Positions 1-61,908 are shown, numbered from the whole stretch's first letter. The stretch: 61,908 nucleotides of DNA, filler included, from Dimargaris cristalligena (GCA_003614675.1; 29 parts of 29 records of this genome joined end to end with filler, not necessarily neighbours in it); one strand, 5' to 3'. A program made the numbers and translations. The notes: generated from the sequence alone by a model not told the origin.

Positions 1-163
1 GACTGGCCATCCACAGTCCGGGGTTAAGTGCCGACCTCCGGATGGCACTACACATACATTCATCTACTTTTTCATTTACCACACATTTGCACCATAATCC
101 ACCTTGTTTGCCACCATCTCTCATCACCCTCCCTCCCCCCTTCCATTTTCCAATCCATTCACT

Positions 164-758
164 ATGTCTTTCACCTTGACTAAGAAGCTGTTCATTCTGG
201 GTATCATCATCACCCTGGCCACAGTTGCTCATGCTAAATTGCTTACTACCAGCTCCCCACAGACCATTACTGTTACCTCTGCCACAAGCACATCATTGAC
301 TGTAACACCTACCCCCATGGTACTAGTTGCCAACAAGGTGCAGCAAGCCAATCTGGTGGGCCCTGTGGTCAAGGCCAAAGCTAATGCTCATGCCAATGCA
401 GCCCTTCCCAACTTGAACTCCACTGTGAAACCCACTGTCTGGGTGGTCACTGATGTCACTAAGAAGACTGATAACAAGACCAGGAACAATAATAAGAAGA
501 GCAAGAAGCACCATGACACAGGTGGTCACTAAGAAGAATGGGGTTGACCAGACCAAACAGGTGACCAGTACCTGGTTGGCCCAAGCCCAGCCCAAACCAG
601 CCAACAAGCCCCCTAAGAAGCCAATGGCTATGACCTCTTCAGTATCTGCTACCACAGTCACTTTGACCAGCACTAGTTCACCCTCTGCTATTGTGACTCC
701 TGGCACCCCAGCTCCAGTCTCCACTAAGCCCATGGCTCCTCAACCCAAGGCCACCTAA
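164..758 (+). pseudogene. Secreted Ser/Thr/Pro/Lys-rich protein, frameshifted near 530
   Basis: ATG at 164 gives a signal-like N-terminus, MSFTLTKKLFILGIIITLATVAHA. Stop at 530-532, but similar S/T/P-rich sequence continues in the +1 frame to 758. Almost no CpG in the region. Confidence 0.55.
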
Positions 759-2061
759 ATGTTCACTGGGCTGATCCCTTTACATTGGACAAGGGGGTGT
801 GCCCCCTCCCCAATGCCCACATTTCAACTTTTGGGACCTACCCCACTAGCATACCTCACCATGTGCTTACTCATGGCTGACATCATGACATTCCTTGCAT
901 AACTTACTGCACCTAGATCTAACATCCATTCTGTTTGACACTGGCATTACCCTAGGATATTCAAATCCTACCTGCCATTAGGTAAATAAATTGACACATC
1001 CCCTGGTATATATTCTTCAAATGTATTAGTTTCAAAAACTACATGATGTGCAGGTGGTGGCTGAGACATGGATGAAATTCAGCACAGCTTTGTATGGTTT
1101 TTAATGGTATGTGTAGGGGAGTATAGGCAAGAAACTCATTTCCAACCAGTAATACATACTCCATCCAATGGATTATTCATTATACTGTAACTGTAAAGGC
1201 CAAGTAGGGCCATGTAACTATAAAGAAATAATGGGAATACCAAATTGGGTAGGTTGGAAGTAAAAAACAAGATTGAAGTAATTGAAGGTAATAGTTATTT
1301 ATTTAGAAGACAAAGAGCCATAGTTGGTCACCCAGGTAGAGTGTTATTAATCCTCTGGGAAGAGGTATTGTTCTTGTGCTGTTGGGGTAGGGACATCCTT
1401 CTCCAGTGGGGGGAATTGGTAGTTCATGCCATTGTCTGGCAGGTCTCCATCACTCAGATGGGGAGTACTATGGAAAGGATTGACCTCCTCCCTCTGAGTG
1501 GTGACAGTCTCCCTTGGTTGCAATACAGCCTGGTTGAACCTCTCCCATCTGCTTAGGTTAAGTTGCAATCAACCATTTGGTAGTGAGTAGGCAGTCATCT
1601 GGCCTAGTTCACACCATTTGGCACAAGGTCTTTTATTGCATAATGTCCTAATGTTGATTCTTTTTAAATTATTTGTACCTCTAAATATGCCTGATTTCTC
1701 CATCGAATTTAATCAGTCAATTCATATAGTATAGATGTGGAATATAAACTTATATTATTATTTTTAGCCAAACGATGACAATCTATTTATATTGGTATCG
1801 ACTATTCCTCTTACACATCCCCCTTCCCCTAATCTATGTTCCTAATTCGCAGTTTAACCATCGATAACCACACCAAATAATAAGTACTTTTTAATACGGT
1901 AGGGTGTCCTATTTTTTGAAAGACAGGAGGGAGGTGAGTGAGTGACATACCAAATACCCCAAAAAGTCAATGAGGAATAGGTAGAACTAAGTAATGATCA
2001 GATAAGTGATATGCGCAAAGCGAAAATAAAGATTAGATAGGAATACCAATATGTATATAAT

Positions 2062-2161
2062 NNNNNNNNNNNNNNNNNNNNNNNNNNNNNNNNNNNNNNN
2101 NNNNNTTAATTAATTAANNNNNNNNNNNNNNNNNNNNNNNNNNNNNNNNNNNNNNNNNNNN
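2062..2161. other. Artificial contig linker (first of 28)
   Basis: N44-TTAATTAATTAA-N44 with stops in all six frames, recurring every ~2.12-2.16 kb (4219, 6374, 8529 ... 59791). Confidence 0.99.
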
Positions 2162-2231
2162 CCTTTCCCTTTTATTATCTATCTTTTCAAATAAAGTTCA
2201 GTTTTCAAGGATTTGAGTTCAGTTCTTTACA
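2162..2231 (+). mobile_element. LTR family B, 3' end (AATAAA...TTCTTTACA)
   Basis: The same terminus occurs at 4149-4218(-), 10451-10683(-), 12938-13036(+), 19240-19292(-), 23430-23592(-) and 27983-28095(+), always running to a contig edge. Longer copies show TATAAATA then AATAAA before the terminal CA. Confidence 0.8.
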
Positions 2232-2530
2232 CCCAGAACTCTTGATAGACCCAGAATAGATAGCCTAGTTAATAGAGCAGTTAACCTAGGTAAAAATCTA
2301 TTCTTTTGCATAAATAACATTTTTTATTGCAATAATTTACACTGTTGATTATCTCTTATAGTATTTTCTTCAATAATACATATCATTTCTTCTAATTCAT
2401 TATGTTTTTCCAGGTTTTAATATAAATGCTCCTAAAATGTCTTATCTGTCTGGTATTTCTCTTAGCTCCCTGCATAAAGTATTAATATAGCCTAATAGCC
2501 TAGTGATTTAACCAAATCTCACATTGATAC

Positions 2531-3117
2531 TGTCACCTGAGTTAACCACTCTTAGTATGTCAAGAGTCCTGATGATAGACTTCTAATGGTAGGTGGGGCT
2601 TAGGCTTGGCCAAGTGGGCTACTAGTATCAGGTACAGGTATGGTACTAACTAATAAAGGCTAAGTGCAGGTATAGGCAAGGGACATGCAGCAGGCATACT
2701 TGCTAGTCAGTATAAGGGGGATGAGTATATATAGGGTTTATTAGGGGTAAACCAGGGGGGTAAGAAATAAACTAAGGAATTTAACTGGTGCTAATGGGGC
2801 CTAGTTATAAAAATATGTGGGTAACTCCAGAGGGAGGCCCCAGTGGAAGGATACTGCTAAGACTAAGGTATAGTAAAGTAGGCCAACTAGATGGCCATTA
2901 GGGTCTGGAAGACTCTGATGATAACTGGAAGAGTCATTGGATCAGTACTTGATTTATTAATACAAAGAGGCAGAGTCCAGAAGAGGAAGGGTTATATGAT
3001 ATAGGATGATCCCACATAGTACTGGGGATGACTATGGGAAGGTTAATATGGTACTATAAGGTCTAATAGGGATAGACATTAGGGTGCCTGGATTAAGGAG
3101 GATGGGGTAGTCTGATA
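2531..3117 (-). mobile_element. Solo LTR family A (~570 bp)
   Basis: TGTCACCTGAGTTAACC terminus, homologous to many other copies in the window. CpG-depleted. Confidence 0.8.
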
Positions 3118-3466
3118 ACCCAACAGTTCTATTCATTTAATGATTCCTGGCACTGCAGTAACTTGTTATTAAATCTGCTAAAGCTAATATTTGGTCTCCA
3201 TTGCTAATTTGCACTAATTCACTGTTTACTATATGGATGAAATTCAAACCAGCTGTATAAGGTTTTATATAATACGTGTACGGGCGAATATGTGAGAATA
3301 GCTTTTAACCAGTAACATTGGCCCCATCCAACGGATTTTTCATTATACGGCCTGAATGAACTTCTCCCATATTCTCACTGGTGCTGTATAAATAGCACCA
3401 GTAGTTCCAAACTATTAATAAATCAGACCATTCCACATGCATGTCTCCAGGAAAATGGGTTCCTGC

Positions 3467-3652
3467 TTTGAGTGTTCTTTTCAGAGTTTTCAGTGTCATT
3501 TCTGAATATTTACAGAGTTTCCTGAGTTATCAGAGTTTACCAGTGTTATCAGAGTTATTCAGAGTATTCCTGAGTTATTCAGAGTTATCAGGGTTTTGTC
3601 CGAGCATTAGTGTTTTCCGAGTTTTATCAGTATTTTAGTGCCTTTCCGAGTA
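3467..3652 (+). repeat. Degenerate ~9-10 bp minisatellite (TCAGAGTT[A/T])
   Basis: Repeated TCAGAGTTT / TCAGAGTTA / TCAGTGTT / CCGAGT units. Confidence 0.8.
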
Positions 3653-4824
3653 TATCCATATCCCTTATACTGACTAGCAAGTATGCCTGCTGCATGTCCC
3701 TTGCCTATACCTGCACTTAGCCTTTATTAGTTAGTACCATACCTGTACCTGATACTAGTAGCCCACTTGGCCAAGCCTAAGCCCCACCTACCATTAGAAG
3801 TCTATCATCAGGACTCTTGACATACTAAGAGTGGTTAACTCAGGTGACAGTATCAATGTGAGATTTGGTTAAATCACTAGGCTATTAGGCTATATTAATA
3901 CTTTATGCAGGGAGCTAAGAGAAATACCAGACAGATAAGACATTTTAGGAGCATTTATATTAAAACCTGGAAAAACATAATGAATTAGAAGAAATGATAT
4001 GTATTATTGAAGAAAATACTATAAGAGATAATCAACAGTGTAAATTATTGCAATAAAAAATGTTATTTATGCAAAAGAATAGATTTTTACCTAGGTTAAC
4101 TGCTCTATTAACTAGGCTATCTATTCTGGGTCTATCAAGAGTTCTGGGTGTAAAGAACTGAACTCAAATCCTTGAAAACTGAACTTTATTTGAAAAGATA
4201 GATAATAAAAGGGAAAGANNNNNNNNNNNNNNNNNNNNNNNNNNNNNNNNNNNNNNNNNNNNTTAATTAATTAANNNNNNNNNNNNNNNNNNNNNNNNNN
4301 NNNNNNNNNNNNNNNNNNACATTAAAATCGGTTGAATATTCACAAAGTTCAAAAAAACTTAATGGGAGTTGTCGGTACACCTTTCAGTAGGTCATGTGCC
4401 GACTCTGCCAGGCTCTCCTTCAGCAACCATTTGTTTTGCGTTACATGTTCTAGCACCATTAGAATCCCCTGGTTAAAACCTTTCTAATGGCGCCTTTATT
4501 ATTTATTTTTATTTTTTTAGCCAGGGCCTCCATTTCAAACGAGCCCATTCTGTAATGCATTGATAGTGCTGTGCCCCCCTGCCAAGTGGTCCGAGTAAAC
4601 TCTAGTAAGTAGCCTTGTGTTCCTCTCACTGAGGGGAGCCTGCTGTTTTTTAATTTGTTACAATCGGCCAGTTATTGACTGAGTTACTGTAGGACACTAA
4701 CCAGTGGCCTAGTTAGCGGGTTAGTTAGGCCAAAAATCAACATGTCGTACAAAACAAATGCCTCCCCCTTAATGGCTTGTTTGATTTTTTAATAATGACT
4801 TTCTTGTTATTTGTTTTGTTATTT

Positions 4825-6134
4825 TTGGAGTAATACTCCTTTTTGGTGTCTTTTTGCTGTTGCACGCTTACAAGCTTCCCCCACCCCGGCCATCTGCCGT
4901 GCAAACCTACAACTGGTACCACCGGGTTCAGCTTGTTGAGACCATTCCAGTAAGTATTCTTGGGCCCCGTTTGTTGGAGTTGGGTTCTGGCTGCCCGGGC
5001 CAGATCTACCCACATTCCTTCCCGCGGCCTTCCCGGCAAGTGGGTGTACTGGCCGGCCAGTGGTACGGTTGGAATGGGCGCGGCGAGAGCTTTCCAACAA
5101 GCCCTCTTGCGTCCCAATCGGACGAGTGGGCACCTGGCCCCCATTTGGAATGGGCCCATTCGTAAACGCGTTGACTGGTCCGGCACCACCGCAAAGTGCC
5201 CCAATAATTTTAATGTAAGTACCCTGTATTCTTCTAGAATAGGGGAATCCCCTCCATTTGTTTTTTTAAAAATTGGTTGAGTATTGACAGAGTTACTCAT
5301 TGGCGTTGACAAGTGGCCCGGTGTATGCGTACGGCCTTCCCGTTTTTTGTTTGGAATGGGCCTATTCACCAACACGTCAACCGTTCTGGGGCCTCCAGGA
5401 AATTGTGCGATAAGTAAATGGTAAGTTCACTCGCGTTGCCCTCATTGAGGGGACTCTATTCCATTTTACACCTTTTAAATTGGTTTATTATTGATGGAGT
5501 CGGACAGTAGCCAGTTCAAGCCTCTAGGACCCCCAAACCACCTGTTTTATACTTGTAAAAGGAAATAACTGACCAACCACTTGTTCAATGTTCTATTAGT
5601 GGGCACCGTTGGATTCCCCTCACTGGGGGCTTTCCAATGGTGCCATTTTTGTTTTATTTATTTAATTATTCATGGAGGTATACTCCTTTAGACCTCGTTT
5701 TGGCTGTCGCCCGCTTACATACTCCCCCGCCCCGGCCGTTTGCCCCACAGCAATGCGAGTGGTACCACCGTATTCAGCTAGCCAAGAGCGTCACGGTAAG
5801 TACTATTTGGTTGTGTTTGGTTGAGTTGGGTTCTGGCCTTCCCGGTTAGATCTACCCTCATTCCTTCACCAGCCTTCCCGGCAAGTGGGTGTACCAGCCG
5901 GTAAGTGGTACGGTTGGAACAGGCTTGTTGAGAGCTTTCCAACGAGCCCCTTTACGCTCCGATTGGACAAGTCAGTGCCTGGGCCCTGGAAGGGAATGGG
6001 CCTTCTGGCCAAGGCGCCTACAGGACCGCCAAGTTGTCCCATTTTTTCAATTCAAAACCCCAGGTGTTCCTCTGGCCGAGGGGAATTACCTCCATTTGTT
6101 TATTTTTGAATCAGTTGTATAATGACCGAGTTAC
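4825..6134 (+). repeat. Diverged ~470-bp direct repeat (4825-5296 / 5673-6134) inside a dyad array
   Basis: Colinear shared blocks: CCCCGGCC, TGGTACCACCG, GAGTTGGGTTCTGGC, AGATCTACCC, CCTTCCCGGCAAGTGGGTGTAC, GAGAGCTTTCCAAC, CCTCCATTTGTTT, GAGTTAC. Confidence 0.85.
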
Positions 6135-6473
6135 GCGTCGGAATAAACGCGCGGTCCGTCGTACGCGTACGGCCCCCCCGGACACCCCTTTCGGTTGTTT
6201 CGTTTTTTTAAAAGCGTGCCTTAAGCTGGCCACCCATTCCACAATTAATTTAAAGGCACCATTAGATAGGCCCAGTCAAGGGCTTTCTAATGGTGCCTTT
6301 ATTGTGTTAGTTGGATCATTTGTTTGTTTGTTATTTCTTAATAAAGCTGCCCTCTGTTGAAACACTAAACAGTNNNNNNNNNNNNNNNNNNNNNNNNNNN
6401 NNNNNNNNNNNNNNNNNTTAATTAATTAANNNNNNNNNNNNNNNNNNNNNNNNNNNNNNNNNNNNNNNNNNNN

Positions 6474-8528
6474 TATAATCAGGATAAGCTAAGAGGGGGG
6501 TACTACTTAATTGATGACGTAATGATTCAAAAGCTGATTGACACTCAGGTGTCCAAATGAGTTCTTTTGGTTTGTTACGAAGTGCACTGGTAAGTGGTGC
6601 CACAATAAAAGAATAGTTAGCAATGAATTTTCGGTAATAATTGGTGAGTCCTAAAAAGGATTGTAAAGTTTTAACAGTAGTGGGTACAGGAAAAGTTTGC
6701 ATAGCTTGAACTTTGCGGGGATCTACAGATATTCCTGCAGCAGAAATGATATGGCCTAAATATTCTAAAGAGGTTTGGCCAAAGACACATTTAGCAAGGT
6801 TGGCGTAAAGGTGATGTTGTTCTAATAGGGTTAGAACTTGTTGTAAATGTTGTTGATGTGTACTTTCATCTGGGCTGTAAATAAGAATATCGTCTAGGTA
6901 AACCATGGCGAACTTATCAAGGAAGGGATGAAGTACTCCATTCATAAGAGTTTGAAAAGTAGCGGGGGCATTAGTTAAACCAAAAGGTAATACAAGGAAT
7001 TCAAATTGACCATACCTAGTATTAAAAGCAGTTTTAGGAATATCAGGTGGATGAATACGAATTTGATGATATCCTGATTTTAAATCGATTTTAGAAAATA
7101 TGCGAGCACCAGCCAGACGAGCAAAAGTTTCATCAATATGAGGTAGGGGATATCGATTTTTTACCGTTTTTGAGTTTAGGGCCCGATAATCAATACACAT
7201 TCGACGAGATCCATCTTTTTTAGGGACAAAGATGACGGGTGCACCCCAAGGGGAGGCTCCTGGTTGAATCCATCCTTTAGTTAAGTATTCGTCTAGTTGG
7301 GTACGGAGTTCTTGAAGATCGGAATGAGGAAGTTTGTATGGATGACGATAAATGGGAGTGGCGTCTCCGGTATCCACGCGATGGTCAATGGCTCTGGCTG
7401 GTGGAAGTCCACTAGGTAATGGGCCTAAAATAGTGGATCGAAAGGGGGTAAGAATAGATTGGTATATACTAGGAATAGAGGGGGATTCTTCTGTTGAGGG
7501 TTGTACTAATATAAGAAAACCTTCTTGAGTTTTTAAGTCATTCAAAATTTCAGAGGTTTCAACAGTAGATAAAGTAGTTCTGTTGGGTAAAGGTTTTGAC
7601 GTAAAACTAGGATATCCTTCTAAATAAGTATTGGATTTAGGAAGAAATAAGGAATACTTATGCCATTGTGGTTGGGGAATATTTTCTAGAATCCATGGTT
7701 GACCTAAAAGAATATCATATGGGGGATTTTCTAGTATACAAGCTGTGAACGATTGAGAGAATGTTCCTAGTGTAAGATTGAAAGTAGTAGTATGGGTAAT
7801 CAATGAGGTGGTAGAATTTCCTAAGCGCACTTCTTGAGGCTGACTTAAAGGAATTGTTGATAATTTGGCTTGATGTGCTACTTGATAAGAAATAAAATTG
7901 TTAGTGGCACCAGGATCGAATAGGGCTGTTACTATAGTAGTATTGATGTTACCAGTTAAAAGTAAAAGGGGACGGGCATTTCCTATATGTACAGTCATAG
8001 TACTAGAGCCAAATCCTTGATTTTGGCGTAAAGTTGTAGAGAGGTTGTCAGAAATGATAGGGGAAATAGGATAATGCTTATTAAGAATACCTTGTACAAT
8101 ATAATTCCCTTTACGAATGGAAAATACACTAGGGCTGGAATTAAAAATAACAAATTGAATGATACCCCGATAGTCAGAGTCTATAATTCCTGCTTGTAAT
8201 ATAAGACCCCGTTTAGCAGAACTGGATCGTAAATGAAGTTGAATAAAATATCCATCTGGAGGTTCAATGCAAATCCCCGATGATATAACAGAAGGTGTCC
8301 CAGGCAGTGAGTCTGCGTTTCTTACACAAGGTATATCAAAACCAGCAGCACGTTCATAAGCACATCTTAAATCAGGTAGCAAAGGATCAGTTTTAGTATA
8401 TTGTAGATGAAAAGGGTGCAATGTAGAAGTAAGAGGGCTGCTAGTATTGGGAATGGCTATAGAAGAAATTAAAGAGGAATGACCTCGGAGGGGCCTGGGG
8501 TGACCTCCAAGGTATTGGTGTTTTGGCA
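6474..8528 (-). mobile_element. pol: Ty3/Gypsy retrotransposon polyprotein fragment: dUTPase - aspartic protease - reverse transcriptase
   Basis: The frame is open across the whole contig. dUTPase motifs AGFDI, RSSS, GIIDSDYRG, VQGI, RQNQGFGSS. Protease LFDPGATNNF. RT motifs RMCIDYRALN, KIDLKSGYHQ, PFGLTNAP, YLDD, YLGH, FLGLTNYYRKFI. Confidence 0.95.
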
Positions 8529-8628
8529 NNNNNNNNNNNNNNNNNNNNNNNNNNNNNNNNNNNNNNNNNNNNTTAATTAATTAANNNNNNNNNNNNNNNN
8601 NNNNNNNNNNNNNNNNNNNNNNNNNNNN

Positions 8629-8696
8629 TACTTCCGATAAGTGCGAAAAATAGATAAAAAATAAAAGTAGGTAAAAAATGTGGTAAGTTCACCACA
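8629..8696 (-). mobile_element. LTR family C, 5' end (TGTGGTGAACTTACCACA...)
   Basis: The same terminus occurs at 17242-17293(-), 34214-34282(+), 36513-36690(-), 55246 onward (+) and 61840-61908(+). Confidence 0.8.
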
Positions 8697-9020
8697 AGGG
8701 GGCTTGGTTATATATATGTGGGGACAACTCCAGAGGGAAGTCCCAAGGGAAGACTACAGGTAACTAAGGTATATAGTGAGAATAGGCCAACTGGATGGCT
8801 ACTAGTATCTGGAAGACTCTCAGGGTAACTGGAAGAGTCCTTGGATCAGCATGCTGAGTGATTAGTGTGAAGAGCTGGAGTCTAGAAGGGGAAGGGTTAT
8901 GTAATATAGGGTAATCCCATAGTACTGGGGGTGACCATGGGAAGGTTAACATGGCACTATAAGGCCTAATTAGGGTAGACAGCCTGGTATCCGGATTAAG
9001 GTAGATTAGAAGGGCTGATA
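8697..9020 (-). mobile_element. Partial LTR family A, truncated by an LTR-C insertion
   Basis: Homologous to part of 2531-3117 and ends GGATTAGAAGGGCTGATA-like. Confidence 0.75.
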
Positions 9021-9954
9021 CAAACTATGTCTATTAGACAAAACTATATTTCCATCTCTTGGCTTTAAGATCATAGATACTTTGGAATACCCTAGAGGTC
9101 AATGGGAAACCAGCATGCAAATGTAAAAGGATACAAGCTTTGATATAGGTGTATAAGGCCTTGGAATGGGATTTGTATAGAAAAACTAGATGGATATTTC
9201 CACAGTTAGCACAACCCAGCCTGGTAGACAGGTTTTTGATTTGTATTAGGAGGAGATTAAGCTTACCCCATATAGTTGCACATATTTCCCCTTTAATGGC
9301 TTGGGGGTCCTTTCCTTTGATGGTAATGTATTATTGCCTCCAGGGGGGCATTCCACCATCACATGTTTCCATTGTGGGAGGAAATAGTGTACTCTTCTAT
9401 TAGGCTTCACAATGGAACCCAGTCAAAATTGAATCCTTTAGGTAGCAAGCATTATCAACTTTGCCTTCCATTATCAGAATAGGAAAGGCTCATTCTAATT
9501 GTATACAGGTCTTTGGACAAACCCTGAAGATTACAATCAATGGGGGACTAATTAAGTCAAATTGCAGGATTCTGGTCTATATAACAAGGGCTTTATTCTA
9601 TGAGAATAGGGGTGGGCTTTCTCCATATGGGTGACCACAGTATTGAGGTGAAACCCCCTCCTTCCCTCAATAAATATAAGCTGATGACCTCTCAGAGTAG
9701 TAATACTAATAGTTCAATGTAACTAACAATAGTAATAGTGAGTGCCTCTCTGTAACACTTTTATATGTAAGAACCATAGACTAATTAGCTTGGGGTCCTA
9801 TTGTATGGCTAGTACCTAATCCAAAAGAATATTCAAAGGTAAACTGAATACACAATAAAACATGTATATATTTTTAATTAAAATATATTTACTAATAAAT
9901 GGGAGGGAGGGGGGGTATGCAAATATATTAGCCAGCCCAGTATATGTCAATTGG

Positions 9955-10450
9955 ACTATCTAATCCACCCTAATCCTGACATATTAGTGATCATCTTTAT
10001 TAGGCCTTATAGCACTATATTAACTTTCCTATGACCATACCCAGTACTATGGGATCACCCATATAACATATAACCCTTCCCCTTCCAGACTCCACTGCTT
10101 CACACTGCTCACTTGAGGGCTAATCCAACAACTCTTCTAGTTACCATCAGAGCCTTCCAGATCCTAACAGCCATCCAGTTGGCCTATTTTACCATACCTT
10201 AGTCTTAATAGTATTCTTCACCCCAGGGCTTCCCACTGGAGTTGCCCCTGTATATATATAACCAGGCCCCATTGGGACCAGTTAGGTTCTTCAGCTTATT
10301 CTTACCCCCTAGTTTATCCTGATAAACTCTATATATGCTCACCTCCCTTGTATTAACTAGTAAGTGTGCTCCCTGCATGTCCCTTACTTATACCTGTATT
10401 TTGTAGCCTTTATTAGTTAGTACTGTACCCTCCACCTAATGCTAGGACCC
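9955..10450 (+). mobile_element. LTR family A, truncated by LTR-B at 10451
   Basis: Shared blocks CCCAGTACTATGGGATCA, TATATATAACCAGGCCCC, CTTTATTAGTTAGTAC. Confidence 0.75.
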
Positions 10451-10799
10451 TGTAAAGAACTGAAATCAAATCCTTAAAACCTGAACTTTATTTGAAAAAA
10501 TAGATAATAAGAAGGGAAAGGTGATGATAGACTTGCTGTTCCAAGAGGTGGTAGTAAGGGGGAGTATTTATACTTGAAAGGGGAAGCCTAAATAAAAAGA
10601 TAGATGAAATAATAGAGAAAGGGAGAGGAGGTCCCAGAACATTGGATGACTAAGCAGAGGGAAAGGGAGGGGAGTTCCCAGACNNNNNNNNNNNNNNNNN
10701 NNNNNNNNNNNNNNNNNNNNNNNNNNNTTAATTAATTAANNNNNNNNNNNNNNNNNNNNNNNNNNNNNNNNNNNNNNNNNNNNGATCAATATCACATAC

Positions 10800-11593
10800 T
10801 TTGCGGTAACGAGAGGCCCTAGGCCCGAGGCCATCTTCAATGGCCTGGCACCATAAACTCTCCTTACTGGCATCGTACACGAGGTAGGCCTCGGCCCGAA
10901 GATCCAGTTCTTGGAATCTGGCAAAGGGTCCGCAAAGTACATTAGACAAGTTTTGAACCATTAGTAGGGCCGCGTCGACCGAGAGCCGATCCAAGGGCCA
11001 TAGGAGAGGCGGTTATAGATTGCGTAATCTAAAAAGCGAAATCATTCGGGAGTGAAAGTACTTCCACCCTTAATCAATAGTGACATAATTCGGGCGAGAT
11101 GCCGTGACAACTAACCCTAAAACCAGTACTTCCGGCTCGGCAGCGTCGTCGCTGGCCATGGCCCGGAACCACGGGGCTAATGATTCGGTGGGTAAGCGCC
11201 CATTAACATTCCAAGTGCCAGTAAAGACACTTGAGTGGTGTGATGGGAAGAAACAGATAGACCGTACCGACAGTGATAAATTGCATCCCCATTAGAGTTG
11301 GTTGATCGCATAACAATACTGGGAGTAGGGGAGCGCTGCTCGGTCAAATTAGAGTGGGTTAGGGGGGAATATGGTCTGCCACAGAAACGCTGCGGGGACG
11401 GGTTCAGCCAGGCTGGTATAGTGGGAGACCGCGTTGGATAACCACCCTGCACTTACTAGATGGAATGATAGTCGGTGAACTGGGCCTCTCTTTCGCGGAG
11501 CTCGCCGTATATCCAGGCATCCTTGGCGGATTTCGAAGTTGGGTTATGGACCAAGGCCTCGTACTCGCCTTTAGTTTCGGGGGGCGGGTCCAT
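10800..11593 (-). CDS. Inositol polyphosphate 5-phosphatase (OCRL/INPP5B-like), N-terminal exons
   Basis: Exons 11593(?)-11457, 11229-11116 and 10917-10800, separated by GT-AG introns, splice in frame to ELREREAQFTDYHSIY-VFTGTWNVNG...VLVLG-FQELDL. These are the TWNV and GFQE motifs of the 5-phosphatase domain. Start codon uncertain. Confidence 0.85.
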
Positions 11594-12027
11594 ATGAACG
11601 ACCGGGGCTGGACGAGCAGAAGGGGGAAATGGGCAGGGACTGGGAGATGCGCAGGGCTCTCCGTTGGTCGATCGCCAAGAAAGTCTAGCGGGGACAGGGT
11701 GAGCGAACAGACGGACGACGTCTTTGGAACTGGGACAACCGGGCAAATGGAGCAAATGGGAAAGAGGGGAAGGCAGATGGTGGTGGCCTAAGGCCTCGAC
11801 GTGCTTGGAAAGAAACCCTTGTTGACGCAGCTGCACGGCAACTGTGGCCCCCGTTCCCCTATTATGGTGTTTCTCTGGCTGGACGCAGCGCTGCTCGCCC
11901 GTCTCCCTTTCTCTTCCACCAGCTCTCTTCCGGGGCTCCGTTTAGGCCGCACCCAAGGCATTTCTCCCCATTCCACTATATTTTACTCCGCCTTTACCGG
12001 CCCATCTGTATATTCACTCCGTCGACC

Positions 12028-12385
12028 ATGGTCGACTCGGCCTCCATGACCAGCCGCTCGGCCCCCGACATTCCCCAGATTCCCCTATCCTCGCTTACCC
12101 AGCTATCCATCGTCTATGCCCACTCCGTGGCGGCCGCCGGCCAGAAACTGGCCAAGGCCAAGCGGAATAGCGGGGCACCGGGGTCCGTGGGACTGGCCCA
12201 ACTCCGCCGGCTCATTGAAGAAGACAAGATTCAGCGCAACCGCCTGGCTCACATTCACCAAACCACGGCCCAGATAGCCCAGCGGCGAATCACGGAGTGG
12301 TCTCCAGAGACCCTGGCCCTTTGCCTAACCTCCATTGACACCCAGATGGTTGAGCGGATAGACATTGACGACCTGGAGCGACGGC
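12028..12385 (+). CDS. RasGEF-like protein, N-terminal fragment (truncated at a chimeric junction)
   Basis: WSPETLALCLTSIDTQMVERIDIDDL resembles the start of the CDC25-type RasGEF catalytic domain. Divergent from the 5-phosphatase gene. Confidence 0.45.
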
Positions 12386-12386
12386 T

Positions 12387-12837
12387 GGCTGTGGAATTAT
12401 GGGTATGTTCGGCAATAAGGGGGCCGTGGCGGTCCGCTTTGACTACCAAGATTCTACCGTGTGCGTGGTGAACTGTCATTTGGCGGCCAATATGAACCAG
12501 GTCGAACGGCGTAACCAAGACTTTCATGAAATCTGTCGGCGATTGCTCTTTGCTGGCCGGTCTGATCTGCAGGGTGCCTCCTCCGCCATCTCTCCATCGG
12601 CGACCACTCGAACCCTGTCAAGCCCCAGTAACACCCTCCCACGTGGTCTACCGGAGCCCCCCGTGGGACCCCCTGAACTACCTGAAAGAGCGGTGGATGC
12701 CATCGGCCCCCCCGCCCGTGCGTTATCGGCCACCCACTCGGACTTTGCGGCCGCGGGGCTCGCTGTTCGCAAACCTCCTCCCACCCAGCCGGGGGCCCAG
12801 GCGTCCCCCTTGTTTGATCATGACTACCTCATTTGGC
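12387..12837 (+). CDS. Inositol polyphosphate 5-phosphatase, central catalytic segment (inverted relative to its N-terminal exons)
   Basis: GCGIMGMFGNKGAVAVRF, VNCHLAA, RRNQDF and FDHDYLIW are canonical 5-phosphatase motifs. Confidence 0.9.
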
Positions 12838-13754
12838 NNNNNNNNNNNNNNNNNNNNNNNNNNNNNNNNNNNNNNNNNNNNTTAATTAATTAANNNNNNN
12901 NNNNNNNNNNNNNNNNNNNNNNNNNNNNNNNNNNNNNACCTCTTGGAACAGCAAATCTATTATCACCTTTCCCTTTTTATCACCTATCTTTTTGAATAAA
13001 GTTCAGTTTTCAAGGATTTGAGTTCAGTTCTTTACACTTTAGCTACTTTCTTCCCTTACTTCCAGCCTTATTTCCTTTATAACCTTAGTATTCTAATAAT
13101 AATTACACAAGGTGGATTCATTACTATATAATAGAACTAAATTAGACCTTTACTTCAAAATATAGGAAGTCGCTGAGTTATCTTTCATAAACACAGGTCA
13201 GTTGCACAAGTCATAAGAGTAGCTGCTAGTTAGAGTGTAGCTACAGTCAGCATAACATTGATATAAAAGTATCAAATGTACAGCTATAGTACAGTTGTAT
13301 TAGAAAGTAGGGGATACTACACATACTGGTTGATACATGGAGTATTAGTTGATACTGAAGGCCATTTTAGTAGGACTAATACAAAGCTTAAATGGACTAG
13401 AAAATACCATAATTGCCACCCAATGGACTGCACTATCCAGCCCAGTATTAATAGCAGTAGTGGGGCTTTTTCATCAAGCCAGTTCAATAATTTCTATCAA
13501 AACTAACAAAGGGCCTCATCCAAAGACCACATCCTTCATGCAGCCACTATGGTATTATCATAACTTTGGAACAGTCTAGATTTAGATTTATTTCCTTGAC
13601 ATTTCTCTTTATTACATTCTACATCCAAAACATACATATGCTCAACTCCTTATTAATTCATTAAACACAATGGCCAATATAAATAGGGTAGATTCCCACA
13701 TTGAAAAACAATTTTATAAACAAAATTATAAGGTAAACTAAACTAAATGTACCA

Positions 13755-14192
13755 ATTTAACCTGCTCATTGGCAGGCACCACCTTGGTTTGTATTAAACG
13801 GTGGCTGGTTGAATTGGTAAGCCCCTATCTGCATCAGACAGGGGCTTGTCCCATTCTGTTGTCAGGTAATCCCTCCCCAGGACAAAAGGGGGATTACCAA
13901 TAACACCCTTTTGGGGGTGGATAGAATGTTTTATTTCCTGTATTACTACAGGAAGTGACCTGTATACTGGTGGACAGGTCACTGGTTGCTGAAAAAAGGG
14001 CCTAGAAATGGCCATTGGGAGGGGAGAGGAGGAGAGAAGAGGGAGGGTATATTTTTTTAAAAAAATGAATAAAGAAGGGAGAAGGTGGTAGACGTGGTTA
14101 GAAGTTGGGGATGGTTTTATATGTTGAGACATCCAAGTAATTGAAAAATGATGGGGGTAGATTTTGGAAAGGACTTTGGTTTGCTATTTATA
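13755..14192 (-). ncRNA. Candidate structured RNA / micro-ORF unit, copy 1 (7 tandem hairpins)
   Basis: TATAAATA at 14192-14185, a CT-rich leader, an AATGGCCATT palindrome, then hairpins at 13954-13983, 13935-13954 (GTAA loop), 13904-13919, 13865-13898, 13819-13847, 13779-13804 and 13761-13776. A 73-aa ORF spans 14015-13794. Confidence 0.6.
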
Positions 14193-15091
14193 CAGCACTT
14201 AACTAAAGATATCATTAGCCAAGTGTGGGATAGGCTGGCCCTGCTTCTCCCACCAAAGTAAACTACATTTCTAGTTCTATTCTATAGGTTTATCAGGGAC
14301 ACAATCACCTAGTTGCTAATGGGAGTTAGGAAAGGGACGAGGAGTTGTATTCACACCCACCCATTCCCTTTGTTGACGATTCAATTTTGTTGAATGGTAG
14401 TCGACAATAGGCCATTCGGTGTTAAAACTAGTCACTGGGGTATAATTAGACAATGTATCAATACACCAGCCTACTCCCCTACTTATGGTGTGCGACACAA
14501 GAGCATGCCTATAACCGGGGCTTGCTGACTGGCGGTTTTTTTATAATACTTGCTAATTGTGATGAATATTCCGTGAAGCACCCTACAATGCCAGACCTAT
14601 TTTCACACAAAGATAATCATCCCGGTGAATAGCATTAGGCCCCATATTGGAAAAGGCCGCGTACCTTATTTAGGAAGATTCATCCCCGTCAGTCACTACA
14701 ATGTAATGGCTATGGATCCTGTTGCACTTTACTCGACTAACTGATCCGCCGATTAAATGGCCACAGTCTAGCTATAACATGGACAATTCCCAATGCCGTG
14801 CTTCTAATAGGAAGAGCGAAGCCTTCCGGCCTTCAGTAATGTATTCTAGTCGTAGAAGGACCGGGAATTGCTGATAGGCACCCTAGTGCAATTATGGTAG
14901 ATTGATTTACAATTATTATTTTTTAGATTTTGGCACCCGTGGTAGTTGGGGTAGGGTGTGATGAACCAGAATAGTGCACGGCCCAGTAACTNNNNNNNNN
15001 NNNNNNNNNNNNNNNNNNNNNNNNNNNNNNNNNNNTTAATTAATTAANNNNNNNNNNNNNNNNNNNNNNNNNNNNNNNNNNNNNNNNNNNN

Positions 15092-17141
15092 GACTCATTC
15101 ATTAACATCATTTAAATGAGTTCAGAATACCCCTGTGTGATCTAAGAGAATCTCGGACCAGTAGTGAAGGTGGGTAGAGTAGACCTTCAAGTGTTAACTG
15201 TTGGGCCAGTGTTTTGAGGCCCCTCCCTTTCAGGGCTAAGGCTGGGGTTAGACCCATTGTTCTCCCCGGGATTGGCAGGGTCACTGGATGTCAGGTTTGG
15301 AGGGCTCAAGGCACTTGGGCGAATCATGGAGAACCTAGGAAATGGTCCCTCAGCTATTCGGGTTGGGTCATAACTGTGCTCAGAGGTTGAACTGGGATAT
15401 GGTGCAAAATGTTCAAAGAGAAGCAGTCCTAAACTCCTGTCATCGGAGTTGGGCACTGGAGGAGCCACGGTGGCTACATGCTAAAAAAAAATAAGATAAT
15501 GAAATTAAGAAAACAAAAAATTGACTTCCGGTTGAAGTGCTTGACTGATGCTGCGTAAAATACTGAGTGAAGTTAAAGTAGATATTTATTCTGAATAATA
15601 AAAACTTATCTCAAAGATAACTTGCCATTTTAAGGGCCGACTGGAGAGACTATATATATGCAAAATAATACTATGAATTTGGAACTATACTACTACTTCA
15701 GGACATTGTCCTCGGATGGACAGACAACTATAAAACCACAAAGGGAAAAACTAGTTGGGTCTTCAAGTTTGAACACTGTGGAAAATTGGAAGAAAAAGAT
15801 AAGTGGAAAAATAATGGAAAATGGATTCGCCTTGGATCTGTCAGGGCATTCCTTGAATGAAAACAAGAATATGAGTAAATGGAAGATAAAGTTGCCTCAG
15901 ATCCATCAGGGCATTTCTTCAATGTAGTTTATGGAAGACTTTGACATCACTCCCTCATCCCCATGTGAGTGTTGTTCACTGCAAAGGCATAACTACGTAT
16001 CTGGAGTGTGTGGCATCATGGGGTGGAGTATAATGACCAATTGGTCTCACAGAGAAGGAAAATCATCCTGACCCTGGCAGTACATTAACCAGGAAGACTG
16101 GTATATGATTCCCATAATAAATGTATACCCAATTGGGTGGCAATAAAGGTAATTGGGCTGGTTTTAATAGGGTAAGTTAATCTGCAGCCAGAGGTTAATA
16201 TCAATATTACCAATAAATTTTAGTTTTAAAAAATTATATGCAGCTATTAGTCATTGGTGAAAGGTATCTGTGTTGCTGTTAGATTAGAGGATAAAAGGAG
16301 TGGTTTTATTAGAGATATATAGTGTGTTGCCAACCATTTAAGGGGCTCTGCTGGTTTGTCTTTGGGAGTGTCAGCAGGAGGGGGAACCTCTGGTTTCTTT
16401 CCACTGGATGGGTCACCATATTTCATCATATAGTGTGGAGGGTTAGACTTTGCTGGATTTGAGGGGGGTCAAGACCAAGGTGGCCTTGGGGAAGTCACCA
16501 CTGAATTTCTGGTCATCCATCACATTATATGTCATTGTCTTGCATTGACGGTTGATAAGAAAAATAAAATAACCTAAATAGGTTATAATCAAACAGTATA
16601 ACCAATTCAGTACTCAGAGATACCACAACTTTGAACTAAGTTAATGAAAGTGAACAAATAGGAGTAGTAGCAATAAAATAATCAATAATGGAACTGGGTA
16701 AAAGGTTAATTGTTAATATCATATGGTGAAGTTAAAACAGATATTTATTTATTTATCTTGAAACTAACTTGTCCCTTCAACTGAGGGGATGCTGCTAAGG
16801 TATATATAAGAAATTGACCAGACTAAATAACTATAGCTAAGAATAAAACTGCAATAATTGTAGGTCATAAAAAACCTGCAATAGGAAAAAATTGACCTAC
16901 TGGCTAAACTATGGGCATGAATATGTTAAATGGAAGTAAAAAGGTAGAAATTGGAAGGTTGGAAGACACAGTCTTCCCAGTCCTCCTTCATGTCAGATAT
17001 TAATAAAATTAATAAAAAGACTTCATACTAAGTAGTTGTATGGTGTAATTCCAAGAAGGAATCCACTGGAGGCTAGTTATTCCTAAGCCCCACTCATAAA
17101 GGATCATCAATAGTATAAAAGTAGTGATATGAAGTGGTCAA
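15092..17141 (-). repeat. Multicopy 2-kb segment with two tandem TATA-led units (copy 1)
   Basis: Reverse complement of 19393-21435 and 23693-25741. A diverged copy lies at 44205-44922. Confidence 0.95.
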
Positions 17142-17588
17142 NNNNNNNNNNNNNNNNNNNNNNNNNNNNNNNNNNNNNNNNNNNNTTAATTAATTAANNN
17201 NNNNNNNNNNNNNNNNNNNNNNNNNNNNNNNNNNNNNNNNNGAAAAATGGATTAAAAATAAAAGTAGGTAAAAAATGTGGTAAGTTCACCACAGTGTTAT
17301 TATGAGATAATAGGGCACAATATTCATGTATCTACACCATTATTAATTATACAATGGTACTTAGTTACTATTCTCCTTTTAGTTTCTATTCTTATTGAAT
17401 AAGTTCCAGTTGAAATGTCTCACAGTACTGTATATACTATAATCATATATGGGTACTACCATGGGCAGTTAGTGGAGCCATTAGTGGATGTAATTCTATA
17501 GTTACTTGATTATTTTGATGATAGGGTTTTATTGAGACATTATATTTATAAATCTAATTACTATATAATTGAAATATAAATTTACTAA

Positions 17589-18151
17589 TATCACATAGGT
17601 TAACTACTCTTAATCTATCAAGAGTCCTGGGTATGGGCATCCAATGGTAGGTGGGCTTAGACTTGGCTAAGTAGGTACTAATATTAGGTATAGGCATAAT
17701 ACTAATTAATGAAAGCTACAGCAGGTATATGTAATAGACCTACAGTCAGTACAAGGGGGAGTGAGTATATATAGAGTTTATTGGGGGCACACTAGGGGTA
17801 GGAATAAGCTAAGGATTTTAACCAGTCCCACTGGGGCCCAGTTATATATATATGGGGATAACTCCAGGGGGAGGTCCTAAGGGAAGGATATTACTAAGAC
17901 TAAGGTATAGATAAATGGGCTAATCAAGTGGTTACAGGTATCTGGAAGACTGAGGGTAACCAGAAGAGTCTTTGGATCAGTACTAGAGTAATTAGTGTGA
18001 ATAAGCAGAGTCTAGAAGGGGAAGGGTTATAGAGTATAGGGTGATCCCATAGTACTAGGGGTAACTATGGGAAGGTCAATATAGCACTATAAGGCCTAAT
18101 ATAGTCAGTCTATTATTATGTCCAGATTAATCCAGATTAGAAGGGTCAACA
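17589..18151 (-). mobile_element. Solo LTR family A
   Basis: Full-length degenerate copy, TATCACATAGGTTAAC...GGGTCAACA. Confidence 0.75.
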
Positions 18152-18480
18152 TCACCCTCTTCTACTGGAGCCTCATCTGCAAGGCCTTTGACAAACAGAA
18201 TAATCTGGTTACTGGAGACTCATTCTTGTGGGCAGCATTTGTCATGTACTACAGGGGTAATGGTATAAGTGTTACCACCGTGGATGCCTTCTATAGAGAC
18301 AGGACCTTCAAATAGGGTCTGCAAGGACAGGGGCCCATGTGGGACTCACACTAAGATGTTATTGCCAATATGGTATTGCATGGGGTTGGTAGGCTTGGGA
18401 CCTGGCTTGTGGCAGATATGCTAGTAGGCTTCACTGAGTCTGTTGCATAGCTTATTGACATAGGCAGAGCCAGTGGAAGC

Positions 18481-19140
18481 TCACAGGGTGTTGGGTTTGG
18501 GGTTTAGGGTAACATCAATGGGCATGTGTGGGTCATGGCCATACATCAAGAAGAAGGGTTTATTGGCAATTATGTGAATGTGGGCCATGCAATAGGCAAA
18601 CAGGTGGAGGGTGAGGTGTTGATCCCATTGGGGGCTATCACCAGAGGAATGTTTAGTGATCATGTGCTTGAGGGTACCATTGAGGTATTCCACAGCTCCA
18701 TTACTCTGGGGGTGGTAGGGGATGACTATTCAGTGGTCTACCCCTAGGAGTTGCAGGGTTTTCCAGAGGATACTAGCAGTAAACTGTTTGCCATGGTTGG
18801 AGATGAGGATCTAGGGACAACTATGTATGCTGATGATATCTTCTATGAGGAATTGGATAACAGCTTGGGCAGTGATATAGGGCACAGTGCATGCAAAAAG
18901 CCAATGAGTAAAGTAGTTGACAACTACAATGATAAACTTGTTGCTATTCTTGGTCATGTTGAAGGGGCCAATGATGTTAATCCCAAGGTGGTCCAAGGGG
19001 CTAGTGAGGGGGGTAACAAGCTGGGCCAGGGGCTGAGGGGCCTGTTAGTAGCATTGGCAGGTTTCACAGCTACAGATGAACTCCTTGATGTTCTTGTCCT
19101 TCCCTCCCTTATGCTGATGATGTGGCCCTGTATGGATCAG
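18481..19140 (-). pseudogene. Degenerate Ty3/Gypsy integrase
   Basis: Broken frames: LGINIIGPF...NKFIIVVVNYFTHW and EYLNGTLK...WDQHL...PFFLMYG. Heavy CpG loss. Confidence 0.8.
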
Positions 19141-19149
19141 TAGCAGCTG

Positions 19150-19239
19150 TGTCGCCTGAGTTAACCACTCTTAGTCTGTCAAGAGTCTCGGGGATAGGCT
19201 TCTAACAGTAGGCGGGGCGTTGGACACGGCCAAGCGGGC
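19150..19239 (-). mobile_element. Young (CpG-retaining) LTR-A end, interrupted by LTR-B
   Basis: TGTCGCCTGAGTTAACC...GGCGGGGCG, closely matching the reverse complement of 59891-59959. Confidence 0.8.
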
Positions 19240-19392
19240 TGTAAAGAACTGAAATCAAATCCTTGAAAACTGAACTTTATTTGAAAAGATAGNNNNNNNN
19301 NNNNNNNNNNNNNNNNNNNNNNNNNNNNNNNNNNNNTTAATTAATTAANNNNNNNNNNNNNNNNNNNNNNNNNNNNNNNNNNNNNNNNNNNN

Positions 19393-21435
19393 TTGACCAC
19401 TTCATATCACTACTTTTATACTATTGACAATCCTTTATGAGTGGGGCTTAGGAATAACTAGCCTCTGGTGGATTCCTTCTTGGAATTATACTATACAACT
19501 ACTTAGCATGAACTCTTTTTATTAGTTTTATCAATATCCGACATGAAGGAGGACTGGGAAGACTGCATCTTCCAACCTTCCAATTTCTACATTTTACTTC
19601 CATTTAACATATTCATGACCATAGTTTAGCCAGTAGGTCAATTTTTTTCCTATTACAGGTTTTTTATGACCTACAATTATTGCAGTTTTATTCTTAGCTA
19701 TAGTTATTTAGTCTGGTCAATTTCTTATATATACCTTAGCAGCATCCCCTCAGTTGAAGGGACAAGTTAGTTTCAAGATAAATAAATAAATATCTGTTTT
19801 AACTTCACCATATGATATTAACAATTAACCTTTTACCCAGTTCCATTATTGATTATTTTATTGCTACTACTCCTATTTGTTCACTTTCATTAACTTAGTT
19901 CAAAGTTGTGGTATCTCTGAGTACTGAATTGGTTATACTGTTTGATTATAACCTATTTAGGTTATTTTATTTTTCTTATCAACCGTCAATGCAAGACAAT
20001 GACATATAATGTGATGGATGACCAGAAATTCAGTGGTGACTTCCCCAAGGCCACCTTGGTCTTGACCCCCCTCAAATCCAGCAAAGTCTAACCCTCCACA
20101 CTATATGATGAAATATGGTGACCCATCCAGTGGAAAGAAACCAGAGGTTCCCCCTCCTGCTGACACTCCCAAAGACAAACCAGCAGAGCCCCTTAAATGG
20201 TTGGCAACACACTATATATCTCTAATAAAACCACTCCTTTTATCCTCTAATCTAACAGCAACACAGATACCTTTCACCAATGACTAATAGCTGCATATAA
20301 TTTTTTAAAACTAAAATTTATTGGTAATATTGATATTAACCTCTGGCTGCAGATTAACTTACCCTATTAAAACCAGCCCAATTACCTTTATTGCCACCCA
20401 ATTGGGTATACATTTATTATGGGAATCATATACCAGTCTTCCTGGTTAATGTACTGCCAGGGTCAGGATGATTTTCCTTCTCTGTGAGACCAATTGGTCA
20501 TTATACTCCACCCCATGATGCCACACACTCCAGATACGTAGTTATGCCTTTGCAGTGAACAACACTCACATGGGGATGAGGGAGTGATGTCAAAGTCTTC
20601 CATAAACTACATTGAAGAAATGCCCTGATGGATCTGAGGCAACTTTATCTTCCATTTACTCATATTCTTGTTTTCATTCAAGGAATGCCCTGACAGATCC
20701 AAGGCGAATCCATTTTCCATTATTTTTCCACTTATCTTTTTCTTCCAATTTTCCACAGTGTTCAAACTTGAAGACCCAACTAGTTTTTCCCTTTGTGGTT
20801 TTATAGTTGTCTGTCCATCCGAGGACAATGTCCTGAAGTAGTAGTATAGTTCCAAATTCATAGTATTATTTTGCATATATATAGTCTCTCCAGTCGGCCC
20901 TTAAAATGGCAAGTTATCTTTGAGATAAGTTTTTATTATTCAGAATAAATATCTACTTTAACTTCACTCAGTATTTTACGCAGCATCAGTCAAGCACTTC
21001 AACCGGAAGTCAATTTTTTGTTTTCTTAATTTCATTATCTTATTTTTTTTTAGCATGTAGCCACCGTGGCTCCTCCAGTGCCCAACTCCGATGACAGGAG
21101 TTTAGGACTGCTTCTCTTTGAACATTTTGCACCATATCCCAGTTCAACCTCTGAGCACAGTTATGACCCAACCCGAATAGCTGAGGGACCATTTCCTAGG
21201 TTCTCCATGATTCGCCCAAGTGCCTTGAGCCCTCCAAACCTGACATCCAGTGACCCTGCCAATCCCGGGGAGAACAATGGGTCTAACCCCAGCCTTAGCC
21301 CTGAAAGGGAGGGGCCTCAAAACACTGGCCCAACAGTTAACACTTGAAGGTCTACTCTACCCACCTTCACTACTGGTCCGAGATTCTCTTAGATCACACA
21401 GGGGTATTCTGAACTCATTTAAATGATGTTAATGA
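19393..21435 (+). repeat. Multicopy 2-kb segment (copy 2)
   Basis: Matches 23693 onward at the left end and the reverse complement of contig 15092-17141 from ~19730 onward. TATA-like sites at ~19726 and ~20876. Confidence 0.95.
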
Positions 21436-22011
21436 AAACTACNNNNNNNNNNNNNNNNNNNNNNNNNNNNNNNNNNNNNNNNNNNNTTAATTAATTAANN
21501 NNNNNNNNNNNNNNNNNNNNNNNNNNNNNNNNNNNNNNNNNNTACTGGTTGAAAATACACATACATCCTATTTTCCCGTACATATATCATTTAAAACCTT
21601 ATACAGCTGGGCTGAATTTCACCCATTTGGAATCTGATCAGCTGAGCAAGAGGCACTCTAACAGTAAATGTATTATGAAAATAAATTTATGCCAGCCTGT
21701 CACTGGCCAATTAATAAAATATATGAGGATTGCTTGTTCTGAGTTGGTTGAATCTATTTATATTGAATAGTTTATAAAATTGGATATGTCCCTAATATTA
21801 TATCAATATCTGCACAGTTTACCTAAGAACACATCATCAATATATTACTCAAACATCACTTACCAATCAGGGACATAGATGTATTAATTTCTACTTATTA
21901 TCATTAAGTCCACCATAAAAATATCTGTATGACAATACTATATTATTTAGAAGTTTAGCAATATAAATCCAACATCATTTATGCTGGATGTGTAATGCCA
22001 CCCAGTGGTAC

Positions 22012-22594
22012 TATCACCTAGGTTACCACTCTTAGTCCATCAAGAGTCCCGGGGATAGGCTTCTAATGGTAGGCAGGGCTTAGACTCAGCCAAGCAGGCT
22101 ACTAGCATCAGGTATGGGACACAGTACTAACCAATAAAGGCTTAGGCAATTAGTTATGCAAGGGACATGCAGCGGGCACATTCAATGGTCAGTATAAAGG
22201 GGTGAGTGTATATGAAGTTTATTAAAGTAAACTAGGGGGTAAGAATAAGCTAAGGAATTGAACTGGTCCCAATGGGGGCTGATTATACATACATGGGGGA
22301 TGACTCCAAAGGGAGGTCCCCAGGGGAAGGTACTATTAAGACTAATGGTATGATGAATATACTGGCCAGATGGCCGTGAGGAGTTGGAAGACTCTATTGG
22401 GAACTGGAAGAGTTGTTAGATCAGTACAGGAGTGATTATTGTAAACTACGGAGTCCAATAGGGGAATAGTTATATAATATAGGATGATCCCATAGTACTG
22501 GGGGTGACCATGGGAAGATTAATGTGGCACTATAAGGCCTAATAAGGGTGGATGATTATTATGTCCAGATTAAGTTGGATTAGGGGGGCCATCA
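22012..22594 (-). mobile_element. Solo LTR family A
   Basis: Full-length copy, TATCACCTAGGTTACC...GGGGCCATCA. Confidence 0.75.
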
Positions 22595-22599
22595 GTGAA

Positions 22600-23429
22600 T
22601 AACATCCATTGAAAAATCCTTACTCATTGATAGTTTGATCAGTGGTTTTGTGATGTCTGCAAAATTCCAGATAAATTACTGGTAAAATCCAGTAAGCCCC
22701 AGAAAACCTCTAACCTTGTCTGGGGACTTAAACTCCAGCCAATTGGTAATTGCCTCTGCCTTTGATTTTGTTGCCTCAAAACCATCAGCTAATACAATAA
22801 AACCAAGATACTTGACCCTGTCCTGTGCCCAGAGGCACTTGGACCTTTTAAGGAATAGTCCAAATTGGCAAAAGCAAAAAGAAACCATTCTAATATGTTC
22901 AGCATGCTCCACCAGAGATTTAGAAAATATACTAATATCATCTATATAGATAACACATATTTTACCAATATATCCCAATAATACCTTAGACATAAAATGG
23001 GTAAAAGAGGCCACTGCATTATAAAGTCCAAAAGGCATTACTCTCCAGATGAACAACCCCATGTGGGTTTAAAAACACATTTTCCACTAGTTATCTATCA
23101 CTAGTGGAATTTGATGGTATCTGGCAGCCATATCCAATGTCAAAAAAATTATAAAACCATGAAAAACTTCCATCACCTGGTCAATATTACAGAGAGGAAC
23201 TTTATCCTTTACTGTAGCATTATTTAGGTTCTGGTAGTCACAGTATACACAGACTGACCCATCCTTCTTTATTACCTGGACTGTGTTACAGACCCAGGGA
23301 TTTGGACCCTTTGCCAGTATAATTTGGCCTGCCTCCAGTAGTGATTTGACCCCATGTGCATTGACCTGCCACTATTTGATGGACTTTTGGAATAGACCTT
23401 GGTATTTAGGTTTGATCCCCAGTAGTAGC
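22600..23429 (-). pseudogene. Degenerate Ty3/Gypsy reverse transcriptase
   Basis: VMPFGLYNA, YIDD, VKYLGF, FLGLTGFY, with stops or frameshifts upstream. Confidence 0.85.
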
Positions 23430-23692
23430 TGTAAAGAACTGAACTCAAATCCTTGAAAACTGAAATTTATTTAAAAAGATAGGTGATAAAAGAGAAAGGT
23501 GATGATAGATGTACTGTTCCAAGAGGTGGCAGCAAGTGGGAGTATTTATACTTGAAAGAGGAAGCCTAAATGAAAAGATAGATGGATAATAGNNNNNNNN
23601 NNNNNNNNNNNNNNNNNNNNNNNNNNNNNNNNNNNNTTAATTAATTAANNNNNNNNNNNNNNNNNNNNNNNNNNNNNNNNNNNNNNNNNNNN

Positions 23693-25741
23693 TTGACCAC
23701 TTCATATCACTACTTTTATACTATTGACAATCCTTTATGAGTGGGGCTTAGGAATAACTAGCCTCTGGTGGATTCCTTCTTGGAATTATACTATACAACT
23801 ACTTAGCATGAACTCTTTTTATTAGTTTTATCAATATCCGACATGAAGGAGGACTGGGAAGACTGCATCTTCCAACCTTCCAATTTCTACATTTTACTTC
23901 CATTTAACATATTCATGACCATAGTTTAGCCAGTAGGTCAATTTTTTTCCTATTACAGGTTTTTTATGACCTACAATTATTGCAGTTTTATTCTTAGCTA
24001 TAGTTATTTAGTCTGGTCAATTTCTTATATATAGCTTAGCAGCACCCCCTCAGTTGAAGGGACAAGTTAGTTTCAAGATAAATAAATAAATATCTGTTTT
24101 AACTTCACCATATGATATTAACAATTAACCTTTTACCCAGTTCCATTATTGATTATTTTATTGCTACTACTCCTATTTGTTCACTTTCATTAACTTAGTT
24201 CAAAGTTGTGGTATCTCTGAGTACTGAATTGGTTATACTGTTTGATTATAACCTATTTAGGTTATTTTATTTTTCTTATCAACCGTCAATGCAAGACAAT
24301 GACATATAATGTGATGGATGACCAGAAATTCAGTGGTGACTTCCCCAAGGCCACCTTGGTCTTGACCCCCCTCAAATCCAGCAAAGTCTAACCCTCCACA
24401 CTATATGATGAAATATGGTGACCCATCCAGTGGAAAGAAACCAGAGGTTCCCCCTCCTGCTGACACTCCCAAAGACAAACCAGCAGAGCCCCTTAAATGG
24501 TTGGCAACACACTATATATCTCTAATAAAACCACTCCTTTTATCCTCTAATCTAACAGCAACACAGATACCTTTCACCAATGACTGACAACTGCATATAA
24601 TTTTTTAAAACTAAAATTTATTGGTAATATTGATATTAACCTCTAGCTGCAGATTAACTTACCCTATTAAAACCAGCCCAATTACCTTTATTGCCACCCA
24701 ATTGGGTATACATTTATTATGGGAATCATATACCAGTCTTCCTGGTTAATGTACTGCCAGGGTCAGGATGATTTTCCTTCTCTGTGAGACCAATTGGTCA
24801 TTATACTCCACCCCATGATGCCGTGCACTCTGGATACATAGTTATGCCTTTGCAGTGAACAACACTCACATGGGGATGAGGGAGCGACATTGAAGTCTTC
24901 CATAAACTACATTCAAGAAATACCCTGATGGATCTGAGGCAACTTTATCTTCCATTTACTCATATTCTTCTTTTCATTCAAGGAATGCCCTGGCAGATCC
25001 GAGGCGAATACATTTTCCATTATTTTTCCACTTATCTTTTTCTTCTAATTTTCCACAGTGTTCAAACTTGAAGACCCAACCAGTTTTTCCCTTTGTGGTT
25101 TTATGGTTGTCAGTCCATCCGAGGATGATGTCCTGAAGTAGTAGTATAGTTCCAAATTCATAGTATTATTTTGCATATATATAGTCTCTCTAGTTGGCCC
25201 TTAAAATAGCAAGTTATCTTCGAGATAAGTTTTTATTATTCAGAATAAATATCTACTTTAACTTCACCCAGTATTTTACCCAGCATCAGTCAAGGACTTC
25301 AACCGGAAGTCAATTTTTTGTTTTCTTAATTTCATTATCTTATTTTTTTTAGCATGTAGCCACTGTGGCTCCTCCAGTGCCCAACTCCAATGACAGGAGT
25401 TTAGGGCTGCTACTCTTTGAACATTTTGCACCATATCCCAGTTCAACCTCTGAGCAGAGTTATGACCCAACCCGAATAGCTGAGGGATCATTTCCTGAGT
25501 TCTCCATGATTCGCCCAAGCACCTTGAGCCCTCCAAACCTGACTTCCAGTGACCCTGCCAATCCCGGGGAGAGCAATGGGTCCAACCCCAGCCTTAGCCC
25601 TGGAAGGGAGGGGCCTCAAAACACTGGCCCAACAGTTAACACTTGAAGGTCTACTCTACCCACCTTCACTACTGGTCCAAGATTCTCTTAGATCACACAG
25701 GGGTATTCTGAACTCATTTAAATGATGTTAATGAATGAGTC
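23693..25741 (+). repeat. Multicopy 2-kb segment (copy 3)
   Basis: Near-identical to 19393-21435. Many of the differences are transitions at ancestral CpG sites. Confidence 0.95.
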
Positions 25742-26306
25742 NNNNNNNNNNNNNNNNNNNNNNNNNNNNNNNNNNNNNNNNNNNNTTAATTAATTAANNN
25801 NNNNNNNNNNNNNNNNNNNNNNNNNNNNNNNNNNNNNNNNNTATTAACATAATGAGTTTTTTAAAAACGAATTATCGCTAATAGATGCCTATTCCCAATA
25901 ACTCTACCTCTCGGAAAAGATAACTCCAATACTAAGGAGTTTTCAAATAGCTTTGGATAATATAAAAAAATATAAAATGAGGAAATAACTAACTACTAGT
26001 GGACTAAAATGATGAATGACAACAAATAAATTGGGGATCCTTATGATATCGTAAGGTAATCTGGCAATCGGCCCACCTGGTCTCTAGAGCATCCCAGCAG
26101 GACCAATTAAGCACTTGCAATGGGTCGACTCTTTGCTCAGGAAATTGAACTGCGACAAACTTGATATCCTCAAACTTGGTTAATGGGGCTAGCTTTTTAG
26201 GTACAGACCGGGGATTCACTCGGGCTGTGTATAAATGAATAAAGTATTGAAATAAAATGGAGTCAGAGATAGGGTGGGGAGATACCCCCGATCCTTCACA
26301 GCATTC

Positions 26307-27832
26307 TTAAAAACGGGCTATTACCATTTTCCAATGGCGATTTAGGAATGGCTCAGGCATCAAATGGGGTGACCCTGCTGGTGGTATTGCCCACTGTCCA
26401 TGTGTTGGTAGCTCAGTGATTACTCGGGCAATCAACTGGAGGGTGGGCCACCATGGTTGGCCCTTCCATAGGGGCAGTACAATTGTCCCCCGGGCCTCTT
26501 CCTGGATTATTTTTGTGATAACTCGACCGATTATTCCAAATGGTGGGTTGAGCCAACCGTTTTCCTGTGACCAATCTTAGGTAAACGCATCAACCCAGGT
26601 AGCCTTTGGATGCTCCCTCAAGGTGCAAAACTGGGTCAATTGGGCATTCCATGGGCTGGCAAACTAATCAATTGTGTGCGGCCCATAGGACTGATCCAGT
26701 GATAGGAATAATCTCCGATCCAGCTTCCAATCTCCATGCTGATTGATCCGTGATAGGAAATCAAATTCAATATTCATAATCCCTACTAAGTGACTTGCTC
26801 CCCCAAAGATGATAATGTTGTTCTTGACCACTAGATCCCAAATCTGGCGCACTATCCAATTTAACAGAGGGCTACGAGATCCATAGCCATTTATAGCCAC
26901 TACTACACAGGTGGCATCTGTTCTCAACTGAATCTGATGGCCGCTCATCTTGTGATGATTTTCAAGCAATGTCCTTTCTACTGCTATCAGTTCCAATGTA
27001 GTAATATGGAGTGGGGCTTCAGCCTGTGTCCACATCCCATGGCCAAGGTCAGAATTGTAAGTCCACCCAAAGCCTTGACCACTGGCATCAGTGGTTAAAA
27101 TGTGGGTTCGAACTGGGGCAAACACTGGGTAGCTGAGTTGGGGTTCTAGTAGGGTCTTGTACAGGCGTTTGAGGTCCCGATAGGCGGCATTTGTGAGCTT
27201 TACAGGGGCCTCCCAACTCACTTTTGTGGTCAGACAAAGGTACACAGATCGCAGGTGCATCCGGACAGCTGGGAAAACAAGGCGGGCTGATTGGAACAGG
27301 CCTGTCAAGGAAGCCAGGGAACGGGCCTTAACCATCCTCTTTCTTTGGGCTGCTTTCCTCAATATGAGATGTACTTGAGCAGATAGTTTTTGACGAAAAT
27401 CATTGGTCAATTGGAACTGAAGATGAGGGATATCCAGGGTCAAACCTAAGCGGTCAATAGATGTTGTTGGTGACCACTGACACTTGGTTGGGTGGAGATG
27501 AAGACCTAGGGACTGGATTAATTGTTGTACTTGGAGGGATGTTGATTCCATTTCAGCAAGTGAGCCTGAGCAGAGGACCAGGTAATCATCCAGGTAAGGT
27601 AAGCAACTTAGCCCCCATGATTTGAGAGTATAAGTTATTGTCTTCATTGCTTTACAGAAGAAAAAGGGTGATAAGGTCCACCCAAAGGGAAGGGTGTTAA
27701 ATTGATAGACCTTCCCAAGTAACTGAGTTTGGAAATACTGTTGAGAATTCCAGTGGATGCCAATGGCCATATATCTATCCTTTAAATCAAAGGAGATTGT
27801 GCACTGGTCTGGCTGGATGAAGTTCCTGGTGG
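26307..27832 (-). mobile_element. DIRS-type retroelement fragment: RT - RNase H - N6-adenine methyltransferase-like domain (two in-frame stops)
   Basis: RT: FDLKD, LPFGWTLSP, YLDD. RNase H: TTDASGQGFG, HITTLELIAV, TDA, DFLSR. Reading through the stops gives GPHTID*FAS...VDAFT*DW...WLNPPF...IVLPLWKGQPWWP, the DIRS MT signature. No tyrosine recombinase is visible in this contig. Confidence 0.88.
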
Positions 27833-27882
27833 TGTGGTAAGGTGGAGTGTCCCCTTGATTGCCACAGGTATGAATTATTACA
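27833..27882 (+). mobile_element. LTR family D 5' end inserted into the DIRS RT
   Basis: TGTGGYAAGGTGGAGTGTCCCCTTGATTGCCACA, also at 32251-32396(-) and 36272-36412(+). Confidence 0.75.
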
Positions 27883-28095
27883 NNNNNNNNNNNNNNNNNN
27901 NNNNNNNNNNNNNNNNNNNNNNNNNNTTAATTAATTAANNNNNNNNNNNNNNNNNNNNNNNNNNNNNNNNNNNNNNNNNNNNCTCCCCCTTGCTGCCACC
28001 TCTTGGAACAGCAAGTCTATCATCACCTTTCCCTTTTATTATCTATCTTTTCAAATAAAGTTCAGTTTTCAAGGATTTGATTTCAGTTCTTTACA

Positions 28096-28168
28096 CCGGG
28101 GTCAGGCCAACGTCCCAGCCTCCATCTGATAAAACACTGGGAGGTGCCTGCATAAGTGCAGGTTAAAT
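28096..28168 (+). ncRNA. Structured RNA / micro-ORF unit, 3' remnant truncated by LTR-B
   Basis: Matches the reverse complement of 58428-58500. Terminal hairpin CCTGCA-TAAG-TGCAGG followed by TTAAAT. The downstream flank is homologous to ~57930-58427. Confidence 0.55.
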
Positions 28169-30118
28169 GAAGCCCGATGCTTGCATTATTGTTTCTGCTA
28201 TATTGGTATGTATATAAGAAACTGCATGTATCAGGACATGGTATCCTTTTTATATTGGGATGCCTATTTATTAAATATACCGTAATAAACCAATCTTTTT
28301 AATTAGGATAGAAATAAGTCTAGGATAATGGTCAATAATAAGGTAATCGGACTGGATTAATCTATATATATCATAATGTCACTGTGGCAATATGGATAAT
28401 GATGGGGCTATGGACGGATGCCTTTGTCTGTGTTGATGGAAATTATTGAGCTGGCTTACTGAAACGGCTACACTAAAATTTAAAATACTGGGTTAAATTG
28501 TATGTTCCAGCCAGGGTGTGGTATCTTCAAGATTTTCCCAGTCAGGGATACTATTGATTAATATCTTTCAAATAAGGTGTCCGGAACTACAAGGTCCCTA
28601 GATACCAATCCACTAATATCTCCTTTCCAACTTTTTGTTGTAAAATAACTGGCTATATATATATCTGTATATACCCCCTTTGGTGTTATTTAGATAAAGG
28701 CTTTGGCAGGCATATTTATTGTACAGTACGTGGCCCGGAGGGGCACCTCTCTATTATCTAATATAATCTGGTCATTTAACTGATATGGTTACTTTACCGA
28801 TAACCTTCACCGTCAACAAGCCTATACCGTGGAATGTACATCATACTGTCAATAGCCTTGCACCAACTGATGGTCACTGTTTTCAATTTATATCGCCTAA
28901 TTATGTCAATGAAAAATTACTTGGTGACAGCCCTTTGTCTTTTGGTATATATGGTGGATATAGTTATATTGACTATAAAAATATCCCATTAACTTTACCA
29001 TACCCATTACAATCTAAACCCTATAAAGTTAGACAAAACCCTGCCTATATTGGGTGTAGGCTATTACCAGAGATAAAACTAGTACAACTGACCATCGAGA
29101 TGCAATCACCCAAAAAAGAAAGTATGTTGTTGTTGGATTATATTCACTTTGTGTCTATTGCATCCACAGTCATGGCAGGGTCTTACTCTAGCTGCTAAAG
29201 CAACCCAACACCATTGGAGTCCACCGGCACATTTGGGACTATAGCCCCTGCCACTATGCCAGATAACCAGAGTGTCTGACAGTTACCCTTGACCCGACCA
29301 GAGACTCCTTGCTAAAAACTTCCACCATCATCATAGCCAGTTAATGACCAGCCAATGAATTCATTGTTCTTGGAAGTTTAATATAGTTTTTCCGGGCCCT
29401 CTTGATGCAATTAGATGTTAGTTATAGGTCATATAAAACTGTATTGGTGATGCAACCTAATCCTTTAGTTTACTAGCGCTCATATTGCTATTATTAAAGG
29501 TTTTATTACTAATTCCTCTGTCTAATAAATATACTCATACTATTTGCTATTCTAATAATACCAAAGGCAAAATAAAAGCATATTATTATTGGCTAGTGGA
29601 GCTTGTTCATTGTGTTCCCTTTTCCTAAAAAGAAGGAGCCATAAACATACCCATAGAGTGTAGTCTGCCCCACACACTTCAGCTACTATTAGCTCTGGTG
29701 CTTCAAATGAAGCCAGTTAATACAGCAAAGCCAGGGTCATTTCAATACTCCAACAACCTGTTTCCTTTGTAGTTTTGGTTGTCAATTTAACCAAACCGGG
29801 CAGAGAATGGTATGGCCAAGATTGCTCAGCTAACCTCAAGCACATAAATCCCCTCCTCTCCCTCTCCCTGCTTTGACCAGCCTGAACACTGAACTGCTGG
29901 GAGCCACTATCTGGATTGATTGGCATGGCCAATTATTTAGGGTCTAAAGGAGAGTCCCCTTGGCAGCCTGTTTGGTCACTGGGTTCATTTATTCCCAAAT
30001 ATTAAGAGGTGACTAATANNNNNNNNNNNNNNNNNNNNNNNNNNNNNNNNNNNNNNNNNNNNTTAATTAATTAANNNNNNNNNNNNNNNNNNNNNNNNNN
30101 NNNNNNNNNNNNNNNNNN

Positions 30119-31094
30119 GCGGAGGCGAGCGGCGGTGGTAGGGGGAAGGCCGACGGAGGGAAGTAAGAGTCGGCGGGGGGCACCATGGTGGCAGTGGTGG
30201 TGGTGGGGCTCGGCAAGCCGGAGGTGGCGAAGTCGGTGGAAGCGCGGGGCGACAGACATGGCGAAGGCAGGGTGCAGGTGGAGGGCACTTCTTCGCTGGG
30301 ATCGCGGAGGTCGCTGCTACCGGGGGCCCCGCCACTCCCAAGGGCCCCGGTGGCAGGCTTAGAAGCCAGACGCTCCACGGGAGGGGGAGGGGCGGCCACG
30401 CTCATATCGTAGTCGGAGTCGTAGTAGTCGGAGCGCATCCCGGATGCTTCGACGGCGGCAATGGGGTCCGTTTCGATGGGCTGGGGTCGGCCCTTGGGCC
30501 GCTTGTGGGGCGGGCTGTGCAGAGAATAGGTTAGGGCAGGGGGGGCGGACGCGCTTGGGGGCTCGGCCGGCTGGGGTAACTGGACGGATGTGGGAGTAGG
30601 GGTCGGAGTATTCGCGACTGGGATAGAGTGGGGAGCGGGAGTGGGGGGGGAGGCGGGTGGGCCGGGGGGGGGGAGGCCTGGCGTTTCCGCTGGGGACTGG
30701 GCAGAGGGTGGTCGCTGGTTAGGGCCAGTGTGTCAGGGTCAGCGTAGCAGCCTTCGGTCTCTTCGCAAATCACCCGTTTGTTATCAACAACAAAGTGGAA
30801 GCGGCGTAGGATGGGGGGAGTGGTGGCGTTGGCTAGGGGGTACATGTCCTGATCGACCCGCTTGGCCAGCGAAGGCTTGCGGAACGACAGGCGGGCCAGC
30901 TTCCGGGCGCCTATCCGAGGGTGGAGAAAGTAGGCCTCGGGGCCCGGGGGGGGCTGGGACGAAGACAGGGCCAGGGCGGGGTGGAGAGGTTCGGCGGAGG
31001 GAGTGGAAGGGGTCGCAGGCTTCGTATAGGTCGGGGAAGCGGTGGGCGAATGGCCCTGGCGGGGATCGGGGGTGGGCAGCAGTGGGGTGGCCAT
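30119..31094 (-). CDS. Proline-rich hypothetical protein, 3'-truncated, probable homopolymer frameshift near 30640-30675
   Basis: GC/CpG-rich ORF from ATG 31094 with a globular-looking core (DQDMYPLANATTPPILRRFHFVVD). Another frame continues past the G-runs to the contig edge. Confidence 0.55.
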
Positions 31095-32396
31095 GGCAGC
31101 AGCAGTATTAGTGGAGCGGATAGGGCAGGACAGAGATATGCTATGGTAATGGGGATAATACTAATAGAGACAATAATAATAATAGTAATAGTTAAAGCCA
31201 GGACCAGAAAGAAGGAGAAGAGGGTTTAGGGGAGTAGTAGTGCAACACAGTCTAAAAGGTAGCACCGCCGGTCAAGGGCATACAGTGACTAAGAGAGAAG
31301 GATGGAAGGAGGAGGCCCCACACATAAAAGCAGCTAGCCTTAAGCAACGAGGGGAAAAGAGGCCAGCGCGCTAGGGTTAGAGGGCCGGAAACTAAAGTAG
31401 ACCTCCTATCTAGTTAAAGAGTAGATGACACCAGGCAAGACAAAGAGATGCAATAACGGAAAGGAAAGGTAAAAGGAATGTGCATAGAAAACCTAGGAGA
31501 AAGAGGAAAATAAGGAGAGAGGGACTGACAAGCATACACTCTAACCAACCACCACCAACAACCCTCCTTATACTACCCTATACTTGCGATGCCACTATAC
31601 AAAGTGAAGCCTAGCTGTAGGAAAGGGGAAGAGTATGAAGATAAAATAATACACCATTATTCTCTCTCTCTCTTGCCTTGGACCAATCCGCACTCCCACG
31701 CCGCTTGATTGGTCAGACCCCGGTGATTCCCACCTTGGGCCTTGTGTGTGTATATCATCACCATTTCCCCCGCCTTTCCCCAGGGCCAGGGCCAGGGTCC
31801 GGAGGTTTATTTCTCGTTGCTGCTTCCTTCTGCAGGTGGTGGTGGTGGTGTCACTCAAAAAAGCGGGGTTCTCACTAACTGCATCCATCCTTCCCAAACG
31901 GTGTCTCGTACAGCTCGTTTACTAATAAGTTTTATTGACATGGCAATATATAGCCAACGAAAGGAACTCCTGACTAATAAATGGGAAGGGAAACACTCAC
32001 CCACCCTGCTGGCCCTCACACTAACTACTCCCCAATATATCCATTAGACTACATGGTAAATCGCCCGACAATCCCCGTCACCGTGCGTCCACTGATTTGC
32101 ACAAAGTCGCCGAATCGCCGGCTAACCATCATATCCGCCACTCCTTTACGNNNNNNNNNNNNNNNNNNNNNNNNNNNNNNNNNNNNNNNNNNNNTTAATT
32201 AATTAANNNNNNNNNNNNNNNNNNNNNNNNNNNNNNNNNNNNNNNNNNNNTGTAGAAAGAATGGGTTAAAAGGGAAGGGAAAAAAACTGGATATACCAGA
32301 CAAAAAAAGCCACTTCATACCTTGTATATAAATATAATAGTCAAATAGTAATAATTCGTAGCTGTGGCAATCAAGGGGACACTCCACCTTGCCACA

Positions 32397-34213
32397 GCGC
32401 CAAGTGGTCTACACTGATGGGACAATAGCCACTGCGAGGTTCGGACAAGGAGGCATTAAGGCAGCCCTAGCGGAGCGCGAGCCTCGAGCCACGAGCTCAT
32501 CAGTGACCATATCCCGTATTCCTGCACAGTGGGGAGTAGCCGAGCCTGCCCAGCGAACCCTGGTCAGACAGACGGGCACTACGAAGAAAGCGAAGGATGC
32601 CGCGGGACAGGCCACGGGCACCGCAACAGAAAACAGAGCGCACAATGGAGCGCATAAGCGACCAGCCGTGGGTCGTAGACGGGACCCGATCGTGACCCAA
32701 CCGGATGATGACAACGATGGTGGCATGGAGGACGTGGAACCTCTACCTGCGCTGTGAAACTTGGTGGACCACGCGACCGAGACCGTACGCGGGAAGAAAG
32801 CCCTGGCCAAGTTCCATCTGGTGGCCAAGATTGACGAGTATAACTCCGATGATCTAGTAATGGAGCACCTTGGCAGGAACAACTTGGGGTTGTCAGCTTG
32901 GGAGTATTTGGTGATAGTACCCCGCGCTCGCAAGTTGGTTAGACAGCATTTAGCTAAGCATCACCAGTACGTCGAGCCGAGGGAAACTGGTACGGAACCT
33001 ACTGTACATGAAGTACAAGTCGATGAGACCTCAGACTCGGAATCTGATGAGGACTGGGTCACGAACCATAGGGCAGAACGGACCTCGCGAGCCAACACTC
33101 GCATCGTTGCCAGCGTTCTGAGGTTACCAACGATGATTATCCCAGCTATGATCGGTGGAGTGCGAACGGACGTACTCATCGACACGGGATCCGAGGTGAA
33201 TCTCGTGCCCGCTCGACTAGCTAGACTCTTTCCAGCGGGAACAGTGCAGTTGCATCCCGAGATCCCCAAAGTGTTTGGGGTGGGAGAGAGTGCCGTTGAA
33301 TCCGGGAAAGCCGTGTGGGACGTACTGGTGACCACGGGAAGGATCTCGGTTCCCACCAGTTTCCTAGTTGTTGACGACAACCATCAGCAGACAATACTGG
33401 GTATGCCCTGGTTGTCCGCGGTGGACTGGGTCGTTAGCAAGACTCCAGCGGGACAGAAGCAGCTAGTGGTGACGTGGAAAGGGTCTACCGAGAGCTTCCC
33501 GATCCCCGAAGCCCCGGTCACCGACCACATCCGTAGTTCAGCTATCACTATTGACAGAGTTCACACTCGGGCTGCTAAGTTCAAGCCTGCCCACCGGAAA
33601 GTACACCCCGTAGCAGCGCCAGTGCCGGCCGAATATCAGCAAGAATATCCCATCACGGGACGAGATGTGTTCGACGACACTGACCTAGATCATACAGGAG
33701 ATCTCCGTCTCACGGCGGAGAACATGAAGACGTTAGTAGTTGGAGATGGCGAGTTAACGGCCACTGAAACCCGGTACTTCCTCAATCGACTCCGAGAGGT
33801 GGACCACGTGTTTGCGTTCAACAAAACCCATTTGGGGATGATCAAGCTGGAGTTCGCGCCGCCGGTGCGTGTGGCTTCAGTTCCACATGTACCATGGAAT
33901 TACAAACCCTTTGCGGTGCCTCAAGCCATGCACGATCAGGTGGTCGCCATGTTGAAGGATCGTCTGGAAACCGGTGTGATAGAGCCGTCAGAGGGACCGT
34001 ATGCCAGTCATTGGTTTACTCTACTCAAGAAGGACGGAGTTAGCCTACGCTTTATTCAGGATTTTCAGCCCGTAAATGTGGTGACGATACGCAATGCCGG
34101 TGTGCCACCGGTGGCCAACGAAATGGCGGAAGAGGTGTCCGGGTGCAGCCTCATCACCAAATTTGACCTATACTCCGGATACGACCAAATCCCCATTGAT
34201 CCCAGGGACCGAG
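32397..34213 (+). mobile_element. Ty3/Gypsy gag-pol fragment (protease, start of RT), bounded by LTR-D and LTR-C insertions
   Basis: VLIDTGSEVNL protease, ILGMPWL, PSEGPYASHWF, LRFIQDFQPVN, FDLYSGYDQ. One in-frame TGA at 32755-32757 joins the two ORFs. Confidence 0.88.
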
Positions 34214-34855
34214 TGTGGTGAACTTACCACATTTTTTACCTACTTTTATTTTTTATCTATTTTTCGCACTTATCGGAAGTATNNNNNNNNNNNNNNNNNN
34301 NNNNNNNNNNNNNNNNNNNNNNNNNNTTAATTAATTAANNNNNNNNNNNNNNNNNNNNNNNNNNNNNNNNNNNNNNNNNNNNAGCGGTCGGTAATCCCGG
34401 CGGTATTTGTTGATCTTGATCGTAAGGCCACCGTCCCAGGTAAGGGCGTGGCCGAACCGGGCGGTGCAGGTGTGGAATACACAATCATACATGTTGACCC
34501 CCAGGGCTGAGCACACCACCAAATTTTCAGAATAGCCCACCCCCATACAGTAGTGGGGTTTTGCATTGGGAAAATGGTTGGTGCACTGAGTAACCACCTA
34601 CCAGAACTGATCCTTCTCTTCACCACTACTCAGACCACCAATAGCATAGTCCGGTGTGTCCTGCTGGATCATTTTGGCCAGACACACCTAATGTAAATTA
34701 AGGTCAAGTCTGCCCTGGATAATAGGAAACAAATTCTGTCAATTGGGGAAGTAGTGGGCCTTGATACACCAGTCTAGCCACCAAATGGAGTGACACATAG
34801 TTTCCTCAATATGAGGACATGTTGTTAAGGATGATGTCACAGTGGTAGTATCAGG

Positions 34856-35077
34856 TGTTGGAATACTAAGGACTTAAAGGAAATAAAACTGGAAGTAAGG
34901 GAAGAAAGCAGCTAGAAGATGGTAGGTGCCTCTAAGAGGTTTGTTTTATTGAACTGTATTTTCAATAGGGTGAAATATAAGTGGCTAATATAAATAATCT
35001 CATGATAGCAGAATAAACTAACATAACTAGATAAAATAGGATAGGATAAAGAATATATAGGAACATATTCTTTAACA
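34856..35077. mobile_element. Short solo LTR family E (~220 bp, TGTTGGAA...TTTAACA)
   Basis: Homologous to 37277-37506, 53244-53426 and 13040-13098. Confidence 0.7.
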
Positions 35078-35178
35078 CTCTTATGGAGAGACTAATTGGG
35101 GATAGCTTAAACAAAATAAATGGGAAAAGGTTAACTAGGCTATATAATGATATATCTATTAGATAAAGTAAATATCAC

Positions 35179-35762
35179 TGTTGGCTCTCCTAATTTGACT
35201 TAATCTAGACTTTATGATTATCTGTCCTTATTATGACTTATAGTGCCATATTAACCCTTCTATAGTCGCCCCCAGTACTATGGGGTCATCATTCATTATA
35301 TAACCTTTCTCCTTCCAGCCCCAGTACTTTGTACTAAAATACTCAACCTGCTAATCCAAGACTCTTCTGGTTCCCATGAGAGTCTTCCAGATATGAAGCT
35401 ATCTAGTCAGATTCTTTATCTACCTATACCTTAGTCTTAGTAGTATTTCCCTTGGGACCTCCCTCTGGAGCTGTCCCCACGTATATATAACTGGGCCCCA
35501 CTGGGACCAGTTTGATCCCTTAGCTTATTATTACCCCCTAGTTTACCCCAATAAACTCTATATATGCTCATTCCCCCTTATATTAACTAGTAAGTGTGCC
35601 TACTGCATACCCCTTGCATTTATCTGCACTTATCCTTTATTGGTTAGTACTACACCCTATCCTAATACTAGTAGCCCACTTGGCCAAGTATAAGCCCCAC
35701 CTACTGTTAGAAGCCTATCCTTAGGACTCTTAATGGACTAAGAGTGGTTGACCCAGGAGACA
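35179..35762 (+). mobile_element. Solo LTR family A
   Basis: TGTTGGCTCTCC...CCCAGGAGACA with internal TATATA and AATAAA. Confidence 0.78.
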
Positions 35763-35958
35763 ATTTTATTGTAATTTAATTTAGTATAAGAATAATCCTT
35801 TAAAAAGTTGTAGAAAATAGTTTAAACATATTGAAAAATAGTAGAAAGTAGTTAAAGAAAGCTAATTTGCTGCTACTCCAATTGCTGGACATCAATTTAT
35901 ATAGTACAGTTTTTTTTTGGCTTTTCTGAGTCATTATTCATAGATTTATTATAGGTCT

Positions 35959-36271
35959 ATTGCCCCTCCTAATCTGACCTAATCTGTCCTCTAAATGATT
36001 GCTATCATAACAGGCCATATAGCGCCATATTGTACCCCCAGTCCTAATGGGGCCGGACATCATATATATCATCCCACCAGCTGGACCCCCCCGGAGTTCG
36101 CACTACTCACTCCTAGGTGATCTTAGTGTCTTCCAGTTCCCATGGAAGCCTTCACTTGTACAAGGACCACCCGGCTCTCCCTATTGTTATCTTAGTTATG
36201 TAGTTTCCCCTTGGGACCTCCCTTGGAGTAGTCCCCCATGTATATATAACCAGGCCCCCCATGGGGACTGG
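35959..36271 (+). mobile_element. LTR-A variant subfamily, truncated by LTR-D
   Basis: Similar to the reverse complement of 42895-43061 and shares the GGGACCTCCC...TATATATAACCAGG core with family A. Confidence 0.6.
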
Positions 36272-37276
36272 TGTGGCAAGGTGGAGTGTCCCCTTGATTG
36301 CCACAGGTATGAATTATTACCATTTACTTATTATATTTATATGCAAGGTATAAAGTGGCTTTTTTGTCTAGTATATCCAGTTTTTTTCCCTTCCCTTTTA
36401 ACCCATTCTTTCNNNNNNNNNNNNNNNNNNNNNNNNNNNNNNNNNNNNNNNNNNNNTTAATTAATTAANNNNNNNNNNNNNNNNNNNNNNNNNNNNNNNN
36501 NNNNNNNNNNNNCATCCGGTCAGGAGTAGGGGTGCATCACAGTCAAGAGTATAAAATATAATAATAGGAAAAACAATATAATAATGAAAATGGAGGAAAA
36601 ATGACTATACTTATTAGGGGTGTACTTCCAATAAGTGCAAAAAATGAATTAAAAATAAAAGTAAGTAAAAAATGTGGTAAGTTCACCACAACCACTCCTG
36701 TATTATGTCAGTGTGTCTACACAAGTAGGCTTCTTTAGAATACAGTGCTGGGCAGTATCTTGGCTCACACTAATCAGTAGGAAGATAGGGGGAGTGGTAT
36801 CAGTTTATAGATGCCTAAGGCTTGATAACTACCAACCAGGGGTGAGAATCTAGTAGTCTTAAGGTGATAAATTAGATAAGTACAGACTAAGGAACACATG
36901 AGGCATAATCTAGGTAGATATTTTTATGTGGAGATGCCATCGGGGGCCATCCAATGCACACAATAGTAGCTCTAGCCAATACCCACTGGTATCCATGTTT
37001 TTGTCAAGAGCTGTAATAATATTTGGATATCAATAGTGGTGGATCAGTGATAAAAATACTTTCAAGTACTGGCTGGAGGTTAATTAATGACTGGTTATGG
37101 CACTTGGTGTGGTCAAATGAAGGACAATAGGGTATATTGAGGTGTTTTATAGGTGAATGGCTGGATCAAAGGCCTGGCCATACTAGTAGAGATTAGCTTA
37201 TATGACAATAAATATTTTCACTATAAGGATTCCTTACATGCATACTTTATTCTAATAATAGTTCCCTTAGGACTAC

Positions 37277-37506
37277 TGTTGGAATACTAAGGATATAAGG
37301 AAAATAAAACTGGAAGTAGGGGAAGAAAGCAGCTAGAGGATGGTAGGTGCCTCTAAGTGGTTAGTTTTATTGAACTGTAATTTTAATGGGGTGAAATATA
37401 AGTGGCTAATATAAATGATCTTATGATAGCAGAATAAACTAACATAATTGGGTGAAATAAGATAAAATAAAGAACATGTAGAAATATAGAAACATATTCT
37501 TCAACA
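37277..37506. mobile_element. Solo LTR family E with 5-bp TSD
   Basis: TGTTG...CAACA termini flanked by ACTAC at 37272-37276 and 37507-37511. Confidence 0.88.
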
Positions 37507-38639
37507 ACTACTAATGAATCCAGTGAATGCCAATACCTCTGGTCTAGGAATAATCTACCAAGAGGATCTGAGTATAAGTTGCTTAAATAGTGAAGAACTG
37601 CAGTGGCCTTGACTGTGTGCTCAGGGTTTGGCAATTGAAGAACATGGGACTGGCACATAATACCACATACTTCTCAGCAATCATACCAATCAAAATAGAT
37701 ACCATTCTTGGTCTATCTATTCTAGCCATGAGAATGCCCTACCTGGAAAATGTGAAGATCTCACGTGCCAGTTTTTCTGGATGTAACCTTGCAATGGGTG
37801 TTAACAAAAAAAAATACAGTTCCCAATTATCACATTTCTTAAATAATTATCAATACAAGGATATAGGTTAGTCATAGTCGACAATCCTAAATGACTGCCA
37901 CTACTTAACATGCTTGTAAGTGAACATCGTATTGGTGAGCTATTCCTATAAAAATAAGACAGGAGTGTTGGGTGATTTGTGGTGGTCTCGTTTCCTATGA
38001 TACCCACCACATTCACGAATATCAGTCCGAAGGTCAAAAAATCCCGCATCTCCTCCGGTATACATTGTCCTATAATGATTATTATTCCCGGTGGGAATAA
38101 TAGGTATAATCCATCTTTATTTTGGTTTTCCAACATAATTTTTTAGTAAAGTTTTTTCCCAATTGGAAAAAAAAATGTAATCGATTTGAAAATATAAGGC
38201 AAGTATCCTCCCCATTCTGAGGATCCTTACCATCTTTTGTTCGCAGGTATCTATTGCATTTCCTACATGGTCACTGATTCCTTTTTTTCCTCATTTTTTC
38301 TACGAAACTTACTATGGCTCTATCTGAGACTGATTACTCATGCCTACTCAATGATGTTGTTATGGCCTTACGGGATACTTCAACACTCCCTCCTCCTGAT
38401 GCTGAGATGACAGGGGCCGCAGACTCCTCTACTGATGATATTGATACTGCCCCTCCTGCCCTTACCCTCTCTCCCTTTCTCTATTATCCATCTATCTTTT
38501 TATTTAGGCTTCCTCTTTTGAGTATAAATACTCCCCCTTNNNNNNNNNNNNNNNNNNNNNNNNNNNNNNNNNNNNNNNNNNNNTTAATTAATTAANNNNN
38601 NNNNNNNNNNNNNNNNNNNNNNNNNNNNNNNNNNNNNNN

Positions 38640-40484
38640 AACAATCTGGGACATCCCTTGTGCGACCATCTGCGGTCGGGCACTTGGGCCCTGGACTATA
38701 CCGTCAACCGGTTGCGGCCCTATGCTGACATGTACCCAACCCTGGAGCCTCTCATCCAATGGTTCACCGAGCGGTTCGCGCTTATTCGCAAGGTGCCCAA
38801 CTTCCTGCTGCCCAAGTACTTTGCGTTGACCATCCATACTGCCTACGAGGCCAGTGTCCACAAGGCGGTTTCACTCATGGCTCCCTTTGTTGCCCACGGG
38901 GACCCATTTATCCAGCGCCTGGCCCTCTGTTCGGTTCAGTTGCACAGCACCGTGCATTCGACCGCGCTTCATCCCAACCAAAGTGGCCCATCCCTGGCGG
39001 CGGGCCTCACCCATTTCGCCACGGCCCATATGCGCTGCTGGGGTCGGGATGTGTTTATTTCCCTGCCCGGTCTCCTCCTCACCACTGGTAACTTCGAAGC
39101 GGCCCGAACCCATATACTGGCTTTCGCCAGCAGCCTGCGCCACGGATTAATCCCCAATTTACTCGACGCTAACCGCCACCCGCGGTACAATGCCCGGGAT
39201 GCCGCCTGGTGGTTCCTGCAAGCGGTGCAGGATTACTGCCAGCGGGCTCCCGAGGGCTTAGCCCTCTTGGAAACTCCGGTGGCCCGGCGTTTCCCCAGCA
39301 CGGACGAGTTTGTGACGCCCGATGATCCACGCGCCTACGCCGAAACGGCACCCTTGGCCGATATCATCCAGGAAATCCTCAGCCGCCATGCCAATGGCAT
39401 CCATTTCCGGGAATGGAACGCTGGTCCCGAACTAGATCACGCGATGCAGGATGCCGGCTTCCAGATCGATATTTTCACTGATTGGACTACCGGGTTCATC
39501 CATGGAGGTAACGAACACAATTGCGGTACCTGGATGGATAAGATGGGTGACTCGGCCAAGGCTGGTATTCTGGGTAAGCCCGCTACACCCCGCGATGGCG
39601 CTCCTGTGGAAATTACCGGGTTGGTTAAGAGCACTCTGCGGTGGTTGGCTCAGTTAAGTGCTAGTGGGAAGTTCCCCCACCGCGGGGTTAAAGTCCAGAA
39701 TGATTCGGCCGATGGCGATGGTTCGCGATTCGTGACCTACGCCGACTGGGACCAATTGATCCAGCGAACCTTCGAGACCCACTACTACATTCCCTCTGAG
39801 ACCGACGCCAGCGCCAACGATCAGGCGGCGGCCGTTGTAGAGCCTCACCCAGAACTCATTAACCGTCGAGGCATTTACAAGGACACCGTGGGCGGTAGCC
39901 GGCCTTTCGCCAACTACCAGCTCCGTCCCAACTACAGCGTAGCTTTGGTAGTGGCCCCGGAACTCTTCCACCCCCGTCGGGCCATAGAAGCCGTCCTGGC
40001 CGTCAAGGATCATCTTTTGGGCCCGCTGGGTCTGAAAACCTTGGACCCCATCGACTGGGCTTATCGTGGGATCTACGATAATACCAACGATAGCGAAGAT
40101 GCCACGGTTGCCCATGGTATCAATTACCATCAGGGTCCCGAATGGCTCTGGGTTACGGGCTACTTCCTCCGGGCCTGGCTCCACTTTGCGCCCTTGGCCC
40201 ACCAGGCCAGTCGCGCGGAGACAGCCAATAATATTAGTGAAGGCATGTCTGAACTAACCCTGAAGCAGCAGCGAATCTTACCCCCGGGTCTGATCCATGA
40301 GTTCCACAGTATCTTGTTGGCACATAAAACCATGATTAGCACTTCCCCCTACGCTGGTTTACCCGAGCTGACCAACGAGAATGGTCAGTTCTGCGCCGGT
40401 TCGTGCACTACCCAGGCCTGGTCTTCAGCGACTATCTTGAGCTTCCTGGAGGATTTGGCGGCGGTCAACGAACAGGCCGAGTAA
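38640..40484 (+). CDS. GDB1: Glycogen debranching enzyme, C-terminal amylo-1,6-glucosidase half (5'-truncated)
   Basis: SLAAGLTHF, MRCWGRDVFISL, RHGLIPNLL, RYNARDAAWWFLQ, NCGTWMDKMG, TPRDGAPVEI, YQLRPN, NYHQGPEW, GLPELTN, QAWS. Confidence 0.96.
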   Translation, partial: NNLGHPLCDHLRSGTWALDYTVNRLRPYADMYPTLEPLIQWFTERFALIRKVPNFLLPKYFALTIHTAYEASVHKAVSLMAPFVAHGDPFIQRLALCSVQLHSTVHSTALHPNQSGPSLAAGLTHFATAHMRCWGRDVFISLPGLLLTTGNFEAARTHILAFASSLRHGLIPNLLDANRHPRYNARDAAWWFLQAVQDYCQRAPEGLALLETPVARRFPSTDEFVTPDDPRAYAETAPLADIIQEILSRHANGIHFREWNAGPELDHAMQDAGFQIDIFTDWTTGFIHGGNEHNCGTWMDKMGDSAKAGILGKPATPRDGAPVEITGLVKSTLRWLAQLSASGKFPHRGVKVQNDSADGDGSRFVTYADWDQLIQRTFETHYYIPSETDASANDQAAAVVEPHPELINRRGIYKDTVGGSRPFANYQLRPNYSVALVVAPELFHPRRAIEAVLAVKDHLLGPLGLKTLDPIDWAYRGIYDNTNDSEDATVAHGINYHQGPEWLWVTGYFLRAWLHFAPLAHQASRAETANNISEGMSELTLKQQRILPPGLIHEFHSILLAHKTMISTSPYAGLPELTNENGQFCAGSCTTQAWSSATILSFLEDLAAVNEQAE

Positions 40485-41182
40485 CCCGTCCCCGCAATAG
40501 AATTAGCAAATGGACGCGGTGATATTTAAAAGGGGAACCCCAATGAGATTGCCGCTCCATCATACGAAATTGGTGGATATGCCCAGGCTTAACCAATTCA
40601 TTTTTAATTTAGTATATATGTATACCATTGGCCTTCTAAATTCTTTGAAAAATAGTAAACCCATAGNNNNNNNNNNNNNNNNNNNNNNNNNNNNNNNNNN
40701 NNNNNNNNNNTTAATTAATTAANNNNNNNNNNNNNNNNNNNNNNNNNNNNNNNNNNNNNNNNNNNNTAATCAGTCACAGCCTAGAATTGGGAAATATGCT
40801 CAGTAGTCCGCCCTTAATTATCAGTGAATCATAATTTATCGGGTGTATGCCTCAATTTGATAAGTGAATCGGGCATTGTCACTCGTATTCATTCCTTGCC
40901 ATTCATGTCGACCATGTATTGCCAGTTGCACTCAGACATGGTAGCATGCTATTGCCAGCGATAGGACATATCCAGCAGACCAGCGGTCTCCCCAAAATAG
41001 TTGTTTAAAAGGCGGTCAGGTCGCCCTCTGAATTAACGACAGAGCCACATTCTCCCATTCCAACACCGGCCTTCCTCTCTATTTGAACACCCGTTTGCGT
41101 CTATTACTTCAACTACGATACCCCCTTTCCCATTCATCCCCTCCAATCTCTCTCCTTTTCTCGCCCGCTCCCAATACGCAAA

Positions 41183-42196
41183 ATGAAGGCTGTCGCTCTT
41201 ACTTGCGCTCTCTTCGTCGCCCTTGCCGTCGCTGACGGTAGCTACACCGGCGGTTACGGTGCTGGCAAGAAAGTCGTTTGCAAAAAGTGTAAATCCGGCC
41301 CCGGTAGCGGTAAGGGTGGCTATGGAGGCGCTATGTACCGTCGCGATCTCTTTAGCGGCCTTTTTAGCAGCTACGGTGGGGGTCACAACAGCGGAAAATC
41401 CGATGGCGGCTATGATGGTGGCAATTCTAGCGGTGGTTACGACGACGGCTACGACAGCGGTAAGACTGGCGGTCAGTACGATGGCGGCTATGGCGGTGGA
41501 AAGTCTGGTGGTCAGTACGGTAGTGGTTACGACGGCGGCTATGGTGGCGGCAAGACTGGCGGCCAGTACGATGGTGGCTACGATGGTGGCTATGGTGGTA
41601 GCAAGGCTGGTGGAGGTATTATTGGTAACGGCGGTTACGATGGCGGTCAGTATGGCGATGGTTACGACGACGGATATGGTGGCGGCAAGACTGGCGGCCA
41701 GTACGATGGTGGCTACGATGGTGGTTATGATGGTGGTTACGGTGGCAGCTATGGTGGCGGCTATGGTGGTGGCAAGTCTGGCGGCCAGCGCGGAAGTGGT
41801 TACGATGATGGTTATGGTGGTGGTTACGATGGTGGTTATGATGGTGGTTATGGTGGTGGCTACGATGGCGGTTACGATGGCGGAGCCATTGTTGGTAATA
41901 GTGGCCAGGGCTTCGATGGCGGTCTGGTCGATGGCGGCCACAGCGGTGGGCACGATAATGGCTATGGCGGTATCGGCGGCTTGTATGGACCATCCGCCGA
42001 GGGCCCCGAAGCCAGCGAGGATACCGAGGATGGCGATGACAGTGATGATGGTGAACTTCGCCGCCGCAGTGAGCCGACCAAATTCGCCTCCAAGAATGAC
42101 ATCAACGCCAAAAAGCTCTCCGCGCAAGCCCTCAAGTTCAAGAACAAGAAGGCCAAGAAGTTCGACACCAAGGCCAAGACCTTCGCTATTAACTAA
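41183..42196 (+). CDS. Secreted Gly/Tyr/Asp-rich repeat protein (GGYD/GGQY repeats)
   Basis: Signal peptide MKAVALTCALFVALAVA, consistent GGT/GGC-TAC codon use, an acidic linker and a Lys-rich tail. Dibasic sites at YRRD and LRRRS. Confidence 0.85.
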   Translation: MKAVALTCALFVALAVADGSYTGGYGAGKKVVCKKCKSGPGSGKGGYGGAMYRRDLFSGLFSSYGGGHNSGKSDGGYDGGNSSGGYDDGYDSGKTGGQYDGGYGGGKSGGQYGSGYDGGYGGGKTGGQYDGGYDGGYGGSKAGGGIIGNGGYDGGQYGDGYDDGYGGGKTGGQYDGGYDGGYDGGYGGSYGGGYGGGKSGGQRGSGYDDGYGGGYDGGYDGGYGGGYDGGYDGGAIVGNSGQGFDGGLVDGGHSGGHDNGYGGIGGLYGPSAEGPEASEDTEDGDDSDDGELRRRSEPTKFASKNDINAKKLSAQALKFKNKKAKKFDTKAKTFAIN

Positions 42197-42894
42197 GCCC
42201 GTCGCCATTGCTTGGGAGGATGTCCACCAAATTGCACCCCAGGTTTAACTCCTCCCCTTTATTGAGCTGATTTGTGTGTGCTTGATTTCATCAGAGACCG
42301 GTGGTGTGACTGAACAACCTACTTCTGGCACTATTTCCTATTTATTGCGTATTATCCGGGAATTTTGCGAATTGCTTATCGCATCTATATTTTTCCCGGG
42401 AATTTAAATAAACAACTCAATTGACAGTATACTCCCATGGCTAACATTTATGATAACCAGTCGCGCTTTCTTAGGGGGCTTTACTACACGAGCATGTCGG
42501 GCTAGATGGAGGGTTTAGTCCGATTTGGCTTGAACCCATCGGTTCTTGCCAATCCACTACTTTACACAGTGGGGCACAGCCCAGAAACCCAGATGTAACA
42601 GTTAATCTACGGGGCAGCACGACGGTGAGGCAGGTCCAAGGGATGGCCATCTGGTGGGTTCACAGTAATGGGAAATCCCTCTATAGTCTATCATGGGGGA
42701 TGTGACGCCAGATTAAGAAGTCCGAACAGCCATACTCCGTCCCCCCTTCCTCCTTGAACCAACCATACCACCGGGAATATAAGCCTCATAGGGCNNNNNN
42801 NNNNNNNNNNNNNNNNNNNNNNNNNNNNNNNNNNNNNNTTAATTAATTAANNNNNNNNNNNNNNNNNNNNNNNNNNNNNNNNNNNNNNNNNNNN

Positions 42895-43061
42895 TAAGAT
42901 CACCTACGAGTGATTAGTGCGAACTCCGGGAGGCCTGGCCGGTTAAGGGGATATCAATGATGTTCGGCCTTGTTAGGGCCGGGGGGTACAATATGGCACT
43001 ATACGGCCTGATATGACGGCGGTCATATCAGTTGGATTAGGACGGATTAGGAGGGGCGACA
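42895..43061 (-). mobile_element. LTR-A variant terminus (CpG-retaining)
   Basis: Ends GGATTAGGAGGGGCGACA. Confidence 0.65.
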
Positions 43062-44204
43062 TTTATAAAATATGTAATGAGATTATATATATTGTTACAA
43101 GAAAATCGTCCTAGTAGTTCGTTTGCACCCCCCCCCCCCCCCCCATAAGAATTATTTCGCCAAAGTGCTTCCCAGGGATCTGTCCCAAGCAGATATGCCG
43201 TGTTTGGTAGGCAATTATGTCGCAGTATAACACCTCCACGATTATTTATTATGGCTACTTAGTACTAGCAGAATTTTGGAATCGGAACCACGGAGTTTCC
43301 CACTCATAAATCTAGTAGTCGATATGCTAGGTTACTAGTGGTTTAGATAGAAATCCAGAAGTTTGTATATATTATATGGGTACCAGGTGAGCATTTGAAT
43401 GAAGTGCAATACTTTTTGAAACATATTGGAAATTGGGTGGCTCACTCCCTTGGATATCTCCACAACCTAGACAGTAACCTTTCGTAATAATAGTCACATA
43501 GTAGGTTTAGACATGCCTAGGTCTTGCCTAAATATAGATTATAGAAGTTTGGTGTAATATTAGCCATTCTTGACAATAATGAAATTGGCAAATCGGTAAC
43601 TAGACCAAATCAAACCGGATAACAGAGGTAAGCAGTCTATGATGCAAGTTGGAGTATGCCAGGATGGAGGTCAGATCTCCAGCAATCCCATTCAATTAGT
43701 AAATGCCAGATAGTATAGTCAAGGTACCTTGGGGTAGGAATGCATTCAGGGGATCACCAATATAACCACATGGAAGACACATCGTGCACCAGTCATATTT
43801 AGATATACATGTCTGATAAATATACTGTTATGGCTAGCCTACCTTTAAGAATTGACAATAGCCTTCTTTTAATTTACTACTTTGCTGGACCTGCTAGTGT
43901 TTATTGCTAATGAGGTTGTCTCTGGTTAACCAATTATTCACTTCTATAAATAGCCATAAATATCTTGACACCCCATGTGTTGATAAATTGACATCTCTGT
44001 TAGCTATGACTAACTGTACTGTCAGTGCTACCATCAGCATTTCTCCAATACCCATCCCCAGCATACCTGTTGTTGATGCAGCATATTTCTTCAGCTGTCT
44101 CTAAACTTGCATGTCCCTGGAATCAAGATTAGTTGAGTGGAATGTTTCCCCTACTAGGCAAACTAGGTGATATATTGTTTCAATGCAAGAGGATATAGAG
44201 TCTA

Positions 44205-44922
44205 TTAGAACCATGGACTTATTGTGCCAGTGATTTGAGGTACCTCCATTCTGAGATCAGAGCTGGGGTTAGATGTCCCACTCCCTTCTGGACTGGAAGG
44301 TTCACTGGATGTCAGTTTTGAGGGGCCAGTACCTGGATGTAACATGGAGAACTTGGGAAACGGTCCTTTGGCTAGTTGGATCAGCTTGGAGCTGTTGTCA
44401 GAGGTCGAACTGGGGTATGGTGGAAAATGTTCCACATGAATTGATCCTAAACTCCCATCATTGGAGTTAGGTACTGGAGGAGCTATGGTGGCTACATGCC
44501 GAAAATAAGATAATAAAATTAAGAGAACAAAAAATTGACTTCCAGTTGAAGTCCTCAGCTGATGCTGGGTAAAACACTGAGTGAAGTTAAAAATAGATAT
44601 TTATTCTGAATAATAAAAACTTATCTCAAATATAACTTGCCATATTAAAGGCCGGCTAGGAGACTATAAATAAGAAAATTCAATATTACAGCCTTAAAAC
44701 TATACTATGATCTTTTGGATGTCATCCTCAAATGGACTGATAACCATAAAACCATGAAGGGAAAAAACTGGTTGGGTCCTTAAGTTTAAATGATGTACGA
44801 AAAGAGAAAGGAAATATGGAAAATGGAAAACAGAAAATGAGAGTACCTTGGATCCTCCGGGGCATTCATAGAAATAAGATATAAATAAGGAAAACTTTTA
44901 CATCACTCCCTTATTCTAATGT
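44205..44922 (-). repeat. Diverged paralog of the second unit of the 2-kb multicopy segment
   Basis: Colinear with ~15190-15960. The APPVPNS..EHF.PYPSSTS..GPFP.FSM frame is preserved. Confidence 0.85.
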
Positions 44923-45217
44923 NNNNNNNNNNNNNNNNNNNNNNNNNNNNNNNNNNNNNNNNNNNNTTAATTAATTAANNNNNNNNNNNNNNNNNNNNNN
45001 NNNNNNNNNNNNNNNNNNNNNNCAAGTTTTAGTATAAATACTCAGTGGAATATCTTAGTAATAAAAACAACTTTTTAGTCAAGGCTGAAGAATTCACCCA
45101 GTAGTACTTCTGCGGAAGTTTGATTATGTTTTAGTTATTTTTGAGTACCCGAGGGTATTATTTTGCTTATATTTTTATTTTATCACTATTTACATTGCCT
45201 AAAAACGTAACAATTTC

Positions 45218-45335
45218 AGTTGTGGCCATATGTCGGTATATGCTCCGTATCCCGTTAGATCTGCGAAGATAAGCCCCGATCAGCCAATTTAGTACTGAGG
45301 TGGGTGACCACTTGGGAATAGTTGGTGCTACAACT
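45218..45335 (+). rRNA. 5S rRNA gene
   Basis: 118 nt. Terminal helix AGTTGTGGC/GCTACAACT, with CCATA, TCCCGT..GATC and AGTACT..GGTGGGTGACCAC..GGGAA..GGTGCT motifs. Followed by an oligo-T Pol III terminator. Confidence 0.93.
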
Positions 45336-45341
45336 TTTTTT
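45335..45341 (+). terminator. Pol III oligo(T) terminator of the 5S gene
   Basis: T7 run at the 5S 3' end. Confidence 0.85.
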
Positions 45342-46666
45342 GACTGAATTTTTCAAATTTTGGTTGCCTGCTATCTATTATATACATCTTTGGTAATTAG
45401 GTTCATCTACATAAAGGCCCCAAAGGCTAATTTAATCTAAATTATATGGGCAAAGGGCATGGCACTTTTCCCGCTAACAGTTGGCTGGGGCTGGGTGATG
45501 TTGACTGCTTATCAATAGCATCGCAAACCCTTCCCAACCCAATACATTCTATCTAGTGGGACTATACCCAATAGGAACCCTTTATTCCTGGGCCCCTCTG
45601 CAATAGCTGATCTTTAGTGGCTGAGGGGAGGGGTTAAAGAATGAAGGCCTACTTACTCAGGGGGATGCTAATTGATGATCATTGGCAGTAATAGCAATTA
45701 CATTACATTGCCACTGAAGTCTTCTGGCATATATCAATATTTTAATGAGCTTAGTATTAATGAGTCACTTTTGGTGGGGGAAGTGTGTACCCTAGCGATG
45801 AATAATCTCATCATAATATAACCTGCTGACATGTTCCCCGAATTAATGGTAAATAGTTAATGCCTCCAGATCAATTAGTGATGGATGCGGGACAGAGAAA
45901 TAGTATTACTCATATAATCAGCTGGCATCTCTTATATATACACATCGGTTACGAGACTGGCCCTTCCTTCGTTAGGAATCGGAGAGAGGCACAGAGGTTG
46001 TGTCGAAATTAAGTACCGTTGGCTAATAAATAACACTGTAGCAACAAACACGCCGTTTGGCTAGATGCTGTTGGGGGTCAGCGTGGGCTTAATAATATCG
46101 ATATTTATCTATGATTAGTTCAGAATGGGCTGATTTCCAGTGATGGCTAATCCAATCAGCCGAAGAAGATACTTGGCGTACGTCGTTTGAATGTGTAGGC
46201 AAAGGTTTCAGCGTCCGCACTGACTTGGCGTATTTACATCCCCATCACCGCTCAGCCCGCTTATTATAATTGGTCTTTCCCACACACCCTTCCCCTCCCT
46301 ATTCCGCAACGTCCCTCACTGAAACCAGCGTAACTCTAGATTCCCTGGCTAAAGGAAAGGGCTATATTACCAATCTTCCCCCACTGTCGTCATCTCCCCA
46401 CCACCGCATATACACTCCTCTCCCGAAAACGCATACAGTCCTCTCGCCCAGTTGAAACCAAATGGTTTAGATAAATCCACCTCCTCACCCCGCCGATACT
46501 AGGCTCTTAACTTCACCAACTGCTGTTAAAGGTTCCTCTTTCCCATTTCACTTGACTCCTCATCCTTTCACATTCATTCGCTTATCCCGCGGCCTTGTCT
46601 AACCCCAACCAGACCCCCTTAACCATCTTCACCACCACCTTTCCTCACCTACCTTCCCCCTCCAAT

Positions 46667-46720
46667 ATGTCGTCGTCTGAAGCCGTTGCTGATATTGGCC
46701 TCATTGGTCTGGCTGTGATG
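46667..46720 (+). CDS. GND1: 6-phosphogluconate dehydrogenase, exon 1
   Basis: MSSSEAVADIGLIGLAVM followed by a GTAAGC donor, matching the ADIGLIGLAVMG N-terminus of 6PGD. Confidence 0.85.
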
Positions 46721-47149
46721 GTAAGCCCTTCTGTTATAACTTCCCCGGTGCCTCTCCGCAGGGCATACAGTGTGTTGAGGACGCATTCCCCCGGGTTCCC
46801 GACTATCACTCTTAAGACTTGGGCCTACTTCTCTCGGCTCGTTTTTCTAGACCCTCAATTGAGAAGGGCTGAAAGTCCCTGGCTTCGTATTTTCCGTGTC
46901 GTAGGGACTATCTTATTACCCCCCTCCTACTATCTTACTTATTAAGAGCTGTCTGGAATAGGGTGACTGCTAAATCTGTTTACCCGAACTACCCCCATAC
47001 GGATCTGCAGCCAGCTCGTACCCCCCCCCCCCCCCCCCCCCCCCCCCCCNNNNNNNNNNNNNNNNNNNNNNNNNNNNNNNNNNNNNNNNNNNNTTAATTA
47101 ATTAANNNNNNNNNNNNNNNNNNNNNNNNNNNNNNNNNNNNNNNNNNNN

Positions 47150-49143
47150 GTCAAAATGGAACCCATATACCGCCTACAAAAGAAAGATCAGGAATTCCAC
47201 TGGGGCGCAGAACAACAAGCAGCAATGGACCTAATTAAGGGGGAACTCAATACATCACCTATCCTACAGAATCCAGTATACGGTGACAAAAATCGCGTCC
47301 TTTATTTAACTGTTGATGCTAGCCCAATCGGGGCTGGTGCCATTTTGGGACAGGAAGATGAGCAAGGCAATCGCTATGCCTGTAGATTTGAGTCTACTTT
47401 GTTCACTCCTACTGAGCGCAGATATGCTCAGGTAAAAAGGGAATTAGTAGGAATGGTCAAAATGGTCAAAAAACTTCGGTTTTTTGTTTATGGAGTCCAT
47501 TTTATCCTGGAAACTGATTGTAAACCTTTAATTGGGATGCTGAATAAGCAGGACCTTCCTGATGCAGCTGTAAACCGCTGGCTGACTTGGTTGAGGATGT
47601 TTGATTTTGACTTAAAACATATCCCCGGGTCTGATAATGTGGTTGCTGATGGATTGTCAAGAGCAAATATACCAAATTCTGATGGTGAATCTGACTTTGA
47701 CGAATTTTTGGAAGCTCACCATATCTCTACTATCCAAGGCAAGGACAAGACTGCCACTAGAGTATACGTACTATCCACTGAGGTACCCAGAACAACCAAT
47801 CTACAGCCAGAAAATTCGGATCAGACTATCAACTTCCCTAAACAAGACTATAATCAGGAAATGACACAAATTGGACACTATTTATCAACTTTACAAAGGC
47901 TACCAGGCCTAGGGGCAAGAGAATTCCGTAGGTTCAAGGCCAAGGCTGCTGCATACTCCCTCAGGAATGGCCATTTATTTCACCATGGACATCCAGGAAC
48001 TATACCTCGAAGGGTAATCTGTGATAAAGGAAAGCAGTTGGAAATCCTGAAAGAAATACATGAGGGTGAGGGAGGTGGATATAAAGGGATTGAAACCTAC
48101 TTTATAAAACTAAACTTACGGTATTTTTGGAAGGATTTCTACCAGGACTTAAAATCTTATATCCAGACTTATGAGATTTGTCAAAAAAGGGCCAGGAATC
48201 AATTCAAGGAGCCTCTACACCTAACACATTCACCAGTACTTTGGCACAAAGTAGGCGTCAATTTAGTGCACATGCCTAAAAGTCCAAAGGGTTACTGTTA
48301 CCTAGTTGTAGCTAGAGATGACCTTAGTGGCTGGGCTGAAGCCAGAGCCCTAACCAAGAATGGGGCTAAACAAGTGGCGGCTTTTCTCAAGGAAGACATT
48401 ATCACTAGGTTTGGTCCAGTTGGAAAATTCGTCGCTGATAGGGGTGAAATGAACTCAAGTCTAATCAAAGACCTCCTGGAAAAATATAGAATTAGCCTGA
48501 ACTTAACAACATCATATCATCCCCAGGCAAATGGGATGGTAGAGCGTGGTCATGGCCCACTGGTAGATTCAATTGTTAAAGCCAGTAGGAATCCACAGAA
48601 TTGGCCTGACTTTTTACACTCAGCATTATGGGCGGATAGGATTACTGCTAAAACTACCACTGGATTTAGCCCCTATTATCTATTGTACGGCCATGAATGC
48701 CTATTACCTGTGGAATTTAACTTGGAAACTTGGTTGTCTTAGGATTTTTATAAAAATATGACTACAAATGAACTCCTTTTAGCCAGAACTCACCAAATCG
48801 AAGCCATGGGCACTACTGTTGATCTAGCAGCTGCCTTATTAGAAGATGCCAGATTTAAGAATAAGGAAACCTTTGATGGCCAAGCCCGAATTCATCAAGA
48901 ACCTTTAGTAATTCATGATATTGTCCTCGAATATGATTCTTCCTTGGATAAGCAATGGTCTAGGAAGTTTGACAATTGCTGGAGGGGCCCTTACAAGATC
49001 CTGGACATCAATGAGAATGGATTATACGCTCTAGCTGAACTAGATGGAACCCCAAGATATCCAAGAGTTAATGGAGACCGACTGAAGAAATTCTATTACC
49101 AAAATCCAGTTTCTGAATCCAGTTCTTCAACTGAGGGGGTGGA
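47150..49143 (+). mobile_element. Ty3/Gypsy pol C-terminus (RNase H, integrase, GPY/F) ending in a polypurine tract
   Basis: TVDAS, ETDCKPL, NVVADGLSR, eroded HHCC, ARDDLSGW, SYHPQANGMVER, WRGPY. One in-frame TAG at 48740. GAGGGGGTGGA at 49133-49143 precedes TGTGGCAAGG. Confidence 0.92.
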
Positions 49144-49175
49144 TGTGGCAAGGTGTACTGTCCCCCTATAAGATG
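49144..49175 (+). mobile_element. Start of the 3' LTR (family D-like)
   Basis: TGTGGCAAGGTG directly after the PPT. Confidence 0.65.
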
Positions 49176-51401
49176 NNNNNNNNNNNNNNNNNNNNNNNNN
49201 NNNNNNNNNNNNNNNNNNNTTAATTAATTAANNNNNNNNNNNNNNNNNNNNNNNNNNNNNNNNNNNNNNNNNNNNAAGGGTCGGACCATTTGGCGTCAGC
49301 GGCTGCCTCTTGCACAATCATGGTATTGCTGATGCGCCTATAACAGACTGTAATATTATTTTTGGGAGAAATAGCCACACATAGCTGCTAAATATGAGCT
49401 TATTGGATCTGGCGGTCATGCTTGGATGTACATAAGATCTGTCCAATAAAGGGAGATGCTTTGTGAATAGGTAAGGTTACAGGAATTAGGGCTGGTATTT
49501 ATACCCCGGTGGCGGATGCTAGTATTGCCAATAATGACATGGCAGTGCCCTTGTCAGAAGGTGATGTGACCGGGGGCCTATGCAGCCAAGATAGTGGCCA
49601 GTCAGACACCCTGACTAGTTATAAATGACGAACAAATATACGCGTGGTAGTGGAACTAACATACGAAGTTCGCCATTATACAAAGCTACCTTAAGGCTCC
49701 TAGGCCAGCGGGGATGAACCCCATGCATGCCCGACATTATTGGCATCCATGCAATAGAGTATAATTCGACCATAAAAAGGGAGTTTGGCCAGAATAATAC
49801 TACTCCCATAATCTACTAGTGTCCCTAATGCTATTTTGTTCCTCCATCTTCTCATACTCGTTGTGCATTTCTAAATCAAAGCGCTCATTATATTCGAACA
49901 TTTATCACTACTGAAAAATGAAGGATTTTATTTGGAATAACAGTTTATAGTACTTTAGAATTTAGGTTATAATATAGCCAGATAAGCATAACATTAACAA
50001 TATAGGTTCTTTTGGAGCTGGACATCATATAGGTTAGGAATATAGAGCGATACAGCCCTTGGATTGTTAAGTTTCCTAGCCCCCCAAGGAATAATAATAA
50101 CGAGGCTGGGCGAGTGTAGATATCTTAGGAAGGTCGGTTTATTATTAACAGCCCAGATAGGGTACGAAGGTTACAGTAGCAAGTGTAGTAATGAAGGAGG
50201 TCGTGTAGGGCAATTGTCATCCGAGGACTTGTGTTTGGATTGACTAACTGTTCTTTTTATACTGGGGTAATTCAACAACCAACTAGGCGCAAATAGACTT
50301 AAATGGTACTCCCTGGGCAGTCTGTGTTATTCATACGGCCTGGTTGGGCCCGTCAGTACCCTTAAAGAGTCTCCAGGGTGTGTCGGGGATAAGGGCGGAG
50401 TGGATACCATTGGCGGCCTGGTTGGATGTCCGGCTACATATATTGCCTAGCTGGCATCCGATACCCCAGGTGCTACATTATTAACTGAAGCATGGTCAGT
50501 TCAGGGTAAAGTGAAGGGCTAGGGTTGCCAATTCGGAAGGATTCTGTCTAACACAGTGGTTGTAAGGGGTCCACCTGTTGCTCTCATGGAGACCCTGTTG
50601 CTGCTGTCTGTTGTATCACTCATTTTCGTGACACAAAGAGTTTCTTGATCTATTAATCAAATGTACATGGGATACAGGCAAGAGTGTAGGGAAGATACAG
50701 TATAAAATTAGATTAGTAAATATAATCAGTCTATCCAAGGATATAATTTCGACAGGATGGAATAAGCAAAGGCAACATAATGGAAAGTGGCTGTTACAGC
50801 TTCTTTGAAATTATGAGCCACCAACACATTACCACCACCAATGGTGGTTTCACAAGGCGAAAAAGTGGAATTCCCAAGAATATCCCTGTAATACGGTGAA
50901 CTGACTATCTGCAAAGTATATATAATCAGTGGCTCATTCCAATGACATAAAAGAAAACAACAATATATGAACAATTTATAATTTAAATGAGTGGCACAAC
51001 TTACCTTGCCAAATGCCCGCTTAATGGGCTTTACTATTGGTGATCGTGGATCGGCAACAGGATAGTCCCTGTGTACCCGATCCTGGTTTCTTGTAAACAT
51101 GTATTTAATAAAAGCCATTTTATAAGGATATTATGGCAGTGAGGGTTTTGGTTGAAGACCATAGTAGGTGGGGAAGTGGCCACTTTTATATCGAGTGGTG
51201 CAATTCACCACCCAGGCCAGTGCAACGGTCATCACAGGCTGGGTAAGGGTGATGCTATACTGAATAGCACCAAATGGACTCGCTGTAGGGTCAAGACAGC
51301 CNNNNNNNNNNNNNNNNNNNNNNNNNNNNNNNNNNNNNNNNNNNNTTAATTAATTAANNNNNNNNNNNNNNNNNNNNNNNNNNNNNNNNNNNNNNNNNNN
51401 N

Positions 51402-51520
51402 GGGATTACCCGACAACAGAACGGGACAAGCCCCTGTCTGATGCAGATAGGGGCTTGCCGATTGTACCAGCCACTGAATAATCCAAACCAAGGTGGTGCC
51501 TGCCAATGAGTAGGTTAAAT
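51402..51520 (+). ncRNA. Structured RNA / micro-ORF unit, 3' half (cut by the contig edge)
   Basis: Close paralog of 13755-13873(-). Hairpins at 51428-51456, 51471-51496 and 51499-51514. The flank 51520-52157 is homologous to 13100-13755. Confidence 0.55.
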
Positions 51521-53981
51521 CGGTACATTTAGTTTAGTTTACCTTATAATTTTGTATATAAAGTTGCTTTTCAATGTGGGAATCTACCCTATTTATATTG
51601 GCTGTTGTGTTTGATGAATTAATAAGGAGTTGAATATATATATGTTTTGGATGTAGAATGTAATAAAGAGAAATGCCAAGGCAATAAATCTAGACTGTTC
51701 TATAGTAATGATAATGCCATAGTGGCTGCGTGAAGGATATGTGGTCTTTGGATGAGGCCCTTTGTTAGTTTCAGTAGAAATTATTGAACTAGCTAGTTGA
51801 AAAAGCCATATTACCACTAGTAATACTGGGCTGGGTAGTGCAGTCCATTTGGTGGCAATTCCGGTATTTTCTAGACCATTTACGCTTTGTATTAGTCCTA
51901 TTGAAATGGTCTTCAGTATCAACCAGTATGTATCGTATTCCCCACTTTCTAATACAACTGTACAATGGGTGTACATTTGATACTTTTATACCAATGTTAT
52001 GCTGATTTTAGCTATACTCCAACTAGCAGCTACTCTTATGATTTGTGTGACCGGCCTGTGTTTATAAAAAAATACTTAATGGTGTCTTCCTATATTTCGA
52101 AGTAAGTCTCCGATTTGGTTCTATTATATAACAATGAATCCGTCTTGTGTAATAATTATACTGGTTGAAAATAGAAACTGCTCAATCTACCATCTATAAT
52201 TCAACGCAAATCTTATACAGCTGTGTTCAATTTCGCCCATATCAATTCATGGGTCGCATGGCAAAAATAGTAGTTGGTATTACCTAAAAATAGGCTTGTC
52301 CCGACTGTAAATTGGAAGACTTGCTTGGTGGGGCTGGTTTTGTTGGATATTGTTCAATTTCCCCCTAAGCTAACAATCCGGCGGAGACCTAAAGTGCTCT
52401 TTAGCTGTGGTGAAATACTCTTTCATATGTCGTTTTCACTAATAGATATCCATCAAATGGTCTAATGTGACTGAATCCTCGGAATATCCCGGATGTGCCT
52501 TAATATCCATATGATAGGGGTTCAACGCGGCTATATTACCAGAAATTTATTGTATGAGTCAAAAATCAATGGTTTATTTGAGGGTCCCTTATATTTGCCT
52601 CTACACATAACTTAAAGCCCTGGATAGTGGAGTAAAACTCTCCCATGTGTTTGACAGCCCTTTTTTACTATTATTAGTTAGTATATAGTAAACCAAATGG
52701 GCCTATTATTAGACACACATTGGTTGGGGTATAGGTAGGAAGTGTCTGTGATAGACCGTAAGTCACTAGAGGGTGGCCGACATTGCCTAGACAGCTAAAG
52801 TCCACCATGTCAAGGCAGACATCGCCTCACACAGAGCCCCTTTCATTAGTCTGCCCAACGGCCCACGTGCAGGTAAAGACAGTAGATTAATGTACGATTT
52901 CCTTATGGCATTATCTACCACCGGCACCACTATACAGTTGATTTGACATTTTGTATATATTCTTTGTACTTGGGGTAATCTGCGCTAGGCTTATACACTG
53001 GACTGGGACAATTTAAGTATCAACAAAGGGATTGCATGGCCCAATATCCTATCCACAGATATTAAAAATGAGTAGGTTGGAGGTGGTGGTGGTTTGGGTA
53101 GATTTATGAATTCGCTGTCACAAGCACAGGTAATATATCCTCTGGTTCATTAGTCGCATACTAACAGTCAGAAATCGCTCTAATTAGGGGGGCTACTTAT
53201 TAATAAAGCTTAGTGTAGGTGCAACCACCAACCAAGACCATTATGTTGGAATACTAAGGACTTAAGGGAAATAAAACTGGAAGAAAGGGAAGAAAGCAGC
53301 TAGAGGACAGTAGGTGCCTCTAGATGGTTAGTTTTATTGAACTGTAATTTTCTGTAGGGTGAAATATAAGGGGCCATATATTTTTATAAAGATCTAATAC
53401 AAGGCCAATCACAACAATAACTGCTGNNNNNNNNNNNNNNNNNNNNNNNNNNNNNNNNNNNNNNNNNNNNTTAATTAATTAANNNNNNNNNNNNNNNNNN
53501 NNNNNNNNNNNNNNNNNNNNNNNNNNAGGCAGTTTTGACACCAAGTATAAGTTTACCAGTCAGTTATTTTGATCCACCGGTCTTGTTCTATTCCTATCGT
53601 CCATTTGGCCTAAGCCCATTCATTGTGCCTTATCTGCCATACATTAGAAGGATCCCTGTGTGATCCCCGGTTGCCCTAGTTGTCCCTATCTGAAGATCAG
53701 ATAAGAATTGTCCCCGCCGAGTGTGTGTTTCCCTTAGTTAGTTTTTCCCACTAGACTAAGACTGCTCCAGTTGGCCCTGATAAGGTTATCAGGCTATATT
53801 ACCTTGTGGTATTAATTGCGACCACAACAATATCAAATTAACAAACTATTATCTAAAATAGTAAAGCAATAATGACATACAGAAACAGAAAATACAGAGG
53901 GTATTGAAAAACAGGTATGTATACTATGCTCATTGAATTGCTGTTTATAAAAAGTGAAGTTAGGCCTTAGTCCTCTGACTG

Positions 53982-54880
53982 CTATTTTTTCTTACAGAGT
54001 AAACCCACAGCCTTATTTTTAAGACTGGAGGTTATACTGGCAATCTTTTTAAAAGGGCTCATGTTGGCCCTCCTAATCTGACTTAATCTGGATATAATAA
54101 TCATCTGCCCTTATTAGGCCTTATAGTGCCATATTAACCTTTCCATGGTTGCCCCTAGTACTATGGGATCATCCTATATCACATAACTGTTCCCCTGCTG
54201 GACTCCATAGTTCACACTAATCATTCCCATGCTGATCTAACAACTCTTCCAGTTCCCAATAGAGTCTTCCAAGTCCTCATAGCCATCCAGTTGGCCTATT
54301 CATCATATCATTAGTCTTAGTAGTACCTTCCTCCAGGGATCTCCCCTTAGAGGTATCCCCTGCATATATATAACCAGCCCCCATTGGGACCAGTTTGAGT
54401 CCTCAGCTTATTCTGACCCCTTAGTTTACTCTAATAAATGCTATGTACACTCACTCCCCTTATCCCAACTAGTAAGTGTGCCTACTGCACAACCCTTATA
54501 TGTACCTGTATCCAGTAACCTTTATTAGCTAGTATCATGCCTTTACCTAATGCTAGGACCCACTTGGCTAAGTCTAAGCCCCATCCACCATTAGAAGCCT
54601 ATCCTCAGGACTCTTGATGGACTAAGAGTGGTAAGCCCAGGTGATAGCTCAAGATAAAATTCTTAACCTTTTGGGCTTTGCCTTTGGGGGTAGGAGCAGG
54701 GATAGCAGTGGGTGTAGAGATGTGGGGAGTTGTGTCAGATTTGCAAATGGGTGGGATGTCTATTTCACTGAACCTTGATTCTCTTGTAGGCTCCATTTTT
54801 ATGGCAGCAGAGTTGGTAGCCATTTGGCTGACAGTGACATTAACAAAGAGTAAAATGAATAGTATGAAAATAAGCTTCAT
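53982..54880 (-). pseudogene. Small secreted protein gene (~102 aa) interrupted by a solo LTR-A
   Basis: ATG at 54880 begins MKLIFILFILLFVNVTVS. Removing the LTR and one TSD rejoins the frame to TAG at 53984-53982. Confidence 0.6.
54062..54646 (+). mobile_element. Solo LTR family A with 5-bp TSD
   Basis: GCTCA at 54057-54061 and 54647-54651. Confidence 0.9.
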
Positions 54881-54897
54881 ATTTGAGTAATAGTGGG

Positions 54898-55245
54898 TGT
54901 CACCTGGGTTAACCACTCTTAGCCCATTAAGAGTCCTGAGAATAGGCTTCTAATGTTAGGCAGGGCTTAGGCTTGGCCAAGCAGGCTACTAGTGTCAAGT
55001 ATGGGACATGGTACTAACTAGTAAAGGCTAAGTGCAAGCATATACAAGGGATGTGCAGTGGGCACACTTACTAGTCAGTATAGGGGGAGTGAGGGTATAT
55101 AGAGTCTATTAGAGTAAACTAAGGGGTAAGAATAAGCTAAGGAATCTAACCAGCCCCAATGGGCCCAGTTATATATATAGAGACCACTTCAGAGGGAGGT
55201 CCTGGGGGAAGGATACTACTAAGACTATAGGGTAAGTAAATAGGC
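54898..55245 (-). mobile_element. LTR family A (partial, cut by LTR-C)
   Basis: TGTCACCTGGGTTAACC terminus. Confidence 0.8.
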
Positions 55246-55550
55246 TATGGTAAACTTACCACATTTATACCTACTTTTATTTTTTATCTATTTTTCATAC
55301 TTATTGGAAGTATGCTCCTGATGAGTGAATAAGCCCCTGCCCCTGACCGGACTGTACCCCTGCATTCACACTGCCCCTGGCCCAACTGTGCCCCTGTTCA
55401 AAGTACAGTTAAAAATAGCTTTCTCTTTTTCCTTTTTCCCCTTCTATTATTTCACATTGAATTTGTTGGTTACCTGAGTATTACCTATCCTTTGTAATAA
55501 CTAATATTATTGTCTGGGAACTCCCCTCCCTTTCCCTCTGCTTAGTCATC
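55246..55550 (+). mobile_element. LTR running from the family C 5' end into family B sequence
   Basis: Starts TATGGTAAACTTACCACA. 55512-55550 matches the reverse complement of 10645-10683 (family B interior). Confidence 0.6.
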
Positions 55551-55920
55551 NNNNNNNNNNNNNNNNNNNNNNNNNNNNNNNNNNNNNNNNNNNNTTAATT
55601 AATTAANNNNNNNNNNNNNNNNNNNNNNNNNNNNNNNNNNNNNNNNNNNNAACCCCCTCCCCTTCCATTATTCATACATCACTTAACTATACCACCTAAT
55701 TCCCCTAATAATCAAGCACTTGTCCCACTTAGGCCATTTGCTAAACCTTTGCTAATACTTCCTTATTTTAGTGCCATATTAATCTCCGGACCTGCTAACT
55801 CAAGTTAGTTTACATCCGGCGTGGCTACTGACTATTTGAGGGACTACCCCCCACTTAGTACTTTACACTAATCCACTCGGGGTTCGTTAGTTCGCTTTTT
55901 CACATTTTTAGTCACTCATC

Positions 55921-57671
55921 ATGGCCCGTATTTTACTCTGGGCCGCCGCTCTCGGCAACGTGGGTCTTCTGTTCGGGCTTGCTCAAGGTCAGGTATATGA
56001 CACCGTCAACTCTGACATCAACACCATCCCCAATTCCTACATTGCGCAGTTTCCTGGTGCACCAGGTTCCACCGAGGGAAATCAAGGTGCCACCAAGTTC
56101 CACGCCAAACTGAAGTCCGCCGGAATTCCGTACACTGTCGCATACAACTACAGCACTTTGCTTAACGGAGCGAGCATCCAGGTCGATGACGCCTATCTCG
56201 ATGTTCTCAGTAGCTTCACCGAAGCCTCCACCGTGTGGCCCATGCGTCTCTCGTCCCTGACGGAACCTACCGCTGACTTGTCCGCCCAGGCTATGGCTGG
56301 CTACCCGGCCCGTCGGATGGTCTCCCACGACTATACGGGAGTTACCCGGGCGTGGGCGGAGAAGGGTCTGACCGGCAATAATGTTAAAATTGGCATTCTG
56401 GACACGGGTATCGACTGGGCCCATCCCGCCTTCGGCAGTTGTTACAAGACCACCGGCTGCCGTATCCAGTACGGCTACGATTTTGTGGGCGACAACTTCA
56501 CCGGGTCCAACACTCCCCAGCCTGATGATGATCCCCGCGACCTCTGCGCCGCTCACGGTACCCATGTAGCCGGGATTCTCGGCGGAAACGATGGTGAATT
56601 CCGTGGGGTTGCCCCCAAGTCCATTTTGGGCATTTACCGCATCATGGGATGCAACGGACGCAGTAACACCGCTTTGATTATCCAGGGTCTCGAAAAGGCC
56701 TTCCTTGACGGCATGCAGGTTATCAACCTCTCCCTGGGCAATCCCAGTGGCTGGAACCAATGGGCTGAAGCGAGCGTGGTCCAAACCCTATTCGACAACC
56801 AGCGCTATGTGGTCGCTGGTGCCGGTAATGATGGTGCGGAGGGTATCTGGGCCCTTTCTTCCCCCGGTGTGGCCCCCCGTGCTATTACGGTGGGTGCGGC
56901 TGAAGTCCCCAAGATGTACTCGTTTTACCTGAACTCGACCGTCAGCGACAGTACCATCACGGTGGCCCGTTCGGCTTCCCAGTCCTTCCTGCGTCCGGTT
57001 GAAGTGGCCGGAGCAACCTTTCAACGCGGTCTCAACGCCGCCGGTGACGATTTGGCCTGCAGTGCCATCAACAGCGCCACCGGTGCCGTGGTCCTGGTCA
57101 AACGGGGTGGTTGTACCCTCTCCGACAAAGCCAAGAACGCCCTGGCTGCCGGAGCTGTGGCCATGGCGGTGTACAACGATGTCGCTGGCGAAATGGGCCT
57201 GGTGAACTATACTGAATACGTGGCACTCCCATCCTTCAGTTTGTCCCGCGCCGATGGTGCGAAACTGGTGACCCAGTTGAACGCTAGCAGCTCCGTAAAG
57301 ATTACTATTCCCAACGAAGTGCAGGTTTTTGACGTTAGCAACGCCTACACCGTCTCGTGGTACTCCTCTTGGGGCCCCGCCCCCGAAGGTTCCTTGAAGC
57401 CCGACTTACTGGCTCCCGGCACCAACATTTACTCGACCGTCCCTCTGAACCAGGGCAGCTACGGCCTCCAGTCCGGTACCTCCATGTCTACTGCCTACAT
57501 CTCGGGTGTGGTGGCCATTTTGATTGAGGCCGGCAAGAAGTTCGACGACTATTGGCTCATGTCCAGTCTGATTCATACCGCCACCCCGTTCCTGAACCGC
57601 CCCACTCGTTACACTTCTGTGGCCTCCCAGGGCTGTGGTTTAGTCAATGCCTTCAATGCCGTTACCGCCAC
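55921..57671 (+). CDS. Secreted subtilisin-like S8 protease with propeptide and PA domain (3'-truncated)
   Basis: Signal peptide. Catalytic triad in GILDTGID, HGTHVAG and SGTSMS, oxyanion AGNDG, PA motif VVLVKRGGC...KAKNALAAGA. Confidence 0.95.
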
Positions 57672-58427
57672 NNNNNNNNNNNNNNNNNNNNNNNNNNNNN
57701 NNNNNNNNNNNNNNNTTAATTAATTAANNNNNNNNNNNNNNNNNNNNNNNNNNNNNNNNNNNNNNNNNNNNTGGTATAAACTGGTTGATGGTGGAAGATA
57801 TCAGTAAAGAAACCATGGCAGTCAGTTCATCCGATTATACTAGATAGTAGAAAAGTGCACCCCCGGGGTCGTGGTATGTAGCATACTAATTGGTCAAAAC
57901 ATTTAGCTAAAGTATTTTGCCGGGGCTTAAACGGAGATATATATAAAACAGGGTATTCTACATCAGAAAGTCGGAAAGAAGATATTGGTATGTAGGGAGC
58001 TTGTAATTCCGGGCATCTTATTTAAAGAATACTAATCAAAAGTATCCCTGACTAAGAAAAACCTGGAGATTCCACGCCCTGGCTGGAACATACAATTTAA
58101 CCCAGTATTTCAAATGCTACTGTAGCCGTTTCAGTTAGCTTGTTAAATAATTTCCATCGACACAAACAAAGCCATCCATCCAAAGCCCTATCATTATCCA
58201 TATTGCCACAGTGGCATTATTATACATATTGAATCATCCAGTCTGATTTCCTTATTACCAGTCGTTTTCATAGACTTAATTATATCAGAATAATAGAAAT
58301 ATATTTATTAATACGGTATACTCAATAAATAGGCATCCCAATATAAAAAGGATGCCATATCCTGATACTTGCAGTTTCTTATATACATACCAATATAGAA
58401 GAAATACTAGTGCAAGCATCGGGCTTC

Positions 58428-58809
58428 ATTTAACCCGCACTTATGCAGGCACCTCCCAGTGCTTGTTCAACTGGAGGCTGGGACGTTGGCCTGACCCCGG
58501 TCAGCCTCGATAAGCTCGTACCTGGGGTCAAAGGCGGGGTAATCCCTCAGAATAAATGAGGGATACCCAAAACCACCCTGTTGGGGGTGGGTATCAATAA
58601 TTAGTCCCTGCATTATAGCAGGGATAGACCAAAGAATGGCCATTGAAAGGGGGGGGGGAGAGGAGAAAAAAGAGAGAGAGGGGTGGCAGGGAGAAGGTGA
58701 GGGAAATAGTGAAAAAAACGAAGGAATGGAGCAATTGGTTTGTGGAGTGTGCTCGACATTTGGTGTTAATGGTAAGATATTTTAGATAGCCGCTGGCTGC
58801 CTATTTATA
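58428..58809 (-). ncRNA. Candidate structured RNA / micro-ORF unit, diverged copy (6 hairpins)
   Basis: TATAAATA at 58809-58802, a CT-rich leader, AATGGCCATT at 58635-58644, then hairpins at 58605-58624, 58573-58590, 58538-58567, 58492-58530, 58452-58477 and 58434-58449. A 58-aa ORF spans 58643-58467. Confidence 0.6.
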
Positions 58810-59890
58810 ATCAGCCGGTGATTTTATTGATCAGATACTCCATCGGTACCTAACTATTTTTTCAATGTGGTCTGCAATCAGGTGTCTATGACAATACCTA
58901 AATGGGTCAATAATACCCTTGTCAGTGGTGTATATTAAGAATTGGCCATATAATGGCTATCATACCCTATTATTCCCTTTGCCTTTGTGTGAATGGCTTC
59001 ATGGATGTTTACTGTAATGTAAATATCTACAGGGCAATAATCAATATATTAGGGTTAGGAATAATAAATAGGTGTCTTATAACCTATGGCACCTAATCCT
59101 GGGAAAGGGCTATGGCCGAGGCTTTGGACTGGAGGCTTCTAAAAAATAAGATGCTCATGACGACAATACGGAAAATAATCTTGAATATCCAGGTGTGTTT
59201 TCTTACAAGGATGACCAGGCCTGCTATAATGGCTAGATCCTTCATTATTATCTGCTGTAAGCCTTATTTGGGGACATGAATCCACTAGTCAGCCATTGTA
59301 ACAGACCCAATGGCTTCAGTTAAACCTTTCCGGGCCTGTCTAACCACCGATCATATGCTCGCAGTATAGGTATAGCATAATCAAAGCCAGATACCACGCT
59401 CCCAATATGATGAATGAAGTTTCCTACTCTTCGGTGATTTATTAGAACAATGAACGGGCCAGGATATACTGGTGGCCACTTAACTTACAATCGGGATACC
59501 CCCTGTAAACTAAAGCACTGGTGGTTTGCATAAACACCAACGGGGGCATTTGGGGGTGGGGGATGACCAGCCTAAATGATGGTTGTGCCATACTTTCATG
59601 AAATGGATAGAAAAGCTGGTTTCCTGTAGTAATCTTCACACTACCATGGTCACCAGGACCAGTATTATTCATCTTATCTTCACTACTTTTGGGTAATACT
59701 AAGACATTGGTTGGGTCTATTAGTTGCAAGTTGGCCACCCTGGTCTGTTGCACCATTGCATTGGTGTCTACCTAGACTGTGGTGTACTTANNNNNNNNNN
59801 NNNNNNNNNNNNNNNNNNNNNNNNNNNNNNNNNNTTAATTAATTAANNNNNNNNNNNNNNNNNNNNNNNNNNNNNNNNNNNNNNNNNNNN

Positions 59891-59959
59891 GCCCCGCCTA
59901 CTGTTAGAAGCCTACCCCCGAGACTCTTGACGGACTAAGAGTGGTTAACTCGGGCGACA
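59891..59959 (+). mobile_element. Young LTR-A 3' end
   Basis: ...GAGTGGTTAACTCGGGCGACA with CpGs intact. Confidence 0.8.
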
Positions 59960-60136
59960 AGGAACATCTAATCTAAATAAATCCAGATAAATGAGATATA
60001 AATAAACACCTAGTTTATAAGTGGTCTTCCACATTATTCTGGGATCTTAATTAAATCTAACATCTATATCTTAGGATTGGGAATATACCAGTGAGGTACT
60101 GAATTAGGCAAAACTAGGTAAAAGTTTAGTTAGCAC

Positions 60137-60699
60137 TGTCAGCCCTCCTAATCCAACTTGATCCAGACCTAATAATTACCCATCCTATTTTCACCTTATA
60201 GCACCATATTGACCCTCCCATAGTCACCCCCAGTACTATGGGGTCATCCTTTATTATGTAACCCCACTCATTCAACCCCAACACTTTGCACTCCAAATAC
60301 TCAGCTTACCAATCCAAGACTCTTCCCAATGCAAAGCCATCCAGTCAGATTCTTTACTTATCCACACCTTAGTCATAGTAGTATTTCCCTTAGGACCTCC
60401 CTCTGGAGCCATCTCCGTGTATATATAACTAGGCCCTCCTGGGACTGGTTCAATTCCTCAGCTTATTCCTACCCCTTAGTTTACCCTAATAAACTGTATA
60501 TATGCTCACCCCCCTTGTACTAACTAGTAAGTGTGCCTGCTGCATGTCCCTAACATTTACCTGCATTCTCCTTTATTAGTTAGTACTACACCCCCATCCT
60601 AACACTAGTAGCCCACTTGGCCAAGTCTAAGCCCCACCTACCATTAGAAGCCTATTCTCAGGACTCTTAATAGACTAAGTGTAGTTAACCTGTGTGACA
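60137..60699 (+). mobile_element. Solo LTR family A
   Basis: TGTCAGCC...TGTGACA, with a 4/5 TSD match (AGCAC/AGTAC). Confidence 0.85.
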
Positions 60700-61839
60700 A
60701 GTACCTGAAACTAAGGTAACCAAAAGGGACTTTTGCTGAGTGCAAGGAAAAAGGAGAACAGAGAGTAAACTGAGTACTAGCTAATAGTCACCCAAAGCCA
60801 AGATGGTATTAGTATTCTACAAGGGGGTTAAAGGGATTAGATAACAATGTCTAGGAAGTAAGGGGATGGACAAGGGGTTTATTTATAGTTTTTATCAGAG
60901 GGGAAATATAGGAAGTATCAGAGGGAAATAATGGATTAGTCATTAACATGATGACTTATGCATGTGATAGAACTATAAACCAATTGGAATAGACTAAGCA
61001 CATGGAAAAGCTTAGCAGGAACAGAGAAACCAATCAGTGGGATAGTGGGCTGGTAGTTATGTAAAACATAGCCAGTGAAATGTAAAGACTAATCAGTGGG
61101 CTGGTGGTATATGGTTATGTAAAATATGGTCAATGAATGGGAAAAAGAGAGAAGGTGAGAGAAAAGAAAATGTAATATGGTGTAGGCACCACACTCTCCC
61201 TTCCTAAGAGAAGAATATATTCTTCAAAGGGGGTCTGGACATCTGTAGGCTGGTTTCATTCTTGATGAATGTATGGGTTTCCTAATGAGCTGGAGTCTAA
61301 TAGGGGTCAAGGTATATATATTCCAACTAAGCTGGGTTGCAATAGTGAATGGGCCTAACCACCTAGATTCAAAGGTATTGGCTGTGATATTCTTGACCAT
61401 AACTGAATTGCCTGGGCTATATACACAAATTTTGGGGTTGCCGGACCAGAATTTTGCCTTGAGGTTCTGATGGGCTGAGATTCTTACTTTGAGTACCTGG
61501 CTTCTGACTAACTGCAGATTCAAAAATTGGCCTGTGGGGTCTGGAAAATGGGAAGGGAAATTAATAATAGGTTCAATTTCTTTCAAGGTATTAGGGCCCC
61601 CTGGGAGTCTAGGTTTAACACTGTATAACAGAGTAAATGGAGTAAACTCAGTATTTCTGGACCTTTAGGACCTAATCATCAAGAGGGCAAATGGTAGGGC
61701 TGAGTCCCAGTTGAGTCTGGGTAAGCTAATGGACCTTCTGAGCAGTTCCTTGAGGGTCTGGTGGAACCTCTCTAGGTGTCTATTAGTCTGTGGGTGGTAG
61801 GCCAATGTCTTGAGATGGTAGATCTGTTGGTACTGGAGG
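60700..61839 (-). mobile_element. Degenerate Ty3 integrase C-terminus, PPT and 3' LTR (family F)
   Basis: AYHPQTNRHLERFHQTLK and RWLGPF. PPT AGGAAGGGAGAG at 61205-61194, then TGTGGTG at 61193. TATAAATA near 60885. Confidence 0.8.
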
Positions 61840-61908
61840 TGTGGTGAACTTACCACATTTTTTACCTACTTTTATTTTTTATCTATTTTTCGCACTTATC
61901 GGAAGTAT

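Follow-up and report, generated by a model that had tools for sequence, protein, structure and literature searches.

Sequence context of the locus

Positions 13755-14192 of the window hold, read on the minus strand, a TATA motif, a pyrimidine-rich leader, a short palindrome and an almost uninterrupted row of small hairpins. The window, i.e. the whole stretch of DNA that was analysed (61,908 bases from Dimargaris cristalligena, GCA_003614675.1), is not a single locus; it consists of 29 unplaced contigs, length-sorted and 2018-2061 nt each, connected by 28 linkers of the form N44-TTAATTAATTAA-N44. Since it is a chain of linker-joined contigs, the spacing of features across different contigs is meaningless. 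The contig with the hairpins, c7, covers 12938-14991.

Ty3/gypsy PR, RT, RNase H, IN and dUTPase fragments are present on several neighbouring contigs, as judged from translated ORFs. These include a dUTPase-PR-RT polyprotein fragment at 6475-8526 (minus strand), where the dUTPase is located upstream of protease and RT (Pfam E 5.6e-20), RT pieces at 26667-27881 and 22679-23068, a PR piece at 32758-34218 and an RNase H-IN piece at 47150-48739. No transposase, Rep/helicase or TnpB domain was detected in the 36 long window ORFs that were scanned, and no Rep or helicase domain in 94 scanned ORFs, which is weak evidence given contigs of only 2 kb. Ordinary genes are found among the repeats: an intron-free fragment of a glycogen debranching enzyme (38640-40481, plus strand), with identities of 70% to Tieghemiomyces, 67% to Dimargaris, 65% to Dispira and approximately 55% to other fungi, and an intron-free subtilase with a PA domain (55912-57669, plus strand), for which the protein search gave identities of at most 36%. 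The identities of the debranching enzyme place the source fungus near Dimargaritales. An intron-free fragment of an Exo_endo_phos2-domain protein is located at 12369-12836 (plus strand). At the Rfam gathering thresholds the only match in the whole window is a 5S rRNA at 45218-45336; this gene is complete (plus strand, 93.8 bits) and its 2 kb contig is otherwise unannotated.

Three contigs (c8, c10 and c12) are largely one sequence, with 97-100% identity and partly in reversed orientation (15092-16891 versus 19643-21442, and 19393-19588 versus 23693-23888), which points to a very young repeat or to redundancy in the assembly. In contig c2 two arms of 568 nt, 99% complementary and 921 nt apart (2162-2729 versus 3651-4218), form a near-perfect palindrome; it could be a foldback element, or a chimera from assembly or amplification. 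On c20, repeats spaced 12, 39, 51 and 63 nt apart, in tandem or interleaved (41416-41869), are situated in long ORFs of both strands, and these ORFs gave no Pfam match.

Organization of the hairpin array and its copies

The motifs listed in the original prediction were all found at their positions by direct reading of the sequence, and the proposed layout, seven hairpins tiled behind a TATA motif, leader and palindrome, was confirmed on the minus strand of 13755-14192. Within contig c7 the copy in question, referred to as A1, extends over 13097-14991 (minus strand) according to MAFFT and pairwise alignments. Its TATA motif, TATAAATA, is located at 14185-14192, 5' of the leader, and TATAAATAG is identical in the alignment of A1 and B1, the second full copy. 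The leader (14017-14184, minus strand) contains runs of T7 and A7 and is the least conserved part; most indels of other genomic copies fall here (14038-14120). It is followed by the palindrome AATGGCCATT at 14007-14016, whose minus strand ATG (14015) begins an ORF (see below).

The array itself (13761-13983, minus strand), delimited with RNAfold, a perfect-stem scan and sliding z-scores, is composed of six or seven small, near-contiguous hairpins over approximately 230 nt, with stems of 5-13 bp. In A1, on the minus strand, these are H1 (13954-13983), H2 (13935-13954; an 8 bp stem with the predicted GUAA loop on the TATA strand), H3 (13904-13919), H4 (13865-13898), H5 (13819-13847), H6 (13779-13804) and H7 (13761-13776). 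Directly 3' of H7 is TTAAAT (13755-13760, minus strand), which is invariant after the last hairpin in all four copies.

Copy B1 occupies the whole of contig c28 (57772-59790, minus strand, by alignment) and represents a second subfamily, B. The layout recurs here as had been claimed, with TATAAATA at 58802-58809 and with the palindrome, H2-H7 and TTAAAT at 58428-58644 (RNAfold and perfect-stem scan), and one whole hairpin, H1, is indeed absent. Also the two partial copies are real, and their ends are explained by a contig end and by an inserted element, respectively: A2 (contig c25, 51402-52159, plus strand) begins at the contig end, next to the N linker, inside H4 and has kept H5-H7, TTAAAT (51515-51520) and the repeat sequence downstream of it, while in B2 (contig c14, 28096-28828, plus strand) the terminus of another element (27983-28095) has cut into H5, and H6-H7, TTAAAT and the downstream part are retained.

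The pattern GGTGCCTGC-N9-GGTTAAAT occurs four times in the window versus zero expected. Using nhmmer with the four-copy alignment no further copy was found in the 29 contigs (next match E 6.1). Scanning metagenomes for the same pattern gave 50 loci, which were rejected as chance matches because, in blastn with the four contigs, only the 30-nt pattern itself was shared, and this in 2 loci.

Local folding of the array

Both strands of both full copies were folded with RNAfold and compared with 200 dinucleotide shuffles. The TATA strand gave z = -6.75 and -6.24 for the two copies, far beyond the shuffles, and the other strand -4.72 and -4.73; in each of the four folds 0/200 shuffles folded as well. 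The signal is local. With 150-nt sliding windows along c7, z was below -3 in 4/26 windows, three of which are contiguous over the array (13763-14062), and on c28 in 4/25, all inside 58297-58746; outside the arrays, in the remainder of these two contigs of about 2 kb, z is near 0. Perfect hairpins of at least 7 bp number 133 in the whole window compared to 73-79 in five shuffles, and the densest 250-nt bins (13750 and 58250/58500) correspond to the two arrays. Moreover, 5/6 of the shared hairpins are located in identical columns of the A/B alignment, with 90.2% of the cells paired versus 35.8-51.2% when the partners were slid by 1-3 columns. The array is thus real and locally unique, and its position is kept in two subfamilies that are only about 55-60% identical.

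The array is part of a dispersed repeat

Contigs c7 and c28 align over approximately 1.9 kb, to the contig ends, at 55-60% identity and with few gaps (MAFFT and pairwise alignments), and no alignment was obtained for this comparison with the shuffled sequence control. Within subfamily A (c7/c25) the identity is 85% over 783 aligned nt, and within subfamily B (c28/c14) 80% over 743 aligned nt. The homology runs through TTAAAT in all four window copies and continues, at the same 55-60% level, about 650 nt past it and likewise some 800 nt 5' of the TATA motif. Hence, the duplicated unit is much larger than the proposed gene of ~400 nt, since the homology extends beyond both of its edges. Downstream it ceases near 13100/52160; the tails of c25 (52160-53246) and c14 (28829-30018) are unrelated, with a local alignment score of 28 versus 23-32 for shuffles. 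Because the A-B homology runs to the contig ends no terminus of the repeat is visible.

The repeat is without coding signal over these 1.9 kb: none of the 58 ORFs of at least 45 aa in the four copy-bearing contigs had a Pfam match at E<0.01, and the mismatches between A and B showed 3-periodicity in 0/30 windows. In four public DNA runs of the same organism we found 84, 91, 46 and 87 contigs, respectively, that match c7 at 80% identity or more (all identity classes); contig depth in these runs is not a copy number and was used only as a sign that many distinct contigs match. The loose ends of matching contigs carry further variants of H5 (CGACCCC...) and H2.

Other repeats adjoin and interrupt the copies. 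At the downstream end of A1 there are two other repeat termini (12938-13096, minus strand), both seen with other flanks elsewhere (families D15 and D17). The adjoining repeat begins with TGTTGGAATACTAAGG, degenerate here, and is itself interrupted by an element that starts with TGTAAAGAACTGAAC (TGTAAAG); the latter is inserted both beside A1 and inside H5 of B2. The TGTAAAGAACTGAAC terminus is found at 12938-13040, 27983-28095, 2162-2233, 4122-4217, 10424-10519 and 23403-23498, with five different flanks. The TGTTGGAATACTAAGG repeat, followed by a purine-rich stretch, is present at 13041-13096 and 53246-53426 and in parts of c17 (34383-36412) and c18 (36513-38539), and its upstream flanks differ among c25, c17 and c18. 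Thus, instead of the gene family implied by the word multicopy in the original prediction, we find a dispersed repeat of at least 1.9 kb among TE-rich unplaced contigs, and a non-coding, dispersed and diversified repeat that is nested among transposons points to a mobile-element family.

For eleven contigs of other copies (five in run X1, two in X4 and four in X5) the match breaks off precisely at 13755, next to A/T-rich sequence. The summed contig depth peaks over 13740-13930 in 3/4 runs and rises toward the 13755 edge in X1, X4 and X5, not in X3. This edge could be a true 3' terminus in some copies, i.e. in retroposed or 5'-truncated units, and could equally be a transition from conserved to variable sequence under the 80% likeness filter. 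The first of these would suit free-standing Pol II genes for a new structured ncRNA of ~350-400 nt, from the TATA box to TTAAAT, that had been duplicated or retroposed. Such genes would also account for the finding that TATAAATAG, leader, array and TTAAAT follow in the same order in both subfamilies and for strong local folding without an Rfam match. The homology on either side of the unit in all four window copies argues against them, as do the T7 and A7 runs in a leader that is the least conserved part, the TE insertions that interrupt copies, the thin covariation (see below) and the filter as another possible reason for the stop at 13755. Judging from the sequence we regard ncRNA genes of this kind as unlikely.

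Possible strand preference and the convergent motif pair

The minimum free energies of the two strands are near-equal (-104.5 versus -105.0, and -95.3 versus -94.3), and the hairpins could consequently work at the DNA level or on the opposite strand. The original prediction noted that mismatches become G-U pairs on the TATA strand, and this is borne out among the window copies by four independent G-U events versus none on the other strand, a count that has a p of only about 0.06. A loose-end variant of H2 (X4, place 13923) would carry T-G on the plus strand, opposing the bias toward the TATA strand.

A second motif, CCAATATAAATAGGG, is located on the opposite strand (13674-13688, plus strand) and convergent to the first one, in alignment columns that are invariant in all four copies. 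Here a conserved CCAATATAAATAGG is situated 65-75 nt past TTAAAT, oriented opposite to the first TATA motif, and the form CCAATATAAA(T/A)AGG is kept in 4/4 copies; the array lies between this motif and the first TATA motif. The inverted pair of TATAAATAG motifs comprises 14 nt with 93% identity in B (58325-58338 / 58795-58808) and 9 nt in A. It is the only conserved inverted repeat found, and the A-B homology extends outside both motifs. A 32-nt inverted pair in c7 (13124-13155 / 14256-14287; 75%) is not matched by a similar pair in c28 and was discounted as a chance match. The conserved pair could represent convergent promoters and transcription, or a signal at the DNA level.

If the array acts as DNA, its stems would take the form of cruciforms or of hairpins in single strands, located in an origin-like region or close to, or at, the terminus of a DNA element (a rolling-circle element resembling Helitron2, or another transposon that uses hairpins). 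Equally stable folding on either strand and the convergent TATAAATAG(G) motifs flanking the array are in favour of this, and the short invariant tail after the last hairpin, with a T-rich flank in other copies, loosely recalls fungal Helitron2 ends as described in PMC5148889. There is, however, no CTRR, and none of the four window copies shows a boundary at TTAAAT; the stem sequence differs from hairpin to hairpin, unlike repeated transposase-binding motifs, and the wobble positions favour one strand by 4:0; the scanned ORFs are also without a Rep, helicase or transposase domain, a weak point with 2 kb contigs. Taken together, action at the DNA level appears improbable.

An open reading frame through the array

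The ORF that begins at the palindrome ATG of A1 has 73 codons followed by TAA (13794-14015, minus strand), overlaps H1-H6 and is a candidate coding sequence, as is its counterpart in B1 with 58 codons (58643->58470, TGA at 58467-58469). A micropeptide had been considered possible for this locus, and one part of that suggestion holds: the frame is open in both subfamilies and the stop is at the same aligned codon in 4/4 copies (TAA, TAA, TGA, TGA). The frame is kept between A and B despite indels of 42-48 nt (H1) and 3 nt. In blastp the two ORFs share 37% identity over 83 aa, and no other six-frame ORF pair came close to this match. The frames were open by chance in 184/5000 (A) and 600/5000 (B) shuffles. 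In the ORF frame pS is 0.537 and pN 0.374, and in the other two frames the ratio is about 1:1.

The tests for homology, fold and periodicity were weak or negative. Mismatches by codon position are 26/18/28, and this periodicity is not significant (chi-square 3.4 at best); among the last 24 codons the first 10 align at a random level. Among 5.8 billion proteins (word-based search, 40-128 aa) no homologue of the peptide was found. A profile search of 1.84 billion representatives gave three matches, of which the two inspected were long repetitive proteins and rejected; the third is 3795 aa long. AlphaFold2 predicted no secondary structure and no confident fold (mean pLDDT 50.6). In addition, a loose-end variant suggests a 2-nt difference in length between H3 and H2 in another subfamily. 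Codon-level constraint on the ORF may thus be present and would be weak.

A small orphan protein gene of 58-73 aa, possibly repeat-borne and with a fungal TATA plus CT-rich promoter, would make the hairpins secondary. The shared frame with its aligned stop, the blastp identity and the excess of pS over pN would follow from it. Against it are the codon-position pattern, the failure to find homologues or a fold, the stretch of randomly aligned codons near the end, the length difference between H3 and H2, and a folding z of -6 to -7, far beyond that of ordinary coding sequence. The extreme folding signal makes structure, rather than the ORF, the primary feature, and a gene of this sort seems quite unlikely. 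The same grade applies to a composite, i.e. an undescribed structured RNA family of Dimargaritales-like fungi with convergent TATAAATAG promoters, retroposed so that it ends exactly at TTAAAT, and also containing the ORF of 58-73 codons, which we consider a quite remote prospect.

Covariation between the copies

The covariation set is composed of four sequences and is effectively one deep comparison between two lineages, i.e. too few independent changes for a covariation claim. Both sides changed in 4/45 pairs, a number that was reached by 45/500 shuffles and is not significant. The original prediction described stems changing together between copies, and this is correct for three positional compensatory pairs: two in H2 (U-A to C-G) and one in H6 (A-U to U-A). 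Its example in H5, AAGCCCC/GGGGCTT versus TGACCCC/GGGGTCA, is not positional. In the gap-free, length-preserving alignment the 3' arms align, whereas the 5' arm is located 10 nt further upstream in B, and since the 3' arms coincide and the 5' arms are offset this is a hairpin kept with a re-made arm and not covariation. The re-made arm would still say that a hairpin is wanted at that place. RNAalifold gave 37 consensus pairs with four double changes, and the covariation term contributes -2.5 of -46.2 kcal/mol.

Variants in other genomic copies add to this picture. At 13941 (T>C) and 13948 (A>G) the changes have identical depths and contig counts in 4/4 runs, and jointly they turn an inner H2 pair from T-A to C-G. 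None of the nine well-supported variant sites in the core breaks a stem: two compensate each other, one changes U-G to C-G beside H5, and six are in loops or linkers. With three genuine pairs and two lineages the covariation falls short of showing selection on RNA structure, and because this evidence is too thin the claim of RNA-level selection is unwarranted.

That the palindromes are functionless, relics of template switching or of small palindromic insertions in decaying repeat DNA, would explain the non-significant covariation, the presence or absence of H1 as a whole and the re-made H5 arm, which resemble insertion or re-creation, but is very unlikely given that perfect stems of 7-13 bp are kept in place across lineages differing at about 40% of the positions, that z is near 0 across the remaining ~1.6 kb of the element, and that 0/9 well-supported core variants break a stem.

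Interpretation

Our preferred reading, to which we give an even chance on the basis of sequence comparison, is that the array is a cis-acting structured module (~230 nt, 6-7 stem-loops) of the transcript of a multicopy non-coding mobile element. A working part of a mobile element is more likely than a new cellular RNA gene. In favour of it are the local folding and its shared position in the two subfamilies, the compensatory pairs, the dispersed and non-coding nature of the repeat, the Ty3/gypsy fragments on neighbouring contigs and, for the strand, the wobble count and the conserved TATAAATAG. Transcription of the element would run along the TATA strand, beginning at this TATAAATAG and passing through the pyrimidine-rich leader, and the stem-loops in the transcript would serve the propagation of the element itself. 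A reverse transcriptase or Gag provided in trans might recognise or package the RNA through them, or they might contribute to RNA stability or export. In lineages that remained active the hairpins would have been retained, with the rest of the element drifting to 55-60% identity, and such retention would explain why individual hairpins persist, have been rebuilt (H5) or are missing altogether (H1), and do not decay base by base.

Several findings count against the module as proposed, namely the equal energies of the two strands, the wobble count with its p of ~0.06, the opposed CCAATATAAATAGG motif, the non-significant covariation and the open ORF, and also that the window contigs showed neither a terminus nor a target-site duplication nor a coding partner for the array repeat. 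For this last reason the label mobile element rests on copy number, the pattern of divergence and nesting. Its class may be either retroelement or DNA element; the former is what we would suggest.

As a cis-acting module of a mobile element the array would be nothing out of the ordinary, being transposon RNA or DNA with structure, albeit from a family that no database lists and from a fungal lineage that has hardly been studied. It would help to annotate repeats and to tell which elements are, or once were, active in these fungi. The finding would matter more if the unit were transcribed independently as an RNA, or if its structured RNA encoded a peptide as well. The array also carries a warning: where many copies with covarying hairpins turn up in a chain of unplaced contigs, they mostly reflect transposon subfamilies.

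Comparison with known systems

The array matches no entry in Rfam, Pfam or the protein searches. With Rfam 15 there were 0 matches at E<=1 in 12938-14991, in agreement with the original prediction, which did not recognise it as an snRNA, SRP, RNase P/MRP, tRNA or ribozyme. The likeness to families such as snRNA, SRP, RNase P/MRP, snoRNAs and ribozymes, hammerheads among them, is confined to a compact multi-hairpin architecture. Readings as H/ACA snoRNA, group II intron domain or hammerhead were dropped, being without any Rfam signal. Precursors of miRNA-like small RNAs have stems of about 20 bp or more as Dicer substrates, and with stems of only 5-13 bp the array is not a miRNA-like or long-hairpin small-RNA precursor. 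Guide RNAs of Fanzor/TnpB are structured RNAs that end at a transposon edge; a reading along these lines was dropped since no long ORF or TnpB domain is present upstream of the array.

Among DNA transposons, TIR elements and MITEs would have inverted outer ends with a target-site duplication. Here the sole conserved inverted pair consists of the TATAAATAG motifs, the A-B homology goes on outside both of them, and no TSD is definable. A canonical Helitron has a 3' CTRR with a hairpin 10-12 nt upstream, a 5' TC, insertion at AT and a Rep/Hel partner, and this candidate was rejected: in the array the last hairpin is followed by TTAAAT without CTRR, and homology continues beyond it in 4/4 copies. 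Fungal Helitron2 elements have, according to PMC5148889, one hairpin per end, asymmetric terminal inverted repeats and a T-rich 3' end in ATTTT. The likeness consists of short GC-rich hairpins followed by a short A/T tail and a T-rich flank, and the difference is that the array has 6-7 hairpins and that no Rep/Hel domain is present in the scanned ORFs.

Turning to retroelements, structured cis-acting regions are found in retroviral leader and export elements and in the 3' stem-loops of LINEs and SINEs that are recognised by RT. The array shares with such regions adjacent stem-loops downstream of a promoter in a transposon transcript (here predicted), hairpins that would be maintained by selection on the element itself, a sharp conserved 3' edge at TTAAAT and, in 3/4 runs, a rise in depth toward this edge. 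It differs in that there is no A-rich tail and no similarity to a curated family, neither in sequence nor by covariance model, and in that homology passes TTAAAT in 4/4 copies. A non-LTR or SINE 3' end would be sharp, with unrelated flanks, an A-rich or simple-repeat tail and 5'-truncated copies. In comparison, 11 contigs do end at 13755, but without a tail, and the four window copies all continue past it. Another structured cis-acting region of a retroelement RNA is the 5' TIPIRT domain of Ty1 (PMC5454406).

With respect to LTR elements (TG...CA, PBS/PPT, two direct copies), the TTAAAT edge is without a CA ending, the B copies have no TGG after it, and the purine-rich tract beside A1 belongs to a different repeat whose start has other flanks elsewhere. 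Non-autonomous LTR elements of the LARD/TRIM type reportedly, in work by Kalendar et al. from 2004, have non-coding internal domains with conserved predicted RNA structure. The repeat that carries the array differs from these in having no assignable LTRs, PBS or PPT, and its contigs end before any terminus; it resembles them as a long, multicopy and ORF-less repeat, present in a genome dominated by Ty3/gypsy fragments, in which structure is kept while the sequence of the subfamilies drifts.
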